Assembly: GCA_937922805.1 (NCBI GenBank)
Contig: CALAJV010000005.1
Location: 567 to 64,566 of the forward strand
Direction of reading: 5' to 3'
DNA length: 64,000 nt
Source of the DNA: an uncultured Acidimicrobiales bacterium
GTDB taxonomy: Bacteria > Actinomycetota > Acidimicrobiia > Acidimicrobiales > SZUA-35
Shown: positions 1 to 64,000 of the stretch, one piece after another
How positions within the stretch are numbered: position 1 is the first letter of the stretch
Layout of the letters: each line of letters begins with the position of its first letter
Notes under the pieces: generated by a model
What the model was told of the DNA's origin: nothing
The model's input: the letters and a program-made list of their open reading frames with translations, nothing else
Database searches by the model: none
Program-made: the position numbers and the translations under genes

Positions 1-857
1 AACAACCACAAAGAAGGGCGTTGAACGGCGAAGAAAAACAAAGGCAGCAGCGCGGCTGACTGCACGGTGTACATCACGGTTGTCTGAAAGAACGGATCCC
101 GCACAGCAATTGATCCAACGATTACCGCCAACGCTACGAGACTAACCCCGACAGCTATCGACGCTTTGGGTTTTGGCACCCGATCCATTGCCGGGTTGAG
201 ATACATGCCCATGGCGCAGCCGAACAAGATGGCATCGATTCTGGTATCGGTAGCTAAATACGTCCGATCCGAAACGGCGTCGAAGACCTGCACCAAAACA
301 ATTCGCCATGCCAGCACCAATCCGCAAACACCAATCACAACCGCCGATTGAGCTCGACGACTGAAACGGCGCATGAGAAACACTGCGCATACGGGGAAGA
401 TCAAATAGAAGTGTTCCTCAATCGCCAACGACCAGAACACTCCCGTACCGCCAGGAAGTTCAGGGGCGAACCTGGTGAGCTGAGCGTAGTTCGACAAATG
501 AAGGCCTTGCAGGGCAACGCCGGTAACGGTCGCCTGACCAGTTGACTCGTTCGTAGTCAACCCCAACACCGAGGCGATCGTGCCAAAGGCGAGAGCAACA
601 TACATCGGCGGAAAGATCCGCCACGCTCGACGCCAATAGAATTCTCGGTACGCCACGTTCCCGTTGGCTTCAAATTCCCGTCGCAACAACGTGGTTATCA
701 GGTAGCCGCTCAGGAAAAAGAACGCTGTGACTCCAAGGCCACCCGGCACTGACGACAACCCAGCGTGGGCTAGGTAAACAATCGCTATTGAGACAGCTCG
801 AATCCCATCCAGTGATGGGATATAGGTAGAAGTAGGTGCCGCTGCTTGATTGATCAA
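1..857 (-). CDS. Acyltransferase family 3 membrane protein (partial; 3' end runs off the left edge)
   Basis: My own minus-strand translation; it is absent from the ORF track because there is no stop in the window. A TTG at 857 directly follows an in-frame TAG. It reads MINQAAAPTSTYIPSLDGIRAVSIAIVYLAHAG...FFFLSGYLITTLL...WSLAIEEHFYLIFP and stays open to position 1. These are hallmark acyltransferase_3 motifs and resemble the paralog at 23668-24795. Confidence 0.7.
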   Translation of the reverse strand, partial: MINQAAAPTSTYIPSLDGIRAVSIAIVYLAHAGLSSVPGGLGVTAFFFLSGYLITTLLRREFEANGNVAYREFYWRRAWRIFPPMYVALAFGTIASVLGLTTNESTGQATVTGVALQGLHLSNYAQLTRFAPELPGGTGVFWSLAIEEHFYLIFPVCAVFLMRRFSRRAQSAVVIGVCGLVLAWRIVLVQVFDAVSDRTYLATDTRIDAILFGCAMGMYLNPAMDRVPKPKASIAVGVSLVALAVIVGSIAVRDPFFQTTVMYTVQSAALLPLFFFAVQRPSLWL

Positions 858-908
858 ACCACTCTATGACCAGAACGCGTCTTTGGCCGATCTTGCTATT
901 TCGCGCCC

Positions 909-2897
909 CTATTTGGGCGTGCAGTATGCGGCGTCTTCAGCTCGGTTGAAGTTGCGACCACTATTGGGACAAAGCTCTTTGAATATGGTGCCGGCCGCAA
1001 CCTTGTTTGGCCCGGTGTATTCCGGCCGCATTTTGAGCGCTGGCCCATCGTAGGGAGAAGGAGTGCTCGGGCCGCCGTCGGTCAAGTAACCAAACCCGCA
1101 ACCGCTGGGAGCGCTAGTTCGATAGTTGACGCAGTTCTTAATCCACATGTTGGCCACTTCTTTGTTCCAACCACCCCACCAGTCGCCGTGGGTAGTAGTG
1201 CCACCTGGCTTCTTGTTCGAGCCAAACGCGGTGGCGTCAACATCTGATGAAAGGAACCAGTTGCTGGTATTTTCGCCCGGCTCTACCACGTAGTTCACGA
1301 AGTATTCAAGGTTGGGGAATGTCTGGTTGTACTCGCCGCTGCAGTTGCTCCCGTACCACGGGCCACTTGGCGGCCGGAAATTCTTGTAGTTGCCCGCATC
1401 CTTCCCATTCCAGCATTGAGGGAACTTGACGTTCATTTCGAGAACGGTCCGGCGACCAGGAGCGGTAAATCTGGAGCCGTCGCAGTTCGGCATTGTGTGC
1501 GAACCGATCCCGGTGTTGGTGGAACGGTTGTCGGAGCAAACGAAGGTCATTTTGCCGGGCGCTCCTCCTTCCGACGCCGGTGCTGTATTCAAGTTTTTCT
1601 CTGCGATGATGGCGGCCCCATCGGGATAGACCTGAGAGTTGCCTCGGGCTAGACCTTCACCTTTGTAGTAGATGACTACCCGTTCCGGCACACGAACATT
1701 GCCGTTCCCATCGAACAACGCTGGCACCCAGTAGCCAGTCCGGTTTAGTTCCTGACCGTTGCAGGTACTCGAACCTGAGTTCAACAAGGAATCAAAGGTG
1801 GTGAACGCATTCACGTGGGTGTTGCCAAAATGCATGTGCAAGTGCGAAGCACCAGGCTGGTTCGGGAAGATCAGTGGATCGTCATAGCTGAAGTGAGAAA
1901 ACTCGCAACCGGCTCGGAACTGGCCGCCGTTCGCTACCGGATAGGCCCGTTCATCGTTGCCGGCTCGGGAAGCAACGTAGTCGCTCCGAGGCCCATAGTG
2001 GTCGGACAAATTGAGCTGAGCCGACGGGGTGGCAATGTGCGGGCTGTTGTCGTGGTTAGTGTTACGAGTCGACGACGCCAAGATCATCTTCAGATTCGAC
2101 GAACCGTTGCCTGGCGCCGCCGACGGCGGATTAGACGACTCGCCTGAGGGCCCAGTAGTAGAAGGTGTGGTTGTCGAAGAGTCGGGCATGTCAGAATCAG
2201 AGCCCGAACCATCCCCTCCCGCAGTTGTTTCGCTGGCCGGCGACGCTGAGATGGAATCGCCGCCGGTTATTACCGCATCATCGTTGGCGACCGCTGCCTC
2301 ATCAGAATCATCATCCCTCGGAACCAATGTGCCGTTCACGACAAGCGAATCACTCTCTAGTTCCTGATCGGTGTCAGTGGCAGTAACGCGATCGCCCAGA
2401 AGAGCGCTTTCGTCTTGGTCGCTGTTAGTGGTCGTTTCGTCCTCGACTGAGCCTGGCCCCATCAAAAGAGTGGAAGCCCAAATAACGCAACTAGCGACGA
2501 CAACTAGCCCCACCTTGTAGAGCCAGTTAGACGACGTCGACGCACTATCCGCTGATTCCTCTTCAACAAGAGGGGTGCCGAGTGTCATGAAACCGTCATA
2601 GTATCTGATTGGAGGACCAAGCGGAAGGCAGCCCGCCAAAAATCGACTCGATTCTTCGCCCGTAGAGGCGCTTAAACCGAAGGTTTTTAACCAGTTCGAG
2701 AACCGCAACGGCCGGCCCGCTCCATGGTTAGTCGAACAGTTTTGGGTGTCTCGATGCGGAGCCCGATCAACACATCGTCGATCGTCCAGAGCGGGCAGCG
2801 TGTTCGCCCATTCCCTGACACGCACCGAAGGGTCAGCCAGATCCTTCAGTCGGCCCCGTTTCCCTGGCAAACCGGCAGCTGATTGGCCCGTGGGCAA
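909..2897 (-). CDS. Membrane-anchored DUF1996 domain protein with acidic/Ser-Thr linker
   Basis: The C-terminal half carries a DUF1996-type signature (RAGCEFSHFSYDDPLIFPNQPGASHLHMHFGN). A hydrophobic anchor (WLYKVGLVVVASCVIWASTLLM) and a D/E/S/T-rich linker precede it. ATG at 2588 (MTLGTPL..., about 20 aa before the anchor) is a plausible alternative start. Confidence 0.6.
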   Translation of the reverse strand: MPTGQSAAGLPGKRGRLKDLADPSVRVREWANTLPALDDRRCVDRAPHRDTQNCSTNHGAGRPLRFSNWLKTFGLSASTGEESSRFLAGCLPLGPPIRYYDGFMTLGTPLVEEESADSASTSSNWLYKVGLVVVASCVIWASTLLMGPGSVEDETTTNSDQDESALLGDRVTATDTDQELESDSLVVNGTLVPRDDDSDEAAVANDDAVITGGDSISASPASETTAGGDGSGSDSDMPDSSTTTPSTTGPSGESSNPPSAAPGNGSSNLKMILASSTRNTNHDNSPHIATPSAQLNLSDHYGPRSDYVASRAGNDERAYPVANGGQFRAGCEFSHFSYDDPLIFPNQPGASHLHMHFGNTHVNAFTTFDSLLNSGSSTCNGQELNRTGYWVPALFDGNGNVRVPERVVIYYKGEGLARGNSQVYPDGAAIIAEKNLNTAPASEGGAPGKMTFVCSDNRSTNTGIGSHTMPNCDGSRFTAPGRRTVLEMNVKFPQCWNGKDAGNYKNFRPPSGPWYGSNCSGEYNQTFPNLEYFVNYVVEPGENTSNWFLSSDVDATAFGSNKKPGGTTTHGDWWGGWNKEVANMWIKNCVNYRTSAPSGCGFGYLTDGGPSTPSPYDGPALKMRPEYTGPNKVAAGTIFKELCPNSGRNFNRAEDAAYCTPK

Positions 2898-2955
2898 GTC
2901 TACCCATAAACCATTTCTAGGTTTTTCCCGATGTTATTTATGAGCTACTAGCCAG

Positions 2956-3077
2956 CTCAAAAAACAAAAAATACATCCAACTCCCCCACACACATACATA
3001 ACACATACACATAGCTACACCTACATAGTCACACACATAACCACATAAAACCCCTAACACTCCACATAACCAACACA
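2956..3077. repeat. G-depleted CA-rich low-complexity tract (imperfect CA/CATA microsatellite-like)
   Basis: This 122-nt stretch has only two G residues (3014, 3028). It is dominated by acacat/cataac/ccacata units and C-runs (ctccccc, acccct). Confidence 0.9.
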
Positions 3078-3078
3078 G

Positions 3079-3121
3079 GTCAGAGGCGTCGATTCACCCC
3101 GGCGCCTCTGACTTTCTTTTT
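3079..3121 (+). terminator. Intrinsic terminator-like hairpin with T-tract on the plus strand
   Basis: A perfect 10-bp stem (gtcagaggcg 3079-3088 with cgcctctgac 3103-3112) has a 14-nt loop and is followed by tttcttttt (3113-3121). The orientation is plus, although both flanking genes are on the minus strand. Confidence 0.65.
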
Positions 3122-3146
3122 GTCGACATCTCAAGTTCGGCGAACG

Positions 3147-4313
3147 CTACTGATAAGACAGTTCGGTCAGTAACGCTCGTTGGCTAGCGGTCGGGCGTCC
3201 CGCTAACTGGCTTCGGAAAATCCCGCTCGATACTTGCCAATCAGCAAAGCTCTCGGCAAAATCTCCGGCCCCGGTTGCCGAGTCGGTTGCGCCAGAACGA
3301 GTAGGCCACCAATCTGACCCTTCGATTCCTCTAGCCTTCTGCCACCGTCGCCTGTCGTTTCCACTGTTTAGCGACACGTCAACGGCGTGGCCGATCTCAT
3401 GAGCAACCACATGGGCCAAGTGCGTATCCGACTGCGACGATCGCACATAGATCACGATTTTCTGTTGGCCTACAAACGTTAGGCCGTAGTAGCCAGCCTT
3501 GCCTGGAACGAAATCGATCGTCCACTCTGGAAGTTGTTGCTTCCACGGGTAGGCGATCCGGTCAAGAACTGCTTGCCCCCGTCGGTCTTCGTTGCTGAAC
3601 CGACGTAAGCCGGAAGGAGTTTCCCGGTCGGATGTTTTCTGAACAAACTCGCCCGACTCACTGAACCCGAGCATGAGTTCACCTCTGCTCAAACCCTTAC
3701 CGAGCATTCCAGTCCAGTATTGCTTTCCAGCCAGATCTGGCGATCGCTCCAACACGTTGCGGTAAACGAGATCAACAAATTGCTCGTTGCTCAGATGACC
3801 GTATCGCTGCTGAAATTCTTGGCTCGAAGCGAAAGCGCTGCTTATAGCGTGAGCCGAAACCCCCTCCCACATCCTTCCCCGCCAGTAGTCGAGCCCGCTC
3901 ACATCTGGATCTCGACCAAAGTAGGCAACGTATAGACGAACTAGGGTGCGGTCACGCTGGGCGGTGAACGCAAGCTCTTCACCTAGCGGAAGGGCATCGC
4001 TTGATGGGTCATCTCCGTGGACGTGCGCACCGTGATCGTGAGTGTCGATCTGCTCGTAGTGTGCCGTAGCGCCTTGGGCTTGGGTCGGCGTCTCAGTTCG
4101 GTCTGAGTCCGACGGGCTTGCGACCAGACCGACCCCAACGAGCAGTAAGGTCGCGACGATCGTGGCCGCTGCCACCTTCCAATTTCGAAAGCTCACCCGT
4201 GTGGTAGCCAACGCCAAAACCGCCTCGCCATAACGATCGTTTACCGACCGGAAATCCGTCTTCCCAAACCCGAAGATACGAAGGTAAGCAATCGAGCTTG
4301 AGAGCAAATTCAC
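3147..4313 (-). CDS. Membrane-anchored protein with two DUF4214 repeats and a C-terminal HEXXH zinc-metalloprotease-like motif
   Basis: DUF4214-type segments are present (LVRLYVAYFGRDPDVSGLDYW... and FVDLVYRNVLERSPDLAGKQYWTGML...GFSESGEF). There is an HEXXH motif (VVAHEIGHAVD) and one TM helix (AAATIVATLLLVGVGLVA). Confidence 0.6.
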   Translation of the reverse strand: MNLLSSSIAYLRIFGFGKTDFRSVNDRYGEAVLALATTRVSFRNWKVAAATIVATLLLVGVGLVASPSDSDRTETPTQAQGATAHYEQIDTHDHGAHVHGDDPSSDALPLGEELAFTAQRDRTLVRLYVAYFGRDPDVSGLDYWRGRMWEGVSAHAISSAFASSQEFQQRYGHLSNEQFVDLVYRNVLERSPDLAGKQYWTGMLGKGLSRGELMLGFSESGEFVQKTSDRETPSGLRRFSNEDRRGQAVLDRIAYPWKQQLPEWTIDFVPGKAGYYGLTFVGQQKIVIYVRSSQSDTHLAHVVAHEIGHAVDVSLNSGNDRRRWQKARGIEGSDWWPTRSGATDSATGAGDFAESFADWQVSSGIFRSQLAGRPTASQRALLTELSYQ

Positions 4314-4409
4314 CCGAACCCAAACGGCTCCCTATGGCGCTCAAGGCCCTCCGACCTAGAGTCGTGGGCCGCGCAGTCCGAAAAAGACTAGAGATACGCC
4401 CAGCCCAGA

Positions 4410-4468
4410 CCAGAAAAAGCGAAACGCTCGGCTACTGAATCGAACCTTCGAGACAATAGCCGAGCGTT
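4410..4468 (-). terminator. Intrinsic terminator downstream of the 4522-6426 lipoprotein gene
   Basis: A perfect 12-bp stem (aacgctcggcta 4423-4434 with tagccgagcgtt 4457-4468) is followed on the minus strand by TCGCTTTTTCTGG. Confidence 0.6.
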
Positions 4469-4521
4469 GCTTAGTTTTGCTTCGGGCTAATCAGCCCTCA
4501 CGGTGCTTTACCGACTGCGCC

Positions 4522-6426
4522 TTATTCGGCGAAGCGTCGTGCCGCTCCGAGTTCGAGCCGAGTGCCGGTGCTGGCGTCCCAAATCCAAAGGTCGGCGTTT
4601 ACAAAGTCGGGGTTAATCAGCTTGGTGTTCGCTCCCGCTTCAAACGTTTCACCGTCGCCCAAAATGAATTTGCTGGCACCGAACGAAGATTCAACTTCGC
4701 TGACCATGCTTTCTGGCTCTCGGTCCGGGTAGAGATATTCGACGTTGTAGAACACGGCTGAGCTTCCGAACCCGAAGGTGCTGATCCCAGCACTGTATAG
4801 CTCACCGCCTTCGGGAAACGGATCGTCGCCGAACCAAGAAGCCCATCGTTCAAGGCCACTATCGGCAACCGGCACAATCTCGGCGTACGACAAGTTGACC
4901 TTGGTCCGAGCGTCGTCAACATCGTCGGTAATGGTGAGATCAGCGTTGATCTGTTTGCCCTCTTGCTCCGGCACATCGTAGGTAACTCTTCGAACAGTAC
5001 TCAAGCCATCATCAGTTTTTTCGGTCTTGTTGCTGTCTTCGGTCCAGCCAAGGCTGGCCAGCTGGGCATCGTAGAACGCGTTCACATCGTCGTACTCACC
5101 GTCGATGAACATCTCGACTTCAGAACTCATGGCCCGGAAATCTTCGCTATTGCCACTGAACGAAATCACGTTGTTCACGCCAGACCGGAGGTCGACAATA
5201 TCGGCACCATTAGGGGTTGGAATATCTGGGAAGGCTCCGATGCGCTGCATCTGGGCTGACACGTCAGCAGTCGGCCCGTAAATGTCGCTGACAATAGCTT
5301 GAATCTCATCAGCGGTAGCGCCAGATTCTGGCAGCGGATCTTCCGACTTTTCTTCGCCAACAACTTTCACTCCGTCAAACGGGGGCGTGATTACAAGAAC
5401 TCTGGCACGAACACTCTGAGACTTACCAGCAGCAACGTAGAAATTCTCGTAGCCGTCCCGCTCGACTTTGACACCAGAGGTTGACGCCTCAACGTCGACA
5501 CCTAAGTCGGCCGCTTTGTCGACCAGCTCTTGGACCAACTCTTCGTCATCTTCCGTTGGGAGCCCCTCGGCAATGTAGGTTGAACCCAGGTCGACTTTGG
5601 TCCGACCAGGTCCCCACGTACTACCGACCTGGATGAAGTTTGGTTCGGCACTGTCGTGGAGTGGCACATCGCCATGCCAACCATTGAAACGATTGGCAAT
5701 AGAACCGTCGGGGTCTGGGAACTCGCTGGCTGAGTAACGAAGCCGTAGCCGGATCGCTTCCAGTTCAGCGTCGCTAATAACAGCGACCGTCATGGATTCA
5801 TAGCCCAGGCTCTTATCCCGAGTAAACGATAAGAATGTTCCCGGCTGTCCGGTCGGAGGGTCTGATTTTTCTTCGGTGCTATCTAGAACCCAACCGAGTG
5901 GGGCGAACGCCGCTTCAAACTCTTCGACCACATCAGGCCGCTCCCCATCAACCTTCACCGTCACTTCTGTGGTTACCCGGCTTAGGCCTGGCCCACTACT
6001 GCTACTGAAGCTGCTGTTGGCCGAAACTTCCATCACGTGGGCCCCTGCCTGGGTTGGGACCTGAGGGAACGGGTAGAGCTGGCTAGCGACACTAGTGACG
6101 TCGTCGGTCGGGCCGTGCAAGCTATCAACAAGAGCGACTATCTCACTGCCGGAATCGTCTGCCGGAATCGTGGCCAGGTTTTCCGCGGTTACGTCAGCAT
6201 CACCCGAGCCGCTCGCCGGTGCATCGTCGTCAGAATCTTCGTCGCCTTCCGCGGTATCGCCATCAGCGTCATCGGAATCATCAGGCAATGGGTTCTCTAC
6301 CGGGTCCTGGGTGTCCGAACTATCCGATGGGGCGCTTCCCAGCTGGGAAGTCCCCGACCCGCAGGCGCTGGCTATCATCATGGCCGCAAACAACGCGGCC
6401 AGCGTGCTCATAGTCTTGTTTTTCAT
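4522..6426 (-). CDS. Acidic lipoprotein with an internally duplicated domain (function unknown)
   Basis: ATG at 6426 is preceded by GAGGAG about 7 nt upstream. The lipobox signal reads MKNKTMSTLAALFAAMMIASAC-GSG. The two halves align by eye (IVALVDSLHGPTDDVTSVASQLYPFPQVPT vs IQAIVSDIYGPTADVSAQMQRIGAFPDIPT). The ORF track extends 11 codons further, to 6459. Confidence 0.7.
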   Translation of the reverse strand: MKNKTMSTLAALFAAMMIASACGSGTSQLGSAPSDSSDTQDPVENPLPDDSDDADGDTAEGDEDSDDDAPASGSGDADVTAENLATIPADDSGSEIVALVDSLHGPTDDVTSVASQLYPFPQVPTQAGAHVMEVSANSSFSSSSGPGLSRVTTEVTVKVDGERPDVVEEFEAAFAPLGWVLDSTEEKSDPPTGQPGTFLSFTRDKSLGYESMTVAVISDAELEAIRLRLRYSASEFPDPDGSIANRFNGWHGDVPLHDSAEPNFIQVGSTWGPGRTKVDLGSTYIAEGLPTEDDEELVQELVDKAADLGVDVEASTSGVKVERDGYENFYVAAGKSQSVRARVLVITPPFDGVKVVGEEKSEDPLPESGATADEIQAIVSDIYGPTADVSAQMQRIGAFPDIPTPNGADIVDLRSGVNNVISFSGNSEDFRAMSSEVEMFIDGEYDDVNAFYDAQLASLGWTEDSNKTEKTDDGLSTVRRVTYDVPEQEGKQINADLTITDDVDDARTKVNLSYAEIVPVADSGLERWASWFGDDPFPEGGELYSAGISTFGFGSSAVFYNVEYLYPDREPESMVSEVESSFGASKFILGDGETFEAGANTKLINPDFVNADLWIWDASTGTRLELGAARRFAE

Positions 6427-6716
6427 TGTCCCGCTCCTCAGCTTTTTACAACGAAGCAAACGTAAGGCGTAAGGCCTTGATCGTTATTAGCTTCGCCTTC
6501 CAACGGTATAGGCAGCCAGCATCTTGCGCTTGTCAACCCCGAGGATTAACGGTTGCTTGACTCGTAGTTTTGATCTGTCTGTAACGCTAAGACGGAACGA
6601 ATCGAAGATCGGTTCAGAGATTTCCGAAAAATCGTCAACAAAGCGGACGGCGAGCACTTCGAACCAAAGATTTTGGACCACAAGAAGGCGAAAGAACGGG
6701 TCTACCTTCCTGTGAG

Positions 6717-7352
6717 TTAGTCCGGTTTCTCCGATTCGAGCGATTGCTCATAGTCGGCTTCAAGAAACTGCCTCATTTCAGCCGGATCAGTATCGCTGCC
6801 TGCGGTGTCGTTGAAGACCTTAGGGCCAACAGTGTCGTCGACCGCAGTCCACTCATTTGGCTGCCACACTGCGCCCCGCCGAAATGCTTTGGCGCAGTGG
6901 AGGAAGGCCGCCTCAACTTCTATGACCACCGCTACTTTCGGTCGGCGAAGCTCGTTATCCCAAAGAGCGAGAAAGTCGGGATCGGTCGTGATTCTGGCTG
7001 CTCCGTCGATCCGCAACGTTTCGTCCGACCCTGGGATCATCACTAGCAAGCCCGCTTGGGGGTTTGCAACAATGTTTGTTAAAGAATCAATCAGGTTATT
7101 ACCTGAAAGGTCGGGGAAGGCAACCTTGGTCCCCCCGTCGAGAACCTTCAGTTGACCGGCCGGGCCGCCTCGGGGCGAAACATCGCACGTTCCATCGGGG
7201 CCAGCGGTCGACAAACAGAAGAACCTCGATGCGGCAACGAATTCAGCTGCGGCTCCGACGATCGTTTTCCCTTTTTTGTTCGCCACCCGCTCCGAAGGTT
7301 CCCGGTAAAGGGCCCGAAGTTGATCCATTGACCTCACATCGTGGTCGGCCAT
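6717..7352 (-). CDS. Pyridoxamine 5'-phosphate oxidase (PPOX)-family FMN-binding protein
   Basis: This 211-aa ORF contains ...FFCLSTAGPDGTCDVSPRGGPAGQLKVLDGGTKVAFPDLSGNNLIDSLTNIVANPQAGLLVMIPGSDETLRIDGAARI..., typical of the MSMEG_1061-like PPOX class. Confidence 0.7.
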   Translation of the reverse strand: MADHDVRSMDQLRALYREPSERVANKKGKTIVGAAAEFVAASRFFCLSTAGPDGTCDVSPRGGPAGQLKVLDGGTKVAFPDLSGNNLIDSLTNIVANPQAGLLVMIPGSDETLRIDGAARITTDPDFLALWDNELRRPKVAVVIEVEAAFLHCAKAFRRGAVWQPNEWTAVDDTVGPKVFNDTAGSDTDPAEMRQFLEADYEQSLESEKPD

Positions 7353-7353
7353 A

Positions 7354-7962
7354 TTAGCTAGCTGGAACTACGGCAGACCAGAAAGGGTCGCCGTCTTCAC
7401 ACGGAGTGAGCCGGTCAATAACAAGCGGAGCTCCAGTTGTGCCGTCGAAGGCAATGTCGAAAAACAGTCCTTCGCAGGCTCCCTCGGCATCACCGATGTC
7501 GGACGGGTTGGCCTCGGCGGCCGATATTGCCCTGTCGGCTCGAACAAACATGTCGTCAACGGTTGGATCTAAACCAAACTGGCTGGCGTTGCTGACCTCG
7601 CCGGAATTTGTCGCTTGACCTGCCCGCACCTCCACGTTGACCGTGGTTTCGGAGTTCTCATGCACCAAGGTGTAGTCCGATATTGCCGCTTGAGCCCAGA
7701 GATCTTTGGCTGCGGTTAAGGCCGCTCGCGCTTTTGGAACATCGAGTTCGGAAACTCGAACCGAGACCGGTTCGGTGACGGAAACCTCTGGCTCTGTTGT
7801 GGTTGATTCAGCCGCAGTGGTCTGGGTAGTGTCGCCGGTCAACGTTGGGGCGCCGGTTGTGACCGAACTGGTTGCGCTCGACTGGCCACAAGCGGCAAGT
7901 CCTAGGACGAGCACCAACGGTAGGACAGCCGCCCAATTGAATTTCTTAATCTGCACTGTCAT
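7354..7962 (-). CDS. Lipoprotein, function unknown
   Basis: The lipobox signal is MTVQIKKFNWAAVLPLVLVLGLAAC-GQ, followed by a Thr/Ser-rich linker. The alternative ATG at 7995 (ORF track) would overlap the upstream gene by 50 nt. Confidence 0.6.
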   Translation of the reverse strand: MTVQIKKFNWAAVLPLVLVLGLAACGQSSATSSVTTGAPTLTGDTTQTTAAESTTTEPEVSVTEPVSVRVSELDVPKARAALTAAKDLWAQAAISDYTLVHENSETTVNVEVRAGQATNSGEVSNASQFGLDPTVDDMFVRADRAISAAEANPSDIGDAEGACEGLFFDIAFDGTTGAPLVIDRLTPCEDGDPFWSAVVPAS

Positions 7963-8509
7963 CAATCCATGCTTCCGGGGTGACCCCAAGTCCATCAGCG
8001 ATGCGGTTTACATATGCGTAGTACGAAACAACTTCAACAATATCGAGGATATCTCGATCATCGAATCCAACGGCTCGCAGGCCATCAACGTCTGATTTCG
8101 TCATATCTCCAGGGTTTTTCGTCAACTTGACGGCGTAAGCAAGCATGGCGAGCCGAGCCGGAGAAAGCCCGGCGTTCTGCCAGTCGGCTTCGATTCCCGC
8201 TAGCAGTTCATCATCTTTCAAAAGCCGACGCAGGCCGCGCCGATGGTGAACAATTCAATAGTGGCAGCGGTTCTCAAGCGAAACCACCAAAGCCAGCAGC
8301 TCTCGCTCGACTTTTCTCAGGGTGGCGGTACCAGCCATCGCCGAGGTATAGAGAGCGTTGTGAGCTGCCAACCCGACCGGGTTCAGCGAATGTATCGCCA
8401 TAATCTGATCTACTCGCCCGTAGGTCTTGTCGACAACGTCATCGTAGATTTTGGCTAGTCCATCGTGCTCAGACCATTGGTCATCAGGAACTGTTTCAAT
8501 CCATGCCAC
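7946..8509 (-). CDS. AhpD-like / carboxymuconolactone decarboxylase-family peroxidase-related protein with an in-frame TGA (8255-8257); selenoprotein candidate or pseudogene
   Basis: ORFs 8255-8509 and 7946-8221 are in the same frame and are separated only by one TGA. The read-through sequence is ...LALVVSLENRCHY-[TGA]-IVHHRRGLRRLLKDDELL.... This puts the TGA at the second Cys of the family's C-x-Y-C-x-x-H-H redox motif. Confidence 0.7.
8226..8242 (-). promoter_or_regulatory. Candidate bacterial SECIS-like hairpin 3' of the in-frame UGA
   Basis: On the mRNA this reads CGGCGC-GGCCU-GCGUCG, a 6-bp stem with one G-U pair and a 5-nt apical loop starting GG. The stem begins 12 nt after the UGA and the loop 18 nt after it. 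An alternative 8-bp long-range pairing (GUCGGCUU with AAGCCGAC) also exists. Confidence 0.35.
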
Positions 8510-8543
8510 CTAGATACGGTAGCGGCTAGATCTTTCTCATGAA

Positions 8544-10529
8544 ATGGTCGGAACTGGTCGACAACTAACTGTGGCCCTGCTTGACGCTGTGCGATCGAAA
8601 CTCAGTCGTGAGCACAAACCCAGCGACCCCGACGTCGAATCCGAACTGCAGCGACGGCTCCAAACATCGAAAGCCCGGTCGCTCTACGGTATTATTCCGC
8701 TCGTAGTAATCGTCGTTGTTCTATTTTGGAGTCGATCGTCGCACATCGGGTTGCTCGTTTGGGCCGCGATCATTTCTACCAACAGCATTGCCTGGTTGCG
8801 CCAGGTTAAGAAGCCGATCAACGACGCATGGATGAAGTGGGGTGCCTTCTTCCACATAACCGGTGCGTTCTCGTGGGGTCTGCTTCCGATATTGGCAATG
8901 CCGAGAGACCCGACCGATCAGGTTGCCGTCGTCGCCTACCTCAGCGGAGTCATCGCCGCCAACACGAACTCATCGGCGCCAATCAAATCCATGTACTACC
9001 GGTTTCACATGACGCTGACGATCACTGCGATCGCGGGCTTCCTCATCAACAGCACAGGTGTAGGCCTGTGGACCAGTTTGTCGTTCCTGACTTTCTGCCT
9101 TTGCTATGCCGCGGCCATGGCTGAAGTAAATCACGCCACACATCGAGAGGCGGCCGAGTTTGGGGTGCACAACGGTCGACTAGCTAAGGGCTTGGCCACG
9201 AACAAAGTCCAACTGGAAAAAGCTAACAAACGGCTCGATCGCCAGGCCCGAACCGATTCCCTAACCGGTATCGCAAACCGACTTGGGTTCACTGAGGCGC
9301 TAGAAAAAGCGTTGAACGACCGAGATAACGATCCAACTAGAACCGTGGGCCTGGTCTACATCGACCTCGACGGTTTTAAGGTAGTCAACGACACCATGGG
9401 TCACCGAGTAGGAGACCTACTACTTGTAGCCGTTGCCCGCCGCCTCTCCAATATCGCCGACGAAAGCGAACTTGTGGCCAGACAAGGCGGCGACGAACTT
9501 GTTTTGCTTTGCCCTAACCTTGACGATGATCGTGGCATCGAAAATTTGAGTCAGCGACTTCGATCAGTTTTCGCCGAACCGTTTGTGATCGACAACCGGC
9601 AACTTGACGTAGCGGCTAGTTGCGGCATAGCTGTGTCGGATTCCGCCACCAACGCCGATCAGCTTCTACGACAAGCCGACATTGCGGTCTACAAATCAAA
9701 AGTTGCCGTCAATGACAAGGTGACGATTTTCGATTCCGAGATGGGCCGTCAACTCGCCCAAGACATCGAAATCGAACAGAAGCTAAACGAAGCTCTCGGA
9801 TCCAACCAGATCAAGCCGTATTTTCAGCCGATCGTCGACCTGTCGACTGGCCACATCGTCGGAGGCGAAGCGCTCGTTCGATGGGAACACCCTGATGGAA
9901 TCAAAACTGCCGCTGCGTTCCTCGACATCGCAGCCCGACAAGGTCTCATGCCGGCAATCGACCAGATGGTCGTGGCGTCCGTCTCCGACTTCTGTCTTGA
10001 CACCCAAGCTCGACTACCTACACCGATCCGACTAACCGTGAATATCACGGCAAACCAGCTACGACGGGTTCTTGACACCTTCACCAAGACCTCTGCTCTT
10101 GATGGCCTAACAATCGAGATCAGTCAGCAAGAGGGGTTCAACTCGATTAGTGAAGCGCAAAGTCTTGTCGAACAAGCCCATAGCTTAGGTGCTGAAGTGC
10201 TCGTGGATGATTTCGGTTTAGGTCGGTCGTCGCTAGCTATGGCTACCCAACTCAATGTTGATGGCTACAAGATCGATCGAAGTTTCGTCGCTGACATCGA
10301 AACCGAAGCTGCCGTGGCCGCCATCGCATCTGTCGTTGAGCTGGCAGCTCGGCGCGGTCAGGTTGTCATCGCTGAAGGGGTAGAAACCGCTACCCAGATG
10401 AAGCTTCTACGGGAGCTAGGGGTAGAAACAGCTCAAGGCGACTACTACTCGCCCGCGGTAGCGTTGGACCAGTTCGACCGGTGGCTCTCGAACAACCATC
10501 AATTCCCAACCAGTCAACTGACTGCCTAG
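8544..10529 (+). CDS. Membrane-bound GGDEF-EAL protein (diguanylate cyclase/phosphodiesterase)
   Basis: The N-terminal region has multiple TM helices. The GGDEF domain contains DSLTGIANR and RQGGDELVLL. The EAL domain contains GGEALVRW and a DDFG...S...L motif. Confidence 0.85.
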   Translation: MVGTGRQLTVALLDAVRSKLSREHKPSDPDVESELQRRLQTSKARSLYGIIPLVVIVVVLFWSRSSHIGLLVWAAIISTNSIAWLRQVKKPINDAWMKWGAFFHITGAFSWGLLPILAMPRDPTDQVAVVAYLSGVIAANTNSSAPIKSMYYRFHMTLTITAIAGFLINSTGVGLWTSLSFLTFCLCYAAAMAEVNHATHREAAEFGVHNGRLAKGLATNKVQLEKANKRLDRQARTDSLTGIANRLGFTEALEKALNDRDNDPTRTVGLVYIDLDGFKVVNDTMGHRVGDLLLVAVARRLSNIADESELVARQGGDELVLLCPNLDDDRGIENLSQRLRSVFAEPFVIDNRQLDVAASCGIAVSDSATNADQLLRQADIAVYKSKVAVNDKVTIFDSEMGRQLAQDIEIEQKLNEALGSNQIKPYFQPIVDLSTGHIVGGEALVRWEHPDGIKTAAAFLDIAARQGLMPAIDQMVVASVSDFCLDTQARLPTPIRLTVNITANQLRRVLDTFTKTSALDGLTIEISQQEGFNSISEAQSLVEQAHSLGAEVLVDDFGLGRSSLAMATQLNVDGYKIDRSFVADIETEAAVAAIASVVELAARRGQVVIAEGVETATQMKLLRELGVETAQGDYYSPAVALDQFDRWLSNNHQFPTSQLTA

Positions 10530-10622
10530 AACTTCTTTAGAAACTCTTCACTCGTTGTACCTCGCCGCGCCAAGTTGGTGCGAGTTAGGGGTCAAAGAGC
10601 TAGCTAACAGGAGTTTGCAGCA

Positions 10623-12647
10623 ATGGGTGGAAAACTTTGCCAAGGTCCTTCTTTTGGGCACGACGAGCGGTTGGACAAACCGGATAGTCGATGGGAGCCA
10701 GATCGGTACAACAAATCCAACACTATTCAATTCATTCAACCGCAATCGTTTCGAACCGCCCCTAACACTGCGGTAGCGAACCAAACCCAGTCGACGTGGA
10801 TGCTCCGAGGTCGCAAGCTATTCCTCGCTACAGCCGCGGTTGGACTCGGGGGCCTTGGAACTCTTGGCATGATCTCTTCGGCGTCTGCCGATGGGGGCGG
10901 CCCTTGTCTTGATGAAGGCAACGGCGACGGTTGGGGCGTCAACCCAGAAACAAACGAGGGTTGCCTGATCTCAGGTTTTACTACCGGTGAAATATGTTTA
11001 GATGACGACGGGGACGGCCGTGGCTTCAACCCTGCGCTCAACGACACCTGTGAACTCGACGGTCACCCAGATCATGAATCAGATCCAGGTGAACCACGCC
11101 AGCCGGAACCAGAGCCAGCTGAACTCGAACAACGCCAGCCGGTACCAGAGCCGGAACCCGAACCAGAACCGCAGCCAGTTGGATCGCAAGACTGTGTTGA
11201 TGAAGGTGATGGCGACCCGTGGGGAGTCAACCCAACAACCAACGACGGGTGTTGGATCGAGGGCATCGACCTTTCGACCTGTGAAGAATCTGGATCTGTA
11301 TTTGAATGTCCAGACGGGGAAACGTACCCGGCTGATCCATCGAATGAGCCTTACGAAGGAGATGCTGAAACCGATTCCAGCACGTACTACTCAGCGCACG
11401 AACTAGAGTTCGATGACGATTACTCGCCGGGTAGCGACCATGAAACTGCTGAACAGCCACTGACTAGAGACGCAATGTGCGCCGAGCATGGCGCCAGCGC
11501 TTCTTACTACAGTTCAGACGGGAGTTTCGCTGGTTGCTCAGTATGCATAGATCATGTTGCACCGATCCAGGATGGGTTCGGCCCCGACGATGACTTCGAA
11601 CACTCAGGCTTTACCGAGTGCTACAACGTTGATCCTGAAACGGGCGAACGACTTCCTTTCATGCCAATCCGACCCAACCCAGTCAACGTCGACCGTGACA
11701 CCAACGACCGTGACACCAACGACCGTGACACCAACGAGAGCGACGGCAGTTCATCAGCCACGGCATCGTCTCCGCATGTTATTTGGACGCCGGACAACGT
11801 CAAAGTTCACTACGACCGAGACAAGGTCACGATTATTGGGGGCAACGAACATACCGACGCTCCCTACATTTACTTGGCTGATGGCCACGGTGAAGGACAC
11901 GGCACGAAGCTCATCGGAGACCCAGTCCCTATCTGTGAACAAGGAATCGAAAGCGACATCGATGGCGACGGTTACGGCTCCGAAAATGGGAGAACGTGCT
12001 ATGCCGGTGTTGTAGCCGATGCCTCTTCATCGCAACCTCCCTCGTTGATTTCGCGAGGCGAGCAACTGGCCTCGGAGGGTCCAAGTACGCTCTCGCCTTG
12101 CCGTCCAGATACCTCCACCGGTGATCCCGGAATCTGTTCCGACGACGATGGGTTCTGTCGACCGTTCGGAGCAGACGTTCGATACATCAGAGATCCATGT
12201 TGGCAGTACCCCATTAGGCCAATGCCGGAAATCGTCGGCTCGAACCCTGACCGGGCGACGCCACCCGAGTTAGCTCGGTGCCGCTCAATCGAAAATACCG
12301 AGCTGACCTTCGGTCACGGCATATGTAGCGACGATGCAGGAACCTGTCGGCCTTATGGCACAGACGTCGAGTACTTCATGAGCCCGTGCTGGCAGTATCC
12401 GGTGGCCCCCATTGATCTCACCGGTATCGGCCAGCTCGACGATCGCACCCCAAGCAAGGACGACTACGCATCAGTGGTCGACCGGGTGTGTCAAGATTCA
12501 TTCGGGGGCCAGATCCGCAGCGATGACGGTGCTTGCGTGATTGACTGTGTTACCCCGCTTGGATTGAGCGCCGCGTTCGGTGAAGAAAAAACTAGGAACC
12601 ACGCAGCTGACAACCAGGGTGCGAACTGTTCTGAAATTTTCTTCTAG
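10623..12647 (+). CDS. Secreted or anchored Cys-rich protein with DGDG-W-G-V motifs, PE-repeat linker and DRDTN repeats (paralog A)
   Basis: ATG at 10623 is preceded by AGGAG. A hydrophobic segment (LFLATAAVGLGGLGTLGMISSASA) follows about 60 aa in. Motifs include CLDEGNGDGWGVNPETNEGC, CLDDDGDGRGFNPALNDTC and CVDEGDGDPWGVNPTTNDGC, plus a duplicated ICSDD.G.CRP[FY]G.DV.Y...PCWQYP. The internal ATG at 10800 is an alternative start but has no SD. Confidence 0.7.
   Translation: MGGKLCQGPSFGHDERLDKPDSRWEPDRYNKSNTIQFIQPQSFRTAPNTAVANQTQSTWMLRGRKLFLATAAVGLGGLGTLGMISSASADGGGPCLDEGNGDGWGVNPETNEGCLISGFTTGEICLDDDGDGRGFNPALNDTCELDGHPDHESDPGEPRQPEPEPAELEQRQPVPEPEPEPEPQPVGSQDCVDEGDGDPWGVNPTTNDGCWIEGIDLSTCEESGSVFECPDGETYPADPSNEPYEGDAETDSSTYYSAHELEFDDDYSPGSDHETAEQPLTRDAMCAEHGASASYYSSDGSFAGCSVCIDHVAPIQDGFGPDDDFEHSGFTECYNVDPETGERLPFMPIRPNPVNVDRDTNDRDTNDRDTNESDGSSSATASSPHVIWTPDNVKVHYDRDKVTIIGGNEHTDAPYIYLADGHGEGHGTKLIGDPVPICEQGIESDIDGDGYGSENGRTCYAGVVADASSSQPPSLISRGEQLASEGPSTLSPCRPDTSTGDPGICSDDDGFCRPFGADVRYIRDPCWQYPIRPMPEIVGSNPDRATPPELARCRSIENTELTFGHGICSDDAGTCRPYGTDVEYFMSPCWQYPVAPIDLTGIGQLDDRTPSKDDYASVVDRVCQDSFGGQIRSDDGACVIDCVTPLGLSAAFGEEKTRNHAADNQGANCSEIFF
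11691..11735 (+). repeat. Perfect 15-nt x3 in-frame tandem repeat (gaccgtgacaccaac; encodes DRDTN x3)
   Basis: Three identical consecutive 15-mers were read directly at 11691-11705, 11706-11720 and 11721-11735. Confidence 0.95.
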
Positions 12648-12806
12648 CGATTCAACGTTGACCAGAAATGGGCCCTACACAAGCGGGTCTATGCCCGTAG
12701 CGGGATGTTTTTGAACCGGGCTTTTTGGTCCCATGTCTGGACTTTGGAAATGATCCCCAAAATCCGGTCACCTCAGCGAGCGAGAGCGCTACAATTATCG
12801 AACCTT

Positions 12807-12895
12807 GGAGAGGTGACAGAGTACGGCCGATTGTGCCTCCCTGCTAAGGAGGTGTGGGTTTACGCCCACCGTGGGTTCAAATCCCACCCTCTCCG
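12807..12895 (+). tRNA. tRNA-Ser (anticodon GCU), copy 1
   Basis: The acceptor stem is GGAGAGG/CCTCTCC. The anticodon stem is CCTCC/GGAGG with loop CTGCTAA. The long variable arm is GTGGG-TTTACG-CCCAC, and the T arm is GTGGG-TTCAAAT-CCCAC. CCA is not encoded. TACAAT at 12790-12795 could be its -10. Confidence 0.93.
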
Positions 12896-12899
12896 CTGC

Positions 12900-12945
12900 G
12901 AAACCCGTTGAGACCTCATCGTTTCAGCGGGTTTCCTTAGTTTTC
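12900..12945 (+). terminator. Weak terminator-like hairpin after tRNA-Ser copy 1
   Basis: The stem pairs gaaacccg (12900-12907) with cgggtttc (12928-12935) around a 20-nt loop, followed by cttagttttcgg. It is homologous to the stronger hairpin after copy 2. Confidence 0.4.
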
Positions 12946-13108
12946 GGCCAGCGCTAAGCGGATTCGGCCCCCGCCGCCGTTCGGATCTTCGTGCTGGAGA
13001 CGCCCATCGTCGATGATCCGCCACGTCACAGGTTTCTCACTGACCCGTCCCCCAGGGTCGGCCAACCGTGCGAGTTAGGAAAGGGGTACAACACAGACAG
13101 GAGTAACG

Positions 13109-14923
13109 ATGTGTAGAGAATTCTGCCATGGTCTTACCTTGAGGCACGAACAGTGCCTAGATCAGATCGGCAGCGGTGGGACACAAACCTGCGAGAACGC
13201 ACCGAGCATTAGTTTCGGCCCAGCTTCCGCCCAAAAGTATCCCTTCCGTAGCTTAGAGATGGCGTCCGACTCACCCAAATCACGGTGGTCTTTCAACCGT
13301 CGACGATTGGCGGTAGCCAGCGCAGCGGCTGCGGGCATGGGAGGGCTGGCCGCTATCGGCGCGATCACCCCAGCGGCGGCGGAAACAGCCGGCGAGTCCT
13401 GCGTCGACGAAGGCGACGGCGACGACTGGGGAGTCAACCTAGAGACGAACGGCGGCTGCCTAATGCCTGGCGCAAATGCGGCCGAGCTTTGCCTCGACCG
13501 TGATGGGGATGGCCGAGGCTTCAACCCAGCACTCAACGAGGTTTGTGATCTACCCGGATCGGACGAAAGATCAGAAGCTCGAGACGAGGCCAACTCGGAT
13601 CCAGACTCTGACGACGACACGAGCTACGACTCGAGCTATGACACGAGCTATGACACTGGTTACGAGACTGAGACCGCCAACGAAACTGACGACCTAGGGT
13701 GGTCTCAGGAGGAGATCGTTGCTAATCCGAAACCATCCGAACCATCACCCGAGCTAGAAACCGGACCGAAAACGGTGGCTCAATTATGTGCTGCGCATGG
13801 AGGTACCGCTAACTACAGCAGCTCAACTGGTGAGTATGCCAAATGCTCGGTCTGCGCTGACCCTCTCCACCTGATCGACGAAGAACTTTCTTGGGCTGGC
13901 AACGGGCCGAATCTTGGCACCGTGGCGCAACAAGAGTATGCGATGGAGTGTTTCGACATTGATCCGGTTTCTGGCGACCGTTTGGCCTGGGGTGAAGAAG
14001 CCAACACCAACCTCGATCACGACCAAACATCACATCGTGGCGTTGAGGAGCCTCGGCCGATCCCAGATAATTCGGAGCGGCCATCGTCGGACGTTGAACG
14101 CAACGAGGAAGACCGCTCTCAACACAACAGCTCGCGCCATCCGGCAGATCTGCTACCGGTTTGGGAGCCAGCACTTCCCGATAGTTTGGCCAACCCGATC
14201 GTGGTGACAGCCCCCGACGGAACACTCGTGCACTACGACCGAAGTTTGGTCCGAGTCGAAACTCCAATGGAAGCCACCGGTCAAGGCCTGTATGTCGCAG
14301 ACCAAATGGGCGACGGGCACGGAATCGTTATTACCGGTCGCAAGACCCCAGTCTGCATTCAGGGAATAGCGAGCGATCCTGACGGTGATGGATACGGCGA
14401 GGAGCACGGAACCGTTTGCTACGCCGGCATGGTTGTGAAACGACCCACCAACCAATCTCCAGAAGGTATCCCTGGCGTAGATTACCTTGCGTTCGATGAT
14501 GAAGGTGACCCTTACTGCCTACCTCATTGGACTAAGAATCTGAACGACTGCGACATGGATCTACGGTCGCACTCTATGAACCAAGCAGACGACGACCATC
14601 TGAACTATGGCGATGAGGACCGACCTCGGATCACACCAGTCGACGGTGGGCTACTTGATTTCAACTTCCACAATGGTCAAGATTTCGGTAAACCGGTTGA
14701 GGGTGATGGCTACAACTCGCTGGCGTTCGATGCCGACGGGAACGCATTCTGTTTCCCTCACCTGACCAAAAACTTCAACGGCTGCGACCTTGAGCTGATG
14801 ATTCACAATGGCGGGCGGACCGAAGCTATCGACAGAACCGAGGATGACGTTACCGGCTTGAAACCAAGCGAGATTCCGAGCTGGAATTTCCCGGACTTCG
14901 CCAGCGCTGACGCTGGTTGGTAG
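13109..14923 (+). CDS. Secreted or anchored Cys-rich protein with DGDG-W-G-V motifs (paralog B of 10623-12647)
   Basis: ATG at 13109 is preceded by AGGAG. It contains an RR-bearing hydrophobic region (SRWSFNRRRLAVASAAAAGMGGLAAIGAITPAAA). Motifs CVDEGDGDDWGVNLETNGGC, CLDRDGDGRGFNPALNEVC and CIQGIASDPDGDGYGEEHGTVC are collinear with paralog A. The internal ATG at 13259 is an alternative start. Confidence 0.7.
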   Translation: MCREFCHGLTLRHEQCLDQIGSGGTQTCENAPSISFGPASAQKYPFRSLEMASDSPKSRWSFNRRRLAVASAAAAGMGGLAAIGAITPAAAETAGESCVDEGDGDDWGVNLETNGGCLMPGANAAELCLDRDGDGRGFNPALNEVCDLPGSDERSEARDEANSDPDSDDDTSYDSSYDTSYDTGYETETANETDDLGWSQEEIVANPKPSEPSPELETGPKTVAQLCAAHGGTANYSSSTGEYAKCSVCADPLHLIDEELSWAGNGPNLGTVAQQEYAMECFDIDPVSGDRLAWGEEANTNLDHDQTSHRGVEEPRPIPDNSERPSSDVERNEEDRSQHNSSRHPADLLPVWEPALPDSLANPIVVTAPDGTLVHYDRSLVRVETPMEATGQGLYVADQMGDGHGIVITGRKTPVCIQGIASDPDGDGYGEEHGTVCYAGMVVKRPTNQSPEGIPGVDYLAFDDEGDPYCLPHWTKNLNDCDMDLRSHSMNQADDDHLNYGDEDRPRITPVDGGLLDFNFHNGQDFGKPVEGDGYNSLAFDADGNAFCFPHLTKNFNGCDLELMIHNGGRTEAIDRTEDDVTGLKPSEIPSWNFPDFASADAGW

Positions 14924-15006
14924 ACCGTATCCAGGTGTAGCTGCCAAAGGCGATCGTTCGAAAATAGGTTGCGTTGACACTGGCCGCTACGTTGGTAGCT
15001 ACACCT

Positions 15007-15095
15007 GGAGAGGTGACAGAGTACGGCCGATTGTGCCTCCCTGCTAAGGAGGTGTGGGTTTACGCCCACCGTGGGTTCAAATCCCACCCTCTCCG
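15007..15095 (+). tRNA. tRNA-Ser (anticodon GCU), copy 2 (identical to copy 1)
   Basis: The 89-nt sequence is identical, base for base, to 12807-12895. Confidence 0.93.
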
Positions 15096-15102
15096 CTCAA
15101 TG

Positions 15103-15146
15103 GAAACCCGCTCACGCCTCTGTTGGAGCGGGTTTCTTGCGTTTTG
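15103..15146 (+). terminator. Intrinsic terminator after tRNA-Ser copy 2
   Basis: A perfect 11-bp stem (gaaacccgctc 15103-15113 with gagcgggtttc 15126-15136) has a 12-nt loop and is followed by ttgcgttttggg. Confidence 0.7.
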
Positions 15147-15281
15147 GGTTGAGATTCTCGACCGAAGCAGATCGAAGTTGAAACGCTCGATTTGGAGCCA
15201 CGCTGTGAGCCACGGCGCCACAGTCCGCCGATTATCGAGCGGCTTGACCACTCGATATCGCCGGTTGCGCATCCGGTTGGC

Positions 15282-16187
15282 TCAGTACCAGCCGAACATC
15301 GTGTTTGGCTTGTTAGCCCAGTCAGCTTGTCCGTACGCTCGCATCTCAGGGCCGAGGCAGCTCATCTGCGCTGCGTAGGTCTCAGCGCCGACATGGTGCC
15401 ATTTCCCGTGACCGGCGAAGACCCACTCCACTGCCAGATCGGCGATACGGTCCATACTGTCAGCCAAGACATCCCAGGAGAACCAGGTCTGCTTCGGTGT
15501 AACGTCGAGTTCCCCTCGACGCTGGTTCCAGAACAGCGTGTCACCGGTAAAGAGCCAGCGGCCATCAACATGGTAGACAACGTGCCCTTCGGTATGACCG
15601 GGCGTATGGATCGAAACGATCCCATCAGCCACGGATTGATCACCGGTCGTGATGTCGGTGGCGAACGGCGCTGCGTCAGCATCAGCGGCATGGATCCACA
15701 CCCGGGACCCGTAACGATCAGCCCACCGCTCGGCATCTGCGACGTCGTCCCTGTGGCTCAACAGCACGTGCGCAACCCCACCCAGTTCGTCGAGCTGATC
15801 GGCCAACGTGCGAGTGAAGCGAGGCGAATCAACCATCAGGTTCCCGTCCGAGCGAACCACAAGATAGGAGTGACCCCCGAATGAGCTTGGCACATTATGA
15901 CCAAGGGCGAACACCCGCGGGGTCAACTCGTGAGGGAACGCCCCACCCGGTGGCCGTGCGGTGTCGCGGTTACCGATCGATTTAGTCGGGCACGCAACCG
16001 AGGCCCGCCACAGCGCTGCCTCCTCTTCACCGGTCTGAGGCTGTCGGGCCAGGAACGACCGGCCCTCGCTGTCCATCTCGACCAGGCCAGGCGCCCAGTG
16101 CCGAGCAGAATCACACCGGACACAACGAGTGTCAACGAACCAACGACCCTCGACATCGTCGGGATGAGCCTGATCAATTCGTGCCAA
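15282..16187 (-). CDS. MBL-fold metallo-hydrolase with N-terminal ferredoxin-like Cys domain
   Basis: The N-terminus reads WFVDTRCVRCDSARHWAPG...ASVACPTKSI. The MBL core contains HVLLSHRDDVAD and IHTPGHTEGH. Confidence 0.7.
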   Translation of the reverse strand: MARIDQAHPDDVEGRWFVDTRCVRCDSARHWAPGLVEMDSEGRSFLARQPQTGEEEAALWRASVACPTKSIGNRDTARPPGGAFPHELTPRVFALGHNVPSSFGGHSYLVVRSDGNLMVDSPRFTRTLADQLDELGGVAHVLLSHRDDVADAERWADRYGSRVWIHAADADAAPFATDITTGDQSVADGIVSIHTPGHTEGHVVYHVDGRWLFTGDTLFWNQRRGELDVTPKQTWFSWDVLADSMDRIADLAVEWVFAGHGKWHHVGAETYAAQMSCLGPEMRAYGQADWANKPNTMFGWY

Positions 16188-16336
16188 TCCAGAGCCTCCT
16201 CTTACCGGTCAGAAACGAAGCGTAATACAAGTCCTCCACCACAACAGATCCAACCAGCTAACCATCCGATAGCACTCATGACGCCTCCCGCTGAACCACC
16301 CGATAACGGCGCTTTCCGGGTGCTCGATAACTCCGG

Positions 16337-16552
16337 CTAGATTGCCGGATCGAGTGGAGAGGCATCCATAAGCTTATGGCGGTAGACGTCGGCGATCATA
16401 CGCTCGGACGTACCTGCCCAGTCAGCGATAGCCCAAGCGGAGTGCCCAGCTTCGGCCTGCAAAGTGACCGCTGTGTGACGCAACTCGTAACCCTCTCCGC
16501 TCAGTAACTCCTCAGAGTTGCCAAAGCCCATTAACCAGGGCAGACAGTGCAA
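16337..16552 (-). pseudogene. Remnant of a tyrosine recombinase (phage-type integrase) C-terminus
   Basis: This 71-aa ORF carries the catalytic-region pattern ELRHTAVTLQAEAGHSAWAIADWAGTSERMIADVYRH (R-H...Y). Only about 50 aa of a protein that is normally about 350-400 aa remain. Confidence 0.6.
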
Positions 16553-16562
16553 GCGGACCGAG

Positions 16563-16633
16563 AATGCCCCGCCAACTAGCTGAGTATCCTCGGTCCGCCT
16601 TTTTGAGCGGCCAAATTGGCCGCAACGTTCAAC
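16563..16633. terminator. Two adjacent hairpins between the integrase remnant and the 16639-18690 gene
   Basis: The first is a perfect 10-bp stem (gcggaccgag 16563-16572 with ctcggtccgc 16599-16608) followed by ctttttg on the plus strand. The second is the palindrome gcggccaaattggccgc (16617-16633). The T-tract orientation is plus although both neighbours are on the minus strand. Confidence 0.5.
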
Positions 16634-16638
16634 GCTAG

Positions 16639-18690
16639 CTACCGGTGCGGATTGCCCCCAGTTGAGCCTCCGCTACTACTGCCCTCGGATTCGCCGATCA
16701 TCCCACCATCAAGTTGGCCAGCGTCGCTTTGACCGCCGTCGCTACCCCCACTATTGCCACTACCGCCTGACGAAGACGAGCTTGATGACGAACCGCCTGA
16801 ACTGCTGCCGCTGCTAGTCGAGCTTCCGCCGGTCGATGTCCCACTACCAAGGCCAGACGTCGAATCGGCAGCCGCTCTGGCCGCATCAGCTTCCTCGATT
16901 GCTAGCTCTACTTCGAGTTCGGTGTTACCAAGAAACTCAGCTGCCTGCCGGTCAGAGGCCCGACCTTCGGCTACTGCGTTGGCCAGTTGGCTATCGGCCA
17001 ATCCGGCTCGGGCAATGGCCCTGTTAGTGTCGGCCGCAATCTTGTCTACAGCTTCGAGATAGTCATCAATCTCTTTTTGCGTTGGAGTTCTACCGTCGCC
17101 GAAAATGTCGTTGTGTAGGCCCTTCGCCTCTCGCACCCCGTCCATAGCGATTGCCTGTTGGGTCTGATCAACGCTGCTCCCGCTGTTACCGACGGCCTGA
17201 GCGTCAGATAAGCGATTGCCGTAGCCGGCATCATCCAGTGCTGAATTGGTAGTGTCGACAAACTCAGCGATGTCACCCGGCGTAGTAGCAAAGTCAATCA
17301 ATACCTGTGCGATCGAAATGATACCGAACGCTATTTTCAGGCCGGGAGAAAATCCGCCTTTCATCGGATCACTGCGAAACCCGACGGCCGAATGGGCCTT
17401 CAGGAGTTGCGACGTTTTACGTTCGAGCACCGAACCGATGTAGCCCGCCGCATCACCCGGAGCTGGCGCAATCTGGCCCTTCACCACTCTGATGCTTCGA
17501 GATTCGGCTCCACGCCTGTTCGGAACATATACCGATCGGTTCGAAATGTTCTCAACCGAACGACGCATCCGATACGGAATATCACCGGTACCGACCGGGT
17601 TCGCTACTTGCGATACCCGCCAGCCGTTCAACCCGACAAAAGGTGTTTCGCTCCCCTGTCGCCACCGGGTGTGCGGGCGAAGTCGAACCATAGCGTCTTT
17701 CTCTAAAGCGATCGCCTTCTTTTCTTCCGACAGCGAGATCTTCAATCCGGACAGGCCTTCGAGACTTGCCGCCCTGTTGGCCCAGTATTCTGCTTGGTTG
17801 GCTGCCGATATGGCCTTGCGAATATTTTCTTGTCTAGCTGCACCGGTGGTGGTGGCCGCTAGTTGGGCTCGATGCTCCGCTGCTTTACGGGTTCGACTGG
17901 CCTCGGTCTTCGCTTTCGAAATTGTCTGCTGCTGCCGTAGCCCTTTTGCATCTCGGGCCGTAGAAGCAAACGCCTGATCCTTCCAGAACCGCTCGCTCAC
18001 CCCGTTGCGACCTGGGTTCTTGACAAAGTATGTGCCTTGTCCCAGGCCAGAGCAATCCCGTGCTGGGCACAACAATTCCCAAATAAAGCCTTGCCCTCGG
18101 AAGGTTTTCATGGCTCTCGTTACCGTGGCACCGCCACCAAACATGTTGTGCCGATTGAGGACTCGGCGGACCGCATCTTCAGCTGAACCCTGGCCGAGCG
18201 ACTTGTCCCGGATCTGGTTAAGCACAAGACGGTAGCGATTCTCCGAAACGCCCGGGCGCATTGTCTTTAAGGCGACAAGGGCTGGCCGTCCAAGCACGTT
18301 GTCGAAAGCCATTTGACTCTCGAACCGAGGGTGGAGACCTTTCGTAGCCAGCTCCCTCCTCGCCCGATTGGCGACAACTTGCTGCTTTGTATCACTGGCC
18401 ACTTCTCCACCGTTGAATAACGCGTCGGTAGTCTCAATGTCGTGGGCAACAGCTAACAAAACGGTGACCATCTCGACGTTGGTCGCTATCACCTGATCGT
18501 CGACATTCAGGTTCAGGTTCGCGCTGGCTGTCGGCGACGGTACTGTTGGCGCTGCCGGCATTGCGGTCGCCGCCGGAGGCGCTATCGACAACGTACTGCC
18601 GATCAGTCCGAGCGCAAGCAGAGCAGATCGCGCCCGCATACGCCCCGGTCTCGACGATCTCAACCAATCTCGTTCTCCAATTTTCGTCAT
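16639..18690 (-). CDS. Large secreted protein of unknown function with a poly-Ser/Gly C-terminal tail
   Basis: This is a 683-aa ORF with a signal peptide (RMRARSALLALGLIGSTLSIAPPAATA). I recognise no family motif. The C-terminal roughly 80 aa are almost entirely G/S. Confidence 0.5.
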   Translation of the reverse strand: MTKIGERDWLRSSRPGRMRARSALLALGLIGSTLSIAPPAATAMPAAPTVPSPTASANLNLNVDDQVIATNVEMVTVLLAVAHDIETTDALFNGGEVASDTKQQVVANRARRELATKGLHPRFESQMAFDNVLGRPALVALKTMRPGVSENRYRLVLNQIRDKSLGQGSAEDAVRRVLNRHNMFGGGATVTRAMKTFRGQGFIWELLCPARDCSGLGQGTYFVKNPGRNGVSERFWKDQAFASTARDAKGLRQQQTISKAKTEASRTRKAAEHRAQLAATTTGAARQENIRKAISAANQAEYWANRAASLEGLSGLKISLSEEKKAIALEKDAMVRLRPHTRWRQGSETPFVGLNGWRVSQVANPVGTGDIPYRMRRSVENISNRSVYVPNRRGAESRSIRVVKGQIAPAPGDAAGYIGSVLERKTSQLLKAHSAVGFRSDPMKGGFSPGLKIAFGIISIAQVLIDFATTPGDIAEFVDTTNSALDDAGYGNRLSDAQAVGNSGSSVDQTQQAIAMDGVREAKGLHNDIFGDGRTPTQKEIDDYLEAVDKIAADTNRAIARAGLADSQLANAVAEGRASDRQAAEFLGNTELEVELAIEEADAARAAADSTSGLGSGTSTGGSSTSSGSSSGGSSSSSSSSGGSGNSGGSDGGQSDAGQLDGGMIGESEGSSSGGSTGGNPHR

Positions 18691-18921
18691 GTCTTACCCT
18701 TCGCATTGAATGATTTGTACTCTGTCAACCCTGGCCGCGGGCGAGCTAAGCCGGAAGCTAACTTGCAGCTACCTGCAAGAACACCAGCCAGACCGAAAAA
18801 GGCTCCGTTGCCTGGCTGTCTCGTGGCTATGGCAAAACGGTCGGACCCAAGATTTCTGAACAGCTAGCTGATCTCAACAGAATTGTCCGAGGCCTAACCA
18901 GTTCTGATCTAATAGGACACC

Positions 18922-20244
18922 ATGACTGGTTTCGGAGAACACGACGAAGGCAACGCTGACCGTACCTGGGGCTTCAAGACTCGATCCCTTCACGCCGGCG
19001 GCCAACCAGACCCAACCACGGGGGCTAGGGCGGTACCGATCTATCAATCAACTAGCTTCGTTTTCGAAGACACTGAAGACGCGGCCGATCTCTTCGCGCT
19101 ACAGAAATTCGGCACGATCTACACTCGAATCTCGAATCCAACAACAGCTGCGTTCGAAGAAAGAATGGCAAGCCTTGAGGGAGGAATTGGTTCGGTCGCC
19201 ACCGCGTCGGGTCAAGCTGCCGCTTTCCTGGCCACAACCACTCTGTGCGGCGTTGGCGACCATATGGTGTCGGCCGCTAGCATCTACGGCGGTAGCTACG
19301 CCCTTTTTAGTACCACCATGCGGCGCATGGGTATCGAAACCGACTTCGTTCCAAACGACCAACCCGCTGCCTTCGAAGCGGCAATTCGCCCCGAAACCAA
19401 ACTGCTCTATACCGAGATAATTGGCAATCCGTCCGGAGCGGTAGCCGACGTTGAGGCCCTAGCCGATGTGGCCCACAACGCTGGGATCCCGCTTGTTATT
19501 GACGCCACCTTTGCTACACCATACTTGTGCCGACCGATCGAGTTCGGTGCCGACATCGTTTTACACTCGGCTACCAAGTTCATCGGCGGACACGGAACCA
19601 GCATCGGTGGGATAGTTACCGAAGCTGGGAACTTCGACTGGTCAGCATCGGGCCGTTTCGAACGAATGACTGAACCAGTCGACACCTACAACGGAGTTCG
19701 ATGGCACGACAACTTTGGCGAATACGCGTTCTGTACCGCTCTGAGATCAGAACAACTCAGAGATGTGGGGGCCAGCCTGTCCCCGTTCAATGCGTTCCTC
19801 CTATTACAAGGGGTCGAAACCCTGACCCAACGGATGAACGATCATGTGAGCAACGCCAAGGCCGTAGCCTCATGGCTAGATCAAGACCCTCGGGTGTCGT
19901 GGGTTGCCCACGCCGACCTTCCATCCTCTCCTTACCACGATCTGGCCGCCAAGTATTTGCCGCTCGGAGCTGGCGCCATCTTCACCTTCGGCGTGAACGG
20001 AGGGCGCGAAACCGGTCAGAAATTTATTGAAAACCTTCAAATGATCAGCCACCTGGCGAATGTCGGCGACGCCAGAACTCTGGTCATTCACCCGGCTTCC
20101 ACCACCCACCAGCAGATGACCGACGCCGAACTAGATCGGGCGGGGGTGGGTCCAGACATGATTCGGCTCTCCGTCGGCCTCGAAGATGTCGACGACATTT
20201 TGTGGGATATCGACCAGGCACTGACACTAGCGTCAGCCAAGTAA
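18922..20244 (+). CDS. metY: O-acetylhomoserine/O-acetylserine sulfhydrylase (PLP-dependent)
   Basis: The 440-aa ORF has the typical MetY N-terminus (TRSLHAGGQPDPTTGARAVPIYQSTSFVF) and the PLP-lysine motif HSATKFIGGHG. The C-terminus reads IRLSVGLEDVDDILWDIDQAL. Confidence 0.9.
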   Translation: MTGFGEHDEGNADRTWGFKTRSLHAGGQPDPTTGARAVPIYQSTSFVFEDTEDAADLFALQKFGTIYTRISNPTTAAFEERMASLEGGIGSVATASGQAAAFLATTTLCGVGDHMVSAASIYGGSYALFSTTMRRMGIETDFVPNDQPAAFEAAIRPETKLLYTEIIGNPSGAVADVEALADVAHNAGIPLVIDATFATPYLCRPIEFGADIVLHSATKFIGGHGTSIGGIVTEAGNFDWSASGRFERMTEPVDTYNGVRWHDNFGEYAFCTALRSEQLRDVGASLSPFNAFLLLQGVETLTQRMNDHVSNAKAVASWLDQDPRVSWVAHADLPSSPYHDLAAKYLPLGAGAIFTFGVNGGRETGQKFIENLQMISHLANVGDARTLVIHPASTTHQQMTDAELDRAGVGPDMIRLSVGLEDVDDILWDIDQALTLASAK

Positions 20245-20324
20245 CCGCTCTTCCAAGCTCAACCTGACCCGACGGCCCAGGCTCACACTTCACCCCACCG
20301 CTCCGAGCCGACTACGATGCGACC

Positions 20325-20795
20325 ATGTGGACTCCTCCCTCCGCTCAACAACGCAAGCGAATTCTCGACGAGACCCGCTCGATAGCCTTGGTCGGCGCAT
20401 CGGCCAATCCAGCCCGAGCCAGCAACTTCGTTCTCACATATTTGAAGTCTTCGGTTTGCGACTACGAGCTTTACCCAATCAACCCTGGCGAAGAAACCAT
20501 CCTTGGTCTGAAGGTCTACCCCTCAATTGCTTCGCTTCCCATAGTCCCAGACATGGTTGACGTATTTCGCAAGGCCGAAGACTGCCCAGGTGTCGCCCAA
20601 GAAGCGGTTGACGCTGGAGCATCTTCGCTGTGGCTTCAACTCGGCGTTTGGAGCGACGAGGCAGCTCAAATCGCCTCCGAAGCGGGGCTTGATGTCGTGA
20701 TGGATCGCTGCACCAAAATCGAACATGCCCGATTCGCTGGCGGACTCCACCTAGCCGGATTTGATACCGGCGTAATCAACAGCAAGCGAATCTGA
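20325..20795 (+). CDS. CoA-binding domain protein (YccU/YneT-like)
   Basis: The ORF contains IALVGASANPARASNFV...YPINP...YPSIASLP..VDMVDVFR, a typical CoA_binding_2 pattern. This family is commonly found next to metY. The gene ends in TGA (20793-20795). Confidence 0.75.
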   Translation: MWTPPSAQQRKRILDETRSIALVGASANPARASNFVLTYLKSSVCDYELYPINPGEETILGLKVYPSIASLPIVPDMVDVFRKAEDCPGVAQEAVDAGASSLWLQLGVWSDEAAQIASEAGLDVVMDRCTKIEHARFAGGLHLAGFDTGVINSKRI

Positions 20796-20858
20796 TCCAC
20801 CGACCGTTAGTCGGCCACAGCCGCAATTGAGTAGTCGGCCGCCATTCACTACGTTTGG

Positions 20859-22313
20859 ATGATGGACATCACCCTACGAAGTGCCGCAGACCAAGCTGGC
20901 GCCGTCGCCGACAAATCGATTTCAGCTGTCGAACTGCTCGACGCAACAATCGAGCGCTACCAGCGCTACAACCGTTCGATCAACGCCGTCGTGGTTACTC
21001 AACTGGCCGATGCCCGGGATCGGGCCCTTCAAGCCGATAATGCCACCGCCGCCGGCGAGTCGTGGGGTCCGCTTCACGGGGTGCCGATGACAATCAAAGA
21101 AGCATGGGACTGGGTCGGTACCGCATCGACGTCCGGCCGAGAAGAACTGATTCACCACCGCCCAGAGCAAAACTGTGAGGCGGTCGACCGGCTAATCGAA
21201 GCGGGGGCCGTTATCTACGGCAAAACGAACCTGCCGGTAGGCATGGCTGACTGGCAGACGTTCAACCCGATTTTCGGAACCACCAACAACCCGTGGAACC
21301 TTGACTTCATTCCGGGCGGCTCATCCGGCGGAGCTGCCGCCGCGTTGGCAGTCGGCATGACGGCGCTCGAAGTCGGCAGCGATATCGGTGCGTCGATTCG
21401 CAACCCGGCCCACTATTGCGGCGTGTTCGGGCACAAACCAACCTATGGGTTGGTCCCGACCGCAGGTCATGGCGATCCGGGCAACCCAGTCCCAATCGAC
21501 ATTGGCGTCGGCGGACCAATGGCTCGCTACGCGTCCGATCTGACCCTGGGTCTCGACGTGCTCGCTGGGGCCAGCGGCCTCGACCAAATTGGATGGAAGC
21601 TGGAACTACCAGCAGCGCGCAAAACTCGGCCCGATCAAATCAGAGCGGCTGTGATGCTTGAAAGCCCGTGCGTGGCCCAAGATAATGAGTTGACCGAACA
21701 GCTTGCCGCCACCGTCGAAGCGTTACGGGAGCTAGGGGTCGACGTCGACTACGACGCCCGACCAGAGCTTGACCTTGAGCGATCCCACGAAACGTATTCG
21801 ATGCTACTACGAGGAGCGACCGGCACTGAGTATGCGCCCGAGCGATATCAACAACAACAGCCTCATGCCGATCGCTACCGAGACGGCGACCGTGACGTTC
21901 GGGCGCTGTCGGCCTATGGAGTGAGCCTTAGCCATTGGGAGTGGGCCGCCCGCCACCGAGAACGAGAAGAGGCCCGGTTTGCTTGGGAGGACTTTTTCCG
22001 TACCTACGATGTGTTTCTGTGCCCAACCGCAGCGTCAGCTGCCTATCCCCACGACCAAAAAGGGGAGCGGTTCGACCGAACAATCACCATTAACGGAGAA
22101 CAAGAACCAACTACTGACCAACTGTTTTGGGCTGGTATATCGTGCGGTGTGTACTTGCCGGGCACGGTAGCACCAGCCGGATTCACTGCTTCGGGACTGC
22201 CCTGTGGGTTACAGATCGTCACCGGCTACCTGCGAGACCGAGATGCTATTGCCTTTGCCGAGATAATGGAACGTGAGCTCGGCGGCTACCAAACTCCTCC
22301 TGGCTACGAATAG
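20859..22313 (+). CDS. Amidase (amidase-signature family)
   Basis: The amidase signature GGSSGGAAAALAVGMTALEVGSDIGASIRNPAHYCGVFGHKPTYG is present. Confidence 0.85.
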   Translation: MMDITLRSAADQAGAVADKSISAVELLDATIERYQRYNRSINAVVVTQLADARDRALQADNATAAGESWGPLHGVPMTIKEAWDWVGTASTSGREELIHHRPEQNCEAVDRLIEAGAVIYGKTNLPVGMADWQTFNPIFGTTNNPWNLDFIPGGSSGGAAAALAVGMTALEVGSDIGASIRNPAHYCGVFGHKPTYGLVPTAGHGDPGNPVPIDIGVGGPMARYASDLTLGLDVLAGASGLDQIGWKLELPAARKTRPDQIRAAVMLESPCVAQDNELTEQLAATVEALRELGVDVDYDARPELDLERSHETYSMLLRGATGTEYAPERYQQQQPHADRYRDGDRDVRALSAYGVSLSHWEWAARHREREEARFAWEDFFRTYDVFLCPTAASAAYPHDQKGERFDRTITINGEQEPTTDQLFWAGISCGVYLPGTVAPAGFTASGLPCGLQIVTGYLRDRDAIAFAEIMERELGGYQTPPGYE

Positions 22314-22361
22314 CAGCACCGCTGCTAGCCAAACAATTGAAACACCGGCACAATAGAAACC

Positions 22362-23597
22362 ATGGTTCGGCGGAGAACAAAACAGGCAGCACGTTCGCAC
22401 GTCTCTGTTCAAGCGTTGTTCTTGGTAGCAATTGTCGGAGTGCTAGCCGCCGCTGGTTGCAGTAACTCCGAGACTCTGGGCAACGATGTAACGGCTGATC
22501 AAGCATCTTCTTCGGCAACCCAACCGACCGAAGATACTCAGCAAGTCCAGCCTCAGGTTGGTGACGATCGATTAGTCGTTACCGCCGGCGCTGAGACATC
22601 AACCCAAGCCGACGATGTCGAGACAACGGCGCAAGATGGCGGCGACGTAATTACTGATTCGTCGACAGCTAACACGACAGCGACAACCGATTCGCCATCG
22701 TCAACCGTCACGTCGCCTACGTCTTCGTCTACGCCGACGAGTTCGTCCGCCGCCGATGGCTCGACGGCGCCAAGCCCAAGCTCACCGAAGTCGACAACTC
22801 AACTAGCAACTACGTCAACGGCTACCAGGTCGAGCATTACCAAACCGGCGACAACGACTAAACCGCGAACGGGTGCGTTCTTGTCTGTTGACTTCCAGCA
22901 GTCTCCGATTGGAACCTACACCGATGCCCGAATCCGAGCCGACTGGGACAACATCCGATACACGAAAGCATCGAGCCGAGCCGAAATTACCCAAGACGGT
23001 CAAAATCGTTTTGTCCGAGTCAAGTACCCGAAGGGCCAGGTTGGCAACGACGGCGGCGGTGCTACTTGGGAGATCAAACTTGAATCAAACTCGAGCGACG
23101 AGCTTTACGCCTCCTACCGGCTCCGGTTCGTGGGCGACTTCGACCCGGTCCTCGGTGGGAAACTACCGGGGTTAGCTGGCGGTGCTCGAAATACCGGCGG
23201 CAACAAACCAAACGGAAGCGACGGATGGAGCGCTCGAATAATGTGGCGCCCCGACAACGCCGCCGTCCAATACCTCTATCACCCCGACCAGCCCTCTAAA
23301 TGGGGCGAAGATCTTCAATGGGGACGCCGCTTCCCCAAGAATCAGTGGATAACAGTGGAAACTCGGATCAAGATGAACACGCCCGGAGACAAAGATGGCG
23401 TTGTTCAGTCGTGGCTGAACGGGCAGCGAATTCTGAACCGAACCAACATTAGATTCCGCGATGTCGACTCGTTCAGCATTGATAGCTTCATGTTCAGCAC
23501 GTTCTTTGGTGGCAGTGGATCCGAGTGGGCCCCTACCAAAGACGAATACATCGACTTCGACGACTTCGTAATTTCGAACTCGCCGATAACTCACTAG
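22362..23597 (+). CDS. Lipoprotein with Ser/Thr-rich linker and C-terminal polysaccharide-lyase-like (PF14099-type) domain
   Basis: The lipobox is LAAAGC-SNS, followed by a long S/T/P linker. The C-terminal domain contains GGKLPGLAGG...GWSARIMWRPDNAAVQYLYH...W.R....V..NTPG..DG....W.NG. I recall this pattern from the polysaccharide lyase family and have not searched it. Confidence 0.45.
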   Translation: MVRRRTKQAARSHVSVQALFLVAIVGVLAAAGCSNSETLGNDVTADQASSSATQPTEDTQQVQPQVGDDRLVVTAGAETSTQADDVETTAQDGGDVITDSSTANTTATTDSPSSTVTSPTSSSTPTSSSAADGSTAPSPSSPKSTTQLATTSTATRSSITKPATTTKPRTGAFLSVDFQQSPIGTYTDARIRADWDNIRYTKASSRAEITQDGQNRFVRVKYPKGQVGNDGGGATWEIKLESNSSDELYASYRLRFVGDFDPVLGGKLPGLAGGARNTGGNKPNGSDGWSARIMWRPDNAAVQYLYHPDQPSKWGEDLQWGRRFPKNQWITVETRIKMNTPGDKDGVVQSWLNGQRILNRTNIRFRDVDSFSIDSFMFSTFFGGSGSEWAPTKDEYIDFDDFVISNSPITH

Positions 23598-23667
23598 GGG
23601 TAGCGCGCTGATCGCAGCTCTTCGTTGCTAACGGGCCGACCAACAAAGGCCACCTCGCTGACGAGGG

Positions 23668-24795
23668 TTAGGAGTTCTGGCCGCTGAGCTCGTGGCTTCC
23701 TGACGTCTTCGGGGGAGCTGCTTTTCTACGAGACGATAGCCACTGAAGCGATGGCCGCTCCACTAACCACCAGAACACCATTGATGCCACCACTGATCCA
23801 ACAACAGCGGTAGAAGTACCGATCCAGTAGCCAGCCGCGCCGGTACCGAACAGCTGCGTTGCAACTAGTAGGCAGGCTCCAACGATTGGGACGTGGATCA
23901 GATAGAGCGAGTAGGAAATTTTGCCGAGAAATTCAAAGACTGGGCGAGATAGCCAGGTGTTAACTCCACCGGTTTTTAACGCCACTAGAAGAAGCAGTCC
24001 GGAAACGAAGGCCGCTCGAGCGAAGGCGGCGTCTTTGGCAACGAACCCAAGAACCCCCGCACCGGCAAGAAATATGGTGAGGACGGAGAAATGAATTTGC
24101 TTGCGCCAATACCAATTGATGAGCACGCCGATCACAAAAGAGTAGAGAAACGGACCGACCGTGGTCGCACGGTTCGGATCGGAATGGAAAAAGGCGAAGG
24201 CTAGCGAGCTACCAGCAAGCAGCCAGGCGGCGATATCGAAAAGCTTAACGTTGACGTGACGGGACAAGCCGGTAATCAACAACACGATAAGTCCGATGAC
24301 GATGTAGAACTGAAGCTCCAACGCCAGCGTCCAGAAAACATCGTTGATGTTCACGAAGCCAGCGAGCTCCTGAGTGTAGAAGAAGTGATGAATAAATCGA
24401 GGTGCCGTTAATTCCTCGCCACCTGGCGCGAACTCTTCTCCGTTCACGTAAACCGCAAGCATATGGAAACCAATGGCAAAGATGATGGCCGCCCAATACG
24501 GCGGGGTAAGACGAACCAAACGCCGAACCATGAAGTCGCCAAAGTTCCCACCGGTCTCGAGACCACGCCGCAATGAATGAGAAATTACGAAACCGCTCAA
24601 AACGAAGAATACGGCCACGCCCAAAAGGCCGTTGAGAAACAGGGTGTTCCAGACGAAACCAGCGATCCCTCCCTCCACCTCAGGCAGTCGATCTGAATCG
24701 GCGACATGGAAGAACACGACGCTTAGCGCTGCCAGTCCTCGAACACCATCTAAGAAGGGATAGTGACTATTGGTGTTTTGACGGACCTCGGACAT
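23668..24795 (-). CDS. Acyltransferase family 3 membrane protein
   Basis: The protein reads MSEVRQNTNSHYPFLDGVRGLAALSVVFFH...FFVLSGFVISH...WTLALELQFYIV and has multiple TM helices. ATG at 24795 lies 6 nt downstream of a TATATT hexamer, which is leaderless geometry. The ORF track extends to 24954. Confidence 0.75.
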   Translation of the reverse strand: MSEVRQNTNSHYPFLDGVRGLAALSVVFFHVADSDRLPEVEGGIAGFVWNTLFLNGLLGVAVFFVLSGFVISHSLRRGLETGGNFGDFMVRRLVRLTPPYWAAIIFAIGFHMLAVYVNGEEFAPGGEELTAPRFIHHFFYTQELAGFVNINDVFWTLALELQFYIVIGLIVLLITGLSRHVNVKLFDIAAWLLAGSSLAFAFFHSDPNRATTVGPFLYSFVIGVLINWYWRKQIHFSVLTIFLAGAGVLGFVAKDAAFARAAFVSGLLLLVALKTGGVNTWLSRPVFEFLGKISYSLYLIHVPIVGACLLVATQLFGTGAAGYWIGTSTAVVGSVVASMVFWWLVERPSLQWLSSRRKAAPPKTSGSHELSGQNS

Positions 24796-24970
24796 GCCTA
24801 AAATATATATGTTTGTCGGTGCTTGTTGAAGAGCTAAGCCATAACTAGAACAAAACGACTCACAAAAAGCGACCTGCGACAGCATCTCGTCGAGGTTTGC
24901 CCCAAAAGTTGGGCAAAACCACTCAAGGCGAAACCGTTTTGGCGCCCGTTCCAAAGCTAGATCGGTATCG

Positions 24971-25429
24971 CTACCAGTAGCGAAGCGCTCCTTCGAAAAG
25001 GCTAGTCAACGTCTCGCGGTCGACATCGACTGGTGCATTGTCCAATAGGCGACGCTGAGGTAGCGCTCCTTCAACCAAGCTAGCGATGTCGCCCGAGTCG
25101 TACCCAACGCCTTTCAAGCCATTCGGCATGTTCGTGGCTCTCATCAAAACAATGAGCTGATCAGCTAACACGTCTCCAGCATCAGCCGTCGAGGCGCCAG
25201 CGATATCAGCGCCAAGCCACGAGGCTCCGTCTAGGTGACGTTGGCTGCTGCCCGCTGCGGTATGTCGGAAAACCGATGGCGAATTTACGATTACCGACAT
25301 CCCATGCGGAACCATTGGGGCCCCTGTCGGATACCCAGATGGTTTGAAGTTTTTGACGAGACCCGACGCCGGCTTCACGCAGACAGCCGGCACCGAACGT
25401 GGTGTCACCGTCGTCGGTCGCAAGTTCAT
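24971..25429 (-). pseudogene. 3' fragment of an iron-containing alcohol dehydrogenase / hydroxyacid-oxoacid transhydrogenase-like gene
   Basis: The 152-aa ORF matches only the C-terminal third of Fe-ADH proteins (PHGMSVIVNSPSVFRHTA...LMRATNMPNGLKGVGY...LVEGALPQRRLLDNAP). The N-terminal dehydrogenase part is missing, and the next gene starts 70 nt away. Confidence 0.55.
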
Positions 25430-25498
25430 AGTGTTGACACCACATAGGAGTAACCTACGGCAGGAGAAGCAACGCTGGCAACAGGCCAGTTCACAACA

Positions 25499-28366
25499 TT
25501 GGAATGGCCGTCAATGCACCACCTTTCTGCGTCACATAAGCGAGCAGCGGTTACGACCGACGAAACAACACGAATTGTCTACTCAACCGACAACTCGATC
25601 TATCAGGTGGAACCGGCTGGAGTTGCCTTTCCAACAACTCCAGGACAAATAGCTTCGTTGGTAAAGGCAAATGCTCTATCGGTAGAGCCGAAACCGATCG
25701 TGGCTCGTGGCGGGGGCAGCGGGACTAACGGACAAAGCCTTACGAGCGGGATCATGATCGACGTAAAACGTCACCTGAACCAACTCGTTTCTGTTGACCC
25801 GGCCGCCCGAACTGCAAAGGTGCAATCCGGCGTGGTAACGGCCCAACTCAACGCTCATTTAGCTGACTATGGTCTCTTCTGGGCTCCTCACACCTCAACG
25901 CTAAACCGAGCGACCGTGGCTGGGATGATCTCCACCGACGCTGCTGGGAAGGGATCGTTGGTTCATGGTCGAACCCACCGACACGTGCTCAGCCTCGACG
26001 TGGTTCTCGACGACGGGACTATGTGGACCGCAGAACCAATGCCCGAAACCGACGCGTTGGAGCGAGCAAAAGAGTCAGACCGAGTAGGGCAACTTTGGCG
26101 ATCGTTACTCGATCTGCCACTGAGAGAGGGCGACACCTACGAACTACCTGAGCTCGCTCGAGGCTTCTCCGGCTATGGCATCGATCGGGTTCGACGGGGT
26201 GGATTGGTCGATCCGATTCCGCTGTTGTGCGGATCTGAGGGAACACTGGCTGTTATCACCGCGGCAACGTTAGCTTTGACGCCCCTGCCAACAACGACCG
26301 TGCTGATAGTGGCAAGCTACGACAGTTTTAGTGGTGCGTTAGCCGACGCGGTGGCGCTTCGAACCACTGAGCCGACTGCGATCGAATCCTTTGATGAAAC
26401 CACACTTGAACGAGGCCGATCATCACCGGCATGGCCGGCACTAGGACACGTGGTTGGCAATCACCGTGGTTCTGTTCTGCTCATCGAATACACCGACGAG
26501 CAAGCCAACGACGTAGCTCGTGTCTCAGACGCTTTGGCAGCGACCGGTCGTAGTCGGGCCCATCAAATACTGATCGATCCTGGCGATCAAGCCGACGCTT
26601 GGAAGGTTCGAGCTGATGCTGTCGGCTTGCTGGCCAAAGTAGCGACCGGCGAGCCACCCCTGTCGGCACGGCCAACCGCCTTTGTTGAAGACTGCGCCGT
26701 CCCAGTCGCCAACATGGAAGTATTCATCGCTGAGTTCCGTGCGCTCCTTGACCGATTCGGTTTGGAATACGGAATGTTCGGACACGCCGATGTCGGCTGC
26801 GTCCATGTCCGACCTGCGTTGGATCTAACGTCACCCGATCACGTTGAACTAGTACGAGTCGTCACCGATGAAGTTGTTGCTCTGGTAGCTGCCAACGGTG
26901 GCATCTTGTGGGGCGAGCATGGCCGAGGGTTTCGGGGTGATTCAGTCACATCGTTTTTGAACCCGGAAACGATCCAGATCATGGAACAGGTCAAGACTGC
27001 GTTCGACCCTAACGACTTATTCAACCCCGGCAAGTTGTATCGACCGACAGGGAGCAATACCTCGATTGTGGCCGTTGACGAGCCTTCCCTGCGGGGTGAC
27101 GTCAACCGAACGGTGCCAGTGACGGTAAGAAACCACTTTGAATCGGCATTTGCATGCAACGGCAACGGGCTCTGCCACGACTATTCAGCGGCGGAAGTGA
27201 TGTGCCCGTCGTTCAAAGCGTCGGGCAACCCCGAACTTAGCCCTAAGGGTCGGGCTGATCTGCTTAGAGCGTGGCTAGCTCAGACTGAAGGTTCGAGCGG
27301 CCAGTCGAGTCAGGCAACTAGTAGTAGGAGCGATCCAAGCTTGGCCGATGCCATCTCGGATAATCTCCATCAGTGTCTGTCTTGTTCGGCTTGTACTGGT
27401 AGATGCCCAGTGGAAGTTGACATCCCGGAGTTGAAGTCGAGGTTTTTGGAGCGCTACTACACAACTCGGCGTCGCCCGCTTAGCCACGCAATACTCTCGC
27501 AGTTTGAGAGTTTGGCGTCCCTGGCGGCGAACACGCCAGGACCAAGTTGGCTCGGTGCCGGACTAGGAGGCAAGGCTCTGGGTAAAGCGCTTGGCTTGGT
27601 CGACTTGCCACTGCCGCCACGGGGCCCTAAACGAAAGCTGCCATCATTCGTTCCTGGCGATGGGTCTGACGTTGTCATCCTGCCTGATGTGTTTACCTCT
27701 GTGCTGGAGCCAACCACGCTACACAAGACCTTCGACGTGCTAACTAACCTCGGGTTTTGCGTCACCGTTGCCTCGCTTGTGGCATCGGGAAAGTTCGATC
27801 ACGTCAAAGGCAAGCGTTCATCGTTCGCCAGGGCAGTCAAAGCACAACAAGCATTGGTGAACTCGATCGCGGCGACCGGCGCGAGGCCAATTGTGATCGA
27901 GCCGGCTGTTGCGTTGCTTCACCATCACGAATATCCGACGCTCATTAACCAATATCCATCGGAAAGCGTTTTGCATCTGGTCGACCTGCTGGCCGAAGTC
28001 GCGCCCACCTTGAGCCGCCTAGAAAGGCAGAAACCGGTTGGCAGCGTATCGTTGCTCAGTCACTGCACCGAACAAGCATTGGCCCCGGAGAATCTTCGAG
28101 CCTGGGCTTTGGTGCTCGAATCGGCTGGCTACACGGTGGAAACACCTCAAGTTGGATGTTGTGGAATGGCTGGCATCTTTGGCCACGAGATCGAGAATCA
28201 GAACATGTCTAAGGCACTCTGGCAGCTCAGTTGGGAACCAACATTGGCATCGGGCACTAGTGCTGTCGCCACTGGGTATTCGTGTCGATCGCAAGCTAAG
28301 CGGTTCGCTGAACAATCTTGCGGGCAGGCCAGGCCCAAAATCGATCATCCAATCCACCTGTTGTAA
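25499..28366 (+). CDS. FAD-binding oxidase fused to an (Fe-S)-binding/CCG domain protein (YdiJ / GlcD-GlcF fusion-like, putative 2-hydroxyacid dehydrogenase)
   Basis: This 955-aa ORF has an FAD_binding_4-type N-terminus (ARGGGSGTNGQS) and a 4Fe-4S motif (CLSCSACTGRCPVEVDIPE). The C-terminal Cys-rich CCG motif is GCCGMAG. Confidence 0.8.
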   Translation: MEWPSMHHLSASHKRAAVTTDETTRIVYSTDNSIYQVEPAGVAFPTTPGQIASLVKANALSVEPKPIVARGGGSGTNGQSLTSGIMIDVKRHLNQLVSVDPAARTAKVQSGVVTAQLNAHLADYGLFWAPHTSTLNRATVAGMISTDAAGKGSLVHGRTHRHVLSLDVVLDDGTMWTAEPMPETDALERAKESDRVGQLWRSLLDLPLREGDTYELPELARGFSGYGIDRVRRGGLVDPIPLLCGSEGTLAVITAATLALTPLPTTTVLIVASYDSFSGALADAVALRTTEPTAIESFDETTLERGRSSPAWPALGHVVGNHRGSVLLIEYTDEQANDVARVSDALAATGRSRAHQILIDPGDQADAWKVRADAVGLLAKVATGEPPLSARPTAFVEDCAVPVANMEVFIAEFRALLDRFGLEYGMFGHADVGCVHVRPALDLTSPDHVELVRVVTDEVVALVAANGGILWGEHGRGFRGDSVTSFLNPETIQIMEQVKTAFDPNDLFNPGKLYRPTGSNTSIVAVDEPSLRGDVNRTVPVTVRNHFESAFACNGNGLCHDYSAAEVMCPSFKASGNPELSPKGRADLLRAWLAQTEGSSGQSSQATSSRSDPSLADAISDNLHQCLSCSACTGRCPVEVDIPELKSRFLERYYTTRRRPLSHAILSQFESLASLAANTPGPSWLGAGLGGKALGKALGLVDLPLPPRGPKRKLPSFVPGDGSDVVILPDVFTSVLEPTTLHKTFDVLTNLGFCVTVASLVASGKFDHVKGKRSSFARAVKAQQALVNSIAATGARPIVIEPAVALLHHHEYPTLINQYPSESVLHLVDLLAEVAPTLSRLERQKPVGSVSLLSHCTEQALAPENLRAWALVLESAGYTVETPQVGCCGMAGIFGHEIENQNMSKALWQLSWEPTLASGTSAVATGYSCRSQAKRFAEQSCGQARPKIDHPIHLL

Positions 28367-28459
28367 AGCGCTCGATCGGCTAGAAGCGAGACTCGTCCTT
28401 GACCAATTCTTGAGGAGTTCTTGAGTTAAGTTTCCACAGGTCAGCCCGATATCTGTGGA

Positions 28460-29245
28460 ATGAAACGTCGCAACTTCCTCCTCGGTGCAGCAGCAACTTC
28501 AACCCTTGTTGCCACCAACGTTCTAGGAATTGGGACCGCCCAAGCTGTAGCCAGCCCCCGCCGTCTTGAAGGTGCAAACTTGACCGGATGGGAAACAGTT
28601 GTTGGCGACGGGCTTCTCGTTAAGCCCGGCCAGGCACCGGTGTCTTTGAGCGATATTGGAACGCGCCACTTCTCCGACCACAGCAAACTTCAAGCCAACG
28701 TTTTGGAACGCGGCGTCATGGCCCACAACATTACCTTCAAACGCCAAATCGACGACCAAGCGCTGGACTTCCGACACAAAGCAAGCTTCCAGTTTCGCCT
28801 GCCTGAGGTGCCCAGGACCACCAACCTGCACTGGAATGCTCAGACCTTTGAGGGTGGCTTCTTTATCTGGGATGGCAGCGGAGACCGCCGGGACCATGGT
28901 TTGGCATTTCAGTGGGTACTGAACCCTTGGTCACCAGAATACGGCATGGTGCAAAAGTGGCATCAGAGCAACCGGGGTTGGAAACCAGTTACCTTCGTCC
29001 AGCCCGACACCCAATGGCACACCGTGAAAATCGAACTGGATCCGCGTAGCCGTTTCGCCGAGTTGTGCCTAGACGATGTCTGCATTGACCGGGTGTACAC
29101 CCGTCGGGTCAAACCGGAGAGTTGGGGTAGCGAAACTGCCGCCCGATTGCAGGCAGAAATCATTTCGCTGGACCCCGGTCCCAACCAGAGTGCTCCCGCC
29201 CATACCGCCGAAGTCCGCAACTGGACGTGGGACTGGGAGCTCTAA
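28460..29245 (+). CDS. Tat-secreted protein of unknown function
   Basis: The twin-arginine signal is MKRRNFLLGAAATSTLVATNVLGIGTAQA. I recognise no catalytic motif. The composition is beta-rich. Confidence 0.5.
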   Translation: MKRRNFLLGAAATSTLVATNVLGIGTAQAVASPRRLEGANLTGWETVVGDGLLVKPGQAPVSLSDIGTRHFSDHSKLQANVLERGVMAHNITFKRQIDDQALDFRHKASFQFRLPEVPRTTNLHWNAQTFEGGFFIWDGSGDRRDHGLAFQWVLNPWSPEYGMVQKWHQSNRGWKPVTFVQPDTQWHTVKIELDPRSRFAELCLDDVCIDRVYTRRVKPESWGSETAARLQAEIISLDPGPNQSAPAHTAEVRNWTWDWEL

Positions 29246-29266
29246 ACCGCAACGCGCTGGCGGTAG

Positions 29267-30268
29267 TTAAACCCTGGCCCGTAGGTCGTTCAGCACTCCG
29301 GCCCCCTGATCGGCGTTGTCGACCGTGACGATAAAGTCTGTGCCGTCGGCTAGTGCCAGTCGGATTCCTTGCCCGGTTCGAACAACCACGGCTGCTCGGC
29401 CAAGAAGCTTCCTGCTACCTCGGTATCCCCAACCTCCATGCTCCAGTGGCTTGACATGAACGGCTTCAGCCGATCGAATCGAAGCTAATCGAATATGATT
29501 TTTGGGCCAAGGTAAAGCCCCATATTGAACCGTAAACCCACGGCGGTCGATCGAAACGTTAACTCGGGAGAACGCTAAGAACAGCAAGCCAAGACAGAAC
29601 ACGAACAATCCGGCAACTGAAAGCGATCCACCGAAACCGATTCCGGCCCCAACCATCACAACGCCAAACGGTATGAACGCTATGGCCACAACCCGCCACC
29701 ACGGTGACGTCGCCTGAGAATGCCACGATGCAGTCTGACCTTCAAAAATTGTGAGACCAGCCGATTGTTCGCTGGCCACGTCCATTGGCTCGAGCCGAAA
29801 AAGGTTCCGCAGCGGAAAGCTCACGACTACTGCTCCAAGCAGCGATGCCGCGATGACCGCCGCAATCCACCACATCGGAGGCGATGGCGCTTCGGTCCAA
29901 TCAGCGATTCCCCGATTTGCCAAAGCAATCTGAAGAGATGTCACAGCAAACAGTGGAGCAACAATTCCGGCTAGTAGGCCAGCGGTAGCGTTCAGCATCG
30001 CCGTCGGCAATTTCTTGAGCGCAGCGACAATGCACATCAAGGCGCAAAATACGCCTACGGCAACGTTGTATCCGAGAAAGTCACCTGGTGGGGTTGCGTT
30101 GTTCGGTTGACCGTCAGGGCCCCAGCTGACATTTATCGGATCGGGAAGTTCCGACCAGGTCACCAGCATCGGAAGCGACACAATAGCAACGCAGACGATC
30201 GGGCCAACAACGCCAAGTAAAAGTCTGTGAGTGGTCTCTGATCCTGATTCGTCTCGTGGGGCGTTCAT
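29267..30268 (-). CDS. DUF1648-type integral membrane protein, co-transcribed with the GntR regulator
   Basis: The N-terminal pattern LPDPINVSWGPDGQPN is typical of DUF1648. There are several TM helices, and the start overlaps the stop of the upstream GntR gene (30265-30268). Confidence 0.6.
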   Translation of the reverse strand: MNAPRDESGSETTHRLLLGVVGPIVCVAIVSLPMLVTWSELPDPINVSWGPDGQPNNATPPGDFLGYNVAVGVFCALMCIVAALKKLPTAMLNATAGLLAGIVAPLFAVTSLQIALANRGIADWTEAPSPPMWWIAAVIAASLLGAVVVSFPLRNLFRLEPMDVASEQSAGLTIFEGQTASWHSQATSPWWRVVAIAFIPFGVVMVGAGIGFGGSLSVAGLFVFCLGLLFLAFSRVNVSIDRRGFTVQYGALPWPKNHIRLASIRSAEAVHVKPLEHGGWGYRGSRKLLGRAAVVVRTGQGIRLALADGTDFIVTVDNADQGAGVLNDLRARV

Positions 30269-30615
30269 TGCACGTACTCCTTTACTAGGGCGACTACTTC
30301 AGCTTGATTTAGTCCTTGTAGGCGGGCTTCGACTTCAATTTCTTTGGCCAATTCCCGAAGCCGATTGGTTCGCTTTGCTGTTTGAGCAACGCTTACTCCC
30401 CGACCTCTTCGCATTTCGAGAATCCCTTCGTCCCGAAGCGTTTGGTACGAACGAAGCACCGTGTGCATATTCACATCGAGCGACTCGGCCAATTGCCGAG
30501 CTGCCGGCAGCCGGTCACCCGGCTCAAGCTCTCGTTTGCTGATAGCTCGTCGAATCTGGAACGTTATTTGTTCATGCAGTGGTTCTCGTACCGCAGTATC
30601 CACCTTGAATAGCAT
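30265..30615 (-). CDS. GntR-family transcriptional regulator (short YtrA-like subfamily)
   Basis: The 116-aa protein has a winged HTH (PLHEQITFQIRRAISKRELEPGDRLPAARQLAESLDVNMHTVLRSYQTLRDEGILEMRRGRG). Confidence 0.85.
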   Translation of the reverse strand: MLFKVDTAVREPLHEQITFQIRRAISKRELEPGDRLPAARQLAESLDVNMHTVLRSYQTLRDEGILEMRRGRGVSVAQTAKRTNRLRELAKEIEVEARLQGLNQAEVVALVKEYVQ

Positions 30616-30644
30616 TGTTCTATTATATATAGAACAATGCTATT
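30608..30644. promoter_or_regulatory. Perfect 15-bp-arm inverted repeat (GntR-type operator) enclosing a TATAAT -10 box and the GntR start codon
   Basis: The arms are AATAGCATTGTTCTA (30608-30622) and TAGAACAATGCTATT (30630-30644), separated by a 7-nt spacer. On the minus strand TATAAT (30622-30627) lies 6 nt upstream of ATG (30615-30613). The half-site contains the GT..TA / TA..AC core typical of GntR operators. Confidence 0.7.
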
Positions 30645-30844
30645 TAGCAAGGAGTGCTCAAGATCGCAGCAATCAAGCCTTCGCTGAGCCTTGCTGGGCA
30701 AATCAGCAAGCTATTGGGGTAGTAGTCGCGTCACTAAGCTGCAACAATGGATAAGAGCGGGCCGTATTTAGCGGCTAACTATCCGAATTTCGCTCCGAAA
30801 TTCAGGTGACAATGTGGCAGTTAGCAAGTGTCTATTGAGGTCAA

Positions 30845-31564
30845 ATGGTGACTCCCCGGCGGGATAGCGGCAGCACAACTCCTGCCCAAACAAATCCAAA
30901 AGCCCAATCACGACTGGCCACTCAGTCGAACCTAATAGAAGGTCTTATCGGCCAACTAGAACGCGGTTCAGCGATTGCTGAAGCGAAACTGGTTGGACTT
31001 AGCCTAGATCGAACAACAGCCACCGGCGAGAAGCTGCGATCGCAGATCTTCGACGACCTAGCTCGATCGGCAGCTAACGGATCTCCGTACAGCATGGAGC
31101 TACTGCTTCGATTCGTCGTCGAACAACAACTTGCCCAACCTTCAATCGCTAAGGTCGTGAGTTCGCCGACCATGATCGAGGACATACAACAAGAGGTTCT
31201 GGTCTCAATCTCAGACTCGATCCATCGATTCCGAGGCGATTCGAAATTCACCACCTGGCTCTATACGTTGGCCCGCAACGTTTCGGTTTCTTACCTCCGT
31301 CGCCAGCGACCAACCAGTGAACTGCCCGAAGGTGGAGTCGAACAAGTCGATGGAATACGTCGAATGTCATCCTTGGTGGTTGAACGTGACGCGCTCCGTG
31401 ACGCCATCGCCGAGCTTCCGGCGAAGTATCGAGACACCGTAGTAATGCGAGACATTCAAGGACTCAGCTACGCAGAAATAGCTGAGAGACAGGGATTAGA
31501 AATCAGTACTATCCGTACCCGCCTATCGCGAGGTCGCTCGATGCTCGCAATCAAGCTTCCGTAA
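30845..31564 (+). CDS. ECF-type RNA polymerase sigma-70 factor with long N-terminal extension
   Basis: Region 2 reads FRGDSKFTTWLYTLARNVSVSYLRR. Region 4 reads YRDTVVMRDIQGLSYAEIAERQGLEISTIRTRLSRGRSML. Confidence 0.85.
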   Translation: MVTPRRDSGSTTPAQTNPKAQSRLATQSNLIEGLIGQLERGSAIAEAKLVGLSLDRTTATGEKLRSQIFDDLARSAANGSPYSMELLLRFVVEQQLAQPSIAKVVSSPTMIEDIQQEVLVSISDSIHRFRGDSKFTTWLYTLARNVSVSYLRRQRPTSELPEGGVEQVDGIRRMSSLVVERDALRDAIAELPAKYRDTVVMRDIQGLSYAEIAERQGLEISTIRTRLSRGRSMLAIKLP

Positions 31565-31575
31565 TCGCTGCACCG

Positions 31576-33513
31576 ATGGAAGCAATCGGATCCAAACACC
31601 GAATCGGTGGATATCGCATAATCGCACCGATCGGGGTCGGAAGCTCCTCAACGGTCTTTCGCGCCCTAGACGAAGCGAGCGGCACCGAAGTAGCGATTAA
31701 AGTCCTGGCCGATAACCATAGCCACCTTCCAGAAATGCGTCATCGATTTGTCGACGAGGTCGAGTTACTCTCCACCATCAAAAGCCCAGCTATTGCCAAA
31801 ATCTTCAAGGTTGGGGAGACAGAAAACCAACAGCCTTTCATGGTCTTGGAACTGGCCGACCGGGGCAACCTTCGCCGCCGCATCGAGGATCTGCGCCGCG
31901 ATGGGCGACATGTCGCTCAGTCTGACTTACTACTTTTGGCTGAGCATCTGGCCGATGCGCTCGGCACATTACACAAGGCCGGAATTGTCCATCGCGACGT
32001 ATCGCCCGGCAACGTACTCATCAAGAGCGGCCTGCCTACAGTCACAAGAAAATTGACAGCGAGCGTAGCACAGGGCGAACCAGCCCTCCTTCGTACCGAT
32101 GAACGGTTTCTGTTAATCGACTTAGGCTTCGCCAAGGATCTTCAATACGCATCTGGGTTAACGGCCGGCGGTGGAACTCGAGGGTTCGCCGCCCCAGAAC
32201 AACGAGACGACATCACCGTTGTCGACCATCGATCCGACATCTATAGCGCAACCGCTCTTCTGGAATGGGTAGCGGCTCGAAGCAACGTTACTCAAAGTGC
32301 CAACGCCGAGCGCTTCGAAGCATTCGTCGAAACCGGCCTGGCCGACGACCCAGACGATCGATTCGACTCGATTGGCGATTGGCTCGTTGCGGCCCGTCAA
32401 GTTCTCGAATCGCAGCAACAACCGGCGAAACAACAACAACAACAACCGGCGAAGCAACAACGGCGAGGCCAGGCCATAGCCTCTACGGCGCCACACATCG
32501 TTGGCACAAAGCCACCCAGAGGCCAACTGGTCTCGCCCAAGAAGTTAGCGGTGCTAGCTGGCATCATTGCCCTGGTAGGAATCGCTACTGGAGCATTTTT
32601 TGGCTTCCGCTCGACCAGTGACGAGATAGCCGCCCAAATAGACGAACCAACCGAACCTGAGTTCGCTGACCGTGAAAGCCAACCAGTTCCATTAGGGCCA
32701 GAAGATGCTTCGGCCACCGGGTCTGATAGCGACCTCGGTGCACTTCCAACCACCGTGCCGTCACCAAACGAGAACGAATCGACCACCGAGGCATCAGACC
32801 CACTCACACAGAAGACGGTCACAACGAGCGAGTCACGAGACGAACCAACGATTTCTACCAGAACCTCATCGTCGACACCAACAACAGAGAACGCCGTTAG
32901 CACAACCACAACCCAACAATCGTCTTCGACCCAAATAACCTCACAAGCAACGACCGTTACCACTAGACGAACTACCACTGAGCGCCCAACCACGCAACGT
33001 TCGACTACAAGCGTGCAGTCCACAACCCAGCGACCAACCACCCAGCGACCGACGACACAGCGACCGACCACCCAGCGACCGACGACTCAGCGGACCACCA
33101 CGACGCAACGCGTGACCACAGTAACCCTGGGCTCGACGACGACCATCCCGCTCTATCGAAATTCACCTCGGGCCTACATCAACTCACCGGCATCTGAGTC
33201 GACTGTTAGCGGAAACCTAACTATGAGCGGTACCGCTACCTATCCACTTGGCGGAGTCCAAGAAGTGCAGATCACCATTATGAGCGATGAAACCGGCATG
33301 TATTGGCATGATTCGACGTCTTCTTTTGCCACCCGGTGGGTTCGCTTTCCGGTTGCTGTTTCTCCGACTGGCGGCCGAAATGTGACCTGGTCTTACACGG
33401 TCAATGGCGACGCGCTTCAACCAGGCCGATATTTGCTTCGAGTTTGGGCCCAAAGCACCGCGACCAACGGTGATCCGGTAAGTGATCGTCGCTATATCAT
33501 GATTACGGACTAG
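31576..33513 (+). CDS. Transmembrane Ser/Thr protein kinase with Thr/Gln/Pro-rich stalk and C-terminal Ig-like ectodomain
   Basis: The kinase core contains VAIKVL, HRDVSPGNVL, DLGFAKD and GTRGFAAPE. The TM helix is LAVLAGIIALVGIATGAFFGF. TTQRP repeats form the stalk, and the C-terminal 111 aa look like an Ig-like domain. Confidence 0.85.
   Translation: MEAIGSKHRIGGYRIIAPIGVGSSSTVFRALDEASGTEVAIKVLADNHSHLPEMRHRFVDEVELLSTIKSPAIAKIFKVGETENQQPFMVLELADRGNLRRRIEDLRRDGRHVAQSDLLLLAEHLADALGTLHKAGIVHRDVSPGNVLIKSGLPTVTRKLTASVAQGEPALLRTDERFLLIDLGFAKDLQYASGLTAGGGTRGFAAPEQRDDITVVDHRSDIYSATALLEWVAARSNVTQSANAERFEAFVETGLADDPDDRFDSIGDWLVAARQVLESQQQPAKQQQQQPAKQQRRGQAIASTAPHIVGTKPPRGQLVSPKKLAVLAGIIALVGIATGAFFGFRSTSDEIAAQIDEPTEPEFADRESQPVPLGPEDASATGSDSDLGALPTTVPSPNENESTTEASDPLTQKTVTTSESRDEPTISTRTSSSTPTTENAVSTTTTQQSSSTQITSQATTVTTRRTTTERPTTQRSTTSVQSTTQRPTTQRPTTQRPTTQRPTTQRTTTTQRVTTVTLGSTTTIPLYRNSPRAYINSPASESTVSGNLTMSGTATYPLGGVQEVQITIMSDETGMYWHDSTSSFATRWVRFPVAVSPTGGRNVTWSYTVNGDALQPGRYLLRVWAQSTATNGDPVSDRRYIMITD
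33026..33100 (+). repeat. 15-nt x5 imperfect in-frame tandem repeat (encodes [TTQRP]n)
   Basis: Units of the type cccagcgaccgacga run consecutively from 33026 to 33100. Confidence 0.85.
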
Positions 33514-35316
33514 CTAGCCCAAATTCAGAATCCGAATGTAGTCGATCTCGTAGGTGGCGCCCTGGCTTCCCAACGCTCGGGTGTCGAGCGGGCCCGGGCT
33601 ACCACCGAGGGCAAGATTGATCTTCAACTCCGTAATCGGTTTGTTGAACGGATCCGGATATCCCTGAATGGTGTCGACATGGGTTACTCGGTGCACCTCT
33701 TGGCCGTCTTGATACCACACGAGCACGCCATCTTGACCGTAGTCGAAGCGGAACGTATGCCATCGGGCTGAGAAATACTCCGACAGGTAGTGGCCACCGT
33801 TACTGGTGTGGCCATGCTGACCGTTCGGTTTCGTGTAGTGAAGTGTTTTGATGGTTCGCTTAGGGTCAACGGCTGTCATGACCTCTAAGAAGTCGAGCTC
33901 GCCACCCCGTGGCCAGCCCCCTCCGCCCCAACCCGAAGCCCAAACAGCAGGCCACAAACCGCCTTGGTTGTCGTGATCTGCCGGAGTTAGCTTCACTTTG
34001 AACTCCAACGCCTGGCCTGGTCTAAACGTTACGCCCTTAGTTCTGACCATGCCCGATGTAACTCTTCGAGTCGAACCGTTAGGACAGGTGTAGCTTTCAT
34101 TGAGCGCTCGTAGAACTAGCTTCCCGTTAGCCACCCATACGTTCTCGGGTCGATAGCACTGCAGTTCGTTGTTCCCATCTCCATACGTTGAGTGCTCCTT
34201 TTTCCAGACTGACGTGTTGAAGCTGTTGAAGTTCTCTTCCCAGACAATTCCGGGCGTTGGCGGTTGTGTTGTTGGTGCCTTCGTCGTCGGTGGCCGAGTA
34301 GTTGTCGGCGGCTTCGTGGTCGGCGGCTTCGTAGTGGACGGCTTCGTCGTCGGCGGCTTCGTGGTTGGTGCCTTCGTCGTCGGAGATTTGGTTGTCGGAG
34401 GCTTCGTTGCCTTCGTTCTCGTGGTCGGCGGGCGGGTACTCAGCGTCGGCTTCGTTGTCGGCGACTGGGTTAGTACTGTTCGAGGACGAGTACTTGTCGT
34501 TGCCTTTTCAGTTGCAGCTGGACTTGTTGTTACAGCAGGCGTCGTTTGATTCTGCCTTTTCTTCGCTCTCCGCTCGGTACTACGAACTTGAGCGGCAGAG
34601 ACTGTAGTAGCGGTCTTGGCACTTGAGCGCTGCGTTGCCTTGGCCGACCGTGTTTGCGATTTCGATGTCGTCTCAGACGCGGGCTCAGATGATCGGCCCG
34701 TGGTGGACGACGTTGGTGCGATCGAACTTTGTTGTTTATCTGTCGGCGTTGATTCGGTTGAGGCCGTGTTAGACGTTTCGTCAATATCAACCACTAGCGC
34801 CTGAACCGAGTCAGGTACACTCACCACCGTTGTTGTAAGGGCGGCCAATTCCTCCGTCCGTTGGCCGACAGTGAATTCGACAACATCACCGTTGTCGTTA
34901 TCGCCAGTATCTTCTTGAGAGAAGGCTTTCGCCGAGTATCGACCAGGACGAAGTTCGCCAGAGGGCATGCGGTATGTCCATCGGCCAGATGGTTCGACTC
35001 GAACGCTGAAACGGGCGGGTTTAGATCTCCACCCCTTGCCAGTCCAGAATTCATTAGTATCGATGTTCTGAACGGCCACTTGGATTTGTTTGGCCCCGCC
35101 ATCGAGTCGGGCCGACCCACTCACTACTAAATCGCCACCCACCGCAGAGTTGTCGGTAGGGAAGTCGACTGTCGTTGTTGGCGACTCGTTCGCAGCCAAC
35201 AGCATCGGAATACTGAAACCAGCTCCAGCCACGGCAAACACGGCTAGGTAGATCAGGGCCGAAGGCGAATATCGACGCCTACTCCGACCAAGGCTTCTGC
35301 GGCTATTTAGTACCAT
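33514..35316 (-). CDS. Glycoside hydrolase family 16 (beta-glucanase/laminarinase-like) with N-terminal Ig-like domain and PT-rich linker
   Basis: The GH16 catalytic motif GGELDFLEV is present. The linker reads KPPTTKSPTTKAPTTKPPTTKPSTTKPPTT. The protein has an N-terminal anchor and an Ig-like domain (aa 50-150). Its stop codon abuts the stop of the convergent kinase gene with no gap. Confidence 0.8.
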   Translation of the reverse strand: MVLNSRRSLGRSRRRYSPSALIYLAVFAVAGAGFSIPMLLAANESPTTTVDFPTDNSAVGGDLVVSGSARLDGGAKQIQVAVQNIDTNEFWTGKGWRSKPARFSVRVEPSGRWTYRMPSGELRPGRYSAKAFSQEDTGDNDNGDVVEFTVGQRTEELAALTTTVVSVPDSVQALVVDIDETSNTASTESTPTDKQQSSIAPTSSTTGRSSEPASETTSKSQTRSAKATQRSSAKTATTVSAAQVRSTERRAKKRQNQTTPAVTTSPAATEKATTSTRPRTVLTQSPTTKPTLSTRPPTTRTKATKPPTTKSPTTKAPTTKPPTTKPSTTKPPTTKPPTTTRPPTTKAPTTQPPTPGIVWEENFNSFNTSVWKKEHSTYGDGNNELQCYRPENVWVANGKLVLRALNESYTCPNGSTRRVTSGMVRTKGVTFRPGQALEFKVKLTPADHDNQGGLWPAVWASGWGGGGWPRGGELDFLEVMTAVDPKRTIKTLHYTKPNGQHGHTSNGGHYLSEYFSARWHTFRFDYGQDGVLVWYQDGQEVHRVTHVDTIQGYPDPFNKPITELKINLALGGSPGPLDTRALGSQGATYEIDYIRILNLG

Positions 35317-35512
35317 TCTCTGTTCCCGATTCGTAGCAGTGGAACCGGTTAGCTACCGGGCCCATCAACTACGTCGCAACGAGCCTTCGCTATGTCTCAA
35401 AAAGAACTCAAAAAGGTCAAAAAGGTGGCAGCTGACACACAGCGCACCGAGCTCAGCAATGGTCGTTGTCGACTAAACTCGAAGGACAAAAACTACAAAA
35501 CAGAGGCGCCCC

Positions 35513-36175
35513 ATGACCCGAATCAAGAAACAACAGCCGAAAACGCTCATCGCGCTGGTTGTTCTATGCCTGTTTGCTTCCGCCTGTGGCTCCACCAGTG
35601 ACGGTGCACTCGACGCAGGCGCAGAGGCCCAGAGTGACGAGACAACCGAGGTCGGCGACGACGCCGAAGACATGGACGACATGGACCACAGCAACGACGA
35701 CATGGACGACATGGACGACATGGACCACAGCAACGACGACATGGACGGCATGGCAATGGGTGACGCTGACGCCACACCGGCCAGCGAAGTCGTCGGGGCC
35801 GACATCACCAAGGCCTCATTCGCCTTGCTTGATTCATCACCCGAAGGCTTCGAGCAACTCGATGGCGTAGCCACCATTGCTCGCTATGAAGGAACGACGA
35901 TAACAATTGAGTTCACCGGACTCCAGCCTGGCTTGGATTACATTAGCCACCTCCACGCCGGCTCATGCGACGAGAGCGGCGGTCCACACTTCAAGTTCGA
36001 CCCGGATGGCGCCGATGCACCACCAAACGAAATTCACTTGACCTTCACTTCGACCCCCGAAGGCCTGGGGTTCATGACCGCTGAAAACGACATGGCCGTT
36101 GCTGATGAAGGTCAATCAGTTGTCGTACACCTGGCCGGTCAGATGAGCGACAAAATCGCCTGCGCCCAGCTCTGA
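35513..36175 (+). CDS. Lipoprotein with Asp/Met/His-rich repeats and a Cu/Zn-superoxide-dismutase-like (possibly Cu-only SodC-like) domain
   Basis: The lipobox is LVVLCLFASAC-GS. The repeats read DDMDDMDHSNDDMDDMDDMDHSNDDMDGM. The SodC-like pattern is GLQPGLDYISHLHAGSC...GGPHFKF...VVVHL...KIACAQL. The Cu-site His residues and the disulfide Cys pair are in place, and the Zn-loop ligands are not obvious. Confidence 0.5.
   Translation: MTRIKKQQPKTLIALVVLCLFASACGSTSDGALDAGAEAQSDETTEVGDDAEDMDDMDHSNDDMDDMDDMDHSNDDMDGMAMGDADATPASEVVGADITKASFALLDSSPEGFEQLDGVATIARYEGTTITIEFTGLQPGLDYISHLHAGSCDESGGPHFKFDPDGADAPPNEIHLTFTSTPEGLGFMTAENDMAVADEGQSVVVHLAGQMSDKIACAQL
35671..35755 (+). repeat. In-frame tandem repeat encoding the DDMDDMDHSN units
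   Basis: The unit catggacgacatggaccacagcaacgacga (35671-35700) is repeated with an extra catggacga insertion at 35701-35739 and has a degenerate tail. Confidence 0.8.
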
Positions 36176-36201
36176 GAGGTTTCTCAATAGGTCAGACCGT
36201 A

Positions 36202-36238
36202 GCTACGCCCGGTGAAACCACCGGGCGTAGCCTTTTTG
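36202..36238 (+). terminator. Intrinsic terminator after the SodC-like gene
   Basis: A perfect 13-bp stem (gctacgcccggtg with caccgggcgtagc) has a 4-nt loop (aaac) and is followed by ctttttg. Confidence 0.85.
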
Positions 36239-36287
36239 ATCGCTTCGGCGAGAGCCGTTGCCTAGGCGACCAATCCTGTTCAGATTG

Positions 36288-38504
36288 TTAACAGTGCCGA
36301 CCTGACCGTTGAAACGGTCGAGCAGTTCCTTGATCGCCGTTGTTGCGATCAGCGGGGTCGTCGTACCAAGTGTGAGTTCGCGGATTGTATAAGCCAAAGC
36401 CGGTGCCGACCCGCGAGTCGAAGTGCCACCAGGCCGATGCCGCACCGTGGCGGCCAACCGAGTTGATAGCCCACAGTCGATCACAGGCCAAATCTTTGGC
36501 GTTGCCCCAACCAACCCAGCCCTTCACCTGGGGGTGCGCGTTGAAGAACACCCGCGAGTGTCCGTATTCGCCGATGAACAATGGCATATTCCCGGCCTGA
36601 GCCACTCTGTCTTGCTCGGCAAAACCCTCGGCCATGTTGGCGCGAGCGATGGCTCGAACTGCCGGGTCGGAGGTACCGCAATCCGGCTCAGCGGAACGTG
36701 CTGCGACTTCCTCCCAGCTGAATAGTCGAGTCGGGTCCGGAACAATCTTGTCTGATACCGCATAGCAGCCTCCGGTGCGCCAGTTGGCGGCACTCGTACC
36801 AGTGGCAGTTCCGCGGCGCCACTCATCGCGACCCGAGAGATCTGGGTCGCCGAAGCCGTCGTCATCGGCGTCGAAATCAATCTCGTCTCCTCCGCGAGTG
36901 CTCGAATCGGCCTTCGCTGGTAAGCCAGTGTGATAACTGTGGGCCGACCAGATGAGGTTTGGATACTTCGACGTTCCGTCCTCAGTTACTAGACCAGCTC
37001 GAACTGCGGTCGACTTTGAAAGCTGCGCACCGAAGAATCCGCTAAGAATCAGAGGCTTGTCGTTATCGATGGCCCGCAAATTGGGAATCCACTCGTTGAA
37101 TAAGCTAATGATCTCATCAGTGCTTTCGTAAGGGTTGTGGTTCGGCGGATGGGGTTCATTCATCAGTTCGAATGCGATGATATTTTCGAACTGTTGCGAC
37201 CAGATCAACATCCTTTGCAGGTAGTCGCCCCCAAGAGTGGCACCGGTCTCAGTCCGATAGCTAACGACTTCGAACATGTCATCGTTGTCATAGGCGTGTT
37301 GGAGGTCGCGAGCCGACTTAGCTTCATCCCAAGCCCATTGGGGTAGCCAGTAGCGCCTAGTTTCATTGGCCCCAGCGTGCATAGGGTCGAGAACTACACC
37401 TACCCCTGCGTCACCCAACCGCCGGATCAGATCAGCTACTTGACGCATCCGTGGGTCAGCGTTCAACTGAGCCTGAGTTTGCGGTCCGGTTGGTTCAACG
37501 TCATCCCAGTGGAGTGGCATCCGAACGACGTCGAACCGGGTGGCCAGATCGGCCACGGTCTGGTCGTCCACCGAGTAGCTTCCGTTCCAGAATGCGTCAC
37601 CGCGAAGACTCACTGCCTTCCATAGGGCTGGTTGAGTTCGATCTGAAGATCGAACAATTTCCCATCTCCCATCTACGTTGGCCGTTTGATACCACTCGTT
37701 GGTCGGCCCTGCTGGCGGTTCCTTCGACGCCGATTTGGTTTCTCCGCACCGACGAGGCTTTGAAAGGTCTTCGTTCTTCCCAACGACCGTCATCCGGTAA
37801 TCGACCTCAGCGTCAGGCAGCAAACTGGTATCGGTCCAAATAGCTTGTGTGGCCGGAACTCGGGTGGCGCCAGACCACGACCCGCCGTCAACTCGCCGCT
37901 CGATGATGATGGCTGCCGCCTCGTCTTTGTGCGACCGGGTTTTGGTCAGCGCTGCTGAACTACCGTCGCTGGTAAAGGTGGCCCAACACGAGGCTACTAG
38001 CCGAGGAACCGAGAATGGAGGCAGAGCGGCCGACTCCCCGCAACGCTTGGCCGCTGATCGGATTTCGTTCGCACCTACGACCTTCATCCGATAGTCAAAA
38101 TTAACTCCAGGCCGCAAGGTCGAGTCGGTCCAGACAGCCTCCGTCGGACCGAGGCGGGCCGCCCACCACCACTTGCCACCATCAGCTCTTCGCTCAACGA
38201 TTATGGCCGACGCCTTGTCGTTGGAGGAACGAGTTCTGGTCACCACAACCGACTCCCCGTCACGGCTGAACGTTGCCCAACACGAAGCCACCGGGCGAGG
38301 CCGCGAAGACAAGGTTGCTTCGGCCGAAGAACTTACCAAGACCGAGACCGAGCTGCACAAAATTGCCGCCACTAATCCTGCTGATGCCAACCTCCGACAA
38401 ATACCGATCGACCGTGCCGCAAATTTCACTCGCCCTGATTTCACTGCGCCTGATTTCACTGCACTTGATTTCACTGCACTTGGGCTCACTGCACCTGATT
38501 TCAC
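36288..38504 (-). CDS. Glycoside hydrolase family 5 (cellulase/mannanase-like) with two N-terminal FN3/Ig-like repeats
   Basis: GH5 acid/base motif FELMNEPH and nucleophile motif LFIGEYG are present. A duplicated N-terminal domain reads VASCWATF[ST].DG.S...T.TRS...[DK].A.AIIVERR.DGG.W. The start is uncertain because the first 25 codons lie in a 15-nt tandem repeat. Confidence 0.75.
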   Translation of the reverse strand: MKSGAVSPSAVKSSAVKSGAVKSGRVKFAARSIGICRRLASAGLVAAILCSSVSVLVSSSAEATLSSRPRPVASCWATFSRDGESVVVTRTRSSNDKASAIIVERRADGGKWWWAARLGPTEAVWTDSTLRPGVNFDYRMKVVGANEIRSAAKRCGESAALPPFSVPRLVASCWATFTSDGSSAALTKTRSHKDEAAAIIIERRVDGGSWSGATRVPATQAIWTDTSLLPDAEVDYRMTVVGKNEDLSKPRRCGETKSASKEPPAGPTNEWYQTANVDGRWEIVRSSDRTQPALWKAVSLRGDAFWNGSYSVDDQTVADLATRFDVVRMPLHWDDVEPTGPQTQAQLNADPRMRQVADLIRRLGDAGVGVVLDPMHAGANETRRYWLPQWAWDEAKSARDLQHAYDNDDMFEVVSYRTETGATLGGDYLQRMLIWSQQFENIIAFELMNEPHPPNHNPYESTDEIISLFNEWIPNLRAIDNDKPLILSGFFGAQLSKSTAVRAGLVTEDGTSKYPNLIWSAHSYHTGLPAKADSSTRGGDEIDFDADDDGFGDPDLSGRDEWRRGTATGTSAANWRTGGCYAVSDKIVPDPTRLFSWEEVAARSAEPDCGTSDPAVRAIARANMAEGFAEQDRVAQAGNMPLFIGEYGHSRVFFNAHPQVKGWVGWGNAKDLACDRLWAINSVGRHGAASAWWHFDSRVGTGFGLYNPRTHTWYDDPADRNNGDQGTARPFQRSGRHC

Positions 38505-38508
38505 TGCA
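38434..38508. repeat. 15-nt x5 tandem repeat at the extreme 5' end of the GH5 ORF
   Basis: The consecutive units are cctgatttcactgcg, cctgatttcactgca, cttgatttcactgca, cttgggctcactgca and cctgatttcactgca. Translated on the minus strand they give the SAVKSGAVKSG series. Confidence 0.9.
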
Positions 38509-38659
38509 CACCTCGCTTGTGGCCTACTAGGCCTTCGAACAAGGTCAATCAGACATCATGAGCCGGCGGCCCGCCAGGACTAGGCTTGCACCAACCCTGC
38601 ACCAAACGCCCTAAACAGCGGTTGTTTCTACCAAATGATGCTGGCAGAATGCGCTTTGC

Positions 38660-39127
38660 TTGTACCAGATGGACAGGACTGCTGTTCCGAATTCGATGTC
38701 TGAAAATTCACCTCTAGCTGAACTACTAAGTCGGCATAAAGCAGCAACACAGCTGGGCGACGCCAAATTGGCCCGACTCTGTTGCGAATTCGCTGACGAC
38801 CCACTGTTTGTTCACCGCTCCAACATCCGTAACTGGGCGACCGGGCAGTCCCGGAGCGCCCAGAACTGGCGTCAGATCGCAACGCTAGCTACCGTGCTCG
38901 GCCTCGACCGCGAACAAGCCAACGAGTTACTCGACGCCGCTGGTTGTTCGTCGCTAGAACAGATCCAACGTGCGCTCAAACCCGAAGACGTTCGATTCGT
39001 TGCCCATTGGCCCGTCCCTTCGACACCGGAACCACCGCAGGACCAGCAACCAAAACCAAACTACGAAGAGGAGCTTCGCTCCTTAGCTCCCGAAGGGTCA
39101 GACCGACCGGGGAACCACCGTCACTAG
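38660..39127 (+). CDS. XRE-like helix-turn-helix protein; probably the N-terminal part of a gene interrupted by an in-frame TAG
   Basis: The HTH-like segment is LAELLSRHKAATQLGDAKLARLCCEF...VHRSNIRNWATGQSRSAQNWRQIATLATVLGLDREQANELLDAAG. The ORF ends in TAG at 39125-39127, in the same frame as 39230-40081. Alternative starts are ATG 38669 and 38696. Confidence 0.55.
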   Translation: MYQMDRTAVPNSMSENSPLAELLSRHKAATQLGDAKLARLCCEFADDPLFVHRSNIRNWATGQSRSAQNWRQIATLATVLGLDREQANELLDAAGCSSLEQIQRALKPEDVRFVAHWPVPSTPEPPQDQQPKPNYEEELRSLAPEGSDRPGNHRH

Positions 39128-39229
39128 TCTGATCTCGAAGATGCTTGGTTCGATGGCGTCCAATCACCAGCCAAATCAAAGCAACGGCCAATTAGAACCA
39201 TTGCCGCCGTCATCGGCATACTAACTCTT

Positions 39230-40081
39230 TTGATAATCGGCGGCTTCGCTGGTCTTCGCTTGCGAAACGGAACCGGTCAAGCACCGACCGGTGATGAGAA
39301 TGCAAACGCTGAACAATCGACAGGGACGGCATCTTCGAACGACTCGCCTGTTTCCAACATCGCCAGCCCGTCTCCTGGCTACCTCTCATCTAGTCAACTG
39401 ATCTTCGCCGGGCAATCAACCTCGGAGATGGGCGTGAACGACGTATTCATAACCATCAACGACATGTCGCGCAACCGATACTGGAGTGATGAAGATCAAC
39501 AGTGGCAAGAGACCTACGACAAAAAGAAACACCAATTTCCGTTTGCCGTATCCCAGTCCGGTGGAACTGACGTTGGTTGGTCATACCAACTTCCAGTTGA
39601 GTTAGAACCAGGCCGATATCGGGCTCGGGTTTGGTCCCGACGCGCCGATTTGATAAACAACGAGTTGGACGGAAGGTTTGTCGAATTTATTTACCTCAGC
39701 GAGAATCCTGAGCTCGCAGCGGCAACGGCACCGATCGAATCGACAATTACCTCACCATCGGAAGGCGACTCAATAGAATCTGATCAAAACTTGCTCGGCT
39801 CACTAATCGTTGAAGGGTCGACTAGCAGCAATATCGGCGTCGATGAAATCGTGGCTATGGTCTTCGACCCGAACCGCAGACAATACTGGAATCCAGACGA
39901 AGCAAGTTGGCAAGATACATTTGTCGGGTTTGAAATTCCGATCGACGAGAATCAAGATCAGGCGTCGTGGCAATACCAGCTAACCGGCCTCGAGCCCGGC
40001 AGTTATTCGGTGAGCGTGCGAGGCGCGAACGCCACTGGGATTGAAGAGCTCGGCCCGACCGTCTCGTTCACCGTCGACTAG
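39230..40081 (+). CDS. Protein with two Ig-like domains; the TTG start splits a predicted TM helix, so it is probably the C-terminal part of the 38660 gene
   Basis: Two domains are alignable with the kinase and GH16 Ig-like domains (..YW...W......W.YQL...LEPG.Y...V). The in-frame upstream sequence back to the TAG encodes RPIRTIAAVIGILTLLIIGGFAGL and has no ATG, GTG or TTG. Confidence 0.55.
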   Translation: MIIGGFAGLRLRNGTGQAPTGDENANAEQSTGTASSNDSPVSNIASPSPGYLSSSQLIFAGQSTSEMGVNDVFITINDMSRNRYWSDEDQQWQETYDKKKHQFPFAVSQSGGTDVGWSYQLPVELEPGRYRARVWSRRADLINNELDGRFVEFIYLSENPELAAATAPIESTITSPSEGDSIESDQNLLGSLIVEGSTSSNIGVDEIVAMVFDPNRRQYWNPDEASWQDTFVGFEIPIDENQDQASWQYQLTGLEPGSYSVSVRGANATGIEELGPTVSFTVD

Positions 40082-40128
40082 TCAAGGTCTGTCGCTACAG
40101 AGCCACTCGATCTACCTTCGATCGTCGG

Positions 40129-43100
40129 CTAATCGAGGGCGATTACCGCTATCTCGATAGGTCGATAGGCCCTAAGAGCGAGCGCTCCTCGTAAGGCGGC
40201 CACATCTGTATTGGCTTGCCCGACAACTTCGAGCCTCATCCCACTACGGAAGCCCACTGCATGCAAGTACCCAACTACTTGGTCAACCGAGAGAATCGTC
40301 GGTGTTCCGGTCCAATCGGTTTTGACGAAGTTCCCTGCGCTGTCCCGGTCGATGACGAGCACGAATGTGTTCGGGTCAGCGGTAGTTTGGTAGTCCACCG
40401 TGGTTAAGTTCAGCCCGCGACCGAAAATTCTCTCAGAGGGTGTCAGTTCTTGAACAACAATGGTGTTGACCGGCAACTGTCGCAGTGCTTCGAGTATTTT
40501 CTGTCCATCTTGATCTAGTTCGACGCTGACGTTGAGCAGTTCGGCCTCGGCACGGTTCGTCTGGTCGACAAAAGCCTCGGCATCGACCAACCCAGCTGGT
40601 TTCGCTCCCGCTAAGTCCTGCCAGTCCAAATAAAAGTTGTCGACGCGAAGCGCCAGCTGTTCGTAGGCAGCAAGCCATGACTCAGCGGCCCACAGGTTCT
40701 TGTCGTCAAGAATCGTTTTGAACTCGAGCATGACTGATCGATTGCGATCGTTGGCTGCTGCCAGCTTCGGATACAACTCGGTAGGAGTCGGCCCGTTGCC
40801 AGGCCCTTCATTACGCAGGCCGACCTCGGTTTCAGGCCCATCAATGCCGACTATCCCAAACCCATCAACAGCCTGACGATCGATATCGACGAAGTCTAGA
40901 TCGGACGCATCCAACCCAGCCTCCAACAAACCGACACCGAGAAAGCGAAGCGCTGCCTCAGTATCAGATTCGAACGCGAGGGCTCGTCCCTCTAATCGAA
41001 GCTCCATGCCTCGAACATACCCAGCAGCAACGAGGCGTCGAAGAAGTTCAGCGGTGGGAAGTGCCCGTAGTTGACCACCGGCAACCGACTCAACAAACGA
41101 ACCGTCAACACCTGCATCCACCATCAGCACAAAGGTGTTTGGCTCAGCGCTCGTGATACCGAGTCGGCTCGTTAGGTTGAGTCCTCGGCCAGGAACTTCA
41201 CCACCTGCCACCACAAATTCAGGTTCGAAGGTCGAGAGTGCTAAACCGGCTGCCGTAGGCTCGTTGTCGGTCGCCCTTAGGTAGTCGTCAATGATCTGCT
41301 GGCCTCGTTCAACCAGGCGGCGGCCCTCGGCTTCGATCTCAAGCCCATCAACAGTGTCCGACGAAGATGCACTGCCTAGGTCCGGATCTTTGCTGGTGGG
41401 GTACGCCCTGAGCTTGGACAAGTAGTCGGCGGTTTCGACCCGATACTCATCGGTTTGACGGCGCAGCATACTAAAGCTTATGGCACCGACATTTTGAAGT
41501 AGCTGTTCTAGTTGGCTACCAAGGTCAGTAGCTTGACGGGCCAGTACCAAACCATCTTCATACGTAAACGATCCAGTTGAGTTCGACGCCGTATCACCGT
41601 CCGGCGGTTCGGGGGTGGTCGGCGTGTCGGTACCATCATCGTCGACTACCACCGCAGTTGGATCCGAGTCGTTGGCCGCGTTTTGACCCGGTTGCGGAGA
41701 GAACGGCAGCGTGCCATCTCGTTGAACAATTTGCCCGGGCTCAACGCCCGCATCGCCCAAGGCGTCGGCAATATCGAACACGTACTGGACCGCTGTTGGG
41801 CCGAGTGGCCGGGGTATCTCGAGTATCATTCCTTGATCAAATCTGGCATCAATGATCGCGTTGGCTACTTGCAACGCTGTTAACGTCTGCCCGCCGAAGT
41901 TTGCGTACGCACCGGTTGGCGTTAGGTCAGCACCGAACACGAAGTAGTTGCTTTGATTACGAGTCGAGAGCGTTGTGCTCCCAAGGTTTAGTCCTCGCCC
42001 TCCCACTACACTGCCGGTTCCGAGCGGCTGAACGCCTTCGACGGTGCCGAGAGGTCCGGGTTGACCGTCGTTGGCGGCCAGATCACCGATTTGTTGCTCG
42101 CCCACGTTTATGGTTTGGACACTGAGTTGATCACCGTCGAGCGCCATTTGAAACTGCAGCTCTGCCACTATCGCTTCATCGACAATGTCGGTGAAGACTT
42201 CAAGGTTCATGGTCGGCTGAAATCCGGCTGCTCGAATTTCGTCGGCTAGTTCGTCGGCCGTTAGGACCACATCGGGGCCGTCCGGCTGAGCTTTGAAGAA
42301 GAGGCCAGCATCACTGGAGCTTGCTACGACCACAACAAACACATTCGGATCATCGCTGATACGGGCCCGCTTGGCGGTGAGGTTCAAGCCACGCCCAGCG
42401 ATCGGAACGAACGGAACAAGAGGTTGGCTGACTATTTCGACTGGAACGTGGTGGCCTATTTCGATGATGATCTGATCGATTTGGGTATCTACATCTTTGA
42501 CTCGAGCCGAAAGCGCAACCAGTTCATCTGGAGTCCTCTCAGACACCTCACGGACTTCTCCGGCTAGTTCGGCGATTTCGTCGACTATCAGTTGACGGTT
42601 GGTGGCAAACGCTCGATTACTAAACAAGTTTTTGGATCGCAACAGACTGTCTAGCTCCGCAATTCTTGTCTGCACAGCAAGAATTTCGGCGGCTGCATCA
42701 ACCGCTCGACCGGTCACGAAGGACGGTACCAAATCTCCGTCAAAGCCTCGTCTCCTCAATTCAGAAAGTAGCTCTGCGTCTGGACCGCCGCCACTCGAAA
42801 TTAGGATGTCCATATCCAACCTCAGACCAGCATTGAGAAGGCGACTAGCCAACTCACCCACCGACAACGGAGCGCTGCCAGTGCCTAACTCTGAAACGTA
42901 GTTCCCGTTTTCAACGTCAACCACGAGAACAAAGATCTCCATCGCTGTGCTGGTTAGATCAGGTTTGTTGGTGACGTTGATTCCTCGACCTTGAATATCA
43001 CCTTGAGGTGGTATCGCTACCGCTTTGAATCGAGCCGCTGGAGGAGGGAGAGAAGCCGAAGTGTTGCTACGGAGTTCGAGCAAATAATCTTCAACGTTCT

Positions 43101-55100: not shown

Positions 55101-55953
55101 CCAAAAGAACGCCTAGAGCGACCGTGTGTTCTGTACAAACTGTCAACGGAGCTAGTTCTTCTTCGACTGCCCATAACGCTGCTTCAACTCGTTTGCGGTC
55201 ACCGCTGGAGTCGGACGCGGTGGTTAGAAGTCGTTCGAGCTCGACGATCAGATCCTGAAATCGTCGAAACTTCTGCTCACCCAATCGTTCGAATATTCGG
55301 TCCCGAAAAATCTCAGCCTGAGTTGGAGCAGGTGCCGGTTCCGGTTCCGGTTCGTCAATCTGTCCGGTTCCGATTGTAGTTTCTGGCGCAACCTCGGTTG
55401 GTTGGACAGTCGGATTCGGCGCGCTCTTTACTCCGGAAAGAACTTTGCAGGTAGCCCCATTTTCCCAGCCGAATCCGTCTCCATCTGGATCGGACTCGTT
55501 TGCCGAACAGTCGGGTGGACCACCAGAATGTTGGGGCGGATTTTGAGTCGGCGTGGCGCCACTACCGTTTTCATCAATACCGACATCTTGATCGTCAGCG
55601 GCCTGATCGTCAGCGGCCTGATTGCCAGCATCCTGGTTGTCAGTATTTTGGCCGCCGGTGTTCTCATCGACTGTTGGAGATTCGGGGCCACTATCGGAAA
55701 CGGAGCACGTCTCCCCGTTCTCCCATCCCCATCCATCACCGTCGGGATCAGAAGTAGCTGACTGACACTCGACCGCAGCTTCAGAAACGTTGCCTTCAAC
55801 TGCTACCAATACCGCAGACGTCACCAACAGGACCGAGAAAACGCAGAGCACTCGACGGACACCAAAACGCGACGTCGCCACGCCCCACCAAAGTCCTATC
55901 GGTCTGCGGACGACAGCCCACAAGAATCCGAACGTCCACAACAAACGCCGCAC
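40129..55953 (-). CDS. Giant (5,274 aa) membrane-anchored multidomain protein; polymorphic-toxin/adhesin-like, family unknown
   Basis: This is an uninterrupted 15,825-nt ORF. GTG at 55953 has GGAG 6 nt upstream. The domain layout was read from the translation and is given in the findings. Positions were cross-checked against the DNA at aa 2378, 3646, 3786, 4921 and 5172. Confidence 0.85.
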   Translation of the reverse strand: MRRLLWTFGFLWAVVRRPIGLWWGVATSRFGVRRVLCVFSVLLVTSAVLVAVEGNVSEAAVECQSATSDPDGDGWGWENGETCSVSDSGPESPTVDENTGGQNTDNQDAGNQAADDQAADDQDVGIDENGSGATPTQNPPQHSGGPPDCSANESDPDGDGFGWENGATCKVLSGVKSAPNPTVQPTEVAPETTIGTGQIDEPEPEPAPAPTQAEIFRDRIFERLGEQKFRRFQDLIVELERLLTTASDSSGDRKRVEAALWAVEEELAPLTVCTEHTVALGVLLADEISLSYATNNGTNLGDDLAEQLWDLVNTLDSEGKIQVDQDACPAPQTANSYPDCTGSEDPDGDGFGWENNSSCRIVAQPTTPDQLPEVPGSDLNVVVADDSPENPGSVVDDQSNLDPASLMDELVAASETPLADANETQPSSVGDSGGTMAVEAPPNPGDYPVCLNDSSGGFGWEQNMSCLAVAAPRVVTSVCAIEQWAGAGFDFGRIANSWCSIQPESAQSNDITATDPVAPEPTPPTSVDPAQVATQPGGVDPSDVDSSGVQSSDFDSLIDPELVSPGPSGDVAATEPEPRQQANSEFTGGAIESPDVATTEVVSPELSDLAEEVTKVSAGSGDLPVCVEEQSGAIGFEQGMSCLALSYEPETPQTCVVDEWSAAGFTHGRVNGRWCTLAGQPALPNLGSVVDENLAASETPDEPQAKLDPTNPDSTVDATTAGESGVEDGLDAVPEQAATNNNLLGSEILQVGTAGDMPICLVAMSGETSVEQGMTCLPLTFSPTTTQPCTVPAWVGAGFEQGRQGGRWCNVVKAASPVESGQGIGVVQGLSVSYFSYAGWIEWDAPVNGSPTRYEVLRDGEYLATVVPGSTNRFLDKSFTTGRTHLYTVSAVDDSGERPIVGAPVTVPFFYDADQGFVHVDIHNQMLEGGSAGDPLTDEPVTTSSVVDDGFSTDAVRPVQGLTASQTAFVNEIVLSWTVSSEGPKPTEFEIVRDGQPVGSVDIPFYYDTDISPGRSYTYTVSPVVVEGTEIRSGLGLSVQTDPVVPIPQSITAGAATGLTVTQLPGSNNIEVTWDAPTGWAQGFIDSYQVLRNGAPVGVTIEPDFAATGDFPYPGRSFIDNSVPVGAALGYSVVARTIRDGSVVEGQATSLAVITPIDSSTVGVTFNEGTENESQGVATSPVSSQQVVPQQFVDAVALALDISGADAERLGSQLYVIYTLRDDLTVEFRDLLRVFNTELANFDRRDLSISDQEFAASTSAEIADLLLRRLTAPLQGTNIGVQIEGYGLAPVQNWLRSGGESADQLSTLIAESLELLQATQAAIDALPAGNKPSSNALKNVETPALRIGRALLNGTRTDPTNVRMMYRDITTGYRRTVGVRVDDGDIGSQIRYQDAPSTPFSTLFNASSEIERAQAYGIEPGQWEVAKPFLQIHYDTYQYRKANHGWGKIRSRLTSLVKIGFTLVLATTFGPGVAGALGLKGATAAVVGGAIGGTASTLFATGGDWEAAFKGGLIGAAAAGLKHLASLKDLTTSQKVMKALLESSVAGGSGSFEDRLLAAFANNFVDGMGAKIAKMADTSLFTGELLETILASAVASGGDWDKITRAAETYVLNAIGGEVADFTTDVLGDQWNDLGKTLTGFASYAAASNGDESQAKDFFFRHVMPQMEWGAGGKFTEWYGSKDEIYTGIGKAILVIVNQTLATGGTMEALEKSVESYVYGLAGDFASNKLVAAFTTDGKTPSVVTQFASLLDTYISNGYDPNVQRNALTREGSRIAANALSEVLPNCNSVSVEFTNERLINNLISARNADEFETELENTLTDILSPNSAYHDCAGPEDEDQLSFVDSECPVELSTTELSGVGAGFPGSSRRVAGSATRRFQIERIDPDSSGEVCQTPELFRLALLNLTPAQVIDQVSVFEQTLQAGTEPVELVTFSSDFVDYRLVVAGGANFGQVEELQESGVWYKTGIQISLARDEEGSIERFGDSTKSADGRADPGDPIENLQGFMNWLRSLSSSDNDLNDRFDVSTDRIIARPPKNVDVFSPKVVFQDFRIVTSQTGDRTIGTIQQRQPGSSTWYSPSGGRMTIFWSGDKITGFGTPTFGGNSIGEVLATIPTDQISNQITETTENGVAVITVDQFPNQRIHVADGFGLVHAWGSWGNQWYPTENFVKVNYDAAGVIIGFTHLGANTASVNADLFGLFLSSTIRTWTLNDSWGELGQRLRGCGVAIKQAWDEIIGILGDLPQAVADLVAGLKQMQAQIAASPEGFFNNIIASVLDADQLEQFKQEYGDAAGVARWSGRVMCSIILAIVFEVAIGVVGVVVAKAIMKKVSSGDATPSDPVDLVEDGEDLAIGVDDVCDDCIEEDGGYAETLEPGSSIYARIEDGEFIFNITSRTPGNGRLLFNRAFDALNNISGPIRAVIGEWGSGSNLTSFNAALRAGITPEDAARTTFTGQVAGERGFDRAEIVASAPSGSPGDYDHVRVRFFQGEASESASDADPGTVPTKSFSRLRATRDDAVDLTVGFKDAAWKLGIDHPELTAEIEQFEAAVDNFVLEVDALTDTELIPPVQQRGDVLLANGQEITARYLAITDPDAAPDAGDADVDDAEVSPGLAVSPAARLAELERQAVDFIDSAQSLFDRISNNASTGGPGAAPALLVQADEFQAAAAAFQIDVAQLANTPTNIAELDRLAGVSDELLKTQDQLLEDSSELADGAGNGASTAATRYEDLTDNGSGIVASKNLQGIVELNFLPGNKPAAEYYKEALTALAPVEGIQVVWTKGGAGELDTFNSELKSGNSYEEAVAATEAARLAAENGFEHSHIVFLDGENVGEHNTAIIVFDRNPAEPYVDAADQVTPGQAALALRLEQLNTDFVGLEQLDLFITDLIETKDTSDFEQLVNEVEAFQSEVARFVAEYGVTNPSDITTIDRFSATIEDLRTRGRALLLQLGYLELDPDASEFGVQLDLGPEMPDNVVATVSIDGELEVTDGKGSDLAASIDDGELVFGMLAAGDVTGRQLFQIAFDWANEWNGPVLTILGDWGPDLPSNLNSFNAAIEAGMSQELAALATATGRLASNNGYGVVEILTTDPAGGPGPYTEVSVRYSRGRMDVSDAESMSVPLFARLRSMKETVEELSTGLQTRLATKNIDQSSTLADEVEQFAVSANSYINVAAPADDAGALTNLVDRGKALVDEAERLGTQIDELADSGVGPDKTAENTDTVEPTGSPDSDDILCDPAGCVDGNGQFVAQLENKSKISGRVGDSGLIKFDVTSVKKGDGGRLFEAMLAGLRSSSGPINGIKGVWGLTSTNTEVFNSSVLAGSDLNEAALSTPTGKWAARAGFGRAEVDLESLEGARGSYTGVDVYFWPDGYQVDRTDSGGSENSDNSEAGTNESDGVRYEADNEDGAGASGWKDRNGYVHLTIEAVERSGTEYFEEALTALAPVNGVRATWTMRMPANLDTFNAELRQGKTHEEAAAATFTGKLSARNGFTEVHIVDVEGEPGAYRRAELAFDRTPAEAPFTPRLRESQADLPASAEIARLRQYAGQLTDLDAEIVRQLILTDDTPSVNLAKRVDQFQLEVWTYRYSVLDIDDPESVDIDVLESEGEQLLSAGEGLLQEVNYRRRTAADRADSGDTDGATTGEPDCNSFPTGTLVRMADGSLRPIEHVAAGDRVLAGDPTTGLFADEVVLAQWSHVDDGVMGTVGLTDGSQVSATDHHLFWVASDGSWVELEDVLPGDYLLTPAGVAKVASVAMSNPAPTLVWELDTSGPDTFTVHTGTRDVLVHNAPCNIDDFMKENTATSLEINDGQGSYVTGKIDAGILTIGMRANGRFTGTELFARLMEWAGDVTAIRGLWGSTLPTNLETFKAGIRAGLTPEQAAASTFTGQMALDYGYGDIRNVSPLPSSRSFEEALSVRVLFYRGEFDDTPENTAAVNDLSHLRSSASKLDLVAQELATLVGQKDLAGDPALITKINQFVATAKTFVVDIDSLTELDQVAVIGQRADDLLDSGRDLLVEAQQLSDRNDTNAGGAQEPLESSEASTGEVVATIGPLGRELDPLSHMPPGATVYRGGVNLTARPVDLEPGRFVVGGAVDSNGSLLNRLGQPLDAIGFADLASEMFRAGFRSGSDLELPNPGFGNERALEDRVKAALAELGVTPGNVVFRDQPGNQSQSGPAAVLDDPLATNSATNGTESPTENLSISPWAEADELSNHSGEAISEIVEILRRVYGPRDNWPEEFDELSQAFWMWHDAYHEDLEVLAQHEPSQPLPNDIAELVETGREIRENVEDYLLELRSNTSASLPPPAARFKAVAIPPQGDIQGRGINVTNKPDLTSTAMEIFVLVVDVENGNYVSELGTGSAPLSVGELASRLLNAGLRLDMDILISSGGGPDAELLSELRRRGFDGDLVPSFVTGRAVDAAAEILAVQTRIAELDSLLRSKNLFSNRAFATNRQLIVDEIAELAGEVREVSERTPDELVALSARVKDVDTQIDQIIIEIGHHVPVEIVSQPLVPFVPIAGRGLNLTAKRARISDDPNVFVVVVASSSDAGLFFKAQPDGPDVVLTADELADEIRAAGFQPTMNLEVFTDIVDEAIVAELQFQMALDGDQLSVQTINVGEQQIGDLAANDGQPGPLGTVEGVQPLGTGSVVGGRGLNLGSTTLSTRNQSNYFVFGADLTPTGAYANFGGQTLTALQVANAIIDARFDQGMILEIPRPLGPTAVQYVFDIADALGDAGVEPGQIVQRDGTLPFSPQPGQNAANDSDPTAVVVDDDGTDTPTTPEPPDGDTASNSTGSFTYEDGLVLARQATDLGSQLEQLLQNVGAISFSMLRRQTDEYRVETADYLSKLRAYPTSKDPDLGSASSSDTVDGLEIEAEGRRLVERGQQIIDDYLRATDNEPTAAGLALSTFEPEFVVAGGEVPGRGLNLTSRLGITSAEPNTFVLMVDAGVDGSFVESVAGGQLRALPTAELLRRLVAAGYVRGMELRLEGRALAFESDTEAALRFLGVGLLEAGLDASDLDFVDIDRQAVDGFGIVGIDGPETEVGLRNEGPGNGPTPTELYPKLAAANDRNRSVMLEFKTILDDKNLWAAESWLAAYEQLALRVDNFYLDWQDLAGAKPAGLVDAEAFVDQTNRAEAELLNVSVELDQDGQKILEALRQLPVNTIVVQELTPSERIFGRGLNLTTVDYQTTADPNTFVLVIDRDSAGNFVKTDWTGTPTILSVDQVVGYLHAVGFRSGMRLEVVGQANTDVAALRGALALRAYRPIEIAVIALD
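40216..43767 (-). repeat. Six diverged protein-level copies of unassigned module family 2 (G-R-G-[LI]-N-[LV]-T signature; giant ORF aa 4063-5246)
   Basis: The copies lie at nt 43549-43767, 42784-43014, 42187-42423, 41806-42033, 40984-41223 and 40216-40443. The shared pattern is GRG[LI]N[LV]T........P..FV[LV]VVD....G.F........L[ST]...[LV]......G[FY]..GM.LE[VL]. Confidence 0.75.
44191..48822 (-). repeat. Six diverged protein-level copies of unassigned module family 1 (giant ORF aa 2378-3921)
   Basis: The copies lie at nt 48490-48822, 47425-47751, 46636-46971, 45853-46185, 45412-45723 and 44191-44547. The shared pattern is G.L.F.......G..LF..A...L....GP[IV]..I.G.WG....NL..FN..[LI]..G.[ST].E.AA..T.TG..A...GF...E[IV]. 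Confidence 0.75.
44596..45018 (-). other. Hint (Hedgehog/intein-like, BIL/PT-HINT type) domain, giant ORF aa 3646-3786
   Basis: The 141-aa segment starts with Cys (CNSFPTGTLVRMADGSLRPIEHV..GDRVL) and ends in VLVHN. It is followed by Ala-Pro-Cys, so there is no +1 nucleophile. Confidence 0.8.
52489..53478 (-). other. Three FN3-like domains (giant ORF aa 826-1155)
   Basis: The pattern is typical of FN3, for example VQGLSVSYFSYAGWIEWDAPVNGSPTRYEVLRDGEYLATV...HLYTVSAVDDSG. It recurs three times. Confidence 0.65.
53527..55767 (-). other. Cys-bracketed DPDGDG[WF]GWE motifs (x3) and three ~170-aa Cys-containing repeats (giant ORF aa 63-809)
   Basis: The short motifs are CQSATSDPDGDGWGWENGETC, CSANESDPDGDGFGWENGATC and CTGSEDPDGDGFGWENNSSC. 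Three longer repeats have the form GD.P.C....SG..G.EQ.M.CL...C.[VI]..W..AGF..GR....WC. Confidence 0.8.
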
Positions 55954-56136
55954 TCAAACTCCATACACATTTTGATCCCACCGGAGTACCGCCAATTTTG
56001 AGGGCAGTACCTCGAAGCGGACCCACCGGACCGCTGCTTTACAGTGTATCTCTAGTCCTGGGCTAGAAACAAGGTTGATAGGCCAGACCTGGTTCCTAAC
56101 TGTCAGGGGCTCTCTCGACAGCCCTAAACAGAGGGT

Positions 56137-56856
56137 TTACAGGACTTTAGTGAGCTTTGATTCGGCCGGATCGCATCGAAACTCCGCCCCATCTTGAACT
56201 TCGGAAAGAAAAGTTGAGATCTCGGAAGAGCCGGTAACGAACGATCTACGTTCGCTCTCGCTCGAAGCAGCGAAAACCATGCCAACTAGCTTTCCGGCAG
56301 AATTGTAGATCCCAGCTCCGCTATCCCCTTGTTGGGTTGGGGCGTCAATAATGTAGCCAGCACGACGAGAACGAGTCGGTGAACGGACATCGTCGGTCTC
56401 GATGATGGTTCGATCCAGAACGGTGAATGGGATCGAACCGCTGGTAGCGCCGCCGACGAGATGACCTTCATCACCAACGCCAAGTACGCCAAAGTTGACT
56501 GGGCCTTGGATGGGGAGAGGGAGAATCTCCTGAACGTCGATTAATGCAAGGTCTCGCTTCCAGTCATACCCTCGGACCGTCCCTACTGCTGACGACGAGC
56601 CAACTTCGACCGAGACGCTACCGGCCCCGGCGACGACGTGAGCGGCGGTAAGTACTCGACTAGGACCAATCAAAATTCCCGACCCGAGGGCTCGACTGGT
56701 GTCGCCGCAAGCAGTAGTACGAAGTACGACTGCCCGATTGGTGGCCTCGGCCGACGCCTGAACGTCGGCGGCCAATAAGCCGGCGGCTGGTGGCAGATGA
56801 GTTTGTTGTCGGCCCGACCGACCGGCTCCACCGACGGCTAACAACGCTCCCACCAC
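56137..56856 (-). CDS. Trypsin-like (S1 family) serine peptidase
   Basis: The catalytic triad context is LTAAHVV (His), RDLALI (Asp) and QGDSGAGIY (Ser). In-frame sequence upstream of the GTG start continues a hydrophobic helix (FGTTLLGLLA-VVGALLAVGG) without any ATG, GTG or TTG, so the true N-terminus is uncertain. Confidence 0.8.
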   Translation of the reverse strand: MVGALLAVGGAGRSGRQQTHLPPAAGLLAADVQASAEATNRAVVLRTTACGDTSRALGSGILIGPSRVLTAAHVVAGAGSVSVEVGSSSAVGTVRGYDWKRDLALIDVQEILPLPIQGPVNFGVLGVGDEGHLVGGATSGSIPFTVLDRTIIETDDVRSPTRSRRAGYIIDAPTQQGDSGAGIYNSAGKLVGMVFAASSESERRSFVTGSSEISTFLSEVQDGAEFRCDPAESKLTKVL

Positions 56857-56960
56857 AGCCAGCAGGCCAAGCAGTGTTGTTCCGAACCGAGCGTTGCTCT
56901 TAATAGCGTCCGACCCCTTGAAGGTGCTGGATAGGTAAGGTCAATTGAAGCCTACAAACA

Positions 56961-57003
56961 GGTGAGGCAGACGGCCCAATTTCGGACTGACGCCTGCCTC
57001 ACC
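56961..57003 (-). terminator. Terminator hairpin downstream of the TRAP operon
   Basis: A perfect 10-bp stem (ggtgaggcag 56961-56970 with ctgcctcacc 56994-57003) is followed on the minus strand by TGTTTGTAGGCTTC. Confidence 0.55.
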
Positions 57004-57091
57004 CTATATTTGTGCCACCGACCTTCCAGCAGTACCTTCTATTGCTGGAAGCAAACCGATGGTGCTCACTACTAGTGATTCAATTAGTGAA

Positions 57092-58330
57092 TTACACCGC
57101 AGTTTGTTGGGTCAGGTACGAGCGTTCAGCTAAGCCATGCCATTCAGCTACGCCATCGCGGAACTCTCGCCACGGACCGAGAATGGCAGCGAACCTCGGA
57201 TCTTCGGCCGCAATTCCGTCGAGTACATTCTCGGTTTCGGTCTTGAACGCATCCATTAGTTCAGGCGAGAACTCACGAATCTCGGCAAACCCCTTGATCG
57301 TTTGAAGATCCGCTTGGTTCAAGTTGTCGTACCGGGCCATCGTGATGGTGTTGGCATGAGCGGCCGCGCTTTCAACCGCGGCTTGGTACTGTTCTGGCAG
57401 ATCGTCCCAAAGACTCAGCGGCATTTGAACCTCGACCGCAGTTCCTGGCTCCCACCAGCCTGGATGGTAGTAGAACAGGCTGTCGCCAAGTTCGTCGAGG
57501 CCGAGTATCAAGTCGTCGGTTGGTCCAACGAATTCGGCGGCGTCGATCGCGCCTGATTGAATCGAGGTTAGGATCTCGCCACCTGGCATCGATACCTGCT
57601 CACCGCCAAGGTTGTTCAGCACCTGGCCGGCAAGGCCGGGGATTCTCATCTTGAGCCCTTGAAGATCATCGACCGTGTTGATCTCTTTCGAGAACCAACC
57701 GCCCATCTGACAACCTGTTGATCCACATGGGAACGAAATGGTGCCATGCTCTTCCGCGTAGAACTCGTTTAGCAGTTCGATTCCACCAGCGCCGTAGAGC
57801 CAGGCGTTCTGTTGACGCTGGGTTAGACCGAATGGTACGGCCGTTCCAAACTGCTGCACCGGGCTTAGGCCAACGTAGTAGTACGAGGCAGTGTGGCCCA
57901 TCTCGGCGCCACCGTCTCGAACCGCTTGGAGTACTTCGGTGCCGCCAACAATTTCGCCTGCTGGTTTGGGATTGATCTTGAACTTGCCACCAGTCAATTT
58001 CGATACCTGGTCGGCAAATACCTGAGCCGAACCAAACAGGGTGACGAGCGCAGTTGGCCAGCTTGTGGCCATGTTCCATTCAATCTCAGGACCGTCGCTT
58101 TGAACCTCAGTTACCGTTTCACTGTCATCGCCAGTGGTGGCCGCGGTGGTGTCGTCGCCGTCAGAATCACTATCTGGTCCCGCCGGATCAGCGTCGGTAT
58201 CTGCCACTTCGGTCGTACTGCAGGCGGCGAGGACCGCAGCACTAGCCGCGAATCCGGCCACACCAAGGCCGGCCTTTCCAATAAACGACCGACGATCAAT
58301 CGTCGGCTTTTCGGATTCTTCGATTGTCAT
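57092..58330 (-). CDS. dctP: TRAP transporter substrate-binding protein (DctP family), Tat/lipoprotein signal
   Basis: The signal is RRSFIGKAGLGVAGFAASAAVLAAC. The mature part reads WNMATSWPTALVTLFGSAQVFADQVSKLTGGKFKI...GGTEVLQAVRDGGAEMGH, typical of DctP family 7. Confidence 0.8.
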   Translation of the reverse strand: MTIEESEKPTIDRRSFIGKAGLGVAGFAASAAVLAACSTTEVADTDADPAGPDSDSDGDDTTAATTGDDSETVTEVQSDGPEIEWNMATSWPTALVTLFGSAQVFADQVSKLTGGKFKINPKPAGEIVGGTEVLQAVRDGGAEMGHTASYYYVGLSPVQQFGTAVPFGLTQRQQNAWLYGAGGIELLNEFYAEEHGTISFPCGSTGCQMGGWFSKEINTVDDLQGLKMRIPGLAGQVLNNLGGEQVSMPGGEILTSIQSGAIDAAEFVGPTDDLILGLDELGDSLFYYHPGWWEPGTAVEVQMPLSLWDDLPEQYQAAVESAAAHANTITMARYDNLNQADLQTIKGFAEIREFSPELMDAFKTETENVLDGIAAEDPRFAAILGPWREFRDGVAEWHGLAERSYLTQQTAV

Positions 58331-58462
58331 TGCGCCTCCTTGGCAGATTGACCCAATTACACGTAGTTGATTGGTGGGTTGATTACTTCGTTTGCTCGTT
58401 GAATTTGCTTTCGCTTTGTGGTTTACCTTTTTGGGGAGAATGGTGGCGACTCAACCGCTCCG

Positions 58463-60406
58463 TTACAGGGCCGTGGCGACCTGCTTGTCCGAGTCGGTGA
58501 GATCGATATCTGGAGGTCGGTCGCCTTTCGATCTGGATCGAACCGCGGTGTAAGCACCGAGAACGAGCACGGCCACGCAAATGACCGCAAGCCCGGTCAA
58601 GACGCGACTAGCTCCCGGGGAGTCGGGATTACATAGCGATGGTGGCGCGGTCGGATTGAAATAGCAGTACGAGAAGTTAGTGATCGAGGGAACCAGTCCG
58701 AGCAGTATCAATGCCGCTATTTGAAGACCCATGAAAGGGATCGCCCCTTTGTGGATGTCAGCGGTCTTAACCTCGGGTGGTGCTACCGATTGAAGGTAGA
58801 ACAACGAGAACCCGACAGGAGGTGAGATGAAGGCCATGTTCAAGTTCACTGCCATTAGAACTGCGAACCAAACGATCTCTTGATCGTTGAACTGCAGCAG
58901 TTCCATCGCTGGCACGAAGATCGGCACCACGATAAAGGTGATCTCGAGAAACTCAAGATTGATTCCGAGGAGAAACACCGCGACCATGGCGACAACAACG
59001 AAGCCTACTTTGCCACCGGGAATGCTCGACAGCCATTGGGCGACCAAAGAGGAGCCGCCAAGCTCTTGGAACATTAGGCGGAAGAACAACGATGAGAACA
59101 GCAGCGTCATGACCAAGACCGTGATGTTGGCCGTTGACATAGCCGATGATTTGACCGACTCCCAAGTAAGTCGCCACTTTGGCTCCAAATGACTGGCCCC
59201 ATCTTCGGCCAACGTTCGGTCAAAGACAAAGTTCAGTACGGAGAGAACTAGAGCCCCGAACACACCAACCGCCCCGGACTCTGAAGGAGTTGCTACTCCT
59301 TGAAAGATCGAGACCAGCACACCGAATATCAGAACCAAGACGGGAACGATGGACACGAGCAGCTCGGCCATCAGCATCTTCGATTCGGAGACCGCAGCCC
59401 GAAGCACTAGGAAGGTCACAGCGCCGATGATCATGGCCGTTCGCCAATCCATACCGAGGCCAAGAACACAGATCACGGCGGCAGCAACGCCACCGGCAGT
59501 AGCAAGCACCGGTCCGATTGGGCCGCTAAGCCTTGACGTAACCGGTGATACGACTAGTACTGACGTGGCAAAGGTGGCAGCTCCTACCGCAATGGCGGGA
59601 ACTAAACCGATCAGCAACGTGATGAGGAAGACCGCCGAGCCTAGGGCGGCGCCGACGATAAGGGCCGATCGCATCGACGGATGCCCCTCAAGTGTTCGCT
59701 CCTCCACCGGCATCGCGGGGCCGGCCTCGGGGCGAATAGCGGAAATGAACAGCGCATAGCCAACGTAGAGGCCGCTCAACAACAAGCCGGGCAATATGGA
59801 TCCGGCGAACAGACCGACGATGCCGACTCCAAGCTCTTGGGCGAGCAGGATCAAGACGATGCTGGGGGGCAACAGCTGAGCCAAAGTACCGGATGCGATG
59901 ATGGCGCCAGTTGCCAACTGATGATCGTATTTGAGACGAAGCATCGCCGGTAGCGACAACAATCCCATCACGATTACTGTCGCGGCGACTACCCCGGTAG
60001 CGGCTGCGAGCAGCGTTCCAACCACGATTACGGCTGCTGCTACGCCACCGCGTAGCGAGCCCATCAACAAACCAAACGCGTTCAGGAGGCGCTCCGCTAA
60101 ACCGGACCGTTCAAGAATGGCACCCATCATTACAAACAGCGGCACGGCCAGAAGGGTGCCGCTATTGAGAGCACCAACCCAGTTCGAGGGCAACTGACCC
60201 GACAGCGTGACGGGGTCGAAGGTCTGGAAGCTGAAGGCGTTGGACATATCGCCGATGAAGGCGAACCCGAGCGCCACCGAGGCAAAGCAGAAGGCCACGT
60301 TGTATCCGCTCAAGATCAAAAACATGAACACTACAAACATCAAAATGGCTAGGAACTCGCCAAATGTCAGACCGAAAATGTTCACAATCACATCAGCAGC
60401 GATCAT
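58463..60406 (-). CDS. dctM: TRAP transporter large permease (DctM family), unusually long at 647 aa
   Basis: This is a polytopic membrane protein with DctM-type segments (LLAVPLFVMMGAILERSGLAERL..., IPFMGLQIAALILL). It sits between the dctQ-like and dctP-like genes. Confidence 0.8.
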   Translation of the reverse strand: MIAADVIVNIFGLTFGEFLAILMFVVFMFLILSGYNVAFCFASVALGFAFIGDMSNAFSFQTFDPVTLSGQLPSNWVGALNSGTLLAVPLFVMMGAILERSGLAERLLNAFGLLMGSLRGGVAAAVIVVGTLLAAATGVVAATVIVMGLLSLPAMLRLKYDHQLATGAIIASGTLAQLLPPSIVLILLAQELGVGIVGLFAGSILPGLLLSGLYVGYALFISAIRPEAGPAMPVEERTLEGHPSMRSALIVGAALGSAVFLITLLIGLVPAIAVGAATFATSVLVVSPVTSRLSGPIGPVLATAGGVAAAVICVLGLGMDWRTAMIIGAVTFLVLRAAVSESKMLMAELLVSIVPVLVLIFGVLVSIFQGVATPSESGAVGVFGALVLSVLNFVFDRTLAEDGASHLEPKWRLTWESVKSSAMSTANITVLVMTLLFSSLFFRLMFQELGGSSLVAQWLSSIPGGKVGFVVVAMVAVFLLGINLEFLEITFIVVPIFVPAMELLQFNDQEIVWFAVLMAVNLNMAFISPPVGFSLFYLQSVAPPEVKTADIHKGAIPFMGLQIAALILLGLVPSITNFSYCYFNPTAPPSLCNPDSPGASRVLTGLAVICVAVLVLGAYTAVRSRSKGDRPPDIDLTDSDKQVATAL

Positions 60407-60495
60407 TGAGTTGTCATCCCCCTAACTTCGTGTGTTCAGTGTTTCCGTTCAACCATTTCGTGTGCTGTGAATCTTCCAGAAGCGATGTTCAGCCG

Positions 60496-64000: not shown

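Follow-up and report, generated by a model that had tools for sequence, protein, structure and literature searches.

A predicted selenocysteine codon and SECIS hairpin in an AhpD-like gene of an uncultured Acidimicrobiales bacterium

An AhpD-like oxidoreductase gene on the minus strand of a 64,000-nucleotide stretch of DNA from an uncultured Acidimicrobiales bacterium (the whole of which we call the window) is interrupted by a single in-frame TGA. We conclude, with a probability that we put at roughly 90%, that this TGA is a selenocysteine (Sec) codon accompanied by a SECIS element of functional type. The position of the TGA within a redox motif, the presence of the same codon in related loci, and a hairpin directly downstream whose sequence and pairing can be followed across the family all bear on this reading.

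The predicted selenoprotein gene (7946..8509, minus strand) comprises 187-188 codons, opening with GTG at 8509-8507 and closing with TAA at 7948-7946. The start is supported by alignment with homologues, in which MAWIE begins at the same point. Across the frame running from 8509 to 7946 the sole internal stop is the TGA at 8257-8255, which forms codon 85 (8255..8257, minus strand) and which alignment with Cys homologues and conservation among relatives mark as the predicted selenocysteine codon U85 within the motif C-H-Y-[TGA]-I-V-H-H. The minus-strand letters at this point are GAG AAC CGC TGC CAC TAT TGA ATT GTT CAC CAT CGG CGC GGC CTG CGT CGG CTT, and the translation around the stop is E-N-R-C-H-Y-stop-I-V-H-H-R-R-G-L-R-R. 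An earlier, sequence-only reading of this DNA had joined the open reading frames 8255..8509 and 7946..8221 into one frame with this TGA as the sole stop between them, had given the read-through sequence as ENR-C-H-Y-[TGA]-I-V-H-H, and had placed the stop at the second redox cysteine of an AhpD-like, CMD-family protein; translation bears out the first two of these statements and the profile matches and alignments given below bear out the third. The resulting redox motif, C82-H83-Y84-U85 (CxxU; 8255..8266, minus strand), has its Cys, His and Tyr invariant in 81 sequences. Two further residues are predicted to belong to a proton relay, namely Glu70 (8300..8302, minus strand), which lies 12 residues before Cys82 and is invariant in 81 homologues (column -15), and His89 (8243..8245, minus strand), which lies 4 residues after U85 and is also invariant. 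All five positions, E70, C82, Y84, U85 and H89, are invariant among the 81 homologues, and the relay spacing is 12, 2, 1 and 4.

For profile searches we used the read-through protein with Cys substituted at the stop. NCBIfam model TIGR01926 ('peroxidase-related enzyme') matched residues 27-178 with 129.9 bits against a cut-off of 81.8, Pfam CMD (PF02627) matched with 47.1 bits (cut-off 23), and the NCBIfam search also matched the model of the AhpD core domain, in agreement with the family assignment made earlier. Relatives of known structure in the PDB include 2oyo, 2pfx and 3c1l, all described as uncharacterized peroxidase-related proteins, together with the AhpD entry 6k40 (E ~1e-26). When NRCHY[U]IVHH of the window is aligned with NRCLYCAVSH of 2oyo and NKCFYCLVAH of 2pfx, the TGA stands opposite the second Cys of CxxC, and six Cys-form homologues (L083-L088) have TGC at the site. 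The sequence-only reading had named a TGA lying off the Cys position as something that would undo its proposal, and these alignments exclude it.

Hits from the protein search fell into three types. Some are full-length with Cys at the site (C-x-Y-C), a few are full-length with W or L there, and the rest form more than 80 clusters of C-terminal pieces, about 102-116 residues in length, that begin 1-2 residues past the stop position. Such clusters are the signature of gene callers halting at a conserved TGA. We also considered whether the full-length 'CHYW' homologues represent TGA read as Trp under genetic code 4, and rejected this, since the codon at the site is a genuine TGG in P0001 and a genuine TTA in P0003.

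Scanning the DNA of one genome per GTDB species, we obtained 80 loci, nearly all from Acidimicrobiales/Acidimicrobiia MAGs (including Aldehydirespiratoraceae, Poriferisodalaceae, Spongiisociaceae, Microthrix and marine groups), and TGA occupies exactly the equivalent of codon 85 in 80/80. A scan of metagenomes contributed 80 further loci, in 77 of which the site could be located, and TGA is present in all 77. This brings the total to 157/157 related loci from the DNA scans, and the codon is also found in contigs L001 and L002. L001 represents a second strain that is 99.70% identical to the window over 3,685 nt, with 11 SNPs and with the same TGA and hairpin loop; within the gene its sole difference from the window is synonymous, and gene calling had divided its copy into two fragments of 84 and 91 aa. 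Sister contigs of the window's contig are ERZ6864376 c_000000999780 and ERZ6863480 c_000001784582. Purifying selection acts on the protein both before and after the TGA: the mean identity of the window protein to its homologues is 67% upstream of the TGA and 68% downstream, and the window protein keeps 69/69 of the columns that are at least 95% conserved among 149 TGA-containing homologues.

A predicted SECIS hairpin (8225..8243, minus strand), recognized by the bacterial SECIS (bSECIS) model, codon entropy and covariation, lies just downstream of the TGA. It has a 5' arm CGGCGC (8242-8237), a loop GGCCU (8236-8232) and a 3' arm GCGUCG (8231-8226), with an optional closing U:G pair between 8243 and 8225 (U15:G33, where the U of UGA is 1). 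The hairpin begins 12 nt past the TGA (11 nt with the U15:G33 wobble included), and its apical loop is G22 G23 C24 C25 U26 (8232..8236, minus strand), of which G23 is invariant in the family. In the published bacterial SECIS model the loop has 3-9 nt and the stem 4-16 bp, a G occupies loop position 1 or 2, the UGA and loop are separated by 16-37 nt, and the minimum free energy (MFE) is <= -7.5 kcal/mol (PMC13188914). The window hairpin agrees with this model throughout, having a 5-nt loop with G at positions 1-2, a stem of 6-7 bp, 18 nt between UGA and loop, and an energy of -9.5/-9.6 kcal/mol. The hairpin CGGCGC-GGCCU-GCGUCG had been proposed from the letters alone, 12 nt downstream of the TGA and with a geometry compatible with bacterial SECIS elements; it is present as described, at 8242-8226, and the proposed compatibility holds.

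Taken by itself the hairpin does not stand out. Its 71-nt context gave an MFE z-score of +0.96 against dinucleotide shuffles, no better than chance, and the MFE structure of that context is a different fold rather than the proposed hairpin. At -9.5 kcal/mol it is also about 5.6 kcal/mol weaker than the family consensus (-15.1 kcal/mol). We found no SECIS match in Rfam, either at the gathering threshold or at E <= 10, as was to be expected given how poorly that database covers bacterial SECIS elements. The candidate hairpin appears significant only through comparison with homologues.

That comparison shows the hairpin to be under selection as RNA. In 81 sequences, codon usage counted column by column reveals that synonymous variation collapses at codons +5 to +9 from the TGA: Arg at +5 is CGG in 73/76, Arg at +6 is CGC in 76/80, Gly at +7 is GGT in 79/81, Leu at +8 is CTG in 81/81, and Arg at +9 is CGC in 66 and CGT in 15 of the 81. 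Elsewhere in the gene, by comparison, conserved columns of Arg, Leu or Gly have a codon entropy of 1.2-2.2 bits, and GGT accounts for 27/200 Gly codons (~13%) at three other Gly columns. The first 81 sequences alone contain almost no covariation, and the metagenome set was needed to reveal it. Among 141 distinct sequences, stem columns 15-21 pair with columns 27-33 in 90% of cases, a proportion that falls to 18-53% once the partners are slid. Both members of pair 18-30 are third-codon positions; the pair is G-C in 96 sequences, G-U in 18, C-G in 15, A-U in 6, U-A in 1 and U-G in 1, and its covariation score was reached by 0/500 shuffles. Pair 15-33 is U:G in the window and C:G or U:A in most others, so that the invariant core consists of 6 bp beginning at 12 nt; position 17 is an invariant G, paired to C31 in 137/141 with no bulge. 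The Cys-form homologues serve as a control, since they encode the same HHRRGLRR peptide, and the hairpin is gone in 3/4 distinct sequences. The Cys form that keeps it (L085) looks like a carrier of a fossil SECIS.

A search for Sec machinery with ARAGORN and with tblastn, for which SelA, SelB and SelD of E. coli served only as probes, took in the window together with related loci amounting to 1.8 Mb. Neither the 64-kb window nor the adjoining 10 kb covered by contig L173 yielded a selA, selB, selC (tRNA-Sec) or selD. The sole find over the window and the 1.8 Mb was a selD in L066, from an Acidimicrobiaceae MAG, located ~5 kb from the AhpD-like gene and itself containing an in-frame TGA, at SHGAG-U-GCK; the stitched protein matches TIGR00476 with 285.7 bits. 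Two Acidimicrobiales contigs, L169 and L170, likewise have selD with the same in-frame TGA at GAG-U-GCK. A Sec-dependent SelD, as predicted from these sequences, implies a working Sec system in those relatives, and the Sec-TGA in the SelD of all three points to Sec usage in related Acidimicrobiales. Within the class Acidimicrobiia, selA, selB, selC and selD have been described in all Actinomarinales (2026 preprint, bioRxiv 10.64898/2026.04.03.716425).

The window lineage has a variant loop. Among relatives, 155/157 have U at position 24; the window and L001 have C there, and L042 has A. C24 of the window is real, since the same C occurs in the second strain. Such doubt as we retain about the Sec reading concerns the machinery of this genome and this variant loop. 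Both features bear on the most durable of the alternatives, in which Sec insertion has been impaired or lost in this lineage, the UGA is mostly terminated or undergoes near-cognate (Trp/Cys) read-through, and the gene is decaying or converting. The window, L001 and L042 are the only sequences with a non-U at position 24, the G:U pair belongs to a stem that is weaker than consensus by the margin given above, and no Sec machinery was seen in the 74 kb examined. In addition, rare relatives from other lineages have TGG (L171) or TTA (L172) at the site with hairpins intact, from which it follows that the TGA codon can be lost. But the protein is intact at every conserved position, the two strains share the variant while differing within the gene only synonymously, and G23, the stem and the spacing are kept in an element that passes the bSECIS model. 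As for the sel genes, their absence from 74 kb of a multi-megabase genome is uninformative either way. We consider impaired insertion improbable, and retain the reading of UGA85 as a Sec codon.

Less probable still is a split gene, in which an 84-residue N-terminal protein ends at the TGA and a 102-residue C-terminal protein arises by re-initiation past it. The codon that follows the TGA is GTG or ATG in many homologues, and the more than 80 database clusters of C-terminal fragments described above start there. In many other sequences, however, no start codon occupies that position: the window has ATT, and elsewhere the codon is ATC, ATA, ACC, ACG, AAC, CTC or CTG. The split would also sever the CxxC centre and the proton relay, and would leave the conserved hairpin with its GGUCU loop unexplained.

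A pseudogene is very improbable, and so is a TGC or TGT misread as TGA through an error of sequencing or assembly. A single in-frame stop does split a conserved gene here, and gene callers annotate two fragments, but some 160 independent sequences, drawn from different species and samples, have the same TGA, conservation extends over both halves with no frameshifts, and the second strain retains the TGA amid its 11 SNPs. Sequencing error, the other outcome by which the sequence-only reading had allowed itself to be overturned, is excluded by those ~160 sequences.

Reassignment of UGA to a standard amino acid (genetic code 4 or 25) is equally improbable, as TGA ends Pfam-confirmed genes of the window, namely a CoA_binding_2 protein (20325-20795) and SurE (62496-63398), as well as, SurE aside, 3/6 genes on L173 (which overlaps the window end and reaches ~10 kb past it), and none of the other credible window genes, not even an ORF of 5274 codons, contains an internal TGA. 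Termination at TGA elsewhere, for which 20793-20795 had been cited from the letters alone, and the rejection of a reassigned code are both upheld by these genes. Only 3/30 long ORFs in the window end at TGA. We considered this low use as a recoding signal and rejected it in view of the 3/6 on L173; it is a regional or sampling effect. When we looked for other small ORFs interrupted by TGA in a CxxU- or UxxC-like context, the scan produced noise only.

The gene neighbourhood reveals no consistent partner. Downstream of the selenoprotein gene is a lipoprotein-like gene (MTVQIKKFNWAAVLPLVLVLGLAAC...; 7354..7962, minus strand), read from the sequence and matched by no Pfam or NCBIfam model, with a probable ATG at 7962-7960 that would give a 17-nt overlap with the 3' end of the selenoprotein gene. 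The third gene of this tight cluster encodes an MSMEG_1061-family FMN-dependent PPOX-type flavoprotein (6717..7352, minus strand; TIGR04025, 192.5 bits against a cut-off of 170), and a GGDEF-EAL protein is a further neighbour in the window. We found no linked gene for AhpC or another peroxiredoxin partner in the window, and no consistently adjoining gene across 81 loci (the 80 genome loci and L002); the cluster of selenoprotein, lipoprotein and PPOX flavoprotein genes is not kept in the loci of other species.

Under the Sec reading, the gene (8509..7946) would yield a 187-residue AhpD-like 'peroxidase-related' thiol/selenol oxidoreductase. By analogy with the established bacterial pathway, the hairpin 11-12 nt downstream would bind SelB-GTP-Sec-tRNA(Sec) when a ribosome reaches UGA85, with SelB probably making contact through loop G23 (and, in most relatives, U24), and Sec would be delivered in competition with RF2. 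The product would contain a C82/U85 selenenylsulfide redox centre set within an AhpD proton relay of E70, C82, Y84, U85 and H89. The enzyme presumably acts as a reductant, with either a peroxide or a disulfide/selenenylsulfide partner (a peroxiredoxin or another) as its substrate. In AhpD of M. tuberculosis, the attacking residue is the second Cys of the motif, and Sec at the second motif position fits with this; a selenol there would presumably make the attacking residue more reactive than it is in the Cys forms.

What the present comparison adds is that all the Acidimicrobiia relatives sampled by the DNA scans have the Sec form, with TGA fixed at the site, that the predicted SECIS has a signature made up of a near-invariant GGUCU loop, a covarying stem and an fdhF-like register, and that the window lineage carries a C24 variant of the loop. 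The practical gain is one of correct annotation, in that an abundant selenoprotein of Acidimicrobiia is systematically mis-called as fragments. The ~160 sequences, with their invariant TGA, GGUCU loop and one covarying pair, provide a family-specific SECIS signature that is usable for annotation and that marks Acidimicrobiales as consistent selenocysteine users. Because the family and its mechanism are already known, no new biological question is opened.

The family consensus of the hairpin, G22 G23 U24 C25 U26 G27 C28, comprises the same seven bases as in E. coli fdhF. According to PMC8659212, which cites Liu et al. 1998, the minimal SECIS of fdhF is a 17-nt upper stem-loop located 11 nt from the UGA, with U17, G23 and U24 conserved, and on that account the two elements are alike in lying inside the coding sequence, in starting 11 nt past the UGA and in the register of the loop, where G23 is invariant in the family and U24 belongs to its consensus. 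They differ in that the family has a pentaloop closed by C:G, whereas fdhF has a tetraloop closed by A:U; the family also lacks the bulged U17, position 17 being a paired G, and the lower stem is not conserved among the AhpD-like genes. The window differs further in having C24 where the E. coli element has its conserved U24. The element of the clade is otherwise in exact register with that of fdhF. C24 could conceivably mean that the SelB of this lineage has a relaxed or shifted loop specificity, or that Sec insertion is deliberately attenuated, though we regard either as rather unlikely; if one of them were true, the GGUCU/GGCCU pair would constitute a natural experiment on bacterial SECIS recognition.

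With respect to the protein, the proton relay consists of Glu118, Cys130, His132, Cys133 and His137 in M. tuberculosis AhpD and of Glu36, Cys48, Tyr50, Cys51 and His55 in P. aeruginosa PA0269 (PMC3141380). The window gene has the CMD/AhpD superfamily in common with both and an identical relay spacing, and it differs from them in its predicted Sec in place of the second Cys. It differs from M. tuberculosis AhpD, moreover, in having no adjoining ahpC or lipoamide-system gene in the window, and its nearest solved relatives are the uncharacterised 'peroxidase-related' proteins 2oyo, 2pfx and 3c1l, together with 6k40. A distantly related AhpD-type domain that likewise has CxxU occurs in NF041238 (AhpD-related CFYUT (seleno)protein), which is 'hypothetical protein 1' of the Sargasso Sea survey; at 357 residues its architecture is different, and we rejected membership of the window protein in NF041238, for which it scored 36 bits against a cut-off of 175.

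The closest known counterpart is the AhpD-like selenoprotein family itself. A survey of the Sargasso Sea introduced AhpD-like CxxU proteins as a new predicted selenoprotein family of 27 sequences, assigned to COG2128 (PMC1088965). 'AhpD-like 1', with 299 sequences, was among the most abundant selenoprotein families in the GOS selenoproteome (PMC2398784), and a 2026 review of prokaryotic selenoproteins includes 'AhpD-like protein, TIGR01926, CxxU', CxxU being the motif that it gives for the family (PMC13188914). These publications substantiate the statement of the sequence-only reading that Sec-containing AhpD-like proteins had been reported in selenoproteome surveys. The family has been predicted since 2005, and with both family and mechanism already known the window gene is almost certainly an ordinary, genuine member of it. 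It matches the same TIGR01926 model, has CxxU with predicted Sec for the second Cys, and has abundant Cys homologues; the candidate SECIS hairpin likewise lies directly downstream, with a G opening the apical loop, and between the window gene and the family as described there is no difference in kind.

Among the homologues of the predicted selenoprotein gene in which Cys takes the place of Sec, one locus (L085, around 6001-6552), with TGC at the Sec codon, retains the full hairpin CGGCGC-GGTCT-GCGTCG, whereas the hairpin is gone in three other Cys-form homologues. The hairpin in L085 looks like a fossil SECIS element, left behind after a recent Sec-to-Cys conversion. Two close homologues have an intact SECIS hairpin but no TGA: in place of the Sec codon stands TGG (Trp) in locus L171 (449-1006) and TTA (Leu) in locus L172 (3001-3549). 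Both codons derive from TGA by a single base change, which would cost the enzyme its catalytic residue. Such alleles could represent either recent loss of function or a rescue of translation after Sec decoding was lost. At the protein level, further clusters with the motif CHYW were found (P0002, P0004, P0005 and P0016).

In-frame TGA codons are also present in selD genes of Acidimicrobiales, at SHGAG-U-GCK, on three contigs (L066, 4775-5708; L169, ~9950-10951; L170, ~9950-10918). Public gene sets call these TGA-bearing genes ~20 residues short, with many clusters of 316 aa. A possible SECIS element, GCGCAC-GUC/GUG-GUGCGC, was read by eye 27 nt after the selD TGA. The selD gene of L066 additionally carries frameshifts, which are typical of a nanopore-derived MAG.

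With regard to stop-codon usage, just 3 of the window's 30 long ORFs stop at TGA, against 15 at TAA and 12 at TAG, a lower share of TGA than the ~46% seen in relatives of similar G+C (Fisher p = 1.6e-4). A property of the genetic code is ruled out as the cause, because on the overlapping contig L173, which extends ~10 kb past the window, three of six genes end in TGA (SurE left out); the depletion is a regional or sampling effect.

The selenoprotein gene (minus strand, GTG start at 8509) and the divergent GGDEF-EAL gene (plus strand, ATG at 8544) have only 34 nt between their start codons (window 8510-8543). As a pair of promoters with their leaders would find scant space there, either transcript, or both, may lack a leader.

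Two tRNA-Ser(GCU) copies (window 12806-12897 and 15006-15097, plus strand), each 92 nt long and 100% identical, lie at a spacing of exactly 2200 nt, with an unannotated ORF of 604 aa (13109-14923) between them. A 60-nt motif encoding C-V-D-E-G-D-G-D..W-G-V-N recurs in this ORF and in the 674-aa ORF that precedes it (10623-12647), with copies at 10904, 11192 and 13399, and the whole arrangement looks like a local duplication that took in the tRNA.

Further along lies a giant ORF of 5274 codons (window 40129-55953, minus strand) with no internal TGA. A search of its last 1499 residues returned no match, and its first 1500 residues matched CBM_10 and, weakly, RGI_lyase, and nothing else. Its surroundings include polysaccharide-active PL14 (22362-23597) and GH5 (36288-38504) genes, and it probably encodes a huge protein that is either secreted or located at the cell surface.

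Follow-up and report, generated by a model that had tools for sequence, protein, structure and literature searches.

A giant Acidimicrobiales protein combining six Ntox62-like domains, a Hint domain and an array of orphan modules

The window, the whole 64-kb stretch of DNA analysed here, derives from an uncultured Acidimicrobiales bacterium and contains one giant ORF on the minus strand (40129..55953). The ORF comprises 5,274 codons and no internal stop, begins with GTG, and has GGAG 5-6 nt 5' of the GTG and an in-frame TGA directly before the start; every other ORF in the same span is 239 aa or shorter. An uninterrupted 15.8-kb ORF with this start had been proposed in the initial annotation, and both the frame check and independent assembly confirm it. 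Independent assemblies match the ORF at 99.8-99.98% identity without frameshift, and a 19.3-kb contig from Logan ERR9287628 encodes the same 5,274-residue product. Strain variants contribute substitutions only, and no long DNA repeats able to cause misassembly were found in the ORF. Two other contigs end within it at one identical base (aa ~1725); a strain-variable junction at this point was rejected, as both contigs end in Illumina adapter sequence. The 5,274-residue gene is real. Its features are listed in Table 1 together with the adjacent protease gene.

Table 1. Features of the giant ORF and the neighbouring protease gene, with residue numbers in the protein and nucleotide positions in the window
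Feature	Residues (aa)	Position	Strand	Basis or remark
Hydrophobic signal or anchor	30-57	55783..55866	-	Hydropathy peak 2.5
Cys-rich, predicted surface-binding region	63-811	53521..55767	-	Pfam, self-BLAST, paired Cys positions
FN3-like beta-sandwich repeats (weak evidence)	826-1155	52489..53478	-	Internal repeat by BLAST
Conserved carrier core	1189-1833	50455..52389	-	Similarity to 993-aa paralog P0079
Beta-rich region, weakly repeated units	1895-2195	49369..50271	-	Pairwise z 4.1, 3.2, none
Strong transmembrane helix	2298-2329	48967..49062	-	Hydropathy peak 2.9
Ntox62-like copy 1	2369-2497	48463..48849	-	Keeps family-conserved residues
Ntox62-like copy 2	2726-2852	47398..47778	-	Degenerate at conserved positions
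Ntox62-like copy 3	2984-3115	46609..47004	-	Keeps family-conserved residues
Ntox62-like copy 4	3247-3377	45823..46215	-	Keeps family-conserved residues
Ntox62-like copy 5	3398-3523	45385..45762	-	Keeps family-conserved residues
PT-HINT / bacterial intein-like (BIL) autoprocessing domain	3646-3786	44596..45018	-	Pfam, PDB profile
Ntox62-like copy 6	3802-3930	44164..44550	-	15 aa past the Hint domain
Span of six homologous ~100-aa helical spacers	2497-2598, 2612-2720, 2851-2960, 3113-3213, 3527-3631, 3926-4028	43870..48465	-	Leave-one-out HMM
Six orphan 86-aa alpha/beta modules (module 2) with non-homologous helical linkers	4062-4144, 4314-4400, 4512-4600, 4644-4726, 4914-5003, 5170-5255	40189..43770	-	Self-comparison
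S1 serine protease gene, adjacent and co-oriented		56137..56856	-	Pfam Trypsin_2

The N-terminal part of the protein is a carrier composed of several distinct regions. An Arg-rich stretch including RR precedes the hydrophobic segment, which is conserved in the paralog P0079, and the two together form the kind of N-terminal secretion or trafficking signal by which polymorphic toxins are recognised (Zhang et al. 2012). The following region contains CBM10-like motifs at aa 63-83, 149-169 and 328-359, and its Cys-bracketed DPDGDG[WF]GWE motifs match Pfam CBM_10 above the cut-off (E 1.6e-8). Three repeats with four Cys each (aa 445-501, 621-677 and 755-811) were recognised by self-BLAST and their paired Cys. 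These motifs and Cys repeats had all been noticed in the initial annotation, as had the hydrophobic anchor (aa 35-52), a Gly/Ala-rich glycine-zipper-like block and a transmembrane helix (aa 2303-2327), and all were recovered by the methods used here. Two other regions proved weaker than claimed. The three FN3-like domains do repeat one another in BLAST, but their profile and PDB matches are sub-threshold only (RGI_lyase below cut-off, and DUF3472-protein/FN3 PDB matches with E 3e-4 to 0.9), and the three beta-rich repeats, which have no database match, show only marginal mutual similarity.

The carrier core contains a helical region, the Gly/Ala-zipper block (aa 1456-1525, by hydropathy) and a GGDW-containing region. 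It has no Pfam or PDB match and shares 38% identity over 670 aa with P0079 (E 2e-128), the single paralog of the carrier, which possesses the signal anchor, two CBM10-like motifs and the core but no toxin part of any kind. The core was also scanned against GTDB genomes and JGI metagenomes without yielding orthologs; all assemblies found are near-identical. The N-terminal carrier is outside any described family. The strong transmembrane helix that follows it could be a stop-transfer signal, in which case the whole toxin array would stay in the cytoplasm of the producer.

Module family 1 groups together six copies of a 129-aa module, located at nearly the positions first proposed (aa 2378-3921), with pairwise identities of only 26-42% overall. 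A word-indexed search with the six-copy alignment returned 0 proteins and one with a 42-sequence family alignment returned 3; the family was revealed by exhaustive HMMER. Exhaustive phmmer against 1.84 billion proteins gave 74 non-self matches, none of them outside the module-1 portion of the query. About 60 of the 74 proteins end within 0-8 residues of the domain, and its companion domains are PT-HINT (7), RHS (2), ALF (2), eCIS_core, T7SS_signal and DUF6443; names given to these proteins by NCBI include 'polymorphic toxin-type HINT domain-containing' and 'ALF repeat-containing'. One relative, WP_219446590.1 (P0032), was recovered both with the six-copy HMM (E 1.5e-24) and by phmmer with copy 6 (E 5.8e-6), and is listed as "Ntox62, unknown function" by Zhao et al. 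2024 (PMC11062931, Supplementary Table 2). On the strength of this homology, module family 1 is assigned to the already named family Ntox62; the positions and companion domains of the 74 matches mark it as a polymorphic-toxin tip domain. Secreted proteins of ~325 aa with two tandem Ntox62-like domains also occur, outside polymorphic-toxin contexts.

The residues conserved in the family (G, W, N, F, AA, TxTG, G) are retained in five of the six copies (1, 3, 4, 5 and 6), while copy 2 shows N to E, TG to AA and the loss of two G. Judged by these residues, the Ntox62 copies look functional. Their placement reverses the rule that this domain follows in other proteins, as five copies precede the Hint domain and not one is C-terminal. 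Ntox62 occupies the C-terminal tip across PT-HINT, RHS, ALF, eCIS and T7SS proteins, whereas the terminal domain here is the orphan module 2. The view that the arrays depart from the classical single-tip layout is upheld.

The Hint domain, correctly placed before the sixth module-1 copy in the initial annotation, matches Pfam PT-HINT above the cut-off (E 5.8e-9), and a Hint-type match was also all that a PHROGs search returned. Its closest solved relative is the Hint domain of UmbC1 (PDB 8w20_A, E 3.4e-23), followed by the BIL domain 2lwy (E 6e-9). Cys1 (Cys3646), the T-D-H-H block (TxxH) and the terminal H-N (Asn3786) are kept. Residue +1 after the terminal Asn is Ala (VHN-A-P-C) and the Cys/Ser/Thr nucleophile of splicing inteins is absent, so the domain should be unable to splice, consistent with a cleaving, non-splicing BIL/PT-HINT type. 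It stands directly before Ntox62 copy 6, as a pre-toxin processing domain stands before its toxin, and the same HINT.1+Ntox62 order is found in Supplementary Table 1 of Zhao et al. 2024 (PMC11062931). By domain order and spacing, the Hint domain and copy 6 make up a canonical HINT+Ntox62 cassette.

An AF2 model of module 1 was obtained with pLDDT 88 and pTM 0.80, and all of the top 50 Foldseek matches in the PDB are GNAT acetyltransferases, including the mini-GNAT AcrVA5. Probabilities reach 1.0, but TM-scores are 0.35-0.51 and E about 2e-3. The modelled core of three strands, helix, strand, helices and two strands resembles that of GNATs such as the TacT/AtaT toxins and AcrVA5. Unlike GNATs, the model lacks the N-terminal beta1-alpha1-alpha2 arm and possesses an extra helical insert that bears the TFTG motif of the family. 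Profiles of module 1 and of the wider family gave only chance-level matches to PDB sequences, and no GNAT match was obtained in Pfam or PDB profiles; the best lead by sequence is one family member against Acetyltransf_CG, at only E 0.11. GNATs bind the pyrophosphate of acetyl-CoA through a Q/R-x-x-G-x-G/A motif located where helix alpha3 begins. The equivalent strand-helix junction in the Ntox62 family reads T-P-x-G-x-x, with G-x-G in copies 1 and 4 only, and the motif is only partly present. Module 1 may resemble a trimmed GNAT acetyltransferase, a weak link at the level of the predicted fold.

Helical spacers accompany the Ntox62 array, and the six of them form a robust family (leave-one-out HMM 24-41 bits). 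Spacers begin 0-4 residues from the end of copies 1, 2, 3, 5 and 6, and one more (aa 2612-2720) follows the first, so copy 1 has two spacers and copy 4 has none. For the four linkers on the module-2 side, no relation to the spacers or among themselves could be detected (1-6 bits; hhalign probability 2.5%). A single linker family across both arrays was rejected on these scores, and the motif that the initial annotation saw in nine of eleven linkers does not hold. For the spacer at aa 3926-4028, the one searched exhaustively, no outside homolog was found in 1.84 billion proteins. The helical spacers are outside any described family.

Module family 2 contains six copies, again at nearly the positions first given (aa 4063-5246). 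Its AF2 model (pLDDT 77) has no significant match in the PDB or BFVD. Exhaustive phmmer of copies 1-5 found no homolog in 1.84e9 proteins, tblastn of the whole array against plasmids and phages gave no match, no Pfam lead appeared at E 10, and the PDB sequence profile search gave chance-level matches only. Module 2 is outside any described family; by position one might guess at a second warhead family or at an accessory or neutralising domain.

Six Ntox62 loci from other genomes were examined for immunity genes. Four possess an 85-95-aa gene closely downstream, overlapping in three cases and 12 nt away in one, and these four genes are mutually homologous, of immunity type, with products predicted to be helical. 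Zhao et al. 2024 (PMC11062931) describe HINT.1+Ntox62 with an 83-aa Imm131 neighbour, and by size and position the 85-95-aa family may correspond to Imm131. A six-frame translation of the window yielded no relative of this family, and PADLOC found nothing. The next gene downstream of the giant ORF is convergent and no same-strand gene directly follows it, leaving neither the cognate immunity gene expected immediately downstream of a polymorphic toxin nor the adjacent Imm131-type gene expected of Ntox62. Module 2 and the spacers were also considered as homologs of the canonical immunity family, but this is not supported, as hhalign gave no profile-profile similarity (probability 0.1 for spacers, 0.5 for module-2-side linkers and 0.1-0.5 for module 2).

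The neighbouring protease has its best PDB match in 3k6z, the membrane-associated protease MarP of M. tuberculosis; its His/Asp/Ser motifs, read by eye, are kept and it carries no lectin domain. A role as an UmbA-like partner was rejected, since it resembles MarP rather than UmbA. The other neighbours include genes for a GH5 cellulase and a glucanase-like protein. The initial annotation had raised the question whether homologs keep the protease and HTH-TM-Ig neighbours; the only paralog, P0079, has different ones, and a functional link between the giant ORF and these neighbours is not supported.

The initial annotation could not place the architecture in any described family, a view overturned for module 1 by its identity as Ntox62 (PMC11062931) and for the protein as a whole by the multi-toxin giants already on record (PMC3482391). 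Zhang et al. 2012 (PMC3482391) had described both actinobacterial giants with several toxin domains in one chain and toxin release mediated by Hint domains. As an overall kind, the actinobacterial multi-toxin giant processed by a Hint domain has been known since 2012, and the giant ORF is accordingly an unusual variant of polymorphic toxin rather than a new kind of system. What is new is the presence of a same-family toxin array and an orphan array in one protein.

Three groups of known proteins are closest in design. HINT+Ntox62 toxins (UmbC of Streptomyces and relatives, and Rhs- and T7SS-borne forms; PMC11062931) share with the giant ORF the toxin-domain family and the HINT-then-Ntox62 cassette, in which about 15-20 aa separate the two domains. 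They differ in having one Ntox62 copy against six here, none of which is C-terminal, while the giant ORF has the extra orphan array and no Imm131-type gene nearby. Stalk repeats (RHS, FilH, ALF, tail fibre) gave no Pfam or NCBIfam match in the giant ORF, where only CBM_10 and FN3-like matches were obtained, and unlike umbrella toxins it has neither ALF repeats nor UmbA (trypsin-like plus lectin) or UmbB neighbours. Giants of the SACTE_5178 type (13,652 aa; Zhang et al. 2012, PMC3482391) are likewise actinobacterial, thousands of residues long and with several toxin-type domains in one polypeptide, and also carry processing peptidases (PMC3482391). They combine different families (ART, caspase, lethal-factor peptidase, MCF1-SHE), whereas the giant ORF repeats one family six times, and no sequence relationship to them was found by Pfam or exhaustive phmmer. 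MARTX toxins, finally, are comparable in working logic, being large secreted proteins in which effector modules are arrayed and an autoprocessing domain lies within the chain (established knowledge and PMC3482391). In the giant ORF the processing element is a Hint domain and the modules are homotypic, and RTX repeats and the InsP6-activated cysteine protease domain gave no Pfam or NCBIfam match.

The best explanation as a whole is a giant Sec- or Tat-exported, membrane-anchored polyprotein of polymorphic-toxin type with Ntox62 warheads (probability about 0.6). Its polymorphic-toxin logic, already suspected in the initial annotation, follows from the PT-HINT match and from the Ntox62 homologs found at the C-terminal tips of PT-HINT, RHS, ALF, eCIS and T7SS proteins, four of the six examined being followed by immunity-type genes. 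The Cys-rich CBM and FN3 part would bind a target surface bearing polysaccharide. The Hint domain would then cleave at its own ends and release a C-terminal fragment consisting of Ntox62 copy 6 and the module-2 array. For the remaining Ntox62 units, one possibility is release by a protease, perhaps the adjacent S1 enzyme, and another is action while tethered. The Ntox62 domains would serve as the toxic warheads. If the modelled fold is a guide, they might be acyl-CoA-dependent acyltransferases modifying an essential target in the cytoplasm of the recipient, which is the least secure step of the scheme.

The protein may also be read in other ways. It is conceivable, though unlikely, that the protein is a self-contained 'cluster munition', in which each toxin unit is fused to a neutralising or chaperoning partner (spacer or module 2) and relieved by the Hint domain or a protease at delivery; inhibition in cis would then replace a separate immunity gene, and module 2 would be a previously unseen family of toxin partners or warheads. 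Somewhat less probable is a toxin-antidote polyprotein, with spacers or the module-2 array neutralising in cis and extracellular proteolysis arming the warheads. Spacers do start at the point at which, in canonical loci, the toxin gene stops and the overlapping immunity gene begins, six Ntox62 copies are matched by six module-2 copies, a separate immunity gene is missing from the window, and polyimmunity proteins are a known concept (PMC3482391). However, the immunity family shows no relation to spacers, linkers and module 2 by hhalign, copy 4 has no spacer and copy 1 has two, and the match of six and six may be a coincidence.

A MARTX-like multi-effector toxin directed against a eukaryote or other non-kin (an alga or fungus), whose producer lacks the target and needs no immunity, is given a lower probability again. 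In this scheme the CBM10 and FN3 parts would attach to a wall of cellulose- or chitin-like material, the modules would be effectors and the glycine-zipper core would supply the translocation pore. Such a toxin would agree with CBM_10 as a cellulose- or protein-binding module, with the cellulase and glucanase-like genes nearby, with the lack of an immunity gene in the window, with the combination of effector array and autoprocessing element, and with the known actinobacterial multi-toxin giants (Zhang et al. 2012, PMC3482391). It is opposed by the pairing of Ntox62 elsewhere with an immunity gene and its occurrence on antibacterial systems (Umb, Rhs, T7SS), which imply a target present in bacteria, by the lack of RTX repeats and of a cysteine protease domain, and by there being one processing domain for twelve modules.

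Yet more doubtful is the reading as a giant adhesin of the cell surface or a scaffold of the envelope, with the orphan modules and those of toxin origin exapted to serve as inert beads or binding domains. The beads-on-a-string design with helical spacers, the conserved residues lost in copy 2, the window without an immunity gene, the 993-aa carrier paralog free of toxin parts and the secreted tandem Ntox62-like proteins would all suit such a scaffold, but the Hint active site is intact and five of six copies keep the family-conserved, presumably functional residues despite their low mutual identity. An assembly artefact, or a decaying pseudogene merely resembling one ORF, is scarcely credible: the underlying data are metagenomic and two contigs break within the gene, but the breaks are Illumina-adapter artefacts, the independent 19.3-kb contig gives the identical product, long internal DNA repeats are absent, strain variants differ by substitutions only, and 5,274 stop-free codons at 56% G+C would be unexpected without selection.

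The polymorphic-toxin polyprotein favoured here raises the question of how the producer tolerates six Ntox62 copies without a recognisable immunity gene. The trimmed GNAT-like fold predicted for module 1 would be the first structural lead for Ntox62, a domain carried by the umbrella toxins of Streptomyces. The orphan 86-aa domain and the helical spacer family are candidates for new toxin-accessory functions. Deployment of the six copies as toxins would mean that evolution of polymorphic-toxin loci can proceed through in-frame amplification of a single warhead family, where the usual route is to swap a single tip.

The giant ORF occupies 40129..55953 of the minus strand and contains 5,274 uninterrupted codons, beginning with a GTG that has GGAG 5-6 nt upstream; because an in-frame TGA directly precedes this GTG, a longer N-terminus is impossible. 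Overlapping ORFs in other frames do not exceed 239 aa. The gene has no long internal DNA repeats, so repeat-driven misassembly is unlikely. Three independent metagenome contigs, located via the upstream protease gene, are 99.8-99.98% identical to the window, and strain differences within the giant gene are substitutions only. The single uninterrupted 15.8-kb minus-strand ORF of the initial annotation is confirmed by an independent 19.3-kb Logan contig (run ERR9287628), whose called product has exactly 5,274 residues. Two independent contigs, L002 and L003, both stop inside the gene at window 50779, past which L003 runs on into Illumina adapter sequence (AGATCGGAAGAGC); a biological or variable junction at this point was rejected in favour of a library or assembly artefact. 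That the giant ORF itself is an artefact is very hard to credit. As for the host, a conserved metabolic gene of the window shares 76-82% identity with its counterparts in Acidimicrobiales MAGs, which points to an uncultured member of the Acidimicrobiales (Actinomycetota).

Most of the domain layout proposed in the initial annotation holds, including the six copies each of module 1 and module 2, both arrays being defined by internal HMMs; the FN3-like region is weakly and the three beta-rich repeats are marginally supported. The DPDGDG[WF]GWE motifs correspond to Pfam CBM_10 (E 1.6e-8) and are followed by three further repeats with four Cys apiece. Cysteines are concentrated within aa 61-820 (20 of 33), and none is found beyond aa 3789. 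On the module-1 side, six helical spacers of about 100 aa constitute a robust family (24-41 bits in leave-one-out tests); the spacer at aa 2612-2720 comes after the first spacer, and each of the other five adjoins the end of a module-1 copy. The four module-2-side linkers have no detectable relation to these spacers or among themselves, so that the initial annotation, in which nine of eleven linkers share a motif, is only partly right on this point.

Features of the giant protein (aa) and of its neighbouring genes (window positions)
Feature	Position	Strand	Basis or character
N-terminal hydrophobic anchor	aa 30-57		hydropathy
Gly/Ala block, moderately hydrophobic	aa 1456-1525		hydropathy
Strong TM helix	aa 2298-2329		hydropathy
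Module 1, six 129-aa copies	aa 2369-2497, 2726-2852, 2984-3115, 3247-3377, 3398-3523, 3802-3930		internal HMM
Hint domain	aa 3646-3786		Pfam
Module 2, six 86-aa copies	aa 4062-4144, 4314-4400, 4512-4600, 4644-4726, 4914-5003, 5170-5255		internal HMM
S1 protease gene, co-oriented, upstream of giant ORF	56137-56856	-	His/Asp/Ser motifs kept
283-aa gene, convergent, downstream of giant ORF	39230-40081	+	no Pfam match
155-aa protein gene, preceding the 283-aa gene	38660-39127	+	weak sub-threshold HTH_31 + DUF4332
Two genes downstream, past the 283-aa and HTH genes	33514-38504	-	

Module 1 is not recognised by Pfam, NCBIfam, PADLOC, PHROGs or PDB sequence searches. When aa 3802-5001 (one module-1 copy, one spacer, five module-2 copies and the intervening linkers) were searched exhaustively with phmmer against 1.84 billion representative proteins, the matches were the giant protein itself and 74 others, all of which align to the module-1 part only. 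These 74 proteins, from fewer than 100 to 2,579 aa long, come from organisms including Pseudonocardiaceae, Saccharothrix, Dactylosporangium and Streptomyces, and in about 60 of them just 0-8 residues follow the domain at the C-terminus. Their partner domains are PT-HINT (7), RHS repeats (2), ALF repeats (2), eCIS_core, T7SS_signal, DUF6443 and CBM_35, and some are titled by NCBI 'polymorphic toxin-type HINT domain-containing protein' or 'ALF repeat-containing protein'. A gene of 85-95 aa lies closely 3' of the homolog in four of six contexts, overlapping it in three and 12 nt downstream in one; the four are mutually homologous (BLASTP 2e-10 to 0.015) and carry the signature of a putative cognate immunity gene. 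Zhao et al. 2024 (PMC11062931) give one match, WP_219446590.1, as Ntox62 in their Supplementary Table 2, and their Supplementary Table 1 has UmbC proteins ending in HINT.1+Ntox62 beside an 83-aa 'Imm131' gene. Tip position, toxin partner domains, immunity-type genes and the listing of WP_219446590.1 together identify module 1 as Ntox62.

Other arrangements of this domain were also encountered. P0005, on a 3.6-kb contig (ENA ERZ1426841), has the order Ntox62 - Hint - Ntox62 with the same 'PGPSYYSQWLPETVSA...' tail after each Ntox62, and its gene is preceded by an overlapping 607-aa ORF; this further multi-copy arrangement suggests that Ntox62/Hint arrays occur elsewhere. Five proteins of about 325 aa (P0002, P0013, P0026, P0042 and P0041, the last 287 aa long with a truncated second copy) combine an N-terminal signal peptide with a tandem pair of Ntox62-like domains, in which the TFTG motif takes the variant form W-[ST]-G, outside any polymorphic-toxin architecture. 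In Saccharothrix obliqua (L087:7264-8460), a trypsin + ricin-B-lectin gene follows an ALF+Ntox62 toxin gene and a 142-aa gene, an order consistent with that of UmbC, UmbD and UmbA in umbrella toxin loci.

AlphaFold2 models module 1 with confidence (pLDDT 88, pTM 0.80) as three strands, a helix, a strand, three helices and two strands. Every one of the top 50 Foldseek matches in PDB is a GNAT acetyltransferase, the 92-aa mini-GNAT AcrVA5 among them (TM 0.35-0.51, E about 2e-3, probability up to 1.0), and the predicted fold looks like a GNAT core without its N-terminal arm, in which an inserted helical segment bears TFTG, the most conserved motif of the family. Pfam and PDB profile searches give no sequence-level support for this assignment and the CoA-loop motif is incomplete, so acyltransferase chemistry may be taken as a lead, not a finding. 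Residues at least 80% conserved across 36 outside homologs are retained in copies 1, 3, 4, 5 and 6, and copy 2 lacks several; such retention at an overall identity of just 26-42% argues that the copies are probably functional rather than decaying.

The Hint domain matches PT-HINT above threshold. Among solved structures it is closest to the UmbC1 chain in the umbrella particle of S. coelicolor (8w20_A, E 3.4e-23), followed by the bacterial intein-like domain 2lwy. Because Cys3646, a T-D-H-H block and the terminal His-Asn3786 are present and the next residue is Ala, it should cleave rather than splice. Together with the last Ntox62 copy, after a 15-aa gap, it forms a HINT+Ntox62 cassette of canonical form (aa 3646-3930); a Hint domain just upstream was assigned the role of toxin-tip release by Zhang et al. 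2012 (PMC3482391).

The remaining parts are orphans. Module 2 (AF2 pLDDT 77) has no significant fold match in PDB and BFVD, and Pfam offers no lead up to E 10; copies 1-5 have no match in the exhaustive phmmer search, nor has the whole array among plasmids and phages. The only spacer in that query (aa 3926-4028) has no outside match. The carrier core (aa 1189-1833) has exactly one relative in the databases searched, P0079 (38% identical; L089:5677-8658), and neither GTDB species genomes nor JGI metagenomes yielded an ortholog. This paralog of the N-terminal carrier, 993 aa long and from the same sample, shares the signal anchor and the helical/glycine-zipper core and has two CBM10-like motifs; it lacks the toxin part and terminates where the beta-rich region of the giant protein starts. 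No further member of this family was found in these databases.

Downstream, the giant ORF is met by a convergent gene, and searching all six frames of the 64-kb window with an HMM of the 85-95-aa immunity family gives no match. The spacers fused to the Ntox62 copies occupy the exact canonical position of the immunity gene, which gave rise to the idea that they serve as fused immunity; the same role was considered for the six module-2 copies. Neither they nor the six module-2 copies are similar to the immunity family by hhalign (probability 0.5% or less), and homology was not supported for either, though an analogous function may remain. An in-cis toxin-antidote polyprotein is unlikely.

The upstream S1 protease is closest to 3k6z, the MarP-type membrane-associated protease Rv3671c of M. 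tuberculosis (E 6e-16), and has no lectin domain, so that an UmbA-like role was rejected; UmbA trypsin-like domains are non-catalytic, whereas this protease keeps its catalytic motifs. A functional link to the protease and HTH neighbours found no support: the neighbours of the P0079 gene, the sole paralog, are unrelated, and no conserved neighbourhood can be claimed. The 283-aa protein has two internal repeats, 'RxYWxxDEzzWQ[ED]T...YQL...LEPGxY', and neither its gene nor the 155-aa gene could be linked to the giant gene. Farther downstream, a 738-aa protein combines a GH5 cellulase domain with two N-terminal repeats of ~110 aa, and a 600-aa protein has an extensin-like stretch rich in Pro and a region with weak similarity to SKN1/KRE6 glucanases; both, like the giant's CBM10 motifs, fit a polysaccharide-surface lifestyle. 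Elsewhere in the window, two identical tRNA-Ser(GCT) genes (12807-12896 and 15007-15096), each with a similar hairpin after it, flank a 604-aa ORF without Pfam match (13109-14923), and the region may have arisen by duplication or by insertion at a tRNA site.

We consider the giant ORF a polymorphic-toxin-type polyprotein (probability about 0.6) comprising a polysaccharide-binding carrier, an Ntox62 array, a Hint site and a module-2 array. The carrier would be exposed on the surface and bind polysaccharide, and it would bear a warhead array that arose by in-frame amplification, one Hint processing site and the second array; by analogy, Hint cleavage would release a fragment, with delivery into the target to follow. 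Three points are difficult for this reading: the window has no immunity gene, five Ntox62 warheads precede the Hint domain, and the toxin array could be kept in the producer's cytoplasm by the strong TM helix. An anti-eukaryotic MARTX-like toxin is slightly less probable than the toxin-antidote arrangement, and an exapted adhesin or scaffold is more doubtful still.

The initial annotation could place the architecture in no described family; module 1 now belongs to a named one, while module 2 remains an orphan. Giant actinobacterial proteins with multiple toxins and processing peptidases were described in 2012 (SACTE_5178, 13,652 aa; PMC3482391), and the polyprotein considered here is of the same overall kind, with several toxin domains in one protein. 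Besides an immunity gene not recognisable in the 64-kb window, the novel elements are the private spacer family, the orphan six-fold array, the near-unique carrier and the homotypic six-fold array of a single toxin family.
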